Of a stretch of DNA of 64,000 bases, positions 1 through 64,000 are shown one piece after another. A program made the position numbers and the translations under genes. The notes beneath the pieces are model-generated. The model did not search any database and was not told the origin of the DNA. It was given only the letters and a program-made list of their open reading frames with translations. Position 1 is the first letter of the stretch; each line of letters starts with the position of its first letter. The stretch lies in NCBI GenBank assembly GCA_019114945.1, contig DXEN01000007.1, forward strand, positions 1,386 to 65,385, written 5' to 3'. Source of the DNA: Candidatus Parabacteroides intestinigallinarum. Lineage in GTDB: Bacteria > Bacteroidota > Bacteroidia > Bacteroidales > Tannerellaceae.

Positions 1-2
1 TC

Positions 3-596
3 AAGGAGCGTGCTATCGATACCCGGACTCCGGATTACGCGTATTACGATTATGAGTATCGCACGCCGGATAAATGGATTTTCAGCGCCGCCGCGATCTT
101 GGGAACGACCGCTTTGATTAGTGTGGACTATGAGTTGACCAATTACCAGAAGATGCGGATGTACAATACGGATGGGAGCAGCAACGCGTTTACCAATCAG
201 GATATCACGAATAATTTCAAGATTGGTAATACCATCCGGGCCGGCGCGGAGGTGAAGGTTACCCCGCAATTCGCGGTGCGGGCCGGTGTGGCTTATAGCG
301 ATAGCCCGCTGAAAGACCCGTTGAAAGAGGGGTTGATTGATGTGGCTACGGTAGGGACGATTCCGCATTACACGATCGATAAAGGCGTAATGCATTATAC
401 GGTAGGTCTCGGTTATCGTTTTACGCCCAGTTTTTATATGGACCTGGCTTGTGTGTTCCGTTCGCAGAAGGAGGATGTCTATAACTTCTCCAATATGTAC
501 GCGGAGAACGATCCATTGCCCATCATCGAGGCGCAACCCGCTTCCTTGAAAACGAAAACGACGCGTGTCGCCCTAACGTTGGGGTACAAGTTTTAA
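3..596 (+). CDS. Outer-membrane beta-barrel protein, FadL/OmpP1-like (5' end outside the window)
   Basis: Frame is open from base 3. Alternating beta-strand pattern and C-terminal aromatic signature LTLGYKF. Confidence 0.65.
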   Translation, partial: KERAIDTRTPDYAYYDYEYRTPDKWIFSAAAILGTTALISVDYELTNYQKMRMYNTDGSSNAFTNQDITNNFKIGNTIRAGAEVKVTPQFAVRAGVAYSDSPLKDPLKEGLIDVATVGTIPHYTIDKGVMHYTVGLGYRFTPSFYMDLACVFRSQKEDVYNFSNMYAENDPLPIIEAQPASLKTKTTRVALTLGYKF

Positions 597-615
597 TAGA
601 TAAGAATGCCGGAGG

Positions 616-654
616 GAGGTGTGCCGAAAGCGGATTTGCGAGGAGGCACGCCTC
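616..654 (+). terminator. Hairpin of a recurrent GAGG.TGTGCC...GGCACA.CCTC family, followed by a T run
   Basis: gaggtgtgcc (616-625) pairs with ggcacgcctc (645-654), directly after the stop codon. Confidence 0.7.
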
Positions 655-690
655 TTTCTTTTTTTGATGCCAAGGCGGGAGTTGAAAGGA

Positions 691-822
691 ACATAGGTGC
701 GTTGACATTTTAACATACGTGCGTTGGCGAAGTCACGTATGTGCGTTGGCGATTTAACATACGTGCGTGGCGCGGAACACATAGGTTTGTGAGGCAAAAA
801 ACATAGTTTTGTGAGGAGAAAG
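691..822. repeat. Six degenerate 22-bp tandem units (acatacgtgcgttggc... family)
   Basis: Units start at 691, 713, 735, 757, 779 and 801. A near-identical array lies at 51000-51087. Confidence 0.85.
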
Positions 823-980
823 GCAGGGGGTTGCATATTTTTTTAGAATTTGAGCCGAAAAAACTTGTGCGTTTAAAATCTTTTTTGTTCTTTTGCTTCC
901 GTAAATAATCATTGTATAACATTTTAAACCGCATTGCCTATAGCATAAACATTACTCGATAATTAAAAATTGAGGAAGTA

Positions 981-1574
981 ATGAAGAATCTGAAAATGAT
1001 GACCGATGAAGAGTTGGTCGTCCTTTATGCAAAGGGTAACAATACCGCTTTCGATATGTTGCTGAGCCGGTACGAGAGCAGTATTTATTCTTACATTTAT
1101 TTCATCGTACGTAACAAGGAAGTGACGGAGGATATTTTCCAAGAGACTTTCGTGAAGGTGATCATGACCATAAAGCAAGGACGTTACACGGAGAACGGCA
1201 AGTTCAAGGCTTGGATCACACGGATCGCCCATAACTTGATTATCGATAATTTCCGGCAGGAGCGCAACGAGAATACGATCTCGAACGATGAGGCGGAGAT
1301 CGACTTGTTTAATAACATCAAGTTGTGCGATGGAACCATCGAGGATCATATCGTGCGACGCCAGATCCTATCGGATGTCAAGAAGCTGGTGAAGCATTTG
1401 CCGGACAATCAGCGCGAGGTGCTGGAGATGCGTTACTACCAGAATCTCAGCTTCAAGGAAATCGCCGATTTGACGGGTGTCAGTATCAATACCGCTTTGG
1501 GGCGTATGCGCTACGCGATATTGAACATGCGCCGTATGGCCGAGGAATATCGGATTGAGCTATCGATGGCGTAA
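981..1574 (+). CDS. RNA polymerase ECF-type sigma-70 factor
   Basis: Region 2 (EDIFQETFVKV...FKAWITRIAHN) and region 4 HTH (LPDNQREVLEMRYYQNLSFKEIA...SINT). Confidence 0.92.
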   Translation: MKNLKMMTDEELVVLYAKGNNTAFDMLLSRYESSIYSYIYFIVRNKEVTEDIFQETFVKVIMTIKQGRYTENGKFKAWITRIAHNLIIDNFRQERNENTISNDEAEIDLFNNIKLCDGTIEDHIVRRQILSDVKKLVKHLPDNQREVLEMRYYQNLSFKEIADLTGVSINTALGRMRYAILNMRRMAEEYRIELSMA

Positions 1575-1640
1575 AAAATAGTGTCGTCCATACAATAAGC
1601 CGTAGCCTGTCTCGTTTGTATAGACAAACGAATAAACGGA

Positions 1641-1820
1641 ATGCCTATGAGGAAACTTTCTACGCGATGTATGGATGAGTTAGAGAAAAAAAAGGAAGAA
1701 GCTCTGGAGGTGGTCCGATCGCCTCGGACGCAGACCTTGGATATATTGCGACAATTCGCCCGGGTCTATCATGCGGAGCCTGCCTTGCGCACTGAGTTGC
1801 GCGGGTATGTGTTGAATTAG
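1641..1820 (+). CDS. Small hypothetical protein, 59 aa (MPMRKLSTRCMDELEKKKEEALEVVRSPRTQTLDILRQFARVYHAEPALRTELRGYVLN)
   Basis: Translated by hand: ATG 1641 (or 1647) to TAG 1818-1820. It fills the sigma-rpe gap and is below the ORF-track cutoff. Confidence 0.6.
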   Translation: MPMRKLSTRCMDELEKKKEEALEVVRSPRTQTLDILRQFARVYHAEPALRTELRGYVLN

Positions 1821-1899
1821 GAATTGTGGAAAGAGAAGCTATATTATTAGGTTCTCTTTCTTTTTTTGCCTACTTTCGCGCAAACAAACAAACTGTATT

Positions 1900-2550
1900 A
1901 TGAAGCATTTGATCGCTCCTTCTTTACTTTCCGGTAATTTCCTCGATTTGCGTCGGGAGGTGGAAATGATAAATAATAGCGACGCCGATTGGCTGCATTT
2001 GGATATCATGGATGGCGTGTTCGTCCCGAACATCACGTTTGGTTTCCCGGTGCTGAATGCATTGAAGACGGTGTGCCGTAAGCCGATGGATGTCCATTTG
2101 ATGATCGTGGAGCCTCAGAAGTTCGTGCGCGAGTTGGCCGAGGCGGGAACGTATATGATGAACGTGCATTACGAGACGTGTGTCCATCTGCACCGCACCG
2201 TGAACGAGATCCGGAAAGCGGGTATGAAGGCGGGCGTGACGTTGAATCCGCATACGCCGGTTTGTTTGCTGGAGGATATCGTGCGCGACGTGGATATGGT
2301 ATTGCTGATGTCCGTGAATCCGGGCTTTAGCGGGCAATCGTTTATTGAGCATTCCGTAGAGAAGGTGGTTCGCTTGCGCGAGTTGATCGACCGGACCGGC
2401 TCGAAAGCGTTGATCGAGGTAGATGGAGGCGTGAACCTGCAGACCGGGAAGCGTTTGATAGAGGCGGGCGCCGATGTGCTGGTGGCGGGCAACTTCGTCT
2501 TTAAATCGCCCGACCCGAGGGCGACCATACAGGCGTTGAAGGCGCTTTGA
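1900..2550 (+). CDS. rpe: Ribulose-phosphate 3-epimerase
   Basis: IAPSLL, HLDIMDG.FVPN, DVHLM, MSVNPGF and EVDGGV motifs. Confidence 0.97.
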   Translation: MKHLIAPSLLSGNFLDLRREVEMINNSDADWLHLDIMDGVFVPNITFGFPVLNALKTVCRKPMDVHLMIVEPQKFVRELAEAGTYMMNVHYETCVHLHRTVNEIRKAGMKAGVTLNPHTPVCLLEDIVRDVDMVLLMSVNPGFSGQSFIEHSVEKVVRLRELIDRTGSKALIEVDGGVNLQTGKRLIEAGADVLVAGNFVFKSPDPRATIQALKAL

Positions 2551-3848
2551 CATCCGGAAAGACCTACCAAAACCAAGTGACTATGATCGAGGAAATCTGG
2601 AAACGGCCTTTCGCCCGTCCTTTAGGTGTATGGATCGCGGGCATTCTTCTCTATACGTGCGGCTGGGCGCGGGGCGTATGGATAGGGGCGCTTGCGCTTG
2701 TGCTCGTGCCGGTCTTATGCCTCGCGGGGGGCGAGGATGCCCGGAGAAGGCAATATCAGGATCGTTGGTTGTGGGGCGCGACCTTTGTCTTGCTGACGCT
2801 CTCTTTGTCGGTGGCGGTCGCTTATTATCGGGACATACGTTCGGAGAGGATACCGGAGCGGGCTTCTATCGTGCGACTGTACGCCCGCGAAGCCCAGCTT
2901 GCCTTGTTGGAGAAGGTCGAGCGGTTGCGCTTGTCCGATGAAGAGAAGGGAGTTGTGGCGGCCTTGACTTTGGGGTATACTCGTTGGATGGATTGGGAAA
3001 CGAGGCAACGTTTCTCGCTCACCGGGGTGGCTCATATCTTATCGGTAAGCGGGTTTCACGTAGCCGTGGTGTGTGGGTTCCTCTCGTTCCTTTGTGCGTT
3101 TTTCCCGAGAGGCAGGCTTTGGCAGGGAATCCGCTATCTTTTGTTAATGACGGGGCTATGGTTTTATGTCTTTATGACGGGCTTGGCGCCTCCTTCGATC
3201 CGTTCCGGGTTGATGCTCTCGTTTTATCTCACGGGGAAGTTGCTCCGGAGGACGACCGATGGTTATAATACGCTGGCCGCCGCCGCTTTTTGCATGTTGG
3301 TTTATGATCCCGCTTATTTATTCGACATCGGTTTCCAGTTGAGTTATTTAGCGGTCTACTTCATCTTGTTCCTGGCGCCCCGGCTGAATAGATTGATCGA
3401 GGTGCGTAACCCCCTGTTGGCTACGCCTTGGGGCTGGGTGACGGTCTCCATCGCCGCCCAAGCGGGCACAACTTTGCTGTGCTTCTACTATTTCAAGCAA
3501 TTTCCCTTGGTCTTCCTGCTGACAAACTTACCGGTATCCCTTTTCGCTACCGCTTTATTGCCCGTTTCCGTACTTTGGTTTTGCGTTCCGGAGACGTTGT
3601 GGGGGTACGAGGCATTGCGGGTTTCTATGGAAGGGCTCACCCGTGCCATGGTCTGGATCGTGGATGTGTTCAGCGAGTTCCCGTATGCCGCGTTCATAGG
3701 GGGCTTGGATGGCGTGGAGACGGTGATGGGTTATGTGGCGCTTGTGTGCGGTTTGTGTTATTTGAAGGGTAGGAATCCGAAGTCTCTTTTGGCCGCCTTG
3801 CTATTCCTGCTTATTCTCTCGTTAAAAATCCTTCTGCGGATTTTTTGA
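2547..3848 (+). CDS. ComEC/Rec2-family membrane protein (competence domain, short form)
   Basis: G.AHILSVSGFHV, PSIRS and FDIGFQLSYLAV motifs, with many TM helices. The start may be the ATG at 2583. Confidence 0.85.
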   Translation: MTSGKTYQNQVTMIEEIWKRPFARPLGVWIAGILLYTCGWARGVWIGALALVLVPVLCLAGGEDARRRQYQDRWLWGATFVLLTLSLSVAVAYYRDIRSERIPERASIVRLYAREAQLALLEKVERLRLSDEEKGVVAALTLGYTRWMDWETRQRFSLTGVAHILSVSGFHVAVVCGFLSFLCAFFPRGRLWQGIRYLLLMTGLWFYVFMTGLAPPSIRSGLMLSFYLTGKLLRRTTDGYNTLAAAAFCMLVYDPAYLFDIGFQLSYLAVYFILFLAPRLNRLIEVRNPLLATPWGWVTVSIAAQAGTTLLCFYYFKQFPLVFLLTNLPVSLFATALLPVSVLWFCVPETLWGYEALRVSMEGLTRAMVWIVDVFSEFPYAAFIGGLDGVETVMGYVALVCGLCYLKGRNPKSLLAALLFLLILSLKILLRIF

Positions 3849-3936
3849 TTAGGAAGACGTGAAAAAAATCGTACCTTCGCGGTCTTATGTGTAGTCAATT
3901 GTAATTGCGATACGCTATATCTATAATAACATAACT

Positions 3937-4974
3937 ATGATTACGAAAATTATCAAGGAAGAAGAGATTCAGAAAGCCAAGAAATATGTGGAGAAGGGCG
4001 AACGTTTCGTTATCGTGACGCATGTGTCGCCGGATGGAGATGCCTTGGGCTCGTCGTTGGCGTTGTATCATTTCCTGCTGGCTTATGGAAAAGATAACGT
4101 GGCGGTTGTCGTGCCGAACGATTTCCCGGCGTTCTTCAAATGGATGCCGGGCAACAAGGAGGTGATTATTTATGATAAGTATCCTGAGTTTGCCGAGAAA
4201 TTGCTGAATGAGGCGGATGTGATTTTCTGCCTCGATTTCAACGAGCCGAAGCGTGTCGATAAACTGGCGCCGGCGCTGATGGCGGCCGGGGGGCGGCGGG
4301 TGCTGATCGATCATCACTTGTTCCCCGCGGATTTTTGCCGGGTGACGATGTCGTATCCGCAAATGTCGTCGACCAGCGAGATGGTTTTCCGTTTCATTTG
4401 CCGGATGGGCTTGTTCGAGCTCTTGAATCGCGAGGCGGCCACTTGCATCTATACGGGTATGATGACGGATACGGGCGCGTTTACTTATAATTCCAACCAG
4501 CCGGAGATTTATACGATTATCGGCGAGCTGATCAAGAAGGGTATCGATAAGGACGAGATTTATCGCAACGTCAACCAAGTGTATTCCGAGGGACGTTTGC
4601 GGATGATGGGCTATGTGCTTTACTCGAAGTTGCGGACTTATTGCAACAAGAAGGTGGCCCTGATAACGTTGTCGCAAGAGGAGTTGAGGCGTTTCTATTA
4701 TCAGACGGGCGATACGGAGGGATTCGTTAATCTGCCGTTGAACATGGCGAAGACGCGCTTTTCCGCGTTCCTGCGCGAGGATCCCGATTTCATCAAGGTG
4801 TCGCTCCGTAGCGTGGGCAATTTCCCGTGCAACGAGTTCGCTTCCCGTTATTTCAACGGAGGTGGGCATAAGAACGCTTCCGGTGGCGAGTTCTACGGCA
4901 CGATGAAAGAGGCCATCGCTCATTTCGAGAAATCGTTGAAAGAGTTCCACGCCGAGCTGGGCAATATTCAGTGA
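3937..4974 (+). CDS. DHH/DHHA1 phosphoesterase (NrnA-like oligoribonuclease / pAp phosphatase)
   Basis: HVSPDGDA, DHH, TDTG and GGGH motifs. Confidence 0.9.
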   Translation: MITKIIKEEEIQKAKKYVEKGERFVIVTHVSPDGDALGSSLALYHFLLAYGKDNVAVVVPNDFPAFFKWMPGNKEVIIYDKYPEFAEKLLNEADVIFCLDFNEPKRVDKLAPALMAAGGRRVLIDHHLFPADFCRVTMSYPQMSSTSEMVFRFICRMGLFELLNREAATCIYTGMMTDTGAFTYNSNQPEIYTIIGELIKKGIDKDEIYRNVNQVYSEGRLRMMGYVLYSKLRTYCNKKVALITLSQEELRRFYYQTGDTEGFVNLPLNMAKTRFSAFLREDPDFIKVSLRSVGNFPCNEFASRYFNGGGHKNASGGEFYGTMKEAIAHFEKSLKEFHAELGNIQ

Positions 4975-5049
4975 TTATTTGAATGTTTTACGTTTCATTT
5001 TCTGGATAATTCGTTACATTCGCGATAGTTCAATCATAAAGAGAAATAG

Positions 5050-5697
5050 ATGAAGAAAGTATTTAGTATCGTGTGGATCGTGTGCGCCGCGTTGTTCGTC
5101 GCCTCGTGCGGGAAGACGAAGTCGTACACGGATATGCTGAAAGATGAGGAGAAGGCGATCGACCGCCTGATCGCTCAGGAGGGAATAGAGATATTGAATG
5201 ATTTCCCGGCGGACACCGTGTTCGAGGAGAACCAATTTGTCCGTTTGGACGACGATGTGTTGCTGAATATTATCGATAGAGGCTCGAGCGACCGGGCGGT
5301 GTTGTACGATACGAAGATATTGTATCGGTGTATCGTCAGTTATCCGATGGACACCACTTATATTTGGAATACAGGCTATTGCACATGGTCCGATCTTACG
5401 AATTGGGTGCTCAAGCATAATTATGGGCCGAATAGCAACGGGACGCTTCCTTATCCCGCGAGCAGCGTGGCGGGCATGAGCGTGCCTTTCACGTATGGCG
5501 ATTATTCGAGTAGCGTCAGTACGGAACTTTCGTATACGTATGTGAGCGAGGGATTGCAGATGCCGTTGCGTTATGTGGGCGACCGGGCGAGGGTGAAGCT
5601 GATAGTTCCTTTCCGGGTCGGTTCTTATATGGATCAATCCAATGGCCAGCCGGTTTATTATGAGGTTTTAGAATATATATTTGACGAGAATCTATGA
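5050..5697 (+). CDS. Lipoprotein, DUF4827-like
   Basis: Lipobox FVASC. SY.DMLK.E N-terminus and GL..PL.YVG...V.LIVP C-terminus. Lies between the DHH gene and glmM. Confidence 0.7.
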   Translation: MKKVFSIVWIVCAALFVASCGKTKSYTDMLKDEEKAIDRLIAQEGIEILNDFPADTVFEENQFVRLDDDVLLNIIDRGSSDRAVLYDTKILYRCIVSYPMDTTYIWNTGYCTWSDLTNWVLKHNYGPNSNGTLPYPASSVAGMSVPFTYGDYSSSVSTELSYTYVSEGLQMPLRYVGDRARVKLIVPFRVGSYMDQSNGQPVYYEVLEYIFDENL

Positions 5698-7085
5698 CAC
5701 TGATCAAATCTATTTCCGGCATTCGCGGTACGATAGGCGGCGATCCGGAGGACGGGTTGAACCCGTTAGCGATCGTGAAATTCGTGGCGGCCTACGCTAC
5801 CTTTATTCGTAAGCATACGAAAGTCGATTCCAACAAGATTGTCGTGGGGCGCGATGCCCGCGTCTCCGGGCCGATGGTGCGGCACGTCGTCGTGGGCTCC
5901 TTGATGGGGATGGGTTTTGATGTGGTGGACATCGGCCTTGCCACGACACCGACGACCGAGGTGGCCGTGACGATGGAGGGCGCTTGCGGTGGCATTATAC
6001 TGACCGCCAGCCATAATCCGAAGCAATGGAATGCCTTGAAGTTGCTGAACGAGCGGGGTGAGTTCCTCGATGCCGCTGAGGGAGCCGAGGTGTTGCGCAT
6101 CGCCGCTGCCGAGGATTTCTCGTTCGCCGATGTGGAGCATTTGGGCAAGGTTATCGAGGATACGAGTTATAAGCAAAAGCATATCCAGCGGGTGCTGGCG
6201 CTTCCGCTCGTGGATGTGGAGGCGATTCGTGCCGCTAATTTCCGTGTGGCGATCGATTGCGTGAACTCCGTGGGAGGTGTCGTGCTGCCGGATTTGCTGT
6301 ACGCCTTGGGCGTGAAGGAGATATTCAAGTTGCATTGCGCGCCGCATGGTAATTTCTCCCATAACCCCGAGCCGCTTCCCGAGAACCTGACGGAGATTTC
6401 CGCCTTGATGACGCAGGCGAAAGCGGATGTGGGCTTCGTGGTGGATCCGGATGTGGACCGCCTGGCTATTGTTTGCGAGAACGGGGAGATGTTCGGCGAG
6501 GAATATACGTTGGTGGCCGTGAGCGATTACGTGCTGAGTCATACGCCGGGCAATACGGTAAGCAACCTGAGCTCCAGCCGCGCCTTGCGCGATGTGACCC
6601 GTGCGCATGGATGCGAATACAACGCCGCTGCCGTGGGCGAGGTGAACGTGGTCGCCAAGATGAAGGAAACCGGTGCCGTGATTGGTGGCGAGGGCAATGG
6701 CGGCGTGATTTATCCCGCTTGCCATTATGGCCGCGACGCATTGGTGGGCATCGCCCTCTTCCTGACGCATTTGGCAAAGAAGAAGATGAAAACCTCCGAG
6801 TTGCGTGCCTCGTATCCTTCGTATTTCATCTCGAAGCAGAAGATACAGTTGACTCCGGAGATTGACGTGGACGCGATCTTGGCGAAAGTGAAGGAGCGTT
6901 TCGCCGCGTACGAGGTTACCGATATCGATGGCGTAAAGATCGATTTCCCGGATAAATGGGTGCATTTGCGGAAGAGCAACACCGAGCCGATAATCCGTAT
7001 TTATTCCGAGGCTCGTACGATGAAAGAGGCCGAGGAACTGGGCGGCGAGTTGATCCAGATTATCCGTGAGATAAGCGGGCGATAG
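5694..7085 (+). CDS. glmM: Phosphoglucosamine mutase / phosphohexomutase
   Basis: TASHNP, DPDVDR and GGEGNGG motifs. Confidence 0.85.
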   Translation: MTLIKSISGIRGTIGGDPEDGLNPLAIVKFVAAYATFIRKHTKVDSNKIVVGRDARVSGPMVRHVVVGSLMGMGFDVVDIGLATTPTTEVAVTMEGACGGIILTASHNPKQWNALKLLNERGEFLDAAEGAEVLRIAAAEDFSFADVEHLGKVIEDTSYKQKHIQRVLALPLVDVEAIRAANFRVAIDCVNSVGGVVLPDLLYALGVKEIFKLHCAPHGNFSHNPEPLPENLTEISALMTQAKADVGFVVDPDVDRLAIVCENGEMFGEEYTLVAVSDYVLSHTPGNTVSNLSSSRALRDVTRAHGCEYNAAAVGEVNVVAKMKETGAVIGGEGNGGVIYPACHYGRDALVGIALFLTHLAKKKMKTSELRASYPSYFISKQKIQLTPEIDVDAILAKVKERFAAYEVTDIDGVKIDFPDKWVHLRKSNTEPIIRIYSEARTMKEAEELGGELIQIIREISGR

Positions 7086-7104
7086 GATAGAATATAAAGA
7101 GGAG

Positions 7105-7144
7105 GAGGGTGCGACGGGTTACTTTCGATGGCCGGCGCACCCTC
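7105..7144 (+). terminator. Hairpin of the GAGG.TG..C family after glmM
   Basis: gagggtgcg (7105-7113) pairs with cgcaccctc (7136-7144). Confidence 0.6.
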
Positions 7145-7260
7145 TTACTTTGGTAGATCGGGCTGGTGCTCCACTATTCGGGGAGTTGAGGAATAAACGC
7201 CGGGTGTGTGGCCGTTCTTCCGGGGGAAAAGCGTACCTTTGCCCGAAAAAACGTTACGCT

Positions 7261-7551
7261 ATGGAATAATTTATGTTCGAGCTCACTCATGAGGAGCTTT
7301 CAAGATCACAAATTGTGACCTTGAAAAAAGGGCGGGGTAGTAATTTCAAATACCCCCCGTTCGCTTTTACCGAGCTGGGTGTAGCTATGCTTAGCAGCGT
7401 GCTCAATTCCGACACGGCGATAGAGATTAATCGTGGCATCATGCGCGCCTTCGTCGCCATCCGCCGGGTGGTGGCCACTCCGCCGTCGGACAAGCTCGCC
7501 GAGCTCCTTTATTCTGTGCTTTATCTTACTTTTCCCCTCCGAAAAGGTTGA
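7261..7551 (+). pseudogene. ORF6N-domain protein remnant
   Basis: Reads ATG GAA TAA, then resumes at FMFEL...RSQIVTL...FAFTELGVAMLSSVLNS..AI.IN..IMRAFV, typical of ORF6N. The N-terminus is missing and the 3' end runs into the convergent NUDIX gene. A TACCTTTG box remains upstream. Confidence 0.75.
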
Positions 7552-8032
7552 TGTATTCCTTCTCGAAGTTGGGCGTGAGGATGCCTTTCCCGAGGCTTGC
7601 CTTGATTTCCTCGATGGACCAAAAACGTCCCTCGTCCAATTCTTCCGGGTCGATCGTGAAAGGTCCTTCATAGACGGTACGGAAGGAGTGCACCAGTTCT
7701 TTCTCCACGTTGGATTCGAATACGTATCGCTTGATGAGCGAGGGAGTGAAATCCCGGATTCCCAATTCCTCCCGGGCTTCGCGGCGTAATGCCTCTTCCA
7801 CGCTCTCGCCGTAGTCGATATGTCCGCCGACGGCGGTGTCCCATTTACCCGGCTGTATGTCCTTACTCATGGAGCGTTTCTGCAGGAATAAATCTCCCGC
7901 CCGATTAAATATATGTAGGTGTACCACCGGATGCAGTGGTTTGCTTCCATTGTGGCATTCTTGGCGTGTCGCTTTCCCGATTGTCTCGCCCGCCTCGTTT
8001 ACCAGCGGGAACCATTCTGTTCGTGTTGCCAT
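7526..8032 (-). CDS. NUDIX hydrolase (IDI-like)
   Basis: Nudix box GGHIDYGESVEEALRREAREELG and LFLQKRS..KD..PG.WD. Confidence 0.9.
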   Translation of the reverse strand: MATRTEWFPLVNEAGETIGKATRQECHNGSKPLHPVVHLHIFNRAGDLFLQKRSMSKDIQPGKWDTAVGGHIDYGESVEEALRREAREELGIRDFTPSLIKRYVFESNVEKELVHSFRTVYEGPFTIDPEELDEGRFWSIEEIKASLGKGILTPNFEKEYINLFGGEK

Positions 8033-8056
8033 AATTGAAATTTTAAATTTTAAATC

Positions 8057-10117
8057 TCAAATTTGAATCCTCTTGATCGCTTCCGCCAGTTGCTCGTCGG
8101 TCAGTTCGCTGCCATACGTGGCGTAGTCCATGCGGAACGTGCAGCCGTTCTTGTATTCCGAGCAGCCGTAAGCGCTTTTCCCCCGCAGGATCGTTCCCTT
8201 GTGGCACAACGGGCAGACAAGGCGGTTCGTCTCCGTAGGTTCGCCTTGTGCTTGTGGAGTGCGTGTTTTTCGTGCTTTCCGTTCTTTTTTCTCCTTGGGC
8301 GCCGTTTCTTTCGTCGCGGCGTTCTCGATGGTGATAGACCGTCCGGTCTGGTCGGAAAGAACATTTAGCACGATTTGGTTGACCATTTGCTTCAACTCGT
8401 CCAGGAACGCGTGCGCCTCGTAGGTCCCGCGTTCGATTTGCCGGAGTTTTTTCTCCCATAAACCGGTCAGCTCGGCGCTTTTTAGCAGTTCCTCGTGAAT
8501 CGTGCCAATCAGTTCCGTGCCGGTAGCGGTGGGGAAGAGGTTCTTGCGCTCTTTCCGGATATAATTACGTTTGAATAGCGTCTCGATAATCGCCGCCCGG
8601 GTCGATGGCCGGCCGATGCCGTTCTCCTTTAGGGCGTCGCGCAGCTCGTCGTCGTCCACCAATTTGCCGGCGGTTTCCATCGCCCGTAGCAAGGTCGCCT
8701 CGGTATAGGGTTTGGGCGGTTGCGTCCATGTCTCTTTCAAGAGCGGTTCGTGCGGGCCGCTCTCGCCTTTCTCGAAATCGGGCAATACGCTCTCCTCCTC
8801 GTTCGGTTCGCTGTCCGGCTCTTTCCGTTCGGTGCCGAACACGACCCGCCATCCCGGTTTTAGTATCTGTTTGCCCGTCGCCTTGAACTCCACTTTATCC
8901 ACCCGGCCCATCACGGTCGTCGTAGCGATCTCGCAATCCGGATAGAAGGCGGCGATAAAGCGGCGGGTCACCAAATCGTATACCAGTCGCTCGCGTTCCG
9001 AGAGCGCCCGGGCGGGAACGCCGGTTGGGATGATGGCGTGGTGGTCGGTCACCTTCGAGTTGTCGAACACTCGCTTGTTCTTGGGCAGCTTGCCTGCTGA
9101 TAGGAGCGGGGCGGTCAGTTCCGTATAATCCACCAGCCCTTTCAACGTGTTCGGCACCTTCGGGTAGATGTCGTCGCTCAGGAAAGTAGTGTCCACGCGC
9201 GGATAGGTGGTCAACTTCTTCTCGTACAACGCTTGAATCAGTTTCAGCGTATCGTCGGCGGTGAAGGCGTATTTCTTGTTGCATTCCACTTGCAGCGAGG
9301 TCAAGTCGAAGAGACGCGGGGCGTACTCGCGTCCTTTCTTTTTCGTGATGTCGGTAACGGTGAAATCCTGTTCCTTCACTTTCGCCAAGAAGTCCTCTCC
9401 GTCCTCTTTCCGCGAGAATTTCCCTTTCGTGGAGGAGAAGGTGGTGCCTCGGTAGCGTGTCTTCAGCTCCCAGTAAGGCTCCGGCTTGAAATGGTCGATC
9501 TCGGCCTGCCGGTTTACGATTAACGCCAAGGTGGGCGTTTGTACGCGGCCGATGGAGAGCACTTGCCGGTTTTGCCCGTAGCGCAAGGTGTAGAGCCGGG
9601 TGGCATTCATGCCGAGCAGCCAGTCGCCGATCGCCCGCGACAGCCCCGCCTCGTATAGCTTGTCGAACGCCGCCTGTTCCCGTAAGTTCTGGAACCCTTC
9701 GCGGATCGCCTCCTCGGTCAGCGAGGAAATCCAAAGGCGGTAGACGGGGCATTTGCAGCCCGCCTTGAGCATCACCCAGCGTTGGATCAACTCGCCCTCC
9801 TGTCCGGCATCGCCACAATTGATAACCATCTCGGCGTCGCGCATCAGTCCCTCGATAATCCGGAACTGTTGCTCGTAAGTGGGGTTCTCGATCAGTTTGA
9901 TCCCGAAGCGGGGCGGTATCATGGGAAGCGCCCCCAGGCTCCAGCGTTTCCAGCTATCGGCATACTCGTGCGGCTCCTTTAGGGTGCACAGGTGCCCGAA
10001 GGTCCAAGTCACTTGGTATCCGTTTCCTTCCATATAGCCATTCTTCCGGGCGGTCGCTCCTAATACTTCCGCGATCTCCCGTGCCACGCTGGGTTTCTCG
10101 GCGACGCAAACTTTCAT
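8057..10117 (-). CDS. topB: DNA topoisomerase III
   Basis: AEKPSVA, DAGQEGELI, GRVQTPTL, TYPRVD and GIGRPSTRA motifs. Start set at MKVCV. Confidence 0.93.
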   Translation of the reverse strand: MKVCVAEKPSVAREIAEVLGATARKNGYMEGNGYQVTWTFGHLCTLKEPHEYADSWKRWSLGALPMIPPRFGIKLIENPTYEQQFRIIEGLMRDAEMVINCGDAGQEGELIQRWVMLKAGCKCPVYRLWISSLTEEAIREGFQNLREQAAFDKLYEAGLSRAIGDWLLGMNATRLYTLRYGQNRQVLSIGRVQTPTLALIVNRQAEIDHFKPEPYWELKTRYRGTTFSSTKGKFSRKEDGEDFLAKVKEQDFTVTDITKKKGREYAPRLFDLTSLQVECNKKYAFTADDTLKLIQALYEKKLTTYPRVDTTFLSDDIYPKVPNTLKGLVDYTELTAPLLSAGKLPKNKRVFDNSKVTDHHAIIPTGVPARALSERERLVYDLVTRRFIAAFYPDCEIATTTVMGRVDKVEFKATGKQILKPGWRVVFGTERKEPDSEPNEEESVLPDFEKGESGPHEPLLKETWTQPPKPYTEATLLRAMETAGKLVDDDELRDALKENGIGRPSTRAAIIETLFKRNYIRKERKNLFPTATGTELIGTIHEELLKSAELTGLWEKKLRQIERGTYEAHAFLDELKQMVNQIVLNVLSDQTGRSITIENAATKETAPKEKKERKARKTRTPQAQGEPTETNRLVCPLCHKGTILRGKSAYGCSEYKNGCTFRMDYATYGSELTDEQLAEAIKRIQI

Positions 10118-10244
10118 CGATTCGTTTCTCCTTATTATATATAGTTCGATTGAACGGACAAAATTACGAGATTTGTGGATAGGAGACAAGTGTAGTTTTG
10201 AGAAAGAATCAATATCTTTGTGGGAAAATGCAGGAGGGAAGAAG

Positions 10245-10544
10245 ATGAATTTCTTGACGAATTATTTATCTGGTATTTTCGCTTTGTGTAAAAAACACAG
10301 AGTCCGTAAGTTATTTGCCTTTGGTTCAGTGCTGACAGACCGTTTTACGGCAGAAAGTGACGTTGATTTGGTCGTAGACTTTGAGAATATGCCGGTAGAG
10401 GACTATGCGGATAATTATTTTAGTTTGAAAGACGCTTTATCTGGCATCCTCCATAGGAATATTGATTTATTGGAAGATAAAGCTATCCGTAATCCAATAC
10501 TTCGTAAGCGGATTGATAATTCAAAGCAGTTGATTTATGGATGA
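10245..10544 (+). CDS. Minimal nucleotidyltransferase (MntA-type antitoxin)
   Basis: GS-X10-DXD motif (FGSVLTDRFTAESDVD). TATCTTTG box at 10213-10220. Overlaps the HEPN gene. Confidence 0.88.
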   Translation: MNFLTNYLSGIFALCKKHRVRKLFAFGSVLTDRFTAESDVDLVVDFENMPVEDYADNYFSLKDALSGILHRNIDLLEDKAIRNPILRKRIDNSKQLIYG

Positions 10545-10887
10545 ATATGTTGAGAAATATTTGTATGACGTGCTTAATGCCATAGAGGAGATAGAGACTT
10601 TTTTTAAGGGGCAGCCTAAGCGTTTTGAGAATTTCCAGAAAGACATTCTTCGGCAAAGAGCAGTTGAGCGTAATGTGGAGATTATGGGAGAAGCCATCAA
10701 TCGGATACTTAAATCGGAAGGTTCTTTTCCTTTACCTAACGCGAAAGCTATTATCAATACTAGGAATAGAGTGATTCATGGCTATGATAGCGTAACGACC
10801 GAATTTCTTTGGGGGCTTGTGGTAAAGCATATTCCCGCTTTAAAAAGAGATGTGTTGGAGATTTTGAATAGCAAAGCGCGAGAATAA
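10537..10887 (+). CDS. HEPN/DUF86 RNase toxin (HepT-type)
   Basis: RX4H motif RNRVIH followed by GY, plus AVER..EIMGEA. Confidence 0.88.
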   Translation: MDEYVEKYLYDVLNAIEEIETFFKGQPKRFENFQKDILRQRAVERNVEIMGEAINRILKSEGSFPLPNAKAIINTRNRVIHGYDSVTTEFLWGLVVKHIPALKRDVLEILNSKARE

Positions 10888-11032
10888 CTCGTTATGCTTT
10901 AATGAAAATCGATTTCTTTTCGGGAGGAAGTCCGTGCTTTTGAAGGAAAACATAGCTTTGTCCGTAGGTTTATCGTTTTTTCGTTATATTTGCCGGAGTA
11001 AGATTACGAATACTAAATATAATAATAGGATT

Positions 11033-11635
11033 ATGTTCTCAGGAATAGTAGAGGAAGCGGCCGAGGTGGTGGCCCTTCAATCGGATAAAGGAAATCTCCA
11101 CCTGACGATGCGGTGCTCGTTCGTGAATGAGTTGAAAATAGACCAAAGCGTGGCGCATAACGGCGTGTGTCTGACGGTGGTGAGCATGACGGACGATACC
11201 TATACGGTGACCGCTATCAAGGAGACGTTGGAACGCTCGAATTTGGGTTGTTTGAAAGTAGGGGATAAGGTGAACTTGGAGCGTAGCATGTTGATGAACG
11301 GACGGCTGGACGGACATATCGTGCAAGGGCACGTCGACCAGACCGCCGTCTGTACCGAGGTGCGCGAGGCGGATGGAAGCTGGTACTACACGTTCGAGTA
11401 CGCGTTCGATAAAGAAAAGGCCCGGCAAGGTTACATGACCGTGGAGAAGGGTTCCGTGTGCGTGAACGGCGTGAGCCTGACGGTTTGCAATTCCCGGGAT
11501 AATAGCTTCCAGGTAGCGATCATCCCTTATACGCACGATAATACGAATTTTTGCCAAATCGCGAAAGGAACGGTCGTGAATCTGGAGTTCGATATCGTAG
11601 GGAAGTATATCAGCAAGATGATGCGATACGAATAG
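11033..11635 (+). CDS. ribE: Riboflavin synthase alpha subunit
   Basis: MFSGIVE N-terminus, NGVCLTV, VNLER, GHIVQGHVD and VNLEFD. TATATTTG box upstream. Confidence 0.95.
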   Translation: MFSGIVEEAAEVVALQSDKGNLHLTMRCSFVNELKIDQSVAHNGVCLTVVSMTDDTYTVTAIKETLERSNLGCLKVGDKVNLERSMLMNGRLDGHIVQGHVDQTAVCTEVREADGSWYYTFEYAFDKEKARQGYMTVEKGSVCVNGVSLTVCNSRDNSFQVAIIPYTHDNTNFCQIAKGTVVNLEFDIVGKYISKMMRYE

Positions 11636-11681
11636 GCTGACGGCTCGGAGGCGAATAGGAAGGATGGCACATCCTCCTCTT

Positions 11682-11769
11682 TTTTCCTTCGAAGGGAATT
11701 TCATTTTCTTCCGAAAGAAAATCAATTTTCCTTCGGAAGAAATTTTATTTTCCTTCGGACAAAATAAAA
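11682..11769. repeat. Four degenerate 22-bp tandem units (ttttccttc-ggaagaaatttta type)
   Basis: Units start at 11682, 11704, 11726 and 11748. Confidence 0.75.
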
Positions 11770-11868
11770 GTGCGATTTAAATATATTTTCATCGGAAGGG
11801 ACGCGGATTGGTATATTTGTTGTAGCTTCCTTATCCAAGGAAAGAAGATAGAAAGAAAGGGAGGAAAT

Positions 11869-12777
11869 ATGGCATATATTGATTATTACAACATTTTGGG
11901 GGTGAGCAAGGACGCCTCGCAGGACGATATCAAGAAGGCCTATAAGAAGCTGGCCCGAAAGTATCATCCCGACTTGAACCCGGACGATCCTGAGGCGCAG
12001 CGGAAGTTTCAGGCGATCAACGAGGCGAACGAGGTGCTGGGCGATCCGGAGAAACGTAAGAAATACGATCAGTATGGCGAGAACTGGAAGCACGCCGAGG
12101 AGTTCGAGGCGCAGCGGAACCAGCAGCAAAGCCAGCGGGGCGGAGGTTTCGGCGGCTTCTCGAACGATGGCGAGACGTATTGGTCCGCTTCAAGCGACGG
12201 TGGCGAGTTCTCGGATTTCTTCGAGTCGTTGTTCGGGTCGCGGCGCGGCCGGCGCTCCTCGTATGGTTTTCGGGGACAGGATTACACGGCGGAGTTGCGC
12301 TTGACGTTGCGCGAGGCGGCCCAGACGCATAAACAGGTGATTACCGTGAACGGAAAGAACCTGCGTATCACCGTGCCGGCGGGCGTGGCGAACGGGCAGA
12401 CCATTAAATTGAGAGGACAAGGCGGACCGGGCGCGAATGGCGGGCCGGATGGCGATTTGTTCATCACGTTCGTCATTCCGGATGATGAGCGTTTCAAGCG
12501 GGTAGGCGATGATTTGTACCTGACCGTCCCGCTGGATTTGTACACGGCTATCTTGGGTGGCGAGCAGGTCATCGACACGATGGATGGCAAGGTGCGGTTG
12601 AAGGTGAAACCGGGTACGCAAAACAACAGCAAGGTGCGGCTGAAAGGGAAAGGATTCCCCGTCTATAAACAAGAGGGACAGTTCGGCGACTTGATTGTTA
12701 CCTATTCGATTGACATCCCGACGAATTTGACGGAAAAGCAGAGGGAACTGTTCCGGGAAATACAAAGTCTCAATTAA
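11869..12777 (+). CDS. cbpA: DnaJ-class co-chaperone / curved DNA-binding protein
   Basis: J-domain with HPD, G/F linker and DnaJ C-terminal domain, no zinc finger. Start MAYIDYY. Confidence 0.88.
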
Positions 12778-12788
12778 AAACGTGGATT

Positions 12789-13118
12789 ATGCGAACAGAT
12801 TTAGTGATTGTCAGTGAATACTGCCAAAAATGTCATATAGATCCCTCGTTTATCGGATTGTTGCAAGAGGGAGGATTGATTGATACGCCATGCGTTGAGG
12901 AGGGCGAGCGCTATTTGTTTACCTCGCAATTGCGCGACATCGAGCGATATGCCCGTCTGTATTACGATTTATCCATTAATATAGAGGGGATTGAGGCCAT
13001 TCATCACTTGTTGGATCGGATGAGCGGTTTGCGAGAGGAGGTGCGGACGTTGCGTAGCAGGCTGCGGCTCTATGAGCCTTGGGATCAAGACGTTTACGAT
13101 GCGGAGGATGTTTTTTAA
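12789..13118 (+). CDS. cbpM: Chaperone modulator CbpM (MerR-like)
   Basis: Follows cbpA. RL..DL.INIEGI.AI..LL motif. Confidence 0.8.
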   Translation: MRTDLVIVSEYCQKCHIDPSFIGLLQEGGLIDTPCVEEGERYLFTSQLRDIERYARLYYDLSINIEGIEAIHHLLDRMSGLREEVRTLRSRLRLYEPWDQDVYDAEDVF

Positions 13119-13214
13119 CTTAAAATAAGCCGAATAAGTTGGCGGAACGTTTGGAAATATAGAACATTCTTCCTACCTTCGCGGTGCGATTCGGGAAAAG
13201 AATCGATAATACAT

Positions 13215-13286
<72 letters not shown>

Positions 13287-13457
13287 CATGCGAAAGGGGT
13301 TGTGTAATGATGATACACAACCTCTTTTTTTGCCCGTTTGGGCATCCTTATAGTTTTTATAAATCACCCTATAAAATAAATCTATCGAAAAAAAGGACGC
13401 GATTCAAATACTATCCGTATCTTTGTGGTGACAAACAACCAATAAAATTGCGATATT

Positions 13458-14009
13458 ATGAAGAAGAAATGGATTTGCACAGTATGTGGATATGTACACG
13501 AGGGAGATGAGGCTCCTGATTTTTGTCCTCAATGTAAACAACCGAAAAGCAAGTTCAAGGAGTTGGTAGAGACCGAGGGTGCTTTGCAATTCGCTGACGA
13601 GCATGTGTTAGGCGTAGCTAAGGGTGTAGACCCCGTAATCTTGGAAGGTTTGAACGCTCATTTCATGGGCGAGTGCACCGAGGTGGGTATGTACTTGGCG
13701 ATGAGCCGTCAGGCCGACCGCGAGGGATATCCCGAGGTAGCCGAGGCTTTCAAGCGTTACGCTTGGGAAGAGGCCGAGCACGCCGCTAAGTTCGCTGAGC
13801 TTTTAGGTGATGTGGTTTGGGATACGAAGACAAACTTGAAGAAGCGCATGGAGGCCGAGGCTGGCGCGTGCGAGGATAAGAAGCGCATCGCTACGTTGGC
13901 TAAGCAACAGAATCTGGACGCTATCCACGACACGGTTCACGAGATGGCGAAAGACGAGGCTCGCCATGGCAAGGGCTTCGAGGGCTTATACAACCGTTAC
14001 TTCAAGTAA
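13458..14009 (+). CDS. rbr: Reverse rubrerythrin (N-terminal rubredoxin domain)
   Basis: CTVCG...CPQC, then the diiron ligands E..E, EE.EH and DE.RH. Confidence 0.9.
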
Positions 14010-14150
14010 TCGGGTATAGCGTATATCTTTGCGAAAGAGGGCATTCCCTTTCTGGAGTGCCCTCTTTTTATGGAAGGAAATAAAAAAATCGTCTTTAAAG
14101 GAACAACATAAATATATTTTGCGTACCTTCGCGGGCGATTCCTTCGATAA

Positions 14151-14237
14151 GGAAAGATGCCGGAGTGGTCGATCGGGCCGCACTCGAAATGCGGTGAACG
14201 GGCAACTGTTCCCAGGGTTCGAATCCCTGTCTTTCCG
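14151..14237 (+). tRNA. tRNA-Ser (CGA)
   Basis: GGAAAGA/TCTTTCC acceptor stem, anticodon arm CCGCA-CTCGAAA-TGCGG, long variable arm and GGTTCGAATCC. Confidence 0.95.
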
Positions 14238-14269
14238 CTAAACATACTGGATGGAAATGCTCAGTAAAC

Positions 14270-14431
14270 GGGCAAAAAGCTACAAGTCGTTGATTTGTGG
14301 CTTTTTTTATTGCCCAAAAGCTCCAATCTCCAAGACTTCAAAAGTACCGAACAAGACAGGGCTACGTTACTAAATCGTTACCTATTCGCCACCGGACAAA
14401 AGCGGTAACATTATATAGAGTCTGCGGTAAC
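14270..14431. mobile_element. Possible remnant end of a tRNA-integrating element, with no integrase
   Basis: Hairpin after tRNA-Ser, then CGTTAC twice (14365, 14376) and GCGGTAAC twice (14402, 14424). This resembles arm-type-site arrays that precede tyrosine integrases in Bacteroidales elements. Confidence 0.4.
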
Positions 14432-14624
14432 TGATTCTATAGACGTTCCAGAGGAAGTTGAAATGTTAATATTAAATCTTGTATAGGAAAAGTTCCGATA
14501 GGTTTTGTCTTTTGTATCTGTGAATAGGCGATTTATATCTGTAAGACAGCGCTGAGCCTATAAAAATATCATTTTTTCACAAAAAGAAACTTGTGGTTTT
14601 AAAGGTACATTCATAAAGTTGTTA

Positions 14625-14632
14625 TATATTTG
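14625..14632 (+). promoter_or_regulatory. Bacteroidetes sigmaA -7 box (TATATTTG), fixed promoter for the susC switch
   Basis: Matches TAnnTTTG, ~55 bp upstream of the left inverted repeat. The -33 box is not clear. Confidence 0.7.
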
Positions 14633-14685
14633 CGGTGTCTTCCGTGAAGAAGGCGCTATTTAAGAGGAGTGAACCATGAATGGCA

Positions 14686-14707
14686 CCGAAGTTCCGCCGG
14701 AACTACG
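14686..14707 (+). repeat. Left inverted repeat / putative invertase site CCGAAGTTCCGCCGGAACTACG
   Basis: Exact reverse complement of 26315-26336. The core at 14690-14704 fits AGTYYYN4GDACT. Confidence 0.85.
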
Positions 14708-14775
14708 CCATCGGAAAGAAATAAATTACATGCATAATGTAAGAATCTAAACTAAAAATTAAAAACAAAAGCGAA

Positions 14776-17700
14776 ATGACAAAGAATGAAACTAAGCTAT
14801 TGTCCCTGCGTGGGATAGCGAAAGCCTCAGCGTTCTGTTTGCTGTTTTCCGCTTTCTCTGTAAACGCCGCCCAGGCTGTCCCTACCTCAACGGGTACGGT
14901 CGATGAGGTCCAGGTGGTACAGCAAGGAAAGAAAGTGACAGGAGTTGTGTTGGACGGGGCAGGAATCCCTGTTATTGGTGCGAATGTGATCGTGAAGGGT
15001 ACGACGAACGGAACGATCACGGACTTCGACGGAAACTTCGCGATCGAGGATGTTCCCGCCGATGGTGTTTTGGTGGTATCCTACATTGGCTACCTGTCGC
15101 AGGAGATTCCTGTAGGCAACCAGTCGACGATCAACGTGACCTTGAAGGAGGACACGCAAGCCTTGGATGAGGTGGTGGTCGTTGGTTACGGTACGATGCG
15201 TAAGTCGGACGTAACGGGATCTATCTCAACCGCGAAAGGTGAGGATATGTTGAAAGCCCAGAACTTTAGCGCCTTGGATAACTTGCGTGGTAAGGCTGCC
15301 GGTGTAAACATCTTCTCGAACTCCAGCCAGCCGGGCGCGTACGGTAGCCGCGTCGTGATCCGTGGTCAGGCTACGATCAACGCTTCTTCGGATCCGTTGT
15401 ACGTGGTAGATGGCGTGGTGATGGAGAACTTCTATTTGATGAACCCGAACGATATTGAGTCGATGGAGGTATTGAAGGATGCTTCCGCTACCGCTATTTA
15501 CGGTGCTCGTGGTGCGAACGGTGTCATCATGGTAACGACCAAGCGTGGTAAGAAAGACGGCGAGGGCGTGCAAGTCAGCTACTCGGGTTCTGTCAGCTTG
15601 GCAAACCGTGCCCGTAAGATGGACGCTATGAACGCTCAGGAATGGTGCGACGCATTCATGACTGGTATCGAGAACGAGAACCGTTGGGGTGGCTTTAATT
15701 GGTCGACCGATCGTAGCTACTGGTTCTCTGATCGTCGTTTCTTCGACGCGAACGGTAATCCGTTGTACGATACCGATTGGCAGGACGAGTCTACCCGGAC
15801 GGCTATCTCGCACAACCACCAGTTGAACATCCAGCAGGCCGGTGAGAAATCGTCGATGGGTGCTTTCTTGAACTACACGGACAATCAGGGTATCATGTTG
15901 AATACCTACTCCAAACGTTTGAACGCCAAGATCGCTTACGATGCCGATCCGACGAAATGGTTGTCTACCTCGGTGAACTTATCCGTAAACCATACGTGGG
16001 GCAACTCCACACCTGAGGACGGTGGTGGCCAGGACGCTCGTCGTACCATGATCGAGTTCGTGCCTTGGATGCCGGTTTACTACGATGGCGTGGCTACTTC
16101 TACGAATACGCCGCAGGGCATGCCGATGGACTTCGAGGCGATGTCTAACCCGGTTCATATTTTGAATAACTACAAGAATATGAACTACAACACGAAGATT
16201 TTCGGTAACGCCGCCTTGACATTCCACATCATCGAAGGTTTGGACTTGAAGACCCAGTTCGGTATCGACGCCAACTTCAAGACGTTGCATAAATATATGC
16301 CGAGTGATTTGGTTAACTTGGCATACGACCAACGCGGCCGCGCCGAGCGTTATCACGCCAATACGTTGTATTGGCAGGAGGAGACTTACTTGACCTACAA
16401 CAAGAGCTGGGAGGATCACCGTTTGAACGCGATGGCCGGTCTCTCTTGGCAGGAGCGTAAGTACGACTACTCCCGGATGTACACGCAGAATTTCCCGACG
16501 GATATTTATCAAGACTTTAACATGGGTGCCGGTACAGTGCCCAATCCCCCAACGACATACTGGGAGCGCTGGGCGATGAACTCATACTTCTTGCGTTTGG
16601 CTTATACTTATAAGGATCGCTACTCCGCTACGGTAACGGGTCGTTACGATGGTTCCTCGAAGTTCGGTGAGAACAACAAATACGCGTTCTTCCCGTCGGC
16701 CGGTTTGGCATGGAACATCACGCAAGAGGATTTCATGGCTGAGCAGAACACGATTAGCAACTTGAAGTTGCACACCAGCTACGGTTTGACCGGTAACTCC
16801 GAGATCGGTGTCTACAACTCGTTGGCAACTATCTCGACCGGAACGATGTTGTTGGATGGAAACCGTACTTCTTACTCGTATTTGGGCACGCTGCCGAACT
16901 CCGATTTGAAATGGGAGAAGACCGCTCAGTTCGATATAGGTTTCGATTTAGGTTTGTTCCAGAACCGCATCTCGTTGGACGCTTCTTACTATAATAAGAA
17001 AACGACCGACTTGTTGTTGGATTCTCCGGTTCCGCATACGACCGGTTTCACCACCATCTACCGGAACATTGGATCGATCCGTAACCAAGGTTTGGATTTG
17101 ATGTTGACAACACGTAATATCGAGACGAAAGACTTCTCGTGGACAACGACCATCAACGCCAACTACAACAAGAACAAGATTCTTTCTCTCGGTGAGAACG
17201 ACGAGGATATCTTGAAGAACGAGTGGGTGAACGGTGCCTCTATCTTGCGTGTGGGCGAGAGCGTAGGTAGCTTCTATGGTTACAAACGTTACGGCGTTTA
17301 TACGGAGGAGGATTACAAGAACGGCGATTGCGAGCAGAACCAGATCGGCCGTGCGAAACGTTCGTCCGAGCGCGAGATTATCGGTAAGGGTGTGCCCGAT
17401 TGGACAGGTTCTATGATCAACACCTTGCGTTGGAAGAACTGGGACTTCACGTTGGATTTACAGTTCGTGGCAGGCGTAGAGACGTTGCAACAGTTCTACC
17501 ACTCTACATACGACCGCTTCGGTATGACCAATGGTTTGACGGACATCCTGTATGACGCGTACGATCCGGTAAAAAATCCGAACACGATGCAGCAGGCTAT
17601 CTGGTTGTTCAACGGTGGTCACGCCGGTCAGGATACGATGACCGACTCGCAATGGGTGGCGAATGGTTCTTACCTGCGCGCCAACTTAATCCAGTTGGGT

Positions 17701-17940
17701 TACACATTCGACTCCTCGCAGTTGGAGAAGACGCCGTTTAGCAGCTTGCGTATTTACTTCAACGTAAACAACGCCTTCTTGATCACCTCGAAAGACTTCA
17801 ACGGATATGATCCGGAGGCAACCTCTCAGATCGATACCAGCAACGGTGTGGTATCCGCCGCTCAGTTCGGTCAGAACATGGCCTTCTTCTCGTATCCGAG
17901 AGCGAGAACGTTTACGTTAGGTGTCAATGTAGCATTTTAA
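14776..17940 (+). CDS. SusC/RagA TonB-dependent transporter (susC1)
   Basis: Signal peptide, CarboxypepD-like domain, plug (PLYVVDG, DIESMEVLKDASATAIYGARGANGVI) and C-terminal YP.ARTFTLGVNVAF. Confidence 0.95.
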   Translation: MTKNETKLLSLRGIAKASAFCLLFSAFSVNAAQAVPTSTGTVDEVQVVQQGKKVTGVVLDGAGIPVIGANVIVKGTTNGTITDFDGNFAIEDVPADGVLVVSYIGYLSQEIPVGNQSTINVTLKEDTQALDEVVVVGYGTMRKSDVTGSISTAKGEDMLKAQNFSALDNLRGKAAGVNIFSNSSQPGAYGSRVVIRGQATINASSDPLYVVDGVVMENFYLMNPNDIESMEVLKDASATAIYGARGANGVIMVTTKRGKKDGEGVQVSYSGSVSLANRARKMDAMNAQEWCDAFMTGIENENRWGGFNWSTDRSYWFSDRRFFDANGNPLYDTDWQDESTRTAISHNHQLNIQQAGEKSSMGAFLNYTDNQGIMLNTYSKRLNAKIAYDADPTKWLSTSVNLSVNHTWGNSTPEDGGGQDARRTMIEFVPWMPVYYDGVATSTNTPQGMPMDFEAMSNPVHILNNYKNMNYNTKIFGNAALTFHIIEGLDLKTQFGIDANFKTLHKYMPSDLVNLAYDQRGRAERYHANTLYWQEETYLTYNKSWEDHRLNAMAGLSWQERKYDYSRMYTQNFPTDIYQDFNMGAGTVPNPPTTYWERWAMNSYFLRLAYTYKDRYSATVTGRYDGSSKFGENNKYAFFPSAGLAWNITQEDFMAEQNTISNLKLHTSYGLTGNSEIGVYNSLATISTGTMLLDGNRTSYSYLGTLPNSDLKWEKTAQFDIGFDLGLFQNRISLDASYYNKKTTDLLLDSPVPHTTGFTTIYRNIGSIRNQGLDLMLTTRNIETKDFSWTTTINANYNKNKILSLGENDEDILKNEWVNGASILRVGESVGSFYGYKRYGVYTEEDYKNGDCEQNQIGRAKRSSEREIIGKGVPDWTGSMINTLRWKNWDFTLDLQFVAGVETLQQFYHSTYDRFGMTNGLTDILYDAYDPVKNPNTMQQAIWLFNGGHAGQDTMTDSQWVANGSYLRANLIQLGYTFDSSQLEKTPFSSLRIYFNVNNAFLITSKDFNGYDPEATSQIDTSNGVVSAAQFGQNMAFFSYPRARTFTLGVNVAF

Positions 17941-17967
17941 TTAACTTAAATTATTTAGCAAAAAACG

Positions 17968-19560
17968 ATGAAAAAGATAGTAACAACAGCAATCTTATGC
18001 GCGGGGTTGGTCGGTTTCACGGGTTGCGATAGCTTCTTGGACGAAGAGCCCAAATCCGAGATTACCTTGGCGACATATTATCAAACCGAGGACGATATCG
18101 TAGGTAATGTCAATTACCTGTATCGGAACGGCGCTCCCGATATGATGGGTAGCATGAATGGCGCTTACAGAGGCTCCAGCGCTTCTGTCATGAATATGGT
18201 GACAGGTTATTTCACGAACGAGTACGAAGGCCAGGAGGTAGACTGCCAATACGCACGCAACCTGACCCGTCAGAAATGGACGGCTTCTTGCTGTACCTAT
18301 TTGACCAACAGCGCTTGGCAGAATTGCTATAAGGTAATCAACATCGCCAATGCCGTGTTGAAATACATCGATCGGGTGGAGATGGGCAACAAGGAGCAAT
18401 ACCGTGCCGAGGCTCGCTTCTTCCGTGCGTTGAATTATTTCTACTTGATTAAGATGTTGGGCGACGTACCGATGATGACGGAGCCGACTGAGGATGGCGA
18501 CGCTATCACGTATCCGACCCGTACGCCGCAGGCCGAGATTTATAATACGATTATTATCCCGGACTTGCAGTTCGCGGTAGAGAACTTGCCGGCCGCTACG
18601 TTCGCCGGTAACGGACACCGTATTACCCGCTACGCCGCCGACATGGTACTGGCGGATGTTTATATGCGCTTGGGTCAATACAACAATGCCGTTCCGGTAT
18701 TGGAGGATGTGATCGACAGCGGTATGTTCTCGCTGACTACCAACGACGATTTGGGCATGAACAGCGCTTACAACAAGTTGCGTGCGAATGACGACCTGCC
18801 GGAGGTAATTTACGCTCGCGAGTACGACGGTTCAATCTCGAACAACGGTAACGTGCCCGTACATGCTTTCAATTTGGCATCGGCCGCTTTCTTCGCCGCT
18901 TCTTCTACAGGCAACCACTACTCATTGTGGGTGAATGTATATGGTGTAAGCGAGCGTTACCTGAACGTGTATGAGGACAATGACCTGCGCGGACAGATGA
19001 ACCAATTCTTCCATCGTACGTATACCCATCCGGTAGACGGTACGACGTTGGATATGGATATGCTTTGCAACTGGTATTACTATGACGAGGACGCTATCCT
19101 GAATACGGGTGTAGGTACGAAGGATTGGAACTTCTATCGCTATGCCGAGACGTTGCTTTCCGCCGCCGAGTGTATCGCCCAGAGCACGGGCGTAACGGCT
19201 GACGCTGCCAACTACTTGGCACAAGTGAAGGCTCGTGCGAATATGGACGGCGCTACGGTTGACGAGATCGCCGCTGATTTGCAAGGTTTAGGCCAGCAGG
19301 CTTTCATCGAGGAGTGCTGGAAGGAGCGTCTGCGCGAGTTCCCGTTGGAGATGAAGATTTGGGACGACTGCGTACGTACGATGAAGTTCCCGTCGATCTC
19401 TACGACGAACAAGGGCGAGGTTCAGTTTGTTGACTTGATTGGCGCGCAGAACGGTAGTGGCGCTACTTTCAAGGATACCGACTTGTATTGGCCGATTCCT
19501 ATCAACGAGATCCAACGCAACCCGAACTTGGAGCAGAATCCGGGTTATACGCGTGAATAA
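17968..19560 (+). CDS. SusD/RagB lipoprotein (susD1)
   Basis: Lipobox FTGC, AEARFFRALNYF.L, RYAE.LL..AE, ER.REF..E and L.QNPGY. Confidence 0.93.
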   Translation: MKKIVTTAILCAGLVGFTGCDSFLDEEPKSEITLATYYQTEDDIVGNVNYLYRNGAPDMMGSMNGAYRGSSASVMNMVTGYFTNEYEGQEVDCQYARNLTRQKWTASCCTYLTNSAWQNCYKVINIANAVLKYIDRVEMGNKEQYRAEARFFRALNYFYLIKMLGDVPMMTEPTEDGDAITYPTRTPQAEIYNTIIIPDLQFAVENLPAATFAGNGHRITRYAADMVLADVYMRLGQYNNAVPVLEDVIDSGMFSLTTNDDLGMNSAYNKLRANDDLPEVIYAREYDGSISNNGNVPVHAFNLASAAFFAASSTGNHYSLWVNVYGVSERYLNVYEDNDLRGQMNQFFHRTYTHPVDGTTLDMDMLCNWYYYDEDAILNTGVGTKDWNFYRYAETLLSAAECIAQSTGVTADAANYLAQVKARANMDGATVDEIAADLQGLGQQAFIEECWKERLREFPLEMKIWDDCVRTMKFPSISTTNKGEVQFVDLIGAQNGSGATFKDTDLYWPIPINEIQRNPNLEQNPGYTRE

Positions 19561-19581
19561 CCACATAGGGTGATATAGATA

Positions 19582-19620
19582 AAAGCCCCTCCTTACCCGA
19601 AGTGGATAGGGAGGGGCTTT
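19582..19620 (+). terminator. Intrinsic terminator after susD1
   Basis: aaagcccctcc pairs with ggaggggcttt. Confidence 0.75.
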
Positions 19621-19733
19621 CTGTATATAAGCTTCGCACGTGATGCGTACGACTTTTTTCCCGGATGTTGATGAGACGTTTCTGGAAAAAACGTCTGATA
19701 GTCGCTATAGAATTAGGTTACTATCAACCAAGG

Positions 19734-21017
19734 CTATATTCCCAAACATCCTATCGGTACGATATAGATTCCATCCTCCTTCCTCCGGTAGGCATAGTCG
19801 CCCGTAGCTGTCAGTATCATCTTGAAGGAGGGAGCCTTCATACTAGAGGTGTCGATTTTGTCGGCTAGCGAGTTAAGGGCAGTTATACCCTCGTTAATCA
19901 AGGATTGTCCACCCAACTTAATCTCAACCAATCCATAACGCCCGTCACGCAGGTGAATTACGGCGTCGCATTCCAAACCGCTCTTGTCACGATAGTGGTA
20001 AACCTTTCCGTTCAAAGCCTCTGATAGGACACGTAGATCTCTCACGCATAAGGTCTCAAAGAAAAATCCCATCGTATTCAAATCATTAACTAAATCAGTA
20101 GGCCCCAATCCCAATGCCGCGGTCGCAATCGATGGATCCACGAAATAGCGTGTATCGGTGGTACGGATAGCGGTTTTTGAGCGAAGGTTTGGGTTCCAAG
20201 CGGGCATATCCTCTACCACGAAAATCTTCCGCAATGCGTCTAGATAAGATACGATTGTATCCTCGTTCAACGAGGCACTATCATTCCCTTGTAGATCAGC
20301 CCGTAAGGTGGCGATCGAGGCTTGCGTTCCCTGGTGGCGGGCATAAGCTCGCATCAAACGTTGAACCCTTTCCGAGACGCGCTTGACACCATCAACCCTT
20401 ACGATGTCTTCCTTTGTCACCGCATCATAATAATCAAAGGCTTGTTCCAATGCTACCTCTTTAGGAAGTCCAACCGACAGAGGCCATCCTCCACGGCAAA
20501 TCAGAAAGGCGATGTCAGAAAGTTTCAAGTCGCTTTGCCCCAATACCCCTTCTGCCGAAGCGAACAAGTCTGTCAATCGCACCGTTCCGTTCGACTCGCC
20601 TGACTCAAATAACGACATGGGGCGCATCGTAAGCCAAGCGAACCGACCCGTGCCGGAATGTGATATTTCCCTCTCGCCTTCCCGGTTAGGGACGGCAGAG
20701 CCTGTCAGGATAAACTGTCCCATCGCCCGCCGATGGTCTACGATATACCGAACCGCATCCCATAATTTTGGAACAGTCTGCCATTCATCAATCAGCATGG
20801 GGGGAGTGCCGCCCAGAGCCATGTCCGCATCCATCTCCAAAAGACGTTTGAAACTCTCTTTCGTATCTATACTGGCCAATAATACTTTACTCTTCGCGAA
20901 CTCCTCGCCCGTAGTGGTTTTACCGCACCACTTAGGTCCCTCAATGAGCACCGCTCCTTTCGATTGGAGCTTTCTCAGAAGCAAACCATCCACGATCCTA
21001 CGCCTGTAATTTTTCAT
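19734..21017 (-). CDS. AAA+ ATPase with a C-terminal DUF4143-like (PD-(D/E)XK-like) domain
   Basis: Walker A GPKWCGKTT, Walker B LIDEWQ, and C-terminal ECDAVIH...LVEIK. Own TACCTTTG box at 21037-21044 on the minus strand. Confidence 0.85.
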   Translation of the reverse strand: MKNYRRRIVDGLLLRKLQSKGAVLIEGPKWCGKTTTGEEFAKSKVLLASIDTKESFKRLLEMDADMALGGTPPMLIDEWQTVPKLWDAVRYIVDHRRAMGQFILTGSAVPNREGEREISHSGTGRFAWLTMRPMSLFESGESNGTVRLTDLFASAEGVLGQSDLKLSDIAFLICRGGWPLSVGLPKEVALEQAFDYYDAVTKEDIVRVDGVKRVSERVQRLMRAYARHQGTQASIATLRADLQGNDSASLNEDTIVSYLDALRKIFVVEDMPAWNPNLRSKTAIRTTDTRYFVDPSIATAALGLGPTDLVNDLNTMGFFFETLCVRDLRVLSEALNGKVYHYRDKSGLECDAVIHLRDGRYGLVEIKLGGQSLINEGITALNSLADKIDTSSMKAPSFKMILTATGDYAYRRKEDGIYIVPIGCLGI

Positions 21018-21060
21018 ATCTCTTTCATTTACAACGCAAAGGTAATCAATATTTTGTTCA

Positions 21061-21120
21061 TTCGGTAATTTGGCGTCGATTTGTTCGGTAATTTGGCGTC
21101 GATTTGTTCGGTAATTTGGC
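21061..21120. repeat. Perfect 23-bp tandem repeat x2.6 (ttcggtaatttggcgtcgatttg)
   Basis: Units start at 21061, 21084 and 21107, immediately upstream of the ATPase promoter. Confidence 0.9.
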
Positions 21121-21170
21121 CGATTATCGTTCTTTCGTCGTATCTTGACACTCGTAAATAGGCCCCTCTA

Positions 21171-21262
21171 CAATGCCTATTATAAAGGTGTTGCGATGGG
21201 CATTCTAATCACCTTACGATGCCCATTCTAAGCATCCAACGATGCCTATTATGAAAATCATT
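21171..21262. repeat. Four degenerate 23-bp units (cgatgcccattcta... type)
   Basis: Units start at 21171, 21194, 21217 and 21240. Confidence 0.7.
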
Positions 21263-21308
21263 GAATTTCTATGCGAATATATTGTTTATCGCAAAGTGAG
21301 AATTAAAA

Positions 21309-21360
21309 GAGCGTGTGCCAAATCCGCGCCTCGTATCTTCTTGCGATTTGACACACGCTC
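21309..21360 (-). terminator. Hairpin of the GAG.GTGTGCC family after susD2
   Basis: gagcgtgtgccaaat pairs with atttgacacacgctc. Confidence 0.7.
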
Positions 21361-21386
21361 ATTCTTAATCTATATCCATCCAAGGT

Positions 21387-23006
21387 TTATTCCGCATCCC
21401 ACCATACGCGAGAAGTCATTGAATCGCCATTGTTCAAACGTGCGACAGCCTCTTGGTAATTTGTCGTATTTACGGTAGATTCTGTCGTTGGATACGTGAA
21501 ACGGCGAGGAATTGTTCCATTCGTCGCGTTATTCGGATAATCCTTATTAACAGGTGTCAGCACCGGGTATCCCGAACGACGCCAGTTGGCGAAAGTCTCG
21601 TACGCGTCACAGAACGTGTTGATATAATACTGTGTATTGATCTGTTCCAACGCACGGCTTTGGTCGAACGGATTCTCCGCTAAATATTGGTCGATCGCCG
21701 CGTCGGTCAGATAGGTATTATACAATGACGTAGCGTTCGGGAATTGCGAGAATTGCTTCATGGCGGCACGTACACCCTCCTCGTAATAACTTTGAGCGGT
21801 TCCCGACGCGCTTGTGCCATCTAACCAACCTCTGTAAGCGGCTTCCGCTAACAGGAAACAATTCTCGGCGTACGTCACGATGAAAGTAGGAGCGGTCGGA
21901 TCGGAATACGTATTTCGATTGACTGTGGAATAAGTGGTCCTGTATTTATCATCACCCGGGTAATTGGGATCCTGGGAGATGTCAAACGGGCCATCCTCGT
22001 TATCATAGCCGCTGGGCATACCCATTTGGATGGCCGGGTCGTTATTGCCATAATCGTAGCCTTCCGCCGAGTATTTGGTTCTCGGATCTGTCGAACAAAC
22101 GGTAGCGATCAACGCCAAACGGGGATCATTCGTGCTTTTCAACAAATTGACGAAATACTCCGCCAAGAAGAATGCGCCGGCATCCGTATCGCTAAAGATT
22201 TTCCCATAAGGCTCGGAAGAGTCATCCGCCACGCTCCCATTCGGGTGTTGCAACATAGCGTTGTCCTCATTGCTCATGATGATACCGTTATCGACCGCCG
22301 TTTTTACCCATTGCCGTGCGCTCGCCTCATCGACTTTACTCATACGCATCGCCATACGCAAAATCAACGAGTTCGCGAACTTGCGCCACTTGGTCAAATC
22401 GCCGTTGAAATAGACATCGGCACCACCGATGTATGAGGCTTGCGCTCCATCCAAGGCGGCTTGTGCCTCGTTCAATTCCTTCAGCAAATCCATGTAAATG
22501 GACTGTTGCGTATCGTATGCTGGATAAGGGTATTCCTCCGGCTGGATCGCTTGCGAGTATGGGATATCGCCATATAAATCCGTCAAACGAAGATAAACAT
22601 ACGCCTTTACGATACGAGCCATTTGATAGTCGGTCGAATACCGGGAATCACCTTCCCAATTCCGCATGGCGAGCGCGATATCGCGAGCCGCCGCACGGTC
22701 GCCGGAATATATCGCGTCCCAATAAGCGGAGTTATAACCTCCATCCCATACATAGAAAGTACCTTGACTCCAATTGAAACTACTTGTTTGTTGCAGCATG
22801 GTCGTTCCATAGATACATCCATTGCGCCATACATCCCAATCGGAACCCAACGCCTGATGCTGGGCGTTGGTGAAAAGGTAAGCGTAATCGATATTACCGT
22901 CATTCAAGTTTTCCGGGTCCGTATTGGTGTCCCCGAAATCGCTACAGCTCGTTCCTCCGATCACGGCCGCGGCGGCACACATCATATATACTAAATACTT
23001 TTTCAT
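21387..23006 (-). CDS. SusD-like lipoprotein (SusD-like_2 type; susD2)
   Basis: Lipobox GTSC, L.DLYGDIPYS, W.KFANSL.LR.AMR and FANWRRSGYP...IPRRF.YP...VWWD. Start set at MKKYL. Confidence 0.92.
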   Translation of the reverse strand: MKKYLVYMMCAAAAVIGGTSCSDFGDTNTDPENLNDGNIDYAYLFTNAQHQALGSDWDVWRNGCIYGTTMLQQTSSFNWSQGTFYVWDGGYNSAYWDAIYSGDRAAARDIALAMRNWEGDSRYSTDYQMARIVKAYVYLRLTDLYGDIPYSQAIQPEEYPYPAYDTQQSIYMDLLKELNEAQAALDGAQASYIGGADVYFNGDLTKWRKFANSLILRMAMRMSKVDEASARQWVKTAVDNGIIMSNEDNAMLQHPNGSVADDSSEPYGKIFSDTDAGAFFLAEYFVNLLKSTNDPRLALIATVCSTDPRTKYSAEGYDYGNNDPAIQMGMPSGYDNEDGPFDISQDPNYPGDDKYRTTYSTVNRNTYSDPTAPTFIVTYAENCFLLAEAAYRGWLDGTSASGTAQSYYEEGVRAAMKQFSQFPNATSLYNTYLTDAAIDQYLAENPFDQSRALEQINTQYYINTFCDAYETFANWRRSGYPVLTPVNKDYPNNATNGTIPRRFTYPTTESTVNTTNYQEAVARLNNGDSMTSRVWWDAE

Positions 23007-23030
23007 AAATCTATTTTCCTTCAAATGTGA

Positions 23031-26000
23031 TTAGAATTTAACATTGACATTGAAACCGATACTTCTCGTAGCCGGATAACCGTTTAATTCCAAACCTTGG
23101 GCATTGGAGTTGTTGTAAGCGGATTCCGGATCGATGTTATCCGTATGTTTCATGATGGTCCATAAGTTACGCGCTACCAAAGAGACATTCAATCCCTTTA
23201 CCACCTTCATCTTGTTCAGGAGGGATTGCGGGAAGTTATAACCGAACGACAACTCGCGTAATTTGATGAAACTTGCGTCATAAATGAATTCCTCGGCGAT
23301 TTGACTCGTCGTGATTCCTTGCCAGTACTCTTGCGCGCTTACACCTACGGTGTTCGGTACATAATTGCCCGAAGAGTCCAGCATCACGCCTTCTCCTACG
23401 ATCTTACCCACCGGGTCATTCTCGCGTCCTTTCAGCGTTTTCTTGTGCATACCTGAGCTTACTAATTGATAGTTCGTACCGGAGAAGATATCCGCACCGA
23501 ACTTGAAGTCAATCAAGAAAGATAAGCTAAAGTTCTTATAACTGAACTGGTTATGCCAACCTCCCGTCAACTTGTAAACACCGTTGCCAATACTCGACAA
23601 CTTGTCCTCGCGTTGAGGAATACCATTCTCGTAAACGATTTGTCCGTTGTGGCGTTTGTATTTATAACCTACTAATTCGCCGAAAGAAGAACCGACGATA
23701 TTCTGAACAGTCACGTTTCCTACGTTGGAAGTACCGTTATCCATAATCAAACTCTCCGGGCCTCCTAAATATTTCACTTCACTGTCGTTGATTGCGAAGT
23801 TCAATGTGGTATTCCAATCAAACTCATTGGTATGTACCGGAACGGCGTTTACCATAAACTCGAAACCTCGGTTCTGGATCTCACCGACATTTTGGATGCG
23901 AGATCCCCATCCAGAGGTATTACTTGTGGATACGACCGCGATATCATCTTTCGTGTTCTTGGTATAATAGGCCATATCAAACGACAAGCGGTTGCTCAAG
24001 AACGCTAAGTTCAAACCAACCTCCCACTCGGAGATCTCTACCGGCTTCAGCTCGAAGTTCGGATAGGTGGAATTATTGACCGTAGCGACATATTGACCGT
24101 TAACTTGATAATTACGCACCTTGTATGTCAGATAGTTTTGATAGGGATCCGTACCGTTGGATGACATGGCGTAAGAACCGCGTATTTTACCGAAGTCGAA
24201 CCAATCCGGCATGCTGTCGCGGAAAGAGTCGGTGAAGACCCACGACAAGGTAGCGGACGGATAGAAGTAACTGTTGTTATCCGGATTCAGGGTAGAGAAC
24301 CAGTCGTTACGTCCCGTCAAGTTCAGGAAGATTTGGTTTTTCCATCCGAAATCCGCCGTAGCGTATACGGAATTAACTTGATATTCTTGATAATTCTTAA
24401 TGAAACGTTTGTCTCCCAAGTTGTTCGGAGAATACAAGCCATCCGCTAAGAAAGGACGACCGCCGTCTACCATCCAGCGCTCGGAGATTGTCCGTTGACG
24501 GTTGCCACCTAACGTAGCGCCGATCGACCAATCGCCAAACTCCTTGTTGAAGCCAATTAAATAGTTCAGGTTAATCTCAGAGAAAGCTTGTGAATATTCC
24601 GTCAAGAAACCAACCGCGTCCGCGGCTGCGCCCTTAGGTTGAATTTCCTTATATTTTAAATTGTAACCATCGCGTTGAACGGCGCCCTGTATATACAACC
24701 AATCGAAAATATCGTATTTTAAGGTAATCGCGCCCGTCAAACGGTTCTTATTGGTCTCGTTCGTTTTCCGATATTGCAACCAATAGGGGTTATTGAAATA
24801 GACATTCGTACCACCTATCATCTCCGTACCGTCCGGATTGGTTCCCCAATCGCAGTCCGCTCCACCGCGCTCCATCTAACGGATATCGAAGTTGGCGGGA
24901 CGATACAGCAAAGAGGCGTTCGTGTTACCGTTACCATCGGACAAGCTGGCTTTTCCTTTATTTTTCTCAAACACATAGTTGGCATTTACTGTCAAGTGCA
25001 GGTTCTTCAAGATATCATAGGTCGTGTTCAAGTTGATACCCTGTTGGCTGACGCTCGCGTTCGGAAGGATACTCTTATCCGTCATATTGGACACGCCGAA
25101 ACGATAGGTAATCTTATCACCCGCGCCACTGATAGAGGCAGAAGTCGTGTTGTTGATGCCCGTGCGGTAGAAGTTCGGCCAGTTGTTGATATATTCATAA
25201 GGTTCCTCGTTCCCCAAGAAGTTGATATGTGTACCGCCCAAGCGATCTCCCCAACTGGATTGCTCTGTAGATCTCGCCGCGTCTACGCTCATCGGACGGT
25301 TACCCATCGTTCCCTGTCCATACACTTGTTGGAAATCTCGATAGTCGTAGATCTTGTTAAACGTCAAGTTGTTGTTGAACTCGATGCTGATCGGTTTTCC
25401 TTTCTTACCGGACTTGGTCGTGATCAAGATCGCTCCGTTACCACCTCGATAACCGTACAACGCCGAGGCGGCGGCACCTTTCAATACCTGAATGCTCTCG
25501 ATATCATCCGGGTTGATGTTACTCAATCCATCACCCATATCCTTGCCGCCCCATTGGCCGGCACCGCTACTAAAAGAAATCTCGTTAGAGAACGGTACGC
25601 CGTCAATCACGTACAGCGGCATATTGTTACCCGTCATAGAGGCATTACCACGGATGACGACACGGGAAGAACCTCCGGTTCCGGTCGCGTTTCCGGATAC
25701 ACTTACACCGGCCACCTTTCCGGAGAGGGCGTTACCCAAGTTCGGGTCGCGGGCCATCGTGAAGTCCTCGCCGCCCACCTGTGTCGTCGAGTAACCTAAC
25801 GAACGACTTTGGCGTTTGATACCTAAGGCTGTCACTACCACCTCGTCGATTTTCTGTGTGTCCTCGGCCAGTTTCACTTGCAGACCTGTCTGCCCGCTCG
25901 CCGTAATCTCTTGCGACGTGTAACCGATGTAACTGATTTCGATTACCGCGCCATCAGGCACCTCCAACGAGAAGTTTCCATCCAAATCCGTGATAACACC

Positions 26001-26234
26001 GTTCGTCGTGCCTTTTTGGATGACGTTCGCTCCGATAACAGGGATTCCTGCCTCGTCCACTACCGTACCTGTCACCACTTTGCCTTGCTGTGTCACCTGC
26101 GTGTCCAATGCCGATCCGGCGGGAGCCGAAGTGGCCATTGTGGCGTTTACAGAGAAAGCGGAAAACAGCAAACAGAACGCTGAGACTTTCGCTATTCCAC
26201 GCAGGGATAATAGCTTCGATTCATTCTTTGTCAT
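23031..26234 (-). pseudogene. SusC/RagA transporter (susC2) interrupted by one in-frame amber codon
   Basis: The track ORFs 24876-26234 and 23031-24875 are the same frame: ...GAT ATC CGT TAG ATG GAG... Together they give a 1067-aa SusC with TAG at codon 453. Confidence 0.88.
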
Positions 26235-26314
26235 TTCGCTTTGTTTTTAATTTGTTTTTAATTTTTAGTTTAGATGCTTACACTATCCATGTAATTATTT
26301 CTATGATGAAAGGA

Positions 26315-26336
26315 CGTAGTTCCGGCGGAACTTCGG
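26315..26336 (-). repeat. Right inverted repeat / putative invertase site
   Basis: cgtagttccggcggaacttcgg is the reverse complement of 14686-14707. Confidence 0.85.
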
Positions 26337-26415
26337 CAATTGTGTTTTTGAGGCGAATCGGAGAAGAAAAAAAGTGAAAATATTCATACACTTTTTTATT
26401 CTAAATTCTTTTTGT

Positions 26416-26423
26416 TAGCTTTG
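26416..26423 (+). promoter_or_regulatory. sigmaA -7 box (TAGCTTTG) for the GH92 cluster
   Basis: Matches TAnnTTTG and points toward the GH92 genes, outside the inverted repeats. Confidence 0.6.
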
Positions 26424-26572
26424 CGCTATATTCGGATGAAGCCAAAGAATAATAGATATTTCTAAACAATGAGCGCGAGAATCCCTCCCTGTTGATATGT
26501 CTCTCTATTCGTTGGCTTGGATGCGGGTATGAGAGGTACGAATCATATTTTATTAATTAAATACGGGATATC

Positions 26573-28915
26573 ATGAAGAAAAGAAGTGTTTGGGCGCTGG
26601 CGCTAACGGCTTTGTTGACGTGGGCAGGAGAACCCGCGATTGCCGCTACGTATGACGCCGCCGATCCGGTAGAGTATGTCAACCCATTGATGGGTACACA
26701 GTCTACGTTTGAGTTATCGACAGGTAATACCTATCCGGCGATCGCACGTCCGTGGGGTATGAATTTCTGGACACCGCAGACCGGTAAGATGGGGGATGGC
26801 TGGCAGTATGTTTATACGGCCAACAAGATCCGTGGGTTCAAACAAACCCATCAACCTAGTCCGTGGATCAATGACTATGGGCAGTTCGCTATTATGCCGA
26901 TCGTAGGGAAACCGGAGTTCGATCAGGATAAGCGCGCCAGCTGGTTCTCGCATAAAGGAGAGGTGGCGAAGGCTTATTATTATAAGGTATATTTGGCGGA
27001 GCACGATATCGTGACGGAGCTGACGCCGACCGAGCGTGCCGCGATGTTCCGTTTCACTTTCCCGGAGAACGAGCATTCGTATGTGGTGGTGGACGCTTTG
27101 GATAAGGGTTCTTATATCAAGGTGATTCCGGAGGAGAATAAGATTATTGGTTATTCCACGAAGAATAGCGGTGGTGTTCCCGATAATTTCAAAAACTATT
27201 TCGTAATCGAGTTTGACAAGCCGTTCACGTATAAGGCGACTTTCGCGGACGCTACCTTGAAAGAGGGCGCGACCGAGCAGACCAGCGAGCATGTCGGTGC
27301 CGTGATTGGTTTCCAAACGAAGAAAGGCGAGATCGTACATGCGAAAGTGGCATCTTCGTTCATCAGCTTCGAGCAGGCCGCTATCAATATGAAAGAGTTG
27401 GGCAACGATAGCTTCGACGCGCTTGTGCAAAAAGGAAAGGACGCTTGGAACGCGTTGTTGTCCAAGATAGAGGTAGAAGGTGGAAATTTGGATCAATATC
27501 GTACGTTCTACTCTTGCTTCTACCGCTCGTTGTTGTTCCCGCGTAAGTTCTACGAGATCGACGCTGCGGGTAAGGTAGTGCATTATAGCCCTTACAATGG
27601 TCAGGTATTGCCGGGATATATGTATACGGATACTGGTTTCTGGGATACTTTCCGTTGCCTGTTCCCCTTCTTGAATATGATGTTCCCCTCGGTCAACAAG
27701 GAGATTCAGGAGGGATTGATCAATACGTATAAGGAGAGTGGTTTCTTCCCCGAATGGGCCAGCCCCGGTCATCGCGGTTGCATGGTGGGTAATAACTCCG
27801 CTTCCGTCTTGGTGGATGCCTACATGAAAGGTGTGAAGGTAGAGGATTTGGAGACCCTTTATAAGGGTTTGATCCACGGTACGGAGAATGTACACCCGAA
27901 GGTTTCCTCTACGGGACGTTTGGGACATGAGTATTACAACAAGCTGGGATATGTGCCCTACGACGTGAAGATTAACGAGAACGCGGCCCGGACTCTGGAG
28001 TACGCTTATAATGATTGGTGTATCTGGAAACTCGCCAAGGCATTGGATCGTCCGAAGAAAGAACAAGAGTTGTTCGCTCGCCGTGCGTTGAACTATAAGA
28101 ACCTGTTCGACCCGGAAACGAAGTTGATGCGCGGTAAGAACGAGAATGGCGAGTTTATGGCTCCTTTCTCTCCCTTGAAATGGGGTGACGCTTTCACGGA
28201 AGGAAACAGCTGGCATTACTCGTGGTCGGTATTCCACGATCCGCAGGGTTTGATCGACCTGATGGGCGGTAAGGAGGACTTCGTGATGATGCTCGACTCG
28301 GTATTCGCTGTGCCGCCTTTGTTCGATGATAGCTATTACGGGGGGGTAATCCATGAGATCCGCGAGATGACGGTGATGAACATGGGCAACTACGCGCATG
28401 GTAACCAACCGATTCAGCATATGATTTATTTGTACGATTATGCTGGCGAGCCTTGGAAAGCGCAATATTGGTTGCGTCAGGTAATGGATAAGATGTACAC
28501 GCCGGGTCCGGACGGATATTGCGGTGATGAGGACAATGGCCAGACTTCCGCTTGGTACGTGTTTAGTGCGTTGGGCTTCTATCCGGTAGCTCCCGGAACG
28601 ACACAGTATGTGTTGGGCGCTCCGTTGTTCAAGAAAGCGACGATTCATTTCGAGAACGGCAATACGCTGGAGATTAACGCTCCGAACAACAGCGACAAGA
28701 ATTTGTATATCCAGTCGATGACATTCAATGGCAAGGATTATACAAAGAATTATCTGGACCATAACGAGATGTTGAAAGGCGGTGTAATCAGTATCCAGAT
28801 GGGTGATCAACCGAATATGAAGCGTGGTATCAATCCGGAGGATATGCCTTACTCATTCTCGGTAAACGAGGAGGGAATCAGCAAGCTTTCTCCTATTTCC
28901 GTGAAATCGAAATAA
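26573..28915 (+). CDS. GH92 alpha-mannosidase, likely alpha-1,2 (BT3990-like)
   Basis: YVNPLMGT, TEGNSWHY and GDEDNGQTSAW, plus the SPW, PEW and HE motifs linked to alpha-1,2 specificity. Confidence 0.92.
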   Translation: MKKRSVWALALTALLTWAGEPAIAATYDAADPVEYVNPLMGTQSTFELSTGNTYPAIARPWGMNFWTPQTGKMGDGWQYVYTANKIRGFKQTHQPSPWINDYGQFAIMPIVGKPEFDQDKRASWFSHKGEVAKAYYYKVYLAEHDIVTELTPTERAAMFRFTFPENEHSYVVVDALDKGSYIKVIPEENKIIGYSTKNSGGVPDNFKNYFVIEFDKPFTYKATFADATLKEGATEQTSEHVGAVIGFQTKKGEIVHAKVASSFISFEQAAINMKELGNDSFDALVQKGKDAWNALLSKIEVEGGNLDQYRTFYSCFYRSLLFPRKFYEIDAAGKVVHYSPYNGQVLPGYMYTDTGFWDTFRCLFPFLNMMFPSVNKEIQEGLINTYKESGFFPEWASPGHRGCMVGNNSASVLVDAYMKGVKVEDLETLYKGLIHGTENVHPKVSSTGRLGHEYYNKLGYVPYDVKINENAARTLEYAYNDWCIWKLAKALDRPKKEQELFARRALNYKNLFDPETKLMRGKNENGEFMAPFSPLKWGDAFTEGNSWHYSWSVFHDPQGLIDLMGGKEDFVMMLDSVFAVPPLFDDSYYGGVIHEIREMTVMNMGNYAHGNQPIQHMIYLYDYAGEPWKAQYWLRQVMDKMYTPGPDGYCGDEDNGQTSAWYVFSALGFYPVAPGTTQYVLGAPLFKKATIHFENGNTLEINAPNNSDKNLYIQSMTFNGKDYTKNYLDHNEMLKGGVISIQMGDQPNMKRGINPEDMPYSFSVNEEGISKLSPISVKSK

Positions 28916-28937
28916 ATAGAAAAATATTAAAATAACG

Positions 28938-31214
28938 ATGGGTTTTATTCAAAGATTATTTATGCCGGGCATAGCGATATGCCTGGCTTTTCTTGCCTAT
29001 TCGTGTGCCACTCCGGAAAAGAGCGGAAGCGAGGAGGCGACGGATTATACCGCGTATGTAGATCCTTATATCGGATCGGGTGAGCATGGCCATGTGTTCG
29101 TGGGCGCGAATGTGCCGTTTGGCGCGGTACAGGTAGGTCCACAGAATATCTTCAAGGGATGGGACTGGTGCTCCGGATACCACTATTCCGATAGTATCAT
29201 TATTGGATTCAGCCATACCCATTTGAGCGGTACGGGCTGTTCGGATCTGGGCGATATCTTGTTGATGCCTTATACCGGCGAGGTCCGTACCTTGCGGGGA
29301 GAGCAGGATAATATTAAGGGAGCCGCTTCTTCTTATTATAGCCATGCCAACGAGTCCGTGGAACCGGGCTATTATTCGCTCTTGATGGATAACGGGGTGA
29401 AGGCGGAACTGACCGCGACCGAGCGTGTCGCTTTGCATCGTTATACGTATCCCGCAGAGGGAGAGCGTCGTTTGTTGATCAACTTGAAAGAAGGTATTGG
29501 CGACGTGGCGTATGATACCTATCTGAAGAAGGTCGATGAATATACGGTGGAGGGATACCGCTTCTCGAAAGGTTGGAGCCCGCGCCATAAGGTGTTCTTC
29601 ACGTTGAAGAGCGAGCAACCGATAGCCTCGTTGGCCGTGTTCAACGATGATCAGCCGGCTGGCAACGACGAGTTGAAGGGTGAGTCGGTGAAAGGCGTGA
29701 TTACCTTTAAGAGCGATGCCCCGACGGTGCTGGTAAAAGTGGCTATCTCGTCCGTGAGTTGCGAGAATGCCTTGGCGAATTTGCAGGCGGAATTGGCGGA
29801 CTGGAATTTCGACGGCGTACGTAACGAGGCGACACGGAAATGGAACGAGCAATTGGCTTGCATCGATATCGATACGCCGGACGAGCGTGCCAAGAAGATT
29901 TTCTATACCGCCATGTATCACATGTTTATCGCTCCGACGTTGTATTGCGACGTGAACGGTGATTTCCGCGGACACGATGATAAGGAATATACGAATAATA
30001 CGTGGAAGAATTATTCTACATTCTCGTTGTGGGATACCTATCGTACGTTGCATCCGTTGTTCACGATCATCAAGCCGCAATATGTGCCGGATTTGGTGAA
30101 CTCGATGTTGAGTATTTACGACCAGCAGGAGAAATTGCCGATCTGGCCGTTGATTGGTGGCGAGACGAACCAAATGCCGGGTTATAGTGCTGTTCCGGTG
30201 ATCGCGGACGCTTACTTGAAAGGAATTACCGGTTTCGACGCGGAGCGGGCTTACCAGGCGATGGTAGCTTCTTCCGTGTATGAGAAGCAAAACGGCGTTC
30301 CTTATGTATTGGAGAAAGGATATATCCCTTGCGATAAGGTACGCGAGGCGACCTCGATCGCGATGGAGTACGCCGCTGATGATTGGGGAATCGCTTTGAT
30401 GGCGAAAAAGATGGGAAAGACCGATGATTATCAGACCTACCTGAAGCGGGGTAAGTATTATGCTCAATATTTTGATAAGAGCATTAACTTCATTCGTCCG
30501 AAGATGAACGATGGCAGTTGGCGCACGCCCTACGATCCGTTCCGTTCGGTTCATAGCGTGGGCGACTTCTGTGAGGGGAATGGTTGGCATTATACATTCT
30601 TCGTGCCGCAACATCCGGAGGGCTTGATCGCGTTGATGGGTGGCGACGCTCCGTTTATCGCGAAGTTGGATTCGCTCTTTACGGCTGAGGGCGAGATGGG
30701 AGCGGAGGCTTCTCCCGATATCAGTGGGTTGATTGGTATGTATGCGCATGGCAACGAGCCGAGCCACCATGTTACTTACCTGTATTCGTATGCGGGCGAG
30801 CCTTGGAAGACCGCCGAGAAGGTGCGTTTTATCCAAGACGAGTTCTATACGGATCAGCCGGAAGGTGTCATCGGCAACGAGGATTGCGGCCAGATGTCGG
30901 CTTGGCATGTGATGTCGGCGATGGGCTTCTATCAGGTAAATCCTTCAAACGGGGTTTATGTGTTCGGTAGCCCGTTGTTCCCCAAGGCGACTATACATTT
31001 GCCGGAAGGAAAGACTTTCGAGATAGTCGCTCAGAACAATAATAAGGAGAATATCTATATCCAGTCTGTGACATTGAATGGACAACCTTACGAGAAGTCG
31101 TACATCCTGTATGAGGATATCATGAAGGGTGGAAATTTGACATTCGTAATGGGTAATACGCCGAATAAGGCGTTTGGTGCCGCTCCGGAGAATCGTCCGA
31201 AAACAGCGGAATAA
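28938..31214 (+). CDS. GH92 alpha-mannosidase (lipoprotein)
   Basis: Lipobox AYSC, GFSHTHLSGTG, FSLWDTYR, EGNGWHY, HGNEPSHH and GNEDCGQMSAW. Confidence 0.92.
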   Translation: MGFIQRLFMPGIAICLAFLAYSCATPEKSGSEEATDYTAYVDPYIGSGEHGHVFVGANVPFGAVQVGPQNIFKGWDWCSGYHYSDSIIIGFSHTHLSGTGCSDLGDILLMPYTGEVRTLRGEQDNIKGAASSYYSHANESVEPGYYSLLMDNGVKAELTATERVALHRYTYPAEGERRLLINLKEGIGDVAYDTYLKKVDEYTVEGYRFSKGWSPRHKVFFTLKSEQPIASLAVFNDDQPAGNDELKGESVKGVITFKSDAPTVLVKVAISSVSCENALANLQAELADWNFDGVRNEATRKWNEQLACIDIDTPDERAKKIFYTAMYHMFIAPTLYCDVNGDFRGHDDKEYTNNTWKNYSTFSLWDTYRTLHPLFTIIKPQYVPDLVNSMLSIYDQQEKLPIWPLIGGETNQMPGYSAVPVIADAYLKGITGFDAERAYQAMVASSVYEKQNGVPYVLEKGYIPCDKVREATSIAMEYAADDWGIALMAKKMGKTDDYQTYLKRGKYYAQYFDKSINFIRPKMNDGSWRTPYDPFRSVHSVGDFCEGNGWHYTFFVPQHPEGLIALMGGDAPFIAKLDSLFTAEGEMGAEASPDISGLIGMYAHGNEPSHHVTYLYSYAGEPWKTAEKVRFIQDEFYTDQPEGVIGNEDCGQMSAWHVMSAMGFYQVNPSNGVYVFGSPLFPKATIHLPEGKTFEIVAQNNNKENIYIQSVTLNGQPYEKSYILYEDIMKGGNLTFVMGNTPNKAFGAAPENRPKTAE

Positions 31215-31306
31215 ATGATAAAAGTTCGACAAAGAGGATGGGGCAAATCGTGGGGTAGTATACGGGATGGCACATCCTCTTGTTAAATCGTAAGAAATAG
31301 TTAAAT

Positions 31307-33595
31307 ATGAAAAGGATGAAGACAATCGTTAAAACTTCGATAGCCTTACTGGCTTCCGTTTTCCTGTGCGCCTCTTGTTCGGGAGGTGGCCAAGGGGGAG
31401 CAATGGCGACCTTGGATCCGGTGGATTACGTGAATCCTTATATGGGAAATATCAGCCACTTGTTGGTCCCGACTTTCCCGACCGTGCATTTGCCGAATAG
31501 TATGTTGCGGGCCTATCCGGAACGTGCCGATTTTACGGGCGATCGTTTGGGTGGATTGCCCATCATCGTTACGAATCATCGGGAACGCTCCGCCTTTAAT
31601 TTGTGCCCCTATCAGGGGGATGAGTCCGGATTGCGTCCGGTGATTAATTATAGCTATGATCGGGAGAAAATCCGTCCTTATCGCTATGAGGTTTATTTGG
31701 ATAATGAGGAGATTTGGGTAGATTACGCCCCTTCCCACCAAAGCGCGGTATATGCGCTTGCCTTTGAGAAGCAAGGACCTGCTTATTTGGTGTTTAACAG
31801 TCGTAATGGAGCGTTGCGGACTGCGGATAATTATGTAAGTGGTTATCAGTACATCGACCGAAAGACGAAAGTTTATTTGTATGCCGAGACCGACCGGAAA
31901 CCGGTGAAAGCAGGTGTCGCTACGGAAGGTAGCGTGGATTATAACACGACTTCGGTAGAAGGAAAGAACGCCGCGATCGCTTTGGCGTTTGGCGATGGCG
32001 TAACCTCTTTGGGGGTGCGTTATGGTATCTCTTTTATCAGCGAGGAGCAGGCTAAGAAGAATTTGTATCGCGAGATTGCCGCTTACGACGTGAATGTGGT
32101 GGCGAAAGAGGGCCGTGATACTTGGAACCAAGCGCTTGGCAAAATCCAGATTCAAGGAGGGACGGATGAGGAGCGAACCGTATTCTATACTTCTTTGTAT
32201 CGTTGCTATGAGCGTCCGATTTGCATGAGCGAGGATGGACACTATTACAGCGCGTTTGATGGGCAGATTCACGAGGATGGTGGCCGGCCGTTTTATACGG
32301 ATGATTGGATCTGGGATACGTATCGGGCTACACATCCGTTACGTGCGTTAATCGATAAGGAACGTGAGAACGATATCATCAATTCGTTCCTGTTGATGGC
32401 CGAGCAGATGGGGACGAACTGGATGCCGACTTTCCCGGAAGTGACGGGCGATACGCGACGGATGAATTCTAACCATGCGGTAGCTACCGTGATTGACGCG
32501 TATCGTAAGGGTTTGCGTGGTTTTGAGTTGGAGAAAGCGTATATCGCATGTAAGAAAGGTATCGAGGAGAAAACTTTGATTCCGTGGTCGGCCGCCCCGG
32601 CGGGTTGGCTGGACGATTTCTACAAGGAGCATGGTTATATCCCGGCTTTACGTCCGGGCGAGAAGGAAACGGTGCCGAATGTCTCTATTTGGGAGAAACG
32701 TCAACCGATCGCGGTGACTTTGGGTACCTCGTATGACGAGTGGTGTTTGTCGCAGATCGCCCAGGAGTTAGGTAAGGCGGACGAGGCGAAGTATTATTTG
32801 CGTCGTTCGTATAACTATCGGAATGTATTCAATCCGGAAACTCGTTTCTTCCATCCGAAAGATAAGGACGGACAGTTTATCTATCCGTTGGATTATCGTT
32901 ATGATGGCGGTTTGGGAGCGCGCGATTATTATGATGAGAATAATGGTTACGTGTACCGTTGGGATGTACAGCACAATATCGGCGACTTAGTCGCCTTGAT
33001 TGGCGGGAATGAGGCGTTTACCTCGGCATTGGATTCGATGTTCAATACGCCGTTGGGCATGTCGAAGTGGCAATTCTATTCCACGTTGCCCGACCATACG
33101 GGAAATGTGGGCATGTTCTCGATGGCGAACGAGCCGAGCCTGCATATACCTTATTTATATAATTATGCCGGCAAGCCTTGGATGACGCAGAAACGTATCC
33201 GGACGTTGTTGAACCAATGGTTCCGGAACGATTTGATGGGTGTTCCGGGTGATGAGGATGGTGGCGGTATGTCTGCTTTTGTGGTGTTCAGCCAGATGGG
33301 CTTCTATCCGGTAACGCCGGGATCTCCCACCTATAATATCGGTAGTCCGCTGTTTACGGATGTGAAGATCGATATGGGCGATGGCGCTATATTCGAGATC
33401 CGGGCCAATAACGCCTCTACGGAGAATAAGTATATACAGTCCGCGAAGTTGAATGGCGTGACGTTGGACCAACCTTGGTTCAATCATAGCGATATCGCGT
33501 CCGGAGGTTTGTTGGAGTTGGAGATGGGCCCGAAAGCGAATAAAGCGTGGGGAATAGCTACACCTCCTCCTTCCGCGGAGCCAATGCCGGAATAG
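31307..33595 (+). CDS. GH92 alpha-mannosidase (lipoprotein)
   Basis: Lipobox CASC, DWIWDTYRA.HP, NEPSLH.PY and GDEDGG.MS.F. Confidence 0.9.
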   Translation: MKRMKTIVKTSIALLASVFLCASCSGGGQGGAMATLDPVDYVNPYMGNISHLLVPTFPTVHLPNSMLRAYPERADFTGDRLGGLPIIVTNHRERSAFNLCPYQGDESGLRPVINYSYDREKIRPYRYEVYLDNEEIWVDYAPSHQSAVYALAFEKQGPAYLVFNSRNGALRTADNYVSGYQYIDRKTKVYLYAETDRKPVKAGVATEGSVDYNTTSVEGKNAAIALAFGDGVTSLGVRYGISFISEEQAKKNLYREIAAYDVNVVAKEGRDTWNQALGKIQIQGGTDEERTVFYTSLYRCYERPICMSEDGHYYSAFDGQIHEDGGRPFYTDDWIWDTYRATHPLRALIDKERENDIINSFLLMAEQMGTNWMPTFPEVTGDTRRMNSNHAVATVIDAYRKGLRGFELEKAYIACKKGIEEKTLIPWSAAPAGWLDDFYKEHGYIPALRPGEKETVPNVSIWEKRQPIAVTLGTSYDEWCLSQIAQELGKADEAKYYLRRSYNYRNVFNPETRFFHPKDKDGQFIYPLDYRYDGGLGARDYYDENNGYVYRWDVQHNIGDLVALIGGNEAFTSALDSMFNTPLGMSKWQFYSTLPDHTGNVGMFSMANEPSLHIPYLYNYAGKPWMTQKRIRTLLNQWFRNDLMGVPGDEDGGGMSAFVVFSQMGFYPVTPGSPTYNIGSPLFTDVKIDMGDGAIFEIRANNASTENKYIQSAKLNGVTLDQPWFNHSDIASGGLLELEMGPKANKAWGIATPPPSAEPMPE

Positions 33596-33617
33596 GGGAT
33601 AAAAAGTAAAACGATCC

Positions 33618-33657
33618 AAAGGGGAATTTGAACAATGCTATGTTTAAATTCCCCTTT
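33618..33657 (+). terminator. Long hairpin after the GH92 cluster
   Basis: aaaggggaatttgaaca pairs with tgtttaaattccccttt. Confidence 0.75.
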
Positions 33658-33734
33658 TGCGTTTATGGGTTATGATTTTTATGTAAATTCGCGTGGTTGG
33701 ATTTCTAATTTAAACAAACAAGAACAAAAAGAAG

Positions 33735-35894
33735 ATGAAACAATTAATTGTTGCGGCGGGATTGGCTGTTATGCTGACTGCCTGCGGCTCTTCCGAGAAG
33801 AAGAGTGTGGAAGGTGAGAATCCGTTCTTTACGGAATACACGACACCTTTTGGAGTGCCTCCTTTTGATAAGATCAAGTTCGAGCATTACAAGCCCGCGA
33901 TGTTGAAAGGCATGGAAGAGGGCCGGAAAGAGATTGAGGCGATCGTGAATAATCCGGAAGAGCCTTCTTTCGAGAATACGATCGTGGCGTTGGATCGTCA
34001 AGGCGAGTTGTTGCGTAAGGTGCAGATCGTGTTTGGCGGACAGAATAGCGTCAACACCAACGATGATATGCAGAACTTGAGCCGGGAGATGTCGCCTTTA
34101 TTGTCTCAATATCGGGATGATATCAATTTGAATCCGAAGTTGTTCGCACGTGTGAAAGCCGTTTACGACAAGAAGGATGAGTTAGGCTTGGATAAGGAGC
34201 AAATGAAACTGCTGGAGGAGACTTATAAAGGTTTCGTACGGGGTGGAGCGAATTTGTCGGAGGCCGATCAGGCTAAGCTGCGTGAGTTGAATAGCGAGAT
34301 TTCGATGTTGCAACTGACGTTCGGGCAAAATATGTTGAAGGAGACGAACGCGTTCCAGTTGGTCATTGACAATAAGGAGGATTTGTCGGGTCTGCCGGAG
34401 ACATTGATCGCGAATGCCGCTGAGACCGCGAAAGCGGCCGGTATGGAAGGTAAGTGGGTGTTTACGTTGCATAATCCGAGTGTTATGCCTTTCTTGCAGT
34501 ATTCCGATAAGCGGGATTTACGCGAGAAGATCTTTAAGGCGTATATCAATCGGGGTAACAATGATAACGAGAATGATAACAAGGAGGTCGTTCGTAAGTT
34601 GGTGGCCGCTCGCTTGGCGAAAGCGAAATTGATGGGTTACGACGATTACGCTTCCTTTGCGTTGGAGGATCGCATGGCGAAAAGCTCTGATCGGGTTTAT
34701 CAACTGTTAGACGAGATTTGGAAGCCGGCTTTGGCGAAAGCGAAGGAGGAGTTGGCCGACATCAATGCCGAGATCAAGAAAGAGGGTGGCGATTTCGAGG
34801 CCGAAGGCTGGGATTGGCGTTATTATTTCGAGAAGGCCAAGAAAGCGAAGTTTAACTTGGACGAGAATGAGGTACGTCCTTATTTGAAGTTGGACAATGT
34901 ACGTGAGGGTGCTTTCTATGTCGCTAATAAATTGTATGGTATTACCTTTACGCCGATCAAGGATATTCCGTTACCTTATCCGGAAGCGCAGGCTTTCGAG
35001 TGCAAGGATAAAGACGGTTCGCATTTGGGCGTGATTTATTTCGATTTCTTCCCGCGGGCCAGCAAACGGGGTGGCGCATGGTGTGGCACCTATCGTCCCC
35101 AATCGTATGAGAATGGGAAGCGTGTAGCGCCCGTCGTAACGATCGTATGCAACTTTAGCCAGCCGGCTCCGGGACAACCCGCTTTGTTGAGCGCGGATGA
35201 GGCGACTACATTGTTCCATGAGTTCGGTCATGGTTTGCACAACTTGTTTAAGGACGTGCATTATTCCGGTGTATCCGGTGTGCCTCGCGATTTCGTGGAG
35301 TTGCCTTCTCAGATCATGGAGCACTGGGTATTCGAGCCGGAAGTCTTGAAAGTATATGCGAAACATTATCAGACGGGTGAGGTGATTCCCGCTGAGTTAA
35401 TCGAGAAGTTGGATAAGAGCGGTAAATATGGCCAAGGTTTCGCTACGACTGAGTATTTGGCTGCCTCTTACTTGGACATGGACTTCCATGCGATAGCGGG
35501 TGATCCGGCCGATAAGAAAGTGCTCTCGTTTGTCGATCAGACCAATAACGTTCCCGCGAATTTGAACGTGATGGAGTTCGAGGATCAGACCCTGGGACGT
35601 CGCGGCTTGATTCGTCAAATTCCTTCTCGCTATCGTACTACTTATTTCAATCATACGATGGGTGGAGGTTATACCGCTGGCTATTATAGTTATATCTGGG
35701 CGGAGGTGTTGGATTGCGATGCTTTCGAGGCTTATAAGGAGACGGGCGATATCTTTAATCAGGAGTGTGCCGATAAGTTCCGTAAGTATATCTTGACGCC
35801 GGGTGGTATCGACGACGCGATGGATATGTATAAGAATTTCCGTGGCAAAGAGCCGGGAACGGATCCTTTGCTGAGAAATAGAGGATTGAAATAA
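33735..35894 (+). CDS. M3-family metallopeptidase (Dcp-like), lipoprotein
   Basis: HEFGH, DFVELPSQ and YYSYIWAE motifs; lipobox LTAC. Confidence 0.92.
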   Translation: MKQLIVAAGLAVMLTACGSSEKKSVEGENPFFTEYTTPFGVPPFDKIKFEHYKPAMLKGMEEGRKEIEAIVNNPEEPSFENTIVALDRQGELLRKVQIVFGGQNSVNTNDDMQNLSREMSPLLSQYRDDINLNPKLFARVKAVYDKKDELGLDKEQMKLLEETYKGFVRGGANLSEADQAKLRELNSEISMLQLTFGQNMLKETNAFQLVIDNKEDLSGLPETLIANAAETAKAAGMEGKWVFTLHNPSVMPFLQYSDKRDLREKIFKAYINRGNNDNENDNKEVVRKLVAARLAKAKLMGYDDYASFALEDRMAKSSDRVYQLLDEIWKPALAKAKEELADINAEIKKEGGDFEAEGWDWRYYFEKAKKAKFNLDENEVRPYLKLDNVREGAFYVANKLYGITFTPIKDIPLPYPEAQAFECKDKDGSHLGVIYFDFFPRASKRGGAWCGTYRPQSYENGKRVAPVVTIVCNFSQPAPGQPALLSADEATTLFHEFGHGLHNLFKDVHYSGVSGVPRDFVELPSQIMEHWVFEPEVLKVYAKHYQTGEVIPAELIEKLDKSGKYGQGFATTEYLAASYLDMDFHAIAGDPADKKVLSFVDQTNNVPANLNVMEFEDQTLGRRGLIRQIPSRYRTTYFNHTMGGGYTAGYYSYIWAEVLDCDAFEAYKETGDIFNQECADKFRKYILTPGGIDDAMDMYKNFRGKEPGTDPLLRNRGLK

Positions 35895-36050
35895 TCCAAG
35901 GAGGACAATTGAGAGGGGTGTGCGGACAGGGCTTGTTGGCACACCCTTTTTTGTTATATGTGGATTTCGAATTGTTAGTATTGTGAAAGATAAATGGGCA
36001 AATCGCAAGTAAAAGTGTTGATATTATCTATTTGAACTCATAAATTGTTA

Positions 36051-36099
36051 TTTGTAGTTTGTATTTTGTAAATAGTGATTCATAAATAGCAAACCGTAA
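36051..36099. repeat. Degenerate 7-bp tandem tract upstream of purF
   Basis: tttgtag tttgtat tttgtaa atagtga ttcataa atagcaa accgtaa. Confidence 0.55.
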
Positions 36100-36157
36100 A
36101 TTATTTTTTCCTGGGATTGTCGTATCTTCGCGCTAAAATCATAAAGTTGATTCGACG

Positions 36158-38050
36158 ATGGAAATATTGAAACATGAGTGCGGTGTTGCCATGGTCCGGC
36201 TCCTTAAGCCGTTGGAGCATTACCACGAGAAGTACGGAAGCTGGATGTATGGATTGAACAAACTCTATTTGCTGATGGAAAAGCAGCATAACCGGGGGCA
36301 AGAAGGGGCAGGCTTGGCTTGCGTGAAATTGGAGGCGAATGCCGGCGAGGAATACATGTTTCGCGAGCGGGCTTTGGGCGCTGGAGCTATTACGGAGATT
36401 TTCGCTAACGTCCATGCGCATTACAGGGATTTGGCACCCGAACAGTTGAACGATCCCTTCTTCGCTAAAGCCAATCTTCCTTTCGCCGGAGAACTTTATA
36501 TGGGGCATCTCCGTTACAGTACGACCGGGAAATCCGGTCTCTCTTATATCCATCCTTTTCTGCGCCGGAATAATTGGAGGGCCAAGAACCTTGCTCTCTG
36601 TGGTAATTTTAATTTGACAAATGTTCCTGAGATATTCGCCAATATTACGGCGATCGGGCAGCATCCTCGGAAATACGCTGATACCTATATATTATTGGAG
36701 CAATTGGGCCACCGCTTGGACCGGGAGGTGGAGCGCCTGTACCTCGCTTGCGAGGCGGAGGGGCTGAAAGGCATGGACATCACACGGGCTATCGAGGATC
36801 GGATCGATCTCTCGAACGTATTGAGACGGTGCGCGCCCGGTTGGGACGGCGGCTACGTGATCTGTGGTATTACGGGAAGTGGCGAGTCGTTCAGCCTGCG
36901 GGATCCGTGGGGGATCCGTCCTGCGTTTTATTATGCCGACGACGAGGTGGTCGTGTTGGCTTCCGAGCGCCCGGTGATCCAGACCGTGATGAATGTCCAT
37001 GTGGAGGATATCCGGGAACTGGGACGGGGCGAGGCGCTCTTTATTAACAAGAAAGGCGAATGGCGCACCTGCCAGATCGTGGAACCGAAAGCGAACAAGG
37101 CCTGCTCGTTTGAGCGGATTTATTTCTCCCGGGGCAGCGATGTGGATATCTACCAGGAACGGAAGCGCTTGGGGAAAAACTTGGTGCCCGCGATTCTCAA
37201 GGCGGTCGATTACGATTTGAATCATACGGTCTTCTCTTTCATCCCCAATACCGCCGAGGTGGCTTACTTTGGGATGCAAGAGGGGCTGGAGACGTACTTA
37301 AATAAATTGAAGAGAGATTGGATCGCCGACCGTAGTCATTTGTTGCACGAGGGCGAGCTGGAGCAAATCCTTTCCATGCGGGTCCGTTGCGAGAAAGTAG
37401 CTATCAAGGACATCAAGCTCCGTACTTTCATCGCCGAGGGCAATAGCCGTAACGACTTAGCGGCCCATGTCTATGATATTACTTACGGTAGCCTGGTCCC
37501 CTTCGAGGATAATTTGGTGATCATTGATGATAGCATCGTCCGGGGAACGACCCTCCGGCAGAGCATTATCGGTATCCTCGACCGCTTGCGCCCGCGGAAG
37601 ATCGTGATTGTCTCCTCTTCCCCGCAGGTACGCTATCCGGATTACTATGGCATCGACATGGCTCGCATGGACGAGTTCATCGCCTTCAAGGCGGCGGTGG
37701 CCTTGCTGAAGGAACGTGGAATGACATCCGTCCTGACCGAGGCTTACCAAAAGGCGAAAGCGCAAGAGGCGGCTCCGAGCGAGGAATTGGTGAATCACGT
37801 CAAGGCGATCTACGCTCCCTTCACGGACGAGGAGATCTCCCGCAAGATGGTGGAACTATTGACCCCTAAAGGTGTCCAAGCGGAAGTGGAGATCGTCTAC
37901 CAGACATTGGGAGGCTTACACGAGTCGTGCCCCAATCATCCGGGCGACTGGTATTTCTCGGGCGACTATCCGACGCGAGGCGGCGTTCGGTTGGTCAATC
38001 GGGCATTCATTGATTATATGGAACAAGAAGAAACAGAATATATACAATGA
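36158..38050 (+). CDS. purF: Amidophosphoribosyltransferase, Bacteroidetes long form
   Basis: HECG N-terminus, QHNRGQEGAG, HLRYST, CSFERIYFSR and PRTase motif DDSIVRGTT. Confidence 0.9.
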   Translation: MEILKHECGVAMVRLLKPLEHYHEKYGSWMYGLNKLYLLMEKQHNRGQEGAGLACVKLEANAGEEYMFRERALGAGAITEIFANVHAHYRDLAPEQLNDPFFAKANLPFAGELYMGHLRYSTTGKSGLSYIHPFLRRNNWRAKNLALCGNFNLTNVPEIFANITAIGQHPRKYADTYILLEQLGHRLDREVERLYLACEAEGLKGMDITRAIEDRIDLSNVLRRCAPGWDGGYVICGITGSGESFSLRDPWGIRPAFYYADDEVVVLASERPVIQTVMNVHVEDIRELGRGEALFINKKGEWRTCQIVEPKANKACSFERIYFSRGSDVDIYQERKRLGKNLVPAILKAVDYDLNHTVFSFIPNTAEVAYFGMQEGLETYLNKLKRDWIADRSHLLHEGELEQILSMRVRCEKVAIKDIKLRTFIAEGNSRNDLAAHVYDITYGSLVPFEDNLVIIDDSIVRGTTLRQSIIGILDRLRPRKIVIVSSSPQVRYPDYYGIDMARMDEFIAFKAAVALLKERGMTSVLTEAYQKAKAQEAAPSEELVNHVKAIYAPFTDEEISRKMVELLTPKGVQAEVEIVYQTLGGLHESCPNHPGDWYFSGDYPTRGGVRLVNRAFIDYMEQEETEYIQ

Positions 38051-39213
38051 TAAAAGATATGCGAAATAGAAAAAAAGCGATACTGATCTTGGAGGACGGG
38101 AGCCAATTCGAGGGCTGGTCCTTCGGGGCGGAGAAGGAGGTGGCCGGCGAGGTCGTATTCAACACCGCCATGACAGGCTATCCCGAGAGCTTGACAGATC
38201 CTTCTTATGCGGGGCAATTGATGGTCCTGACCTATCCTTTGGTCGGGAACTATGGCGTACCGCCTTTCACCATCATGGACAACGGTCTTCCCGTTTATAT
38301 GGAAAGCGAGAAGATCCATGTGGAAGCGATGATCGTGAGCGACTATAGCGAGGAATATAGCCATTGGAACGCTTGTGAGAGCTTGGAGTCATGGCTCGTC
38401 CGCGAGGGAATCCCCGGTGTTACGGGTATCGATACCCGTGCCTTGACGAAGAAGATTCGCGAGCGGGGTGTCATGATGGGGCGCGTCGTGTTCGAGGGAG
38501 TGGATAAAGGACAATGGGAAATGGAAAATTATGGGGATATTAATTATGTCGATCGGGTGTCTTGTAAAGAGATCATCATTTATGAGAACAATGCGAGCCG
38601 TTCTTTCCCCGTAGATACTCCCGTGGATGAAATCAATTGTCAATTGTCAATTGATAATTGTCAATCGAGAAAGCGTGTCGTTTTGCTGGATTGCGGGGTC
38701 AAGGCGAATATTATCCGTAGTCTTTTGAATCGGAATCTGACGGTGGTTCGTGTGCCTTGGAACTACGATTTCAATGGCTTGGACTACGATGGCCTTTTCC
38801 TGAGCAACGGTCCGGGCGACCCCGATACTTGCGAGGCGGCGGTGCGGAACATCCGCGAGGCGCTTCAGGGAGACAGACCTATCTGCGGTATCTGCATGGG
38901 CAACCAACTTTTGGCCAAGGCGGGAGGCGCGACAATCTATAAACTGAAGTATGGTCATCGCAGCCATAATCAACCGGTACGCATGGTCGGTACGGAGCGT
39001 TGTTTCATCACTTCGCAAAACCATGGTTACGCGGTCGACGAGAAGACATTGGGCGCTGACTGGGAGCCTCTGTTCGTGAACATGAACGACGGGACAAACG
39101 AGGGGATCCGTCATCGGACGAAACCCTTCTTCTCCTCGCAGTTCCACCCCGAGGCATGCGGCGGCCCGCTGGATACGGATTTCATCTTTGATAAGTTCAC
39201 CGCCCTGCTGTGA
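38047..39213 (+). CDS. carA: Carbamoyl-phosphate synthase small subunit
   Basis: GEVVFNTAMTGY.E.LTDPSY, SNGPGDP, GICMGNQ and QFHPE. Confidence 0.96.
   Translation: MIKDMRNRKKAILILEDGSQFEGWSFGAEKEVAGEVVFNTAMTGYPESLTDPSYAGQLMVLTYPLVGNYGVPPFTIMDNGLPVYMESEKIHVEAMIVSDYSEEYSHWNACESLESWLVREGIPGVTGIDTRALTKKIRERGVMMGRVVFEGVDKGQWEMENYGDINYVDRVSCKEIIIYENNASRSFPVDTPVDEINCQLSIDNCQSRKRVVLLDCGVKANIIRSLLNRNLTVVRVPWNYDFNGLDYDGLFLSNGPGDPDTCEAAVRNIREALQGDRPICGICMGNQLLAKAGGATIYKLKYGHRSHNQPVRMVGTERCFITSQNHGYAVDEKTLGADWEPLFVNMNDGTNEGIRHRTKPFFSSQFHPEACGGPLDTDFIFDKFTALL
38633..38667. repeat. Five TCAATTG-type heptamers inside carA, read in frame
   Basis: tcaattg tcaattg tcaattg ataattg tcaatcg, encoding ...INCQLSIDNCQS... 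Confidence 0.85.
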
Positions 39214-39276
39214 TCCCTTTGCGCCGCTTTGCGGCGGGTATGAATCATGAAACAAGAATAAAGCATTTCGAAGGAT

Positions 39277-42200
39277 ATGATAGAAGAGATAAAGAAAGTC
39301 CTGATTCTTGGATCAGGTGCGTTGAAGATCGGCGAGGCGGGCGAGTTCGACTACTCTGGCTCCCAAGCCTTGAAGGCGATTAAGGAAGAGGGGATAGAGA
39401 CGGTATTGATTAATCCCAATATCGCCACGGTGCAAACCTCGGAGGGGGTGGCCGACCGGGTGTATTTCCTGCCTGTCACGCCTTTCTTCGTGGAAAAAGT
39501 GATTGCCAAGGAGCGACCCGATGGTATCTTGCTGGCGTTTGGCGGACAGACGGCCCTGAACTGTGGTGTGGTGCTCTATCAGAGTGGTGTGCTGGAGAAA
39601 TACAACGTCCGGGTACTGGGTACGCCCGTGCAGGCGATTATGGACACGGAAGATCGCGAGTTGTTCGTTCAGCGATTGGATGAGATTGGCGTGAAGACGA
39701 TCAAGAGCGAGGCGGTCGAGACTATCGAGGACGCCCGTCGGGCCGCCCGTGAGGTGGGCTACCCGGTAATTGTCCGTGCCGCCTATGCGTTGGGAGGTCT
39801 CGGCTCTGGCTTTTGCGACAACGAGGAGGAGCTGAACGTACTGGTCGAGAAAGCCTTCTCTTTCTCTCCGCAGGTATTGGTCGAGAAGAGCTTGAAGGGA
39901 TGGAAAGAGGTGGAATATGAAGTGGTGCGCGACCGTTTCGACAACTGCATCACGGTCTGCAACATGGAAAACTTCGACCCGCTGGGTATCCACACGGGCG
40001 AGTCAATCGTCATCGCCCCCTCGCAGACTTTGAGCAATACGGATTATCATAAGCTCCGCTCGCTGGCGATCCGTATTATCCGTCATATTGGTATCGTGGG
40101 GGAATGTAATGTACAATATGCGTACGACCCGGAGTCGGAGGATTACCGGGTGATTGAGGTGAACGCCCGCCTTTCCCGTTCGTCGGCGTTGGCCTCTAAG
40201 GCGACGGGCTATCCGCTGGCGTTTGTCGCCGCGAAGTTGGGGTTGGGATACGGATTGTTCGACCTGAAGAACTCCGTGACGAAGACCACGAGCGCCTTTT
40301 TCGAGCCGGCTCTTGATTACGTGGTCTGCAAGATTCCACGTTGGGACTTGGGTAAATTCCACGGCGTGGATCGGGAGTTAGGTAGCAGTATGAAGTCGGT
40401 GGGCGAGGTGATGGCCATCGGCCGCACGTTCGAGGAAGCGATCCAGAAAGGCTTGCGGATGATTGGGCAAGGCATGCATGGTTTTGTAGAGAATAAGGAG
40501 CTGGTGATTCCCGATATCGACAAAGCCCTCCATGAACCGACCGACCGACGTATCTTCGTTATCTCGAAAGCTTTCCGGGCGGGCTATACGGTCGACCAGA
40601 TTCATGAGTTGACCATGATCGACCGTTGGTTCCTCCAGAAACTCTACGGTATTATGCAGACCTCGAAAGAATTGCACGCTTACGACCTGAAGGGGGTGAA
40701 CCGCTGGCGTCTCGATCCTCAATTGATACGTTTGGCGAAGCGGCAAGGTTTCTCCGACTTCCAGATCGCCCGGGCCATCGGTCTCGACGACGACTTAGAG
40801 AAAGGTATGATGCTCGTCCGCCAATACCGCAAGGAGCATGACATTCTTCCGGTGGTGAAGCAAATCGATACATTGGCGGCGGAATATCCGGCGAAGACCA
40901 ATTATTTGTACTTGACTTATAATGGCACGGAGAACGATATCGATTACGAGCGCGACCATCGTTCGATTATTGTCCTCGGGTCGGGCGCTTACCGCATCGG
41001 CTCGTCGGTGGAGTTCGATTGGTGTGGCGTACAGGCATTAAATACGATTCGCAAGGAAGGTTGGCGTGGTGTCATGATTAATTATAACCCTGAGACCGTA
41101 TCGACTGATTACGATATGTGCGATCGGCTCTACTTCGACGAGTTGACCTTCGAGCGTGTCATGGATATCATCGACTTGGAGACACCACACGGTGTCATTG
41201 TCTCGACAGGCGGGCAGATTCCGAACAATTTGGCGATGCGCCTCGATGAGCAGCATGTAAATATCCTTGGAACTTCTGCCAAAAGTATCGACAACGCCGA
41301 GGATCGCGATAAGTTCTCCGCTATGCTCGACCGTATCGGCGTGGACCAACCCGAATGGAGCGCGCTGACCTCGATGGATGACATCAACGCTTTCGTCCGG
41401 AAGGTTGGATTCCCCGTTTTAGTGCGACCCAGTTATGTGTTAAGTGGCGCGGCGATGAACGTCTGCTCCAACCAAGAGGAGCTGGAGCGTTTCCTCAAAC
41501 TGGCGGCCAATGTCTCGCAAAAGCATCCTGTTGTCGTTAGCCAATTCATCGAGCATGCCAAGGAAGTGGAGATGGATGCCGTGGCCGATAAGGGCGAGAT
41601 TATCATGTACGCCATCAGCGAGCATATCGAGTTCGCCGGTGTGCACTCGGGCGACGCGACAATCCAGTTCCCTGCACAGAAGCTCTATGTCGAGACGGTT
41701 CGCCGCATCAAGCGCATCAGTAAGCAGATCGCCAAGGAGTTGAATATCTCCGGTCCGTTTAATATCCAATATTTGGCTAAAGGCAATGAGATCAAGGTGA
41801 TCGAATGCAATTTGCGCGCCTCGCGGAGTTTTCCCTTTGTCTCGAAGGTGCTTAAGATTAACTTTATCGAACTGGCGACTCGTGTCATGCTCGGTTTGCC
41901 TGTCGAGAAGCCTAACAAGAACGAGTTCGATTTGGACTATGTGGGTATCAAGGCATCGCAATTCTCCTTCAATCGTTTGCAAAAGGCCGATCCGGTCTTG
42001 GGGGTCGATATGGCCTCGACGGGCGAGGTAGGTTGCTTGGGGGATGATGTGTCGGAGGCAGTCCTGACCAGTATGCTCGCCGTAGGGCAACGGATTCCGG
42101 AGAAGAATATCCTTCTGTCAACCGGCACGCCTAAGCAGAAGGTGGCAATGCTCGACGCGGCAAAGCTTTTGGCGGATAAGGGGTATCGCTTGTTCGCCAC

Positions 42201-42504
42201 GGGCGGTACTTACCGCTTCTTGCAGGAGAACAATATCCCTTGCTCGTTGGTCTATTGGCCCAGCGAAGAGGGAAAGACTCCGCAAGCACTTTCGATGTTG
42301 CACGAACGAAAGATCGATTTGGTTGTCAATATCCCGCGCGACCTCTCGGCCGGTGAGTTGACCAATGGTTACAAGATCCGCCGGGCGGCGATCGACCTGA
42401 ATATTCCGCTGATCACGAATGCTCGTTTGGCGAGCGCGTTCATCAAGGCGTTCTGCACGATGAGCATGGATGATATTCACATCAAGAGTTGGCAAGAGTA
42501 TTAA
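39277..42504 (+). CDS. carB: Carbamoyl-phosphate synthase large subunit
   Basis: LGSGALKIGEAGEFDYSG, duplicated ATP-grasp domains and an MGS-like C-terminus. Confidence 0.97.
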   Translation: MIEEIKKVLILGSGALKIGEAGEFDYSGSQALKAIKEEGIETVLINPNIATVQTSEGVADRVYFLPVTPFFVEKVIAKERPDGILLAFGGQTALNCGVVLYQSGVLEKYNVRVLGTPVQAIMDTEDRELFVQRLDEIGVKTIKSEAVETIEDARRAAREVGYPVIVRAAYALGGLGSGFCDNEEELNVLVEKAFSFSPQVLVEKSLKGWKEVEYEVVRDRFDNCITVCNMENFDPLGIHTGESIVIAPSQTLSNTDYHKLRSLAIRIIRHIGIVGECNVQYAYDPESEDYRVIEVNARLSRSSALASKATGYPLAFVAAKLGLGYGLFDLKNSVTKTTSAFFEPALDYVVCKIPRWDLGKFHGVDRELGSSMKSVGEVMAIGRTFEEAIQKGLRMIGQGMHGFVENKELVIPDIDKALHEPTDRRIFVISKAFRAGYTVDQIHELTMIDRWFLQKLYGIMQTSKELHAYDLKGVNRWRLDPQLIRLAKRQGFSDFQIARAIGLDDDLEKGMMLVRQYRKEHDILPVVKQIDTLAAEYPAKTNYLYLTYNGTENDIDYERDHRSIIVLGSGAYRIGSSVEFDWCGVQALNTIRKEGWRGVMINYNPETVSTDYDMCDRLYFDELTFERVMDIIDLETPHGVIVSTGGQIPNNLAMRLDEQHVNILGTSAKSIDNAEDRDKFSAMLDRIGVDQPEWSALTSMDDINAFVRKVGFPVLVRPSYVLSGAAMNVCSNQEELERFLKLAANVSQKHPVVVSQFIEHAKEVEMDAVADKGEIIMYAISEHIEFAGVHSGDATIQFPAQKLYVETVRRIKRISKQIAKELNISGPFNIQYLAKGNEIKVIECNLRASRSFPFVSKVLKINFIELATRVMLGLPVEKPNKNEFDLDYVGIKASQFSFNRLQKADPVLGVDMASTGEVGCLGDDVSEAVLTSMLAVGQRIPEKNILLSTGTPKQKVAMLDAAKLLADKGYRLFATGGTYRFLQENNIPCSLVYWPSEEGKTPQALSMLHERKIDLVVNIPRDLSAGELTNGYKIRRAAIDLNIPLITNARLASAFIKAFCTMSMDDIHIKSWQEY

Positions 42505-42524
42505 TTGGGAAAAGAGTGGAGCCT

Positions 42525-43106
42525 ATGGACACGACGATATATGTGGCGCGGCGCATCGCGGCGCAAGCGGAGATGGACGATGAGGGGCTTATCGATCGAT
42601 TGGCCTCCATCTTGGTTCGCACGGAGTTGCGGAAAGGAGCTATGTTTTTGGAAGAGGGACAGGTCTGTACGCAACTGGGATATGTGTATCGGGGCATGGT
42701 CCGTCAGTTTTATTATAAGAATAAACGGGACTTGACCGAGCATTTCGCTTGCGAGGACGCCGTATTTATTTGTATTGAGAGTTTCTTGCGCCAGCAGCCT
42801 ACCCGGTTGATGGTAGAGGTGCTGGAGAATACGGTTATTTATGGAATTCCGCATGATCCCCTGTTGGCGCTTTGCGCGGAGGATTATGATATGGAGGTCT
42901 TATATCGGCGTTTGCTGGAGAATTCCTTGATTTTGTCGCAACACAAGGCTGATTTCTTCCGGTTCGAGACCGCCAACGAGCGTTATGCCCGCTTGTTGCG
43001 TGAGCAGCCCGAGATCGTACGTCGGGCGCCATTGTCGCATATAGCCTCGTACCTGCTGATGACCCCGGAGACGCTGAGCCGTGTCCGGGCGAATGTACAG
43101 TTGTAA
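42525..43106 (+). CDS. Crp/Fnr-family cNMP-binding regulator
   Basis: cNMP beta-roll (G.VRQFY.K) and C-terminal IASYL.MTPETLSRVR HTH. Confidence 0.85.
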   Translation: MDTTIYVARRIAAQAEMDDEGLIDRLASILVRTELRKGAMFLEEGQVCTQLGYVYRGMVRQFYYKNKRDLTEHFACEDAVFICIESFLRQQPTRLMVEVLENTVIYGIPHDPLLALCAEDYDMEVLYRRLLENSLILSQHKADFFRFETANERYARLLREQPEIVRRAPLSHIASYLLMTPETLSRVRANVQL

Positions 43107-43122
43107 GAGGAGAGAAGAATAA

Positions 43123-43163
43123 AAGAGGAGGTGTGCCAATACGATTCTGACACACCTCCTCTT
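43123..43163. terminator. Bidirectional hairpin of the GAGG.TGTGCC family
   Basis: aagaggaggtgtgcc pairs with gacacacctcctctt, between convergent genes. Confidence 0.75.
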
Positions 43164-43189
43164 ATTTATTCAGTACGAAACGGTAATCG

Positions 43190-45097
43190 TTATCTTCTGT
43201 TCCGGTGTCGTGCCTCTTGTTGCTTCTTCAATTGCTCCTCTTGCATCCGTTGCGCCTCCTCCAAGCGTTTCATAAGACCGGATTTTTTCATCGGCTTACG
43301 CTTGTTGGCTTCCAACTTCGCCAAAAGCTTCTCTTCGTTGATCGTGAAGCGGAAGATCAAGGTCTGCACGATCGATATCAACATGGAGATGAAGTAGTAG
43401 TAGGTCAGACCGGAAGCGTATTGGTTGAAGAATACCAAGAACATCAAAGGCATCAGATACATCATCAGCTTCATACCCGGCATTTGCTGTTGTCCGGTAT
43501 TTGTCATATCCATGTTGTACTTGGTATAGATGATATTCGTGATAGTCATCAATAAACAGAACAAACTGATATGATTACCGAAGTAGGGGGTGATGATCGG
43601 GATATAGGTCTCCCAGCTTACGATCGCGTCGTACGTCGATAAGTCGTTTGCCCAAAGGAAACTCTCGTGGCGCAACTCGATGGCCGACGGGAAGAACATG
43701 AACAACGCGATCAGGATCGGCATCTGCAACAGCAAGGGCAAGCAACCGCTCAACGGGCTGGCTCCCGCGCGGCTGTATAGCTCCATCGTCGCTTTCTGCC
43801 GTTCCAAGGCCTGGTCTTGTCCCGGATACTTGGCGTTGATTTCTTCTACTTGCGGACGCAATACGCGCATCTTTGCCGACGATATATACGATTTATAAGT
43901 CAGCGGATAGAGGATGAGCTTCACGATCACGGTCAGCAAGAAAATCAGTAAACCATAGTTGGGGATGAACTTGCCTAAGAAATCGAACAGGGGAATCACG
44001 AAATATTGGTTCACCCAGCGGAAGATTCCCCATCCTAACGGTACCAGTTTCTCCAGATCCAACTGAAGGTCGGAGTCCACGCCCTTATCAAACGATTTTA
44101 GCAAAGCGAACTTATTGGGACCGAAGTAATACGAGAGTTCCGTCGGTTTCTCGCCTCGTAGGTCGAACGCTACGGAGGTGTTGGTCTTGAATTGTTTCAG
44201 TACCTCACCTGCGGCATACGATTTCGAGTCCAATGTCGTTGCCTCGAATCCCTCTTCCGAGATCAATACGGTAGAGAAGAACATATCCTTGTAACCAATC
44301 CAGCGTAGGCGGTTGGATATTTTCTCGCTGTCGCTCTTGGTCTCGCTCAGGTGCTCCACGTCGTCCGCCATGTATTTGTAGCTTAGGTTCACGTAGCGAT
44401 CCTCGAACATACGTCCCTTCTCTTGCTGGTGGATGTCTTGCGTCCATGCGATGTCCAAAGCGTTCGTACTCGGGGTGAGCAAGCCGTTCAGTCCCGTGCC
44501 TTGGATGCGATATCCTACTCGGTACGAGCCGGGTTCCAGCGTATAGGTGAAATCCAAATGCCGGCCGTTCTCCACTTGCAGACGCATGATGAGTTGGTTG
44601 GGATCATCCCCTTTGACTGGCGTGAAATAAAGCTCATCGGTACTTAATACTTGGCTCGCCGCCGTCACCAGGTTGAAGGTGAGGCTGGACGAGTTCTCGT
44701 CGAACAGCACGAGTGGCTCGCCTTTGTAGTTGTCGAACTCTTTCAGGCGGGCGTAGCAGATGCGTCCCCCCTTGTTGCTCACGCGTAACTCAAGCACGTC
44801 GTTTTGTAAGGTGGTGTAGGTTTCCGTACCGGTCATGACGTTCGCGAAGACTCCGAAATCCTGTCGCAGGAGCGAAGCCCGTACGGAGTCCGGAAGGTTC
44901 TCCAACGAGTCTTTCACGAACGCCTCCCGTTGCGCCTCTCTCACCAAATCCATTTGTTGGGCGTACTCGATCTTCGCGATCGAGTCCTGATAATGGCGTT
45001 GTGCCTCTATTTGTTCCGGCGTCGGTCGGTTGAACCAACTGAACGCCACTAACACGACTCCTATTAGCAGAAACCCGATTAACGTATTCTTATCCAT
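43190..45097 (-). CDS. yidC: Membrane protein insertase
   Basis: Periplasmic domain, NYGL.I.LLT..VK..L.PL and GCLPLLLQMPIL.A. Confidence 0.95.
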   Translation of the reverse strand: MDKNTLIGFLLIGVVLVAFSWFNRPTPEQIEAQRHYQDSIAKIEYAQQMDLVREAQREAFVKDSLENLPDSVRASLLRQDFGVFANVMTGTETYTTLQNDVLELRVSNKGGRICYARLKEFDNYKGEPLVLFDENSSSLTFNLVTAASQVLSTDELYFTPVKGDDPNQLIMRLQVENGRHLDFTYTLEPGSYRVGYRIQGTGLNGLLTPSTNALDIAWTQDIHQQEKGRMFEDRYVNLSYKYMADDVEHLSETKSDSEKISNRLRWIGYKDMFFSTVLISEEGFEATTLDSKSYAAGEVLKQFKTNTSVAFDLRGEKPTELSYYFGPNKFALLKSFDKGVDSDLQLDLEKLVPLGWGIFRWVNQYFVIPLFDFLGKFIPNYGLLIFLLTVIVKLILYPLTYKSYISSAKMRVLRPQVEEINAKYPGQDQALERQKATMELYSRAGASPLSGCLPLLLQMPILIALFMFFPSAIELRHESFLWANDLSTYDAIVSWETYIPIITPYFGNHISLFCLLMTITNIIYTKYNMDMTNTGQQQMPGMKLMMYLMPLMFLVFFNQYASGLTYYYFISMLISIVQTLIFRFTINEEKLLAKLEANKRKPMKKSGLMKRLEEAQRMQEEQLKKQQEARHRNRR

Positions 45098-45106
45098 GTA
45101 TGCTCT

Positions 45107-46726
<1,620 letters not shown>

Positions 46727-46869
46727 TTAGTATCTAATCTTAAATTACACATCTGTGTCTTAAAGTCGCGAAGGTAACGAATTTCGTCGATACGGCGCTC
46801 ATGGTCGCGCAAAATAAATGTTTTCTCTGGGGAGGATTCATCGATGCCGAGAATATAAGTGTTGAAAAA

Positions 46870-46901
46870 TTTGGCGTGTCAAAATTTTCTTCGTATGTTT
46901 G
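46870..46901 (+). promoter_or_regulatory. Canonical sigmaA promoter of the polysaccharide locus
   Basis: TTTG (46870-46873), a 20-nt spacer, then TATGTTTG (46894-46901). Confidence 0.8.
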
Positions 46902-47071
46902 CGACCTGAACAGAAAGTCCGCTTAACCGTACGGCTCTCTATCGAGCGGTTATTCCGGGCTGTGGGGAAGGATATGAAAGAATCATTGTTCGACTTCGCA
47001 ATCTGTTGTTTATCAGGCTTCTATGGGCAATCTCGCTAAGATTGACTCGTAGGAATGATGTGTTTAGCCCG

Positions 47072-47632
47072 ATGGAAAAAGCGACGAGACCCCAATTCTG
47101 GATCGCGGCTCGTACGATAGCGAAAGGTGAGTTAAGCCTTCGTAGTTATTTTGAGGAAAACGCGATCGAGTGCTTTGTCCCTACCCGGAGAGTTTTATTG
47201 AAGCGAAAAGGCGAGATGGTGGAACAAGAGGTTCCTATCATCCATAACCTTTTGTTCTTCAAGGCGGATTTCTCGTTGGCGCATAGTTTGTTTAACCAAA
47301 ACTCCCGTCGTCTGTTCCGTATTCGTGGCGAGAATGGGATGCTGACTATTCCGGATCGGCAGATGGAACCTTTTGTTCGTTTCGTGAACGAGCATTACGG
47401 GAAAGTCCAGATATTGGATACGAATTATGTGATTGGAGACTTGATGATGATCAAGAAGGGTCCTTTCGCGGGCTGGATCGGCAAGGTGATCCAGATCGAT
47501 AATAAGAATTTTTTTACCGTTAGCCTCGAGGGTCTGTTGGTCGCCGCCGTGCGATTTCCTAAGAGTAATTTGATGAAAGTGGACGAGGCTCAAATGGATA
47601 AGAATATACTTCCCAAGGAATATCATTTCTAA
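47072..47632 (+). CDS. upxY: UpxY-family (NusG paralogue) antiterminator
   Basis: NGN domain (W.AART...FVPT...P.I.NLLF) and KOW (GPFAG.IG). First gene of the locus; no upxZ follows. Confidence 0.85.
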   Translation: MEKATRPQFWIAARTIAKGELSLRSYFEENAIECFVPTRRVLLKRKGEMVEQEVPIIHNLLFFKADFSLAHSLFNQNSRRLFRIRGENGMLTIPDRQMEPFVRFVNEHYGKVQILDTNYVIGDLMMIKKGPFAGWIGKVIQIDNKNFFTVSLEGLLVAAVRFPKSNLMKVDEAQMDKNILPKEYHF

Positions 47633-47665
47633 TTTTAGTTGACTCAATAGGGGGAACACAAGAAG

Positions 47666-47706
47666 GAAGGGGTGTCGTGCTTCTCACGATGTGACACAGC
47701 CTTTTC
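47666..47706 (+). terminator. Hairpin between upxY and the first biosynthetic gene
   Basis: ggaaggggtgtcg pairs imperfectly with tgacacagccttttcc. Confidence 0.55.
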
Positions 47707-47751
47707 CGTAACTCGTTCCCTCGTGGTTGGTTATTAATTCACAATTCTAAA

Positions 47752-49692
47752 ATGAACTTCCGTTATAGTTACAACCGTTGGCTTTTGCTCTTAGGCCGTG
47801 TGGTAAATTTACGCTATATCAATCGGTGGATCATATTTTGCGCGGATTTGCTGGTGTCGTTAGGCGTATCGTTGATCGGGGTATTGGGATTATTGTCTAT
47901 ATTGAGAATCCATGTGGAAAGCGCGGATGTCTTGCGGCTGGGATTGGCCTCGCTGATTGGAAGCGTCTTCTCTTTCTGGGCGTTCAAGGTTTATCATGGC
48001 GTGATTCGTTATTCCACGTTGCGGGGAGTTTGGCGCATAGGGGCTGTGGCGGTCCTGAAAGTCTTGCTGATGTGCTTGGTCCTTTCTTGCTTGGGCGCCG
48101 GTTTCAGTCCGTCGGTTTATTGGGTGGGATGTATTTCGGACGCGGCGTTGACAATCGTGATGCTGATCGCCTTGCGGGTGTTCGTGATCAATGTGTACAA
48201 TAGCCTGCTGACGCAACTGGGTAAAAAACGTAAGCGGATACTTGTCTTTGGAACGGGCGAGGAGAGCGTGATGATCGCTACCTCCGCGAGCCAGCAAGTG
48301 TTTTTGAGCAATTATAGTATTATCGGTTTCATCCGTTTCGGCGCTTTGAAGAAAAGCATGCGTATCGCGGAATTGCCGGTTTATCAAATAGAGAACCTGG
48401 ATGATTTATATCGGTTGATTCCCCGCAACAATCTGGATGGAATCCTTTTCCCGAACATCAAGACCGCTCAGCAAGAGCGGGACCGTTTGGTGCGTTATTG
48501 CGAACAAGCGTTGCTGAAGACGTTGGTCGTTCCGGAGATGGAGGAGATCCGCGACGGGCAAATGAAACGTTCGATCCGGGAGGTGCGGATCGAGGATTTA
48601 TTAGGGCGTGAGGAGATTCGCATTAACCTGACCGAGATAGGGAATTTGTTGGAGGGTAAGACTATCCTGGTGACGGGAGCCGCCGGAAGCATCGGTAGCG
48701 AGATATGTCGGCAGTTGGCCCATTTCCCGATTAAGCGGTTGATTTGTTTCGACGCGGCGGAGACTCCGATGCATAATTTGCGCTTGGAGTTGGAGGAACG
48801 GTTCGAGCGTTTGGATTTCGTCCCTGTTATCGGGGATGTGCGCAGTCCGGAGCGGGTGGATTACGTGTTTCGGAACTGGCATCCGCAGGTCGTATTTCAT
48901 GCCGCGGCATATAAGCATGTGCCCTTGATGGAAGAGAATCCTTGCGAGGCGGTTCGCACGAACGTTTTTGGCACGCGTGTGATGGCGGATGCCTCGGTGG
49001 CTTACGGAGTCGAGAAATTCGTGATGATCAGCACCGATAAGGCGGTGAACCCCACGAACATCATGGGGTGCAGCAAGCGGCTCGCCGAGATTTACGTGCA
49101 GAGCCTGAGCATGGCGCTCCAGCGGGGCGAGAAGAGAGGGAACACCCGGTTTATCACGACCCGTTTCGGGAATGTGTTGGGAAGCAACGGCTCGGTCATC
49201 CCTCGTTTCCGGGAGCAAATCGCGAAGGGAGGCCCTGTTACGGTGACGCATCCCGACATCATCCGTTATTTTATGACGATCCCGGAAGCGTGCCGTTTGG
49301 TATTAGAGGCCGGCACGATGGGGAACGGAGGCGAGATCTTTATCTTCGACATGGGCGAGCCGGTGAAGATCGCCGATTTGGCGAAGCGGATGATCGAGCT
49401 ATCCGGCTTGCGGGTGGATAAGGATATCGAGATAAAATATACCGGTCTTCGTCCGGGCGAGAAACTTTACGAGGAGCTGTTGAGCAACAAGGAGAACACG
49501 AAGGAAACGCCGCACGAGAAGATCCGTGTGGCCCGGGTGCGGGAATACGCTTATCCGGAGGTGGTGGAGCATGTGGATAAGTTGGTGGAATTGTCCCTGC
49601 GCGTGGAGATCCTCCCGATGGTGCGCGAGATGAAAGCTTTCGTGCCGGAATTCAAGAGCAAGAATTCCCGCTTCGAGTCGTTGGATGCCTAA
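47752..49692 (+). CDS. Membrane-anchored nucleoside-diphosphate-sugar 4,6-dehydratase (CapD/WbpM/PglF family)
   Basis: N-terminal TMs, EDLLGR, GAAGSIGSE, HAAAYKHVP, STDKAVNP, RFGNVLGSNGS and GLRPGEKLYEEL. Confidence 0.93.
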   Translation: MNFRYSYNRWLLLLGRVVNLRYINRWIIFCADLLVSLGVSLIGVLGLLSILRIHVESADVLRLGLASLIGSVFSFWAFKVYHGVIRYSTLRGVWRIGAVAVLKVLLMCLVLSCLGAGFSPSVYWVGCISDAALTIVMLIALRVFVINVYNSLLTQLGKKRKRILVFGTGEESVMIATSASQQVFLSNYSIIGFIRFGALKKSMRIAELPVYQIENLDDLYRLIPRNNLDGILFPNIKTAQQERDRLVRYCEQALLKTLVVPEMEEIRDGQMKRSIREVRIEDLLGREEIRINLTEIGNLLEGKTILVTGAAGSIGSEICRQLAHFPIKRLICFDAAETPMHNLRLELEERFERLDFVPVIGDVRSPERVDYVFRNWHPQVVFHAAAYKHVPLMEENPCEAVRTNVFGTRVMADASVAYGVEKFVMISTDKAVNPTNIMGCSKRLAEIYVQSLSMALQRGEKRGNTRFITTRFGNVLGSNGSVIPRFREQIAKGGPVTVTHPDIIRYFMTIPEACRLVLEAGTMGNGGEIFIFDMGEPVKIADLAKRMIELSGLRVDKDIEIKYTGLRPGEKLYEELLSNKENTKETPHEKIRVARVREYAYPEVVEHVDKLVELSLRVEILPMVREMKAFVPEFKSKNSRFESLDA

Positions 49693-49794
49693 AGCCAGCG
49701 AATTCTTTTGGGGAGGAATTTCCGCTGCCTAATTTTCGGCGATTAGTGAATAATCCGTATCTTCGCCTTGTGTAACCATAAAAAGGTAGAGGTT

Positions 49795-50973
49795 ATGATA
49801 TATCCGATAGGCATACAGAATTTTGAGAGTCTTCGTAAAGATCGCTATTTCTATATAGATAAAACGGTGATGATCCATCGTTTGGTTCATACGGGGCGTT
49901 ATTATTTTTTGAGCCGTCCGCGTCGTTTTGGAAAGAGCTTGTTGCTCTCTACGTTGGAGGCTTATTTCGAGGGGAAGCGCGATTTGTTCAAGGGGCTGGC
50001 ATTGGAACGTTTGGAAACGGAGTGGACGTGCCGCCCGGTGCTGCATTTGGATTTGAACATCGAGCGTTATGATGCTTCGGACAGCTTACGGAATATCTTG
50101 AACCGAAATTTGGTGGCGTGGGAGGGGTTATATGGACGTGATTCGTCGGAGGTTTCCTTGTCGTTGCGTTTCGCTGGGGTTATCCGGCGGGCTTGCGAGC
50201 GCACGGGCCATCGTGTGGCGATTCTGGTGGACGAGTACGATAAGCCGATGTTGCAGTCTATCGGGAATAAGGCATTGCAGGAGGAGTTCAGGGCCATGTT
50301 GAAACCGTTCTACGGGGTGCTCAAAACGATGGATGGTTACATCAAGTTCGCTTTGCTGACGGGAGTGACGAAGTTCGGCAAGGTGAGTGTTTTCAGCGAC
50401 TTGAACAATCTGGAGGATATCTCGATGGATGAGTCGTACGTAAGCTTATGCGGGATTACGGAAGGCGAGATTCATGAGAATTTGGAGGAGGAATTGCGTG
50501 AGTTAGCCGCCGCCCAAAAGCTTTCTTACGAGGATACATGCGCTAGGTTACGGGCGCTCTATGATGGTTATCATTTCGTGGAGAATACGGAGGGGATTTA
50601 TAATCCGTTCAGCTTGTTGAACACGTTCAAGAGACGGAAGTTCGGAAGTTATTGGTTCGAGACGGGTACGCCGACTTATTTGGTGGAGTTGTTGCGGCGG
50701 AACCGGTATCGGTTGGAGGACATGGCGCGGGCGGTCACCAATGTAGATACGCTGAATAGCATTTATGGCGACGAGGATCCGTTGCCGGTGATTTATCAAA
50801 GTGGCTATCTGACGATAAAAGGATATAACCCCCGGTTCAAGACCTACCGTTTGGGCTTTCCGAACGAGGAGGTGGAGGAGGGATTCATGAAGTTTTTGGT
50901 TCCTTACTATACACCGCTGGGGAAAGACGAGACTCCGTTTGCGATCGAACTCGTAACATCGAGAAATGGTTAG
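49795..50973 (+). pseudogene. AAA-ATPase-like protein (Bacteroidales AAA + PD-(D/E)XK family), apparently 3'-truncated
   Basis: YPIGIQNFE.LR, RPRRFGKS, LVDEYDKP and YWFETGTPT. It stops just after L..PN.EV...F and lacks the usual C-terminal nuclease domain. Own TATCTTCG box at 49758-49765. Confidence 0.7.
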
Positions 50974-50999
50974 TGGAACAAGGATGAGTTCCGAATGTC

Positions 51000-51087
51000 A
51001 CATACGTGCGTTGGCAAAGTCACGTATGTGCGTTGGCATTTTAACATACGTGCATGGACAAAGGCACGTATGTGGGCGTTAGCTGTC
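51000..51087. repeat. Four 22-bp tandem units, same family as 691-822
   Basis: acatacgtgcgttggcaaagtc / acgtatgtgcgttggcatttta / acatacgtgcatggacaaaggc / acgtatgtgggcgttagctgtc. Confidence 0.85.
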
Positions 51088-51230
51088 ACATCACCCTGTG
51101 TGAATGTTTGTATCACTTTATGTGAACGTCCGCAAAGGGTGGCGTGAGGGTGCGTGTGTGGAAAAAAGGAAGCTGCCCCTATTGCCACCATTGCCCCTAT
51201 CGTTCCGTAATAAATATAAGCATTAATCAT

Positions 51231-52478
51231 ATGAATGACATTAAAATCGCCGTGGCCGGTACCGGTTACGTCGGACTGAGCATTGCCACGTTGCTGAGCC
51301 AGCGCCATCGGGTGACGGCGGTGGACGTGCTCCCGGAGAAGGTGGATAAGATCAACCATCGGATCAGCCCGATACAGGATGATTATATCGAGAGGTATCT
51401 AAGGGAAAAGGATTTGAATCTTACGGCGACATTGGATGGTCGCTCCGCCTATAAGGAAGCGGATTTCGTGGTGATCGCCGCGCCGACCAATTACGATCCG
51501 GTACGGAACTATTTCGACACGAGCCACGTGGAGGAGGTGATCGAGTTGGTGAGAGGTGTCAACCCGGACGCTATCATGGTGATCAAGAGCACCGTCCCCG
51601 TGGGCTACACCGAGAGTGTCCGGAAACGGTTTAATTGCGATAACATCCTTTTCTCCCCGGAGTTCCTGCGGGAGAGCAAGGCTTTGTACGATAATCTCTA
51701 TCCCAGCCGTATCATCGTGGGACGACCGGAAGGGGACGCCCGTTTGGACGAGGCGGCACGCACGTTCGCCTCCTTGCTGCGAGAAGGGGCTATCAAGCAG
51801 GATATCGAGACCTTGTATATGGGCCTGACCGAGGCGGAGGCGGTGAAGCTGTTCGCCAACACCTACCTGGCGTTGCGGGTCTCTTATTTCAACGAGCTGG
51901 ACACCTACGCCGAGATGAAAGGCTTGGACACGAGGGCGATTATCGAGGGGGTCTGCCTGGATCCCCGTATCGGTACGCATTACAATAACCCCAGTTTCGG
52001 TTACGGGGGCTATTGCCTGCCGAAAGACACGAAACAGCTATTGGCGAACTACGCCGACGTTCCGGAGAACCTGATCGAGGCGATCGTGGAGAGCAACCGG
52101 ACGCGGAAGGATTTCATCGCGGACCGGGTATTGCGAAAGGCGGGCTACTACGATTATTACAATCGGGGCGATTATAATCCGGCGGAGGAGCGTCGTTGCG
52201 TGATCGGGGTGTACCGTCTGACGATGAAGTCGAACAGCGACAATTTCCGTCAGAGCAGCATCCAGGGCGTGATGAAGCGCGTTAAGGCGAAAGGAGCCGA
52301 GGTGATCATCTACGAGCCGACCTTGGAGGATGGGACTACCTTCTTCGGGAGTCGTGTGGTGAACGACCTTCAGCGATTTAAGGAGGTATCTCAAGCGATT
52401 ATCGCCAACCGCTATGATACGTGTCTGGATGACGTGAAAGGGAAGGTTTATACGAGAGATATTTTCAGGAGGGATTGA
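51231..52478 (+). CDS. ugd: UDP-glucose 6-dehydrogenase
   Basis: [24 protein letters not shown] and [10 protein letters not shown]. Start set at MNDIKIAV. Confidence 0.95.
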
Positions 52479-52488
52479 GAAGCTACGA

Positions 52489-53528
52489 AATTACGAGTTA
52501 CGAATGACAAATAACGAATGATAAATTCTAAATTTATTGGATTTATGTGGATGTTTTCCTAATTTTGCCATTGAAATACAAATATGCGACCAACTATGCG
52601 TGAATTGAAAGACCGATATATCCGTTTCGATTGGGCGATCAAGCGGCTGTTGCGCCAGAAAGCCAACTTTGGCGTGTTGGAAGGGTTTCTCACCGTGTTC
52701 TTGGGCGAGCCCATCACCATCGTGGAGCTCTTGGAGAGCGAGGGCAACCAACTCTCGGAGGACGACAAGTTCAACCGGGTGGATATCAAGGCTCGCAACA
52801 GCAAGGGAGAGATCATCATCATCGAGGTGCAGAACACGCGCGAGCTGTATTATCTGGAGCGTGTCCTCTACGGCGTGGCCAAGGCCATCACGGAGCACAT
52901 CCAGCTTGGGAACTCCTATAGCGAGGTCAAGAAGGTCTATTCCATCAGTATCCTGTATTTTGATTTGGGCGTTGGAAGCGACTATCTGTATCATGGCCAG
53001 AACCAATTTATAGGCGTGCATACGGGCGATCATTTGCAAATCCGGGCAAAGGAGCAGAACGCTATTGTTACCCGTCTTCCCGCCGAGATCTTCCCAGAGT
53101 ATATCCTGGTCCGTGTCAACGAGTTCGACAAGGTGGCGGTCACTCCGCTGGACGAGTGGATGCGCTATCTGAAGGACGGTGTCATCGCCGCGGACACGAC
53201 CGCCCCCGGCTTGGGTGAGGCGCGCGAGAAACTGAGATACTATTCCATGACGGACAAGGAACGCCACGCTTACGACGAGCACTTGAACGCTGTTATGATC
53301 CAGAACGACGTGTTGAACACGGCGAAGATGGAGGGTCGCATGGAGGGTCGCATGGAGGGCCGTATGGAGGGCCGAGCGGAAGGCCTGGAGGAGGGTGAAA
53401 GAAAAGAACGTCTTAAAAATGCCCGGAGCATGAAGGAATTGGGTGTTTCCAGCGATATCATCAAACAAGTGACTGGCCTATCGGAGGAAGAGATTGCCGG
53501 GCTTTAGCCTTTTGAATTACGAGTTACG
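52489..53528. mobile_element. Single-gene rpn cassette bracketed by the 14-bp direct repeat AATTACGAGTTACG
   Basis: Identical 14-mers at 52489-52502 and 53515-53528. The left copy lies in a heptamer tract. Confidence 0.55.
52596..53507 (+). CDS. Rpn-family (PD-(D/E)XK, YhgA/transposase_31-like) protein with C-terminal (MEGR)n repeats
   Basis: YIRFDWA.KRLLR.K, NRVDIKA...IIIEVQ, and the tail MEGRMEGRMEGRAEG...I.QVTGLS.EEI..L. Own TAATTTTG box at 52560-52567. The start may be 52584. Confidence 0.85.
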   Translation: MRELKDRYIRFDWAIKRLLRQKANFGVLEGFLTVFLGEPITIVELLESEGNQLSEDDKFNRVDIKARNSKGEIIIIEVQNTRELYYLERVLYGVAKAITEHIQLGNSYSEVKKVYSISILYFDLGVGSDYLYHGQNQFIGVHTGDHLQIRAKEQNAIVTRLPAEIFPEYILVRVNEFDKVAVTPLDEWMRYLKDGVIAADTTAPGLGEAREKLRYYSMTDKERHAYDEHLNAVMIQNDVLNTAKMEGRMEGRMEGRMEGRAEGLEEGERKERLKNARSMKELGVSSDIIKQVTGLSEEEIAGL

Positions 53529-53628
53529 TTTTTCTTATATCATCTAAGACATTTCTTGTTCTTATACAAGTTTTTCTTGTATTGGAGGATTTTCCAATAC
53601 ATGGCGGTGAGATCAAAATTGCGTTATC

Positions 53629-55167
53629 GTGACTTCTGAGAATAATAAGCGGATAGCGAAGAATACGATTCTTCTTTATATCCGGATGTTCTTCTCCATA
53701 ATCGTGGGGCTTTATACAAGCCGTGTTCTCCTGAGCACATTAGGGGTCGATGATTATGGCATCTACAACGTCGTAGGAGGAGTCGTGGCCATGTTGGGCT
53801 TCTTGAACTCCGCTATGACCGCGGCTTCCCAGCGTTTCATCTCGTTCGAGTTGGGAGCGGGTAATAAAGAGAGGCTCAAGGAGGTTTTCTCGACCTCTGT
53901 CTTGATTCATGTCATTATCGCCTTGATTATTGTGGTATTGGCGGAAACGGTAGGTTTGTGGTTCCTGAATCATAAGATTAATATATCGGCGGATCGAATG
54001 GTGGCCGCCAATTGGGTTTACCAATGCGCCCTTTTATCTTTTGCTCTTACGGTGGTAAGTGTTCCATATAACGCCTCGATCGTGGCTCATGAGCATATGA
54101 AGGCATTCGCATATATAAGCATTTTGGATGTATTCTCGAGGTTGTTAATTGTCTATGTGTTGATTGTGACACCGTTTGATAAGTTGATTTCTTATGCGAT
54201 CTTGGTATTATTTATCGCTTTGGTGATCCGGTTGATCTATGGAAGATATTGTGCGCTTCATTTTAGGGAGTGTCGTTTTCACCTGGGTTGGAATAAGAAA
54301 CTTTTCAAGGAGATGTTCGCCTTTGCCGGCTGGAGTATAATCGGGAATTTGGGCTTCGCCATAAAGGACCAAGGCTCTAACATCGTCTTGAATCTCTTTT
54401 ATGGGGTGAGCCTCAATGCGGCGAGAGGCATTGCGCTTCAGGTGAACGGGGTCGTGAGCAATTTTTACCAGAGCTTTATCATGGCCATCAATCCGCAAAT
54501 CACGAAACAATATGCGGCGGGGAATATCAAGGCGTCCGTCAACCTGGTCTATGCGGGTTGCCGGTTCTCGTTTTTTTTGATTAGTATTATTTCCATTCCG
54601 GTTATGATTAATATGGATTATCTGTTGAGCCTTTGGTTGGGGAATGTGCCGGATTATACTTCGCAATTTTTGTTTTATGCGCTTTGGGCAGCGATGATAA
54701 ACTCAATATCTAGACCTTTGGTCACCGCCATGCAGGCTACCGGGAAAATCATGCTGTTTCAGATTGTGATCTGCTTGGTCATGATGTGTGAGATGCCATT
54801 GTCCTATCTCGTGCTGCGTCTGGGCTATGAACCCTATTATATCATGTTCGCCGCGATTCTGGTGGTGTTTGTTGGTCTGTTTGCGCGGATCCTATTACTG
54901 AAGCGGTTGGTCCCGGATTACAGTTTGGGTTATTTCATCTTGAATATTGTTGCTAAGAACCTGCTGGTCATTCTGGCCTGTTACGCCTTATCGGCCTTTG
55001 TGAAAGGTTATTTTGACGACAATTTCATGAATTTAGTTCTGACCTCTTTTGTCTCATTTGTGATGACGCTGCTGATAATTTATGGTTTGGGTATAGGAAA
55101 GCAGGAGAGAACCTTTATTAACGCTAAGATTTTGTCGCTTTATCATCGATTTTTTATTCGTCAATGA
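53629..55167 (+). CDS. wzx: Wzx-type polysaccharide flippase
   Basis: [14 protein letters not shown]-terminus, many TM helices and FAGW...G. Confidence 0.88.
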
Positions 55168-56204
55168 AGATACAAACAATGAGGAATTATACGATTGCGG
55201 TTGCTGGTACGGGCTATGTCGGCCTGTCGATCGCGACTTTGCTTGCTCAGCGTCATAAGGTGATCGCTGTTGATGTGATTCCTGAGAAAGTGGATAAGAT
55301 CAATCGTCGGGTCAGTCCGATACAGGACGATTATATCGAGAAGTATCCGGAAACGTTTTAATTGCGACAACATTCTTTTCTCCCTGGAGTTTCTGCGGGC
55401 GAGCAAGGCGCTTTACGACAACCTTTACCCGAGCTGCGCCATCGTGGCCGGTCGGAAGGGGACGCCCGTTTGAGCGAGGCGGCAAGGACGTTCGCCTCCT
55501 TACTGCGGGAAGGGGCTATCAAGGAGAATATCGAGACGTTGTATATGGGCCTGGCCGAGGCGGAGGCGGTGAAGCTGTTCGCCAACACCTGCCTGGCGTT
55601 GCTGGTCTCTTATTTCAACGAGTTGGATACCTACGCGGAGGTAAAGGGCTTGGATACGCGAGCCATTATCCAGGGAATCTGTCTGGATCGTCGGATCGGT
55701 ACCTATTATAATAACCCCTCCTTCGGATATGGCGGTTACTGCTTGCCCAAAGACACGAAACAGCTTTTGGTGAACTACAAGAATGTCCCGGAGAATCTGA
55801 TCCATGCGATCGTGGAGTCGAACCGTACCCGAAAGGATTTTATCGCTGATCAGTTTTTGAAGAAAGCGGGTTATTATGATTACTATAACCGGGGTGATTT
55901 TAACCCGGCACAAGAGAAGAAATGCGTGATCGGCGTTTATCGTTTAACCATGAAATCCAACTCGGACAATTTCCGGCAATCGTCCATCCAAGGCGTGATG
56001 AAACGCGTTAAGGCGAAAGGGGCGGAGGTGATTATTTATGAGCCGACCTTGGAGGATGGCTCGACCTTCTTTGGCAGTAAGGTGGTAAACGATATTCAGC
56101 AATTTAAGACTCTTTCTCAGGCGATTATCGCGAATCGTTATGACAATTGCTTGGATGAAGTGAAAGAGAAAGTTTATACAAGAGATATTTTTGGAAGGGA
56201 TTGA
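55164..56204 (+). pseudogene. ugd: Second UDP-glucose dehydrogenase, decayed
   Basis: Relative to 51231-52478: an out-of-frame deletion of ~220 bp at ~55347, a further 1-nt frameshift at ~55447, and altered motifs (SPEFLRE to SLEFLRA). Confidence 0.9.
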
Positions 56205-56208
56205 TTAT

Positions 56209-57096
56209 ATGAAAGATATTAATTATACGATTATTATACCGCATAAAAATATACCGGATTTATTGCGTCGTTGTCTAGCCTCTATCCCAAGGCGGGAAGA
56301 TATTCAAATTATTGTGGTAGATGATAACAGTGATCCTGAGAAAGTTGATTTCAATCATTTTCCAGGAGTTGGAGAACCTTGTGTTGAGATTTATTTTACT
56401 AAAGAGGGGAAGGGTGCTGGATATGCGAGGAATGTAGGATTAGATCATGCGCAAGGGAAATGGCTATTATTTGCGGATGCTGATGATTTCTTTGATGATG
56501 ATTTTGTCTCTGCTTTGGATAAATATTTTTATGAGGATGTAGATATTGTATACTTCAATACTCGAAGTGTTGATAGTAAAACATTAAATATAGTTAAACC
56601 AAGATCTGATAGAAGTGAAACTATACGAAAGGGTAAAATCGACAGTTTGCGTTTTACTCATGTCCCATGGGGAAAAATGATAAGGAATGAGTTCGTAATA
56701 AGGAACAATTTGTATTTTGAAGAATTGATAGCTTCTAATGATTCATATTTTTCTGTAATATCAGGTATTTTAGCAACTAAAATATCAGCTTATGATGTGT
56801 GTATTTATGTCTCTACTATTAGACCAGATTCTCTTTTTTTTCATGATACAATAGAAAGATTGGATGCTCGGATGCTAGCGAACGAACACATAAATTGTAA
56901 GCTTAAGGAGCTTGGAATTTCTCATAGATGCAGTCCGTATCCTATTCTTCTTAAATATAAAAATATTTCTATGGAAATATATCGATGTAAGCGTAATACA
57001 TATTTTAAGGAAACGCCTATTTTATATATAATAATTGATATGTTAAGATATTCGAAATTCAAGAACTACATTTTTAATAGATTTCGTTTTAGATGA
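56209..57096 (+). CDS. GT2 glycosyltransferase
   Basis: IIIPHKN, VVDDNS, GAGYARN.GL and F.DADD. Confidence 0.9.
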   Translation: MKDINYTIIIPHKNIPDLLRRCLASIPRREDIQIIVVDDNSDPEKVDFNHFPGVGEPCVEIYFTKEGKGAGYARNVGLDHAQGKWLLFADADDFFDDDFVSALDKYFYEDVDIVYFNTRSVDSKTLNIVKPRSDRSETIRKGKIDSLRFTHVPWGKMIRNEFVIRNNLYFEELIASNDSYFSVISGILATKISAYDVCIYVSTIRPDSLFFHDTIERLDARMLANEHINCKLKELGISHRCSPYPILLKYKNISMEIYRCKRNTYFKETPILYIIIDMLRYSKFKNYIFNRFRFR

Positions 57097-57160
57097 TTTT
57101 ATAAATGACGATTGGCTGTGATAACTTTTGTAAAAAAACTTGGACTATTAAGTAGATTTA

Positions 57161-58351
57161 ATGAAATGCAATAAATACGATATACTAGCCACATTACTCT
57201 TATTCTCCTTAGGATTTGGAGGAATAGGTGGAGCCTTACAGGTTACACGAATATTAGCGATAATATTACTTCCTGTTTTATTCTCTAAGTTCTCTTCAGG
57301 ATGCTATATGCGCAATTATTTCAATTTCTTTTTGTTCTTTATAGGCTATTGCTCGTTTTCGCTATTATGGACACCGAACAAGGCGGAAGGAATTGTTGAG
57401 ATTATTTATTTTGTTGTTCATTTCATTTTATTTTTTGAGATTATCGTATTCTCTTATCGGGCGAGCAACCCTTTAGATAGTATATCGAAAGGTTGGTTGA
57501 TAGCGGTGTGTATGACACTGGTGGTCGCTTTGTGGGAAATTACTACTGACAATCATTTGCCTATATCTATCCAGGAATCAGGCGATACGATGAATGCGGG
57601 AGGAGTGATTATCTATCGGAAATTCGCCTCCGTCTCTTTTGGCAATTATAATGGATATGTTACTTTCTTATGTTTCTCACTTCCATTTTTATTTTATAGG
57701 GTTATGAAAAATAAATGCTTATTCTCTATCGTCGCTATAATTCTTTCGTGTGTGTGCATATTGTTCAACGCCTCTCGTGGGGGATTATTAAGCGTTAGCC
57801 TCATGTTTTTGATCTACATTTTCTTCTTAAGAAAGCAAGGTAGCAAAGTTTATATGTATTCATTACTTTTATTACTCCTGGTAGGATCTTTTGTCTTTAT
57901 TCAATTTGGGGCGGGATTGTTTGAGGCGATCATTTATCGCGCTGAAAATGCTACATTATATTCGGATGCTTCTCGATTTGAGATCTGGGGTAGAGTATGG
58001 CAGGTTTTTTTATCGACTTGTGGATTAGGATCCGGGGTTGGGGGCTTGCAAGATATGATGAGGCAATTAAGTCCTTCAGGAATAAGCATTCCTCATAATT
58101 TATTTTTGGAGATTGTAGGAGAGTTTGGTATTGTTATATTCTTGGTTTTTATATTGTTCCTTATTAGAATATTCAAGCAAGCTTATCGTGTAAAGAATGA
58201 AGCGATAAGGACATTACTTTTTCTGTCATTGGTACCGTTGCCGATTTATAGCATCATAAATAGTGGCTATATATTTAATACTTATGTTTTCTCGGCTTTC
58301 GCCTCACTTGTGGTTTTCTCAAATTATGAACATCTTAAATCTCTTCGCTAA
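57161..58351 (+). CDS. wzy: Wzy polymerase / O-antigen-ligase-like membrane protein
   Basis: Many TMs, ASRGG, R..IW and PHNLFLEI.GE.G motifs. AT-rich. Confidence 0.75.
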   Translation: MKCNKYDILATLLLFSLGFGGIGGALQVTRILAIILLPVLFSKFSSGCYMRNYFNFFLFFIGYCSFSLLWTPNKAEGIVEIIYFVVHFILFFEIIVFSYRASNPLDSISKGWLIAVCMTLVVALWEITTDNHLPISIQESGDTMNAGGVIIYRKFASVSFGNYNGYVTFLCFSLPFLFYRVMKNKCLFSIVAIILSCVCILFNASRGGLLSVSLMFLIYIFFLRKQGSKVYMYSLLLLLLVGSFVFIQFGAGLFEAIIYRAENATLYSDASRFEIWGRVWQVFLSTCGLGSGVGGLQDMMRQLSPSGISIPHNLFLEIVGEFGIVIFLVFILFLIRIFKQAYRVKNEAIRTLLFLSLVPLPIYSIINSGYIFNTYVFSAFASLVVFSNYEHLKSLR

Positions 58352-59222
58352 GTCTTACGGGCTTTTGCGTAATTACAAGGGGATTCCTTTGTGGGTATTC
58401 ACGCCATTAAGACGTTTTATCCGCTATTGGGCGAATAAATTATTACCTCTTTACTTACGGCGGACCGCCGTTCGGGAGGGTGCCCCGAAGGAGGGGGTTA
58501 TCATCTCGCTGACCTCTTTCCCCGCTCGGATACAAAATGTTTGGCAGGTGGTGGAATGTATGTTCCGGCAAACCTGCCGGCCTTATAAGATTATCCTATG
58601 GCTTTCCCGGGATCAATTCCCGACCCGAGAGAGCGTTCCGGAGTCCTTGCGTATCCGGGAGAACGGTGTATTCGAGATCCGTTTGGTGGATGGGGATATC
58701 CGTTCGCACAAGAAATATCACTATGCCGCCAAGGAATACCCGGATTCCTGGATTTTCCTGATCGATGACGATATCTATTATCCGACGGATATCATCGAGC
58801 GGTCGTGGCGGGCGCATATAGAGAATCCCCGGGCGGTGATCGCCAATTATGGTTATTCCATCGCTTACGATGAGGATGGATCGTGCCTGTCCTATTCCCG
58901 ATGGAAGCCGTGCCACATTGGCGCCAAGGGCAAGGGATTATTCTTTGGGTCCGGCGGGGGAACGCTGCTGAAGCCTTCCCTACTTTATAAGGATTTAACG
59001 GATATTGAGTTGGCGCTTAAATTAACACCCTTGGCGGATGATATTTGGTTGAACGCCATGTGTCAACTCGCTCATTTGGACATCGTAATTTTACCTTATG
59101 GCTTGCCTTTGCCCGTAGAAAACCGCGGGAATATCACGTTAAGCTCCGTGAATAACGGGGAATCGAAAAATGACGAGCAGTTGGATCGCGTAAGGAGGTA
59201 TTATTCGCACAAAATACCCTAA
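58326..59222 (+). CDS. Putative glycosyltransferase (GT-A fold)
   Basis: IISLTSFPARI, SHKKY, IDDDIYY and ADDIW. Confidence 0.7.
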   Translation: MNILNLFAKSYGLLRNYKGIPLWVFTPLRRFIRYWANKLLPLYLRRTAVREGAPKEGVIISLTSFPARIQNVWQVVECMFRQTCRPYKIILWLSRDQFPTRESVPESLRIRENGVFEIRLVDGDIRSHKKYHYAAKEYPDSWIFLIDDDIYYPTDIIERSWRAHIENPRAVIANYGYSIAYDEDGSCLSYSRWKPCHIGAKGKGLFFGSGGGTLLKPSLLYKDLTDIELALKLTPLADDIWLNAMCQLAHLDIVILPYGLPLPVENRGNITLSSVNNGESKNDEQLDRVRRYYSHKIP

Positions 59223-59278
59223 ATATTTATGTTGCTCTTACTGTAAATATAAATCATCAAACTAAATATCAATCAGAA

Positions 59279-60484
59279 ATGAAAGCATGTTTTATGGGGT
59301 TGGGCTATATCGGCCTGCCCACGGCGATTATCGCCGCCAAGCACGGCGTGCGAGTGACGGGCGTGGATATCAACCCGAAAGTGGTAGAGATGACCAATCA
59401 AGGCCGTTTGCATATCGTCGAGCCTGGGATGGAGGAGATGCTGCGGGAGGTGGTCGCTTCCGGAGCCTTGAAAGCCTCGACGACACCGGAGGTGAGCGAC
59501 GCCTATTTCATGGTGGTACCGACTCCTTTTAAGGGGAACCACGAGCCCGATATCTCCTACGTGGAGGCGGCCACCCGGGCGGTGATCCCTTACCTGAAGG
59601 AGGGGGACCTTTATGTGATCGAGTCGACCTCCCCCGTTGGGACGACCGATAAGATGAGGGCTTTGATATTTAGCGAGCGTCCGGAATTGGCGGGCAAGAT
59701 TTATATCGCCTATTGCCCGGAGCGGGTCTTGCCGGGGAACGTGATCCACGAGCTGGTGCATAACGACCGGGTGATCGGCGGCGCGGACGAGGCCTCGACA
59801 GACAAAGCCATCGAATTTTACCGTCATTTCGTACAAGGCACTTTGCACCGGACCGATTGCAGGACGGCGGAGATGTGCAAGCTGACGGAGAACTCTTCCC
59901 GCGACGTGCAGATCGCCTTCGCCAACGAGCTGTCGCTGATTTGCGACAAGGCGGGTATCAATGTCTGGGAGCTGATCGACTTGGCGAACAAGCACCCGAG
60001 GGTGAATATCCTGCGGCCGGGTTGCGGCGTGGGTGGCCATTGCATCGCCGTGGATCCCTATTTCATCACGGCGGATTTCCCGGTGGAGTCCCAACTCATC
60101 GCTAAGGCGCGTGAGATCAATAACTACAAGTCGTTCTGGTGCGCGGAGAAGGTGCAGAACGCGATGCTGAGGTTTGAGCTGGAGCATCACCGCAAACCTT
60201 GCGTGGCGATGATGGGCCTGGCGTTCAAGCCGAACATCGACGACCTGCGGGAGTCCCCGGCCAAGTACATCGTGACCAAGGTGATGCAAAGCTGTAACAA
60301 CGCCAACATCCTGGTGGTGGAGCCGAACGTGGGAGAGCATAATGTCTTCAAGCTGACGGATTACCGGGAGGCCTACGAGCGGGCGGACATCGTGGTGATG
60401 CTCGTGGCGCACGATCCTTTCAAGACCCTGCCTTGGACGGACGGGAAGGTGATCCTGGATTTCTGCGGGATCTATAGGAAATAA
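59279..60484 (+). CDS. wecC: UDP-N-acetyl-D-mannosamine dehydrogenase
   Basis: GLGYIGLPTA, CPERVLPG, KLTENS.RD, GGHCIAVDP and FKPNIDD.RESPA. Confidence 0.93.
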   Translation: MKACFMGLGYIGLPTAIIAAKHGVRVTGVDINPKVVEMTNQGRLHIVEPGMEEMLREVVASGALKASTTPEVSDAYFMVVPTPFKGNHEPDISYVEAATRAVIPYLKEGDLYVIESTSPVGTTDKMRALIFSERPELAGKIYIAYCPERVLPGNVIHELVHNDRVIGGADEASTDKAIEFYRHFVQGTLHRTDCRTAEMCKLTENSSRDVQIAFANELSLICDKAGINVWELIDLANKHPRVNILRPGCGVGGHCIAVDPYFITADFPVESQLIAKAREINNYKSFWCAEKVQNAMLRFELEHHRKPCVAMMGLAFKPNIDDLRESPAKYIVTKVMQSCNNANILVVEPNVGEHNVFKLTDYREAYERADIVVMLVAHDPFKTLPWTDGKVILDFCGIYRK

Positions 60485-60498
60485 GAGAATCATTGCCT

Positions 60499-61659
60499 AT
60501 GAAACGAATTATGTTGGTCTTCGGGACACGTCCCGAGGCGATCAAGATGGCTCCGTTGGTGAAGGAGTTCCAGAAGAACCCGGAGTCGTTCCGGACCGTT
60601 GTCTGCGTCACGGGACAGCATCGCCAGATGTTGGACCAAGTATTGAGTCTGTTTGAGATCACGCCGGATTATGATCTGAACATCATGAAACAGGGGCAGG
60701 ATCTTTATGACGTGACCGCCCGCGTGCTGTTGGGTATGCGGGATGTCTTGAGGGAGGCCCGGCCCGATGTCGTCCTGGTGCATGGCGACACGACCACCTC
60801 GACCGCGGCGGCGTTGGCGGCGTTCTACCAACAAATCCCGGTCGGCCACGTGGAGGCCGGGTTGCGGACGCATAACATCTATAGCCCCTGGCCGGAGGAG
60901 ATGAACCGCCAGCTCACGAGCCGGATAGCCACCTATAACTTCGCTCCCACGATGTTGAGCAAACAAAATCTGATTAAGGAGAACGTGAATCCGGATACGA
61001 TTCTGGTGACGGGTAACACGGTGATCGACGCTTTGCATCAAGTCGTGCGAAAAATTAAGACGGATACCGCTTTGGATGCCGAACTGGAAGGTGTTCTGAG
61101 GACAAGCGGTTATGACGTGAATCGTCTGGCTAATGGCAAGAAACTGGTCTTGATCACGGGTCATCGTCGGGAGAATTTCGGGGATGGTTTTATTAATATG
61201 TGTACGGCCATCAAGGATTTGAGTCGTAAATATCCGAAGGTGGATTTTGTTTATCCGATGCACCTGAACCCGAATGTGCGCAAACCGATTCATGAGGTAT
61301 TTGGAGAAGATTTGAGTAATCTTGGAAATATGTTCTTTATTGAGCCATTGGAGTACTTGAGTTTCGTTTATCTGATGGAGAAATCAATGATTGTCTTGAC
61401 AGATAGCGGCGGCATCCAGGAAGAAGCTCCGGGCTTGGGGAAGCCGGTATTGGTGATGCGCGACACGACGGAGCGCCCCGAGGCGTTGGAAGCCGGCACG
61501 GTCAAGTTGGTCGGCACGGACTACGACAAGATCGTGAATTGGGTTTCCGCTCTGATTGAAGATCAGGAGGTTTATGAGAAGATGAGCATGGCGGTTAATC
61601 CTTACGGTGATGGATGTGCATGCATAAGAATTGTGAATTATTTGCTAAATGTTATATGA
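60499..61659 (+). CDS. wecB: UDP-GlcNAc 2-epimerase (non-hydrolysing)
   Basis: GTRPEAIKMAP, HGDTTT, HVEAGLR, HRREN and DSGGIQEEAP. Confidence 0.95.
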   Translation: MKRIMLVFGTRPEAIKMAPLVKEFQKNPESFRTVVCVTGQHRQMLDQVLSLFEITPDYDLNIMKQGQDLYDVTARVLLGMRDVLREARPDVVLVHGDTTTSTAAALAAFYQQIPVGHVEAGLRTHNIYSPWPEEMNRQLTSRIATYNFAPTMLSKQNLIKENVNPDTILVTGNTVIDALHQVVRKIKTDTALDAELEGVLRTSGYDVNRLANGKKLVLITGHRRENFGDGFINMCTAIKDLSRKYPKVDFVYPMHLNPNVRKPIHEVFGEDLSNLGNMFFIEPLEYLSFVYLMEKSMIVLTDSGGIQEEAPGLGKPVLVMRDTTERPEALEAGTVKLVGTDYDKIVNWVSALIEDQEVYEKMSMAVNPYGDGCACIRIVNYLLNVI

Positions 61660-62729
61660 TAGAAAGTAGTATTAAAGCAAAAGTGTTGATTTTATATAAT
61701 AAATTATTTCATTACAGGATACCTGTGTGGAATGTATTGGCTGAGAAATGTGATTTAACAGTGGGATATTCCATTGGAAATATCCCGTCAAATTTGGCTA
61801 TAAATTTTAAAATAATATTTTTGCCGTCTTATACATTATTTAATAGATTTGTTATTCAAAAAAATAACATTAGAAAATTAGCCAAAAATTATGACGTTGT
61901 AATTGTATATGGTGATATTGCGTGGCTGAAATATAGTACTTTGCCATGGTTTAATCATACGAAGGTGGTTTTTCATACTTTAGGAGTATCTGCATCATAT
62001 AAAAAAGGATATGATCAAAATACTCAATGGGATATTGTTCGTAAGTTCTTTTATAGTAAAGCAAATGCACTTGTTTTCTATACACAATATCCTATTATAA
62101 AGTATGAAAAGATGGGTATTGAAAGGGCTAAAATGTTTGAGGCACCTAATACTGTATACGTAAATCCGTTAAAGCAGTCTAAAAATAAAAATAGTATATT
62201 GATGATAGGAACATTGTATAAAGAAAAGGGTGTGCAAAAATTGTTAGATGCATATTTAAAATTAAAAGATCATTATAAATTGCCTGTATTAGAAATAATA
62301 GGTGATGGTCCAGATTATAATTTAATAAAAGAATGGATTCTAAAATATAACATGGCTGAATTAATTCATTTGAATGGGGCAATATATGATTTTAACATAA
62401 AAGCAAAATTCTTCGCATCTGCATTGGCTTGTATTTCTCCAACTCAAGCCGGATTATCTGTGTTGGAAAGTATGGGAAATGGAGTTCCTTTTGTTACAAT
62501 TAAAGATGCTATTACGGGAGGTGAGATTTTTAATATACATAATGGAATTGATGGTATTTTGATGGAGTCAATATCTGATTTATATAATGTATTGATTGAA
62601 ATCTCTAAGAATCCGCAGAAATATGTTTCTATGGGTGAAAAAGCTTTGGAATATTATAAAAATAATAGAACGATATATCATATGGCTGATGGATTATTTA
62701 ATGCTGTACAATATGCAATGAAAAATTAA
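61656..62729 (+). CDS. GT4-like (GT-B) glycosyltransferase
   Basis: IG.L.KEKG, IIGDGP and GL.VLE.M..GVP. Very AT-rich. Confidence 0.8.
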   Translation: MIESSIKAKVLILYNKLFHYRIPVWNVLAEKCDLTVGYSIGNIPSNLAINFKIIFLPSYTLFNRFVIQKNNIRKLAKNYDVVIVYGDIAWLKYSTLPWFNHTKVVFHTLGVSASYKKGYDQNTQWDIVRKFFYSKANALVFYTQYPIIKYEKMGIERAKMFEAPNTVYVNPLKQSKNKNSILMIGTLYKEKGVQKLLDAYLKLKDHYKLPVLEIIGDGPDYNLIKEWILKYNMAELIHLNGAIYDFNIKAKFFASALACISPTQAGLSVLESMGNGVPFVTIKDAITGGEIFNIHNGIDGILMESISDLYNVLIEISKNPQKYVSMGEKALEYYKNNRTIYHMADGLFNAVQYAMKN

Positions 62730-62732
62730 AAA

Positions 62733-63374
62733 ATGGGTATTATAAATTATTTAGTTGGCAAAAGAAAATATATTTTTAAACGAAAAATATCTTTTTTGTC
62801 ATTAATTGATGACAAATCTTATGTAGATATTAAAGCGGCTGTATATCGTTTTGTTATAGTAAGAGATTCTAATATAGGTGCTTATACCTATATTGGAAAT
62901 AATTCGGATTTAAATAAGGTTATTGTTGGTCGATTCTGCTCTATTGCGGATTATTGCAGGATAGGTTTACCTACCCATACCATAGAACATATTTCAACTT
63001 CTCCAATTTTTACAAAATTACACAATGGGACTAAATCTTCTTTTGTTAGTTCTGATAGACAAGGTTCTGTTATAAAGACAACAGTTATTGGAAATGATGT
63101 TTGGATTGGTTCTCGGGTTTTGATAAAAGATGGGATTAAAATTGGTGATGGGGCTGTTATAGGAGCAGGTGCAGTAGTAGTTAAGGATGTTCCTGCTTAT
63201 GCTATTGTAGGAGGAGTTCCAGCAAAGATAATTCGATATAGATTCTCAAATGAAATTATAAACAAGTTACAAGAAATTCAATGGTGGAATTTGCCTGAAA
63301 AGAAATTAAAAAATAATATTTATTTGTTTCAAACAGATAAAATTACAATTGATTTGTTGGAAAGGCTTAAATAA
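62733..63374 (+). CDS. Hexapeptide-repeat O-acetyltransferase (CatB/Vat-like), probably polysaccharide-modifying
   Basis: [41 protein letters not shown]. Confidence 0.82.
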
Positions 63375-63380
63375 AGTGCT

Positions 63381-64000
63381 ATGTCCATCTTTAAAGACAA
63401 AACCCTCCTGATAACGGGAGGTACCGGTTCATTCGGTAATGCCGTTTTGCGGCGTTTTTTGGATTCTGATATTAAAGAGATCCGTATTTTTTCGCGTGAC
63501 GAGAAGAAGCAGGACGATATGCGTCATGCCTTGCAGAATCCTAAAGTGAAGTTTTATATAGGCAATGTCCGAAATAAGACCTCCGTGGATGTTGCGATGC
63601 GAGGCGTTGATTACGTGTTCTCAGCGGCGGCATTAAAGCAAGTCCCTTCCTGTGAGTTTTTCCCGATGGAGGCGACTCGCACAAATGTGTTGGGAACGGA
63701 AAACGTACTCTTGTCCGCTATCGAGCATGGGGTCAAGAATGTCGTGGTTCTTTCCACGGACAAGGCTGCCTATCCGATCAATGCGATGGGTATCAGTAAG
63801 GCGTTGATGGAGAAGGTTGCGATCGCCAAGGGACGCGAGTTGGGTGAGGGCGCGGCGACAACTATTTGTTGTACCCGTTATGGAAACGTGATGGCCAGCC
63901 GGGGTTCTGTGATCCCGCTTTGGGTCGAACAGATGATGGAGGGAAAGCCCATCACTATCACCGATCCGAACATGACCCGCTTCATGATGACGTTGGATGA
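63381..64000 (+). CDS. UDP-GlcNAc 4,6-dehydratase/epimerase (FnlA/CapE/WbjB-like), runs off the window end
   Basis: MSIFKDKTLLITGGTGSFG, FSRDEKKQDDMR, AALKQVPSCEFFP, STDKA.YP and RYGNVMASRGSV. Confidence 0.9.
   Translation, partial: MSIFKDKTLLITGGTGSFGNAVLRRFLDSDIKEIRIFSRDEKKQDDMRHALQNPKVKFYIGNVRNKTSVDVAMRGVDYVFSAAALKQVPSCEFFPMEATRTNVLGTENVLLSAIEHGVKNVVVLSTDKAAYPINAMGISKALMEKVAIAKGRELGEGAATTICCTRYGNVMASRGSVIPLWVEQMMEGKPITITDPNMTRFMMTLD

Follow-up and report, generated by a model that had tools for sequence, protein, structure and literature searches.

In gut Bacteroidales, invertible promoters (invertons) are bounded by short inverted repeats and turned over by a tyrosine recombinase. The Tsr0667 recombinase of B. 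fragilis is reported to invert susC/susD shufflons at the motif AGTYYYN4GDACT. Tsr0667 of B. fragilis YCH46 is described as inverting SusC/SusD clusters, with three clusters and nine other regions under its action (Nakayama-Imaohji et al. 2009, J Bacteriol 191:6003, as summarised in PMC4747536 and PMC11852207). In B. thetaiotaomicron, the BT2260-2268 shufflon is bounded by the repeat AGTTCTGCAAAGACTTTGCAGA, which can be read as AGTCTT-TGCA-GAACT and is stated to agree with the Tsr0667 sites, and its integrase BT2267 is ~80% identical to Tsr0667 (10.1101/2025.06.24.661302). The BT1040-BT1046 shufflon (integrase BT1041) has 49-nt repeats, no shared motif and a recombinase ~20% identical to BT2267 (10.1101/2025.06.24.661302). 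Phase variation of susC is described at BT3239-BT3240 (PUL 52) and at BT1040-BT1046 (10.1101/2025.06.24.661302; Porter et al. 2020, cited in PMC9881135).

The locus analyzed here lies in a stretch of 64,000 nucleotides, called the window, and consists of an 11.6-kb block with two oppositely oriented SusC/SusD pairs. Both orientations of this block exist between assemblies, with junctions at the bounding repeat. Its features, in window coordinates, are the following.

14625-14632, + strand: candidate fixed promoter with the Bacteroidetes -7 box TATATTTG (motif scan), outside the invertible segment, 53 bp upstream of the left repeat.
14686-14707, + strand: IRL, left recombination site CCGAAGTTCCGCCGGAACTACG, with the 15-bp core AGTTCCGCCGGAACT at 14690-14704.
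14708-14775, + strand: susC1 5' leader, one copy of the 11-bp unit AAATTAAAAAC.
14776-17940, + strand: susC1, 1054 aa (CarbopepD_reg, Plug, TonB-dependent barrel), occupying the expression site in this assembly.
14826-14868, + strand: perfect 43-bp block within the part of the gene encoding the signal peptide, repeated in inverted orientation at 26142-26184; second crossover site in the chimeric contigs L022 and L037.
17968-19560, + strand: susD1, 530 aa (SusD_RagB, SusD-like_3).
19734-21017, - strand: AAA_14/DUF4143 ATPase gene, mid-segment; on the + strand in flipped contigs.
21387-23024, - strand: susD2 (SusD-like_2 / SusD-like), called as 539 aa in other contigs.
23031-26234, - strand: susC2, 1067 codons, in the silent position in this assembly.
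26235-26314, - strand: susC2 5' leader, two copies of the 11-bp unit AAATTAAAAAC.
26315-26336, - strand: IRR, right recombination site, perfect inverted copy of IRL.
26416-26423, + strand: candidate own promoter of the fixed GH92 cluster, TAGCTTTG (motif scan), facing the GH92 genes.
26573-28915, 28938-31214 and 31307-33595, + strand: three GH92 alpha-mannosidase genes, not part of the switch and unmoved in every contig.

Pfam placed both pairs in the SusC and SusD families. Apart from the first ~32 residues, SusC1 and SusC2 share 30% identity, and susD1 and susD2 are scarcely related. A look-up of the ATPase matched only contigs of the window's own strain.

The original prediction had placed a perfect 22-bp inverted repeat at 14686-14707 (+) and 26315-26336 (-), ~70-80 bp upstream of the two opposed susC genes and with a core fitting AGTYYYN4GDACT. 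Both copies of CCGAAGTTCCGCCGGAACTACG are indeed perfect and are the only ones in the whole 2.98-Mb genome; in 100 dinucleotide-preserving shuffles, no match with ≤3 mismatches was obtained. The distances were measured as 68 nt from IRL to the susC1 ATG (14776) and 80 nt from IRR to the susC2 ATG (26234). The core AGTTCC-GCC-GGAACT matches the motif on both strands, as do AGTTCCGCCGGAACT and AGTTCCGGCGGAACT, and it is also in agreement with the BT2260-2268 repeat of B. thetaiotaomicron, as expected of the Tsr0667-type site that had been proposed. No third site with ≤3 mismatches was found within 20 kb of the locus, which is not a shufflon in the sense of at least three recombination sites and more than two arrangements. 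The exact 22-mer had 0 matches in JGI metagenome contigs, and 100 related genomes gave just chance-like single matches at ≤3 mismatches; hence the site sequence is specific to the host species.

The junctions that an inversion would create had been written out beforehand, and both were recovered as written, with the gene order inverted accordingly. The left junction '...ccatgaatggca-CCGAAGTTCCGCCGGAACTACG-tcctttcatcatag...' is letter-exact in L022, L024, L029 and L111 and the right junction '...ttctttccgatgg-CGTAGTTCCGGCGGAACTTCGG-caattgtgtttttg...' in L037 and L039, all metagenome assemblies of the same species. In the flipped contigs the rubrerythrin gene is followed by susC2/susD2 and the ATPase gene, and susC1 adjoins GH92. 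Contigs were assigned to the species by an identical rubrerythrin or GH92 protein, with 96-100% DNA identity, and the flipped ones come from different studies and samples among the public metagenome assemblies (BRZ_, ONAT22-1_, ERZ16268xxx). Throughout L022-L031 and L111 the left outer flank stays the same, and the inner flank changes exactly at IRL; in L032-L041 the inner flanks change exactly at IRR. In L024, L029 and L111 (left) and in L039 (right), one flank gives way to the other precisely where the 22-mer ends.

The core AGTTCCGCCGGAACT belongs to six inverted-repeat pairs in the genome. Set in one register, the six pairs yield the consensus aGTYYn-nSSr-GAACT-aYG from outside to inside, in which GT...G-AACT is invariant, and every site of the family has a partner with ≤2 mismatches within 20 kb (estimated chance ~2e-3 per site). 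The loose motif AGTYYYN4GDACT is at chance level genome-wide (26 matches, as against 19-31 in shuffles), and weight was therefore placed on the six paired sites. Related sites upstream of other susC genes have, in each case, an inverted partner 138-1073 bp off. Compared with this genome and L138, the cassette of contig C21 (1073 bp) runs the other way round in L135-137, L140 and L141, its breakpoints falling within the 15-mers, and the promoter cassette of C61 (259 bp) is inverted in L123, with its breakpoint in the core; both flip without flanking homology. The other orientation was found neither for the C66 cassette in 7 contigs nor for the C55 cassette in 3. Single palindromic sites serving as operators upstream of susC were considered and rejected, every site having a partner with 1-2 mismatches. 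The observation named in advance as able to overturn the switch, a motif standing singly upstream of many susC genes, was looked for and not encountered: the sites are paired and two of the cassettes are flipped, so that they represent further switches and not operators.

These data bear on a reading in which the 22-mer is mainly a cis-regulatory element (operator or RNA hairpin) of a shared susC leader and the flipped contigs are assembly artefacts. The 22-mer is near-palindromic and, in the predicted leader RNA, forms a hairpin of 6 bp; moreover, susC1, susC2 and the C61 susC are paralogues that have the leader and the signal peptide in common, and each is preceded, about 70-85 nt before the ATG, by a related site. 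However, independent assemblers and studies agree on both flipped junctions in contigs of 17-44 kb, the k-mers usually employed in assembly are longer than the 22-bp repeat, and the flipped contigs have lineage markers of their own, namely an ATA start and a third copy of the 11-bp unit, which speak against chimeric paths. As sister sites also bound flipping cassettes, we consider this reading extremely unlikely. The 22-mer may have a double role, as recombination site and as RNA hairpin.

From the repeats, inverted homology runs on inward across the 5' leader and the signal peptide, imperfectly (91-93% identity), and the extended homology (repeat, leader and signal peptide) reaches ~190 bp. 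The two orientations could thus be rare fixed strain differences produced by RecA-dependent homologous recombination, as the homology goes well past the 22-mer and includes the perfect 43-bp block. In agreement with this, L022 and L037 are chimeric, with an extra crossover at or near the 43-bp block that gives additional arrangements without a third site, and the tree, which requires two orientation changes with weak support, forces no more than one flip at well-supported branches. Yet the exchange in L024, L029, L111 and L039 took place within the 22-mer, at the outermost end of the homology and not in the longer 43-bp block that homologous recombination would favour, and no product of an inversion at the 43-bp block alone was present among the contigs examined. 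Furthermore, five further cassettes are bounded by this 15-bp core, and two of them flip in the core in the absence of flanking homology; a probable member of the cognate recombinase family is also encoded. The RecA-dependent origin is accordingly judged highly improbable. Over 4928 bp of inner sequence, 2 SNPs separate the flipped L024 from the unflipped L105 and L107, in line with a recent flip.

The explanation that we favour, and consider probable, is that the 11.6-kb block inverts by conservative site-specific recombination in the core AGTTCCGCCGGAACT, catalyzed in trans by the enzyme encoded on C21, with one promoter choosing between the two pairs. Among the points against it is that the spacer at the window locus is near-palindromic and asymmetric only at its central base, which is unusual where the site must impose direction. 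Speculatively, such a spacer might even let this enzyme cut out the 11.6-kb block.

The locus had been predicted to hold no recombinase; the sole gene of the genome attributable to the BT2267/Tsr0667 family was found elsewhere, on contig C21 (50620-51534, 304 aa, PF13102 and PF00589). It sits within its own three-susC shufflon, next to its own pair of related sites; at this locus of three susC genes and a central integrase, one site pair was found. The protein is 55-59% identical, over nearly its full length, to the recombinases adjoining the repeat AGTTCTGCAAAGACTTTGCAGA in Bacteroides species, and its best matches are in named Parabacteroides/Tannerellaceae (~70% identity). By homology to BT2267-type recombinases it is a putative member of the Tsr0667 family, and an NCBIfam scan of the six tyrosine recombinases of the genome matched no Tsr0667-family model. 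That the C21 protein is active is deduced solely from the inversions observed among contigs of this species.

Another recombinase, whether one of the orphans on C10, C30 and C48 or XerC/XerD, could perform the site-specific inversion. The genome encodes six tyrosine recombinases, the C21 protein is devoid of the ~90-aa N-terminal arm-binding domain (PF17293) present in its 386-396-aa homologues, and enzyme and site are on separate contigs. But the 304-aa form is exactly conserved in many contigs of the species that flips these sites, and the C21 gene alone lies in a locus flanked by sites of this family. Its product alone, too, is similar to the Bacteroides recombinases associated with repeats of the AGTYYYN4GDACT type, the three orphans showing 20-27% identity in the same comparison, and each orphan has an unrelated inverted-repeat pair nearby (C10 28610/29044, C48 5476/5698, C30 33546/33742). 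Inversion by one of these enzymes is thus unlikely, and the C21 recombinase, a putative BT2267/Tsr0667-family enzyme of 304 aa acting in trans, would most likely be responsible.

According to the original prediction, a promoter box would be located just outside the left repeat and no such box on the minus strand of 26337-26572. The motif scan is consistent with both statements: TATATTTG lies at 14625-14632 as the only such box close to the left repeat, and neither the minus strand of 26337-26572 nor the two inner leaders contain a TAnnTT(T/Y)G box. The position of the promoter and its absence from the right side are predictions from motif matches. A second TAnnTTTG box of the left outer flank is found at 14024, 660 bp further upstream, before a tRNA gene; this tRNA was the sole Rfam match, the leaders themselves matching no known RNA family. 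A scan for E. coli-type promoters and terminators remained at chance level and was set aside.

In the proposed mechanism, the promoter (~14625) would remain stationary outside the left repeat, as would the initial ~60 nt of the transcript, and would drive susC1-susD1 in the window orientation and susC2-susD2 after the flip. The pair away from the promoter would face the GH92 cluster without a recognisable promoter, and the three GH92 genes would not move and would keep their own candidate promoter. For the acting enzyme, the promoter, the expression effects and the turnover rate of the switch, this scheme is what we infer. The proposal that a flip sets one of two very different SusC/D pairs behind a single promoter, near fixed GH92 genes, agrees with the gene order and with the 30% SusC identity, the promoter being placed by motif. 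Since the SusC proteins are only 30% identical and the SusD proteins scarcely related, the switch would alter the outer-membrane importer and the surface antigen beside the same mannosidases.

The susC2 of this strain is a pseudogene, interrupted in frame by a TAG at 24876-24878 that corresponds to W453* relative to intact alleles. The switch is therefore effectively an on/off switch for susC1 here, and a flip would turn susC1/susD1 off. In the flipped L024/L029 the susC2 start codon is lost (ATG to ATA), so that the flip gives no normal SusC2 in that lineage either. Altogether, at least four independent susC2 knock-outs were counted in ~25 contigs, as against one in susC1; the lesions are W453* (this strain), a 728-bp internal deletion (L038), the start loss of L024/L029 and a 77-bp signal-peptide deletion (L037). 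A tentative and rather doubtful reading of these repeated knock-outs is that SusC2 could be a receptor for a phage or a toxin, and that the switch, beyond changing the importer, would protect the cell reversibly from a surface protein that is costly to display; if this holds, flipping would be a reversible escape and mutation a permanent one.

The principle is already known from Bacteroides, and the window locus is a further instance in another Bacteroidales, which leaves the general picture of phase variation in this order unchanged. It would extend the regulon of the Tsr0667/BT2267 'master invertase' past the model Bacteroides species, in a host that appears, from sample names, to dwell in poultry-type gut metagenomes. 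It also offers a clean two-state case, with one presumed fixed promoter, two unrelated SusC/SusD importers and one mannosidase set, as well as a defined 22-bp substrate and a naturally shortened recombinase for probing what the enzyme family requires. For annotation, caution is advisable, as the 'silent' pair and its lesions vary with strain and phase.

Compared with the B. fragilis Tsr0667 system, the arrangement is similar in the global, trans-acting role of a tyrosine recombinase at several SusC/SusD loci and further regions, a role that is predicted here (six pairs and one putative family-type recombinase), in its short inverted repeats fitting AGTYYYN4GDACT and in the alternative expression of SusC/SusD outer-membrane proteins, here predicted. 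The host, in contrast, is a different Bacteroidales with a smaller genome, the C21 recombinase has no N-terminal arm-binding domain, and the window locus has two sites and undergoes a simple two-state inversion, unlike the B. fragilis shufflons. Another difference from B. fragilis is the location of the sites in the 5' untranslated leader, so that whole genes are exchanged and not gene parts.

With BT2260-BT2268, the locus shares the recombinase family (by homology), susC genes with common N-terminal regions and 22-bp repeats with a related core (AGTCTTTGCAGAACT in B. thetaiotaomicron, AGTTCCGGCGGAACT in the window locus), and the host's own C21 locus is built in the same way, with three susC genes and a central integrase. 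In B. thetaiotaomicron and in the C21, C66 and C6 loci, the site is inside the susC coding region, and the N-terminal part (signal peptide and CarbopepD_reg) moves; at the window locus, by contrast, the site precedes the start codon and no integrase gene is part of the locus. As in BT3239-BT3240 and BT1040-BT1046, inverted paralogous susC genes are exchanged at an expression site and, as in PUL 52, no local integrase is present, whereas the BT3239/3240 paralogues are ~80% identical and SusC1 and SusC2 30%, with unrelated SusD partners. Finally, the sister loci C61 (259 bp) and C55 (138 bp) resemble simple invertons with the same site family. An inverton has its promoter within the invertible segment; at the window locus the candidate box lies outside and would be fixed while the genes move, so the predicted outcome is a choice between two operons, not an on/off switch.

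The 22-mer CCGAAGTTCCGCCGGAACTACG is present as two perfect copies in opposite orientation, at either end of a segment carrying two susC/susD pairs, and these are its only two copies in the genome (2.98 Mb, 95 contigs, 52.7% GC; the window is C57:1386-65385). In 100 shuffles, with up to three mismatches allowed, no match to the pair was obtained. The locus is organized as follows.

Features of the switch locus (window positions)
14686-14707, + strand: left repeat (IRL)
14776-17940, + strand: susC1
17968-19560, + strand: susD1
19734-21017, - strand: AAA_14/DUF4143 ATPase gene, located between susD1 and susD2 inside the segment that inverts
21387-23024, - strand: susD2
23031-26234, - strand: susC2
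26315-26336, - strand: right repeat (IRR)
26573-33595, + strand: three GH92 genes
3' of the GH92 genes, + strand: M3 peptidase gene

The genes upstream of the switch are housekeeping genes, the closest encoding rubrerythrin (13458-14009), and none of them is a polysaccharide-utilisation-locus (PUL) regulator of the usual kinds. The long spacer between rubrerythrin and susC1 carries a tRNA-Ser(CGA) gene (14151-14238), overlapped by a sub-threshold match to the Bacteroides sRNA BTnc005. Further upstream, a nucleotidyltransferase (MNT-like) and HepT-like RNase gene pair (10173-10887) is probably a toxin-antitoxin module. A 118-aa ORF overlapping the ATPase gene is called in many contigs.

The inverted repeat of the original prediction was recovered as 22 perfect base pairs, but its extent had been underestimated, since homology runs further inwards with 91-93% identity, across the leader and into the coding region for ~30 codons, including a perfect block of 43 bp (14826-14868 and 26142-26184). 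SusC1 and SusC2 share 30 of 32 N-terminal residues, with 30% identity overall, and SusD1 and SusD2 are barely related. The spacer of the site differs from its own reverse complement by the central base only. An 11-bp unit, AAATTAAAAAC, varies in copy number, with one copy in the susC1 leader (region 14745-14765), two in the susC2 leader (26246-26275) and three in L111 (620-660), a public metagenome contig of the same species.

Public assemblies were searched for contigs encoding the exact flanking proteins (rubrerythrin, GH92-1 and the SusD2 allele of contig L024). At the left junction, the outer flank was the same and the 22-mer perfect in all contigs; the reference inner flank followed in seven of them, whereas L024, L029 and L111 read '...tcctttcatcatag...' after the 22-mer and continued into susC2, susD2 and the ATPase gene on the + strand. 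At the right junction, L039 read '...ttctttccgatgg-CGTAGTTCCGGCGGAACTTCGG-caattgtg...', with susC1 adjoining GH92. Both flipped junctions had been predicted and were matched letter for letter. The diagnostic inner-flank positions change type from the first base past the 22-mer, indicating that the exchange takes place within the repeat. The contigs were drawn from at least three assembly series, and over 4928 bp the flipped L024 is separated from the unflipped contigs L105 and L107 by 2 SNPs. The flipped lineages are distinct, L111 having a normal ATG and the third 11-bp leader unit and L024/L029 an ATA start; two orientation changes are needed on the tree, of which the well-supported branches force only one. 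Contigs L022 and L037 are reciprocal, each joining a flipped leader to an unflipped gene body, with a second crossover at or adjoining the perfect block of 43 bp that lies where the signal peptide is encoded. Either these contigs are genuine molecules formed by a further homologous exchange, or the assembler created them in passing through mixed populations.

A Bacteroidetes -7 box, TATATTTG, is located at 14625, 53 bp outside IRL, and the motif scan detected no such box in either inner leader or, on the minus strand, in the right outer flank, in agreement with the promoter arrangement first proposed. Another motif, TAGCTTTG at 26416, is oriented towards the GH92 genes. Whichever way the segment lies, the 22-mer is predicted to fold into a small hairpin within the leader transcript. 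A single fixed promoter would transcribe through the recombination site into the adjacent susC/susD pair, the non-adjacent pair would be silent and the GH92 genes would be expressed independently of the switch.

In the window strain, susC2 carries an in-frame TAG (24876-24878, W453*) where intact alleles have TGG (Trp). The presumably silent susC2 is therefore a pseudogene here, and a flip would shut down susC1/susD1 without bringing a functional susC2 into expression. W453* also occurs in L034, L100 and L101, and most other contigs encode an intact 1067-aa SusC2. The remaining susC2 lesions are a 728-bp deletion in L038 (window 24161-24888), an ATG to ATA change of the start codon shared by L024 and L029 and, in L037, a deletion of 77 bp; susC1 is frameshifted at codon 13 in L028. 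This excess of independent inactivating lesions in susC2 (four, against one in susC1) may stem from relaxed selection, if this copy is seldom expressed, from SusC2 being selected against, or from errors in low-coverage assemblies.

Genome-wide, the proposed loose motif AGTYYYN4GDACT occurs at chance frequency (26 matches, 19-31 in shuffles), but a search for an inverted partner around each good match yielded six pairs whose 15-mers differ at 0-2 positions.

Inverted site pairs in the genome (contig positions)
C57, 16075 and 27703, span 11.6 kb: the switch locus, two whole susC/susD pairs
C61, 41098 and 41357, span 259 bp: promoter cassette preceding a third susC that shares its leader and signal peptide with susC1 and susC2
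C21, 42183 and 43256, span 1073 bp: cassette with promoter and SusC N-terminus
C55, 11277 and 11415, span 138 bp: ahead of a family-2 glycosyltransferase gene
C66, 4958 and 5401, span 443 bp: susC 5' end
C6, 22419 and 23081, span 662 bp: susC 5' end

All 12 sites share the alignment aGTYYn-nSSr-GAACT-aYG, read from outside inwards. The 1073-bp C21 cassette (5184-6271 of L009, the retrieved C21 region) is OFF in the window genome; five other contigs have it inverted, to ON, and the breakpoints fall within the 15-mers. The C61 cassette (C61:41098-41371; 4595-4872 of L015, the C61 region), whose susC (37882-41025) has the leader and signal peptide common to susC1 and susC2, is inverted in L123. 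In the few contigs checked, no flipped copies of C55:11277-11429, C66:4958-5415 or C6:22419-23095 were found. The C61 contig ends 300 bp past the cassette, within a run of ~42-bp tandem/inverted repeats. Short repeat families are scattered genome-wide, often near contig ends, as GCCAACGCACGTATGTTAAA-, ATTTATGATTT- and AATTGACAATTG-type runs (for example C12:233-265, C39:33297-33332 and C48:107-141).

The genome encodes six tyrosine recombinases, XerC, XerD and four orphans. One orphan, of 304 aa and a probable member of the Tsr0667/BT2267 family (L009 13620-14534), lies in the middle of the shufflon-like C21 locus (C21:37000-56500) among three susC/susD pairs. Compared with the recombinases that accompany the published B. 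thetaiotaomicron repeat AGTTCTGCAAAGACTTTGCAGA, it shows 55-59% identity, and the three other orphans reach 20-27%. Near each of these three is a short inverted-repeat pair of unrelated sequence (25 bp in C10:27646-29068, 28 bp in C48:5476-7142 and 21 bp in C30:33546-36795), in each case probably an invertible promoter of a separate system. By homology and site similarity, the C21 protein is the putative enzyme of the switch. Its catalytic signature (LRFSD, HTARH, LLGH, EIY) is intact by eye, the exact protein is widespread across the species, and it lacks the ~90-aa arm-binding domain present in homologues of 386-396 aa. BT2267, the integrase of B. thetaiotaomicron BT2260-BT2268, is ~80% identical to Tsr0667, and the B. 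thetaiotaomicron repeat agrees with Tsr0667 motifs (10.1101/2025.06.24.661302). Tsr0667 governs three SusC/SusD clusters and nine other regions (PMC4747536).

The closest known systems are the Tsr0667 SusC/SusD inversions of B. fragilis, the BT2260-2268 shufflon and PUL 52 of B. thetaiotaomicron. The C21 locus, with three susC/susD pairs and a central recombinase, has the build described for BT2260-BT2268 (10.1101/2025.06.24.661302), and a local integrase is likewise missing from PUL 52. Unlike these systems, the present switch resides in a host outside the model species, is strictly two-site and has an arm-less candidate recombinase; its site lies in the untranslated leader, so that the exchange involves entire operons, very dissimilar from each other.
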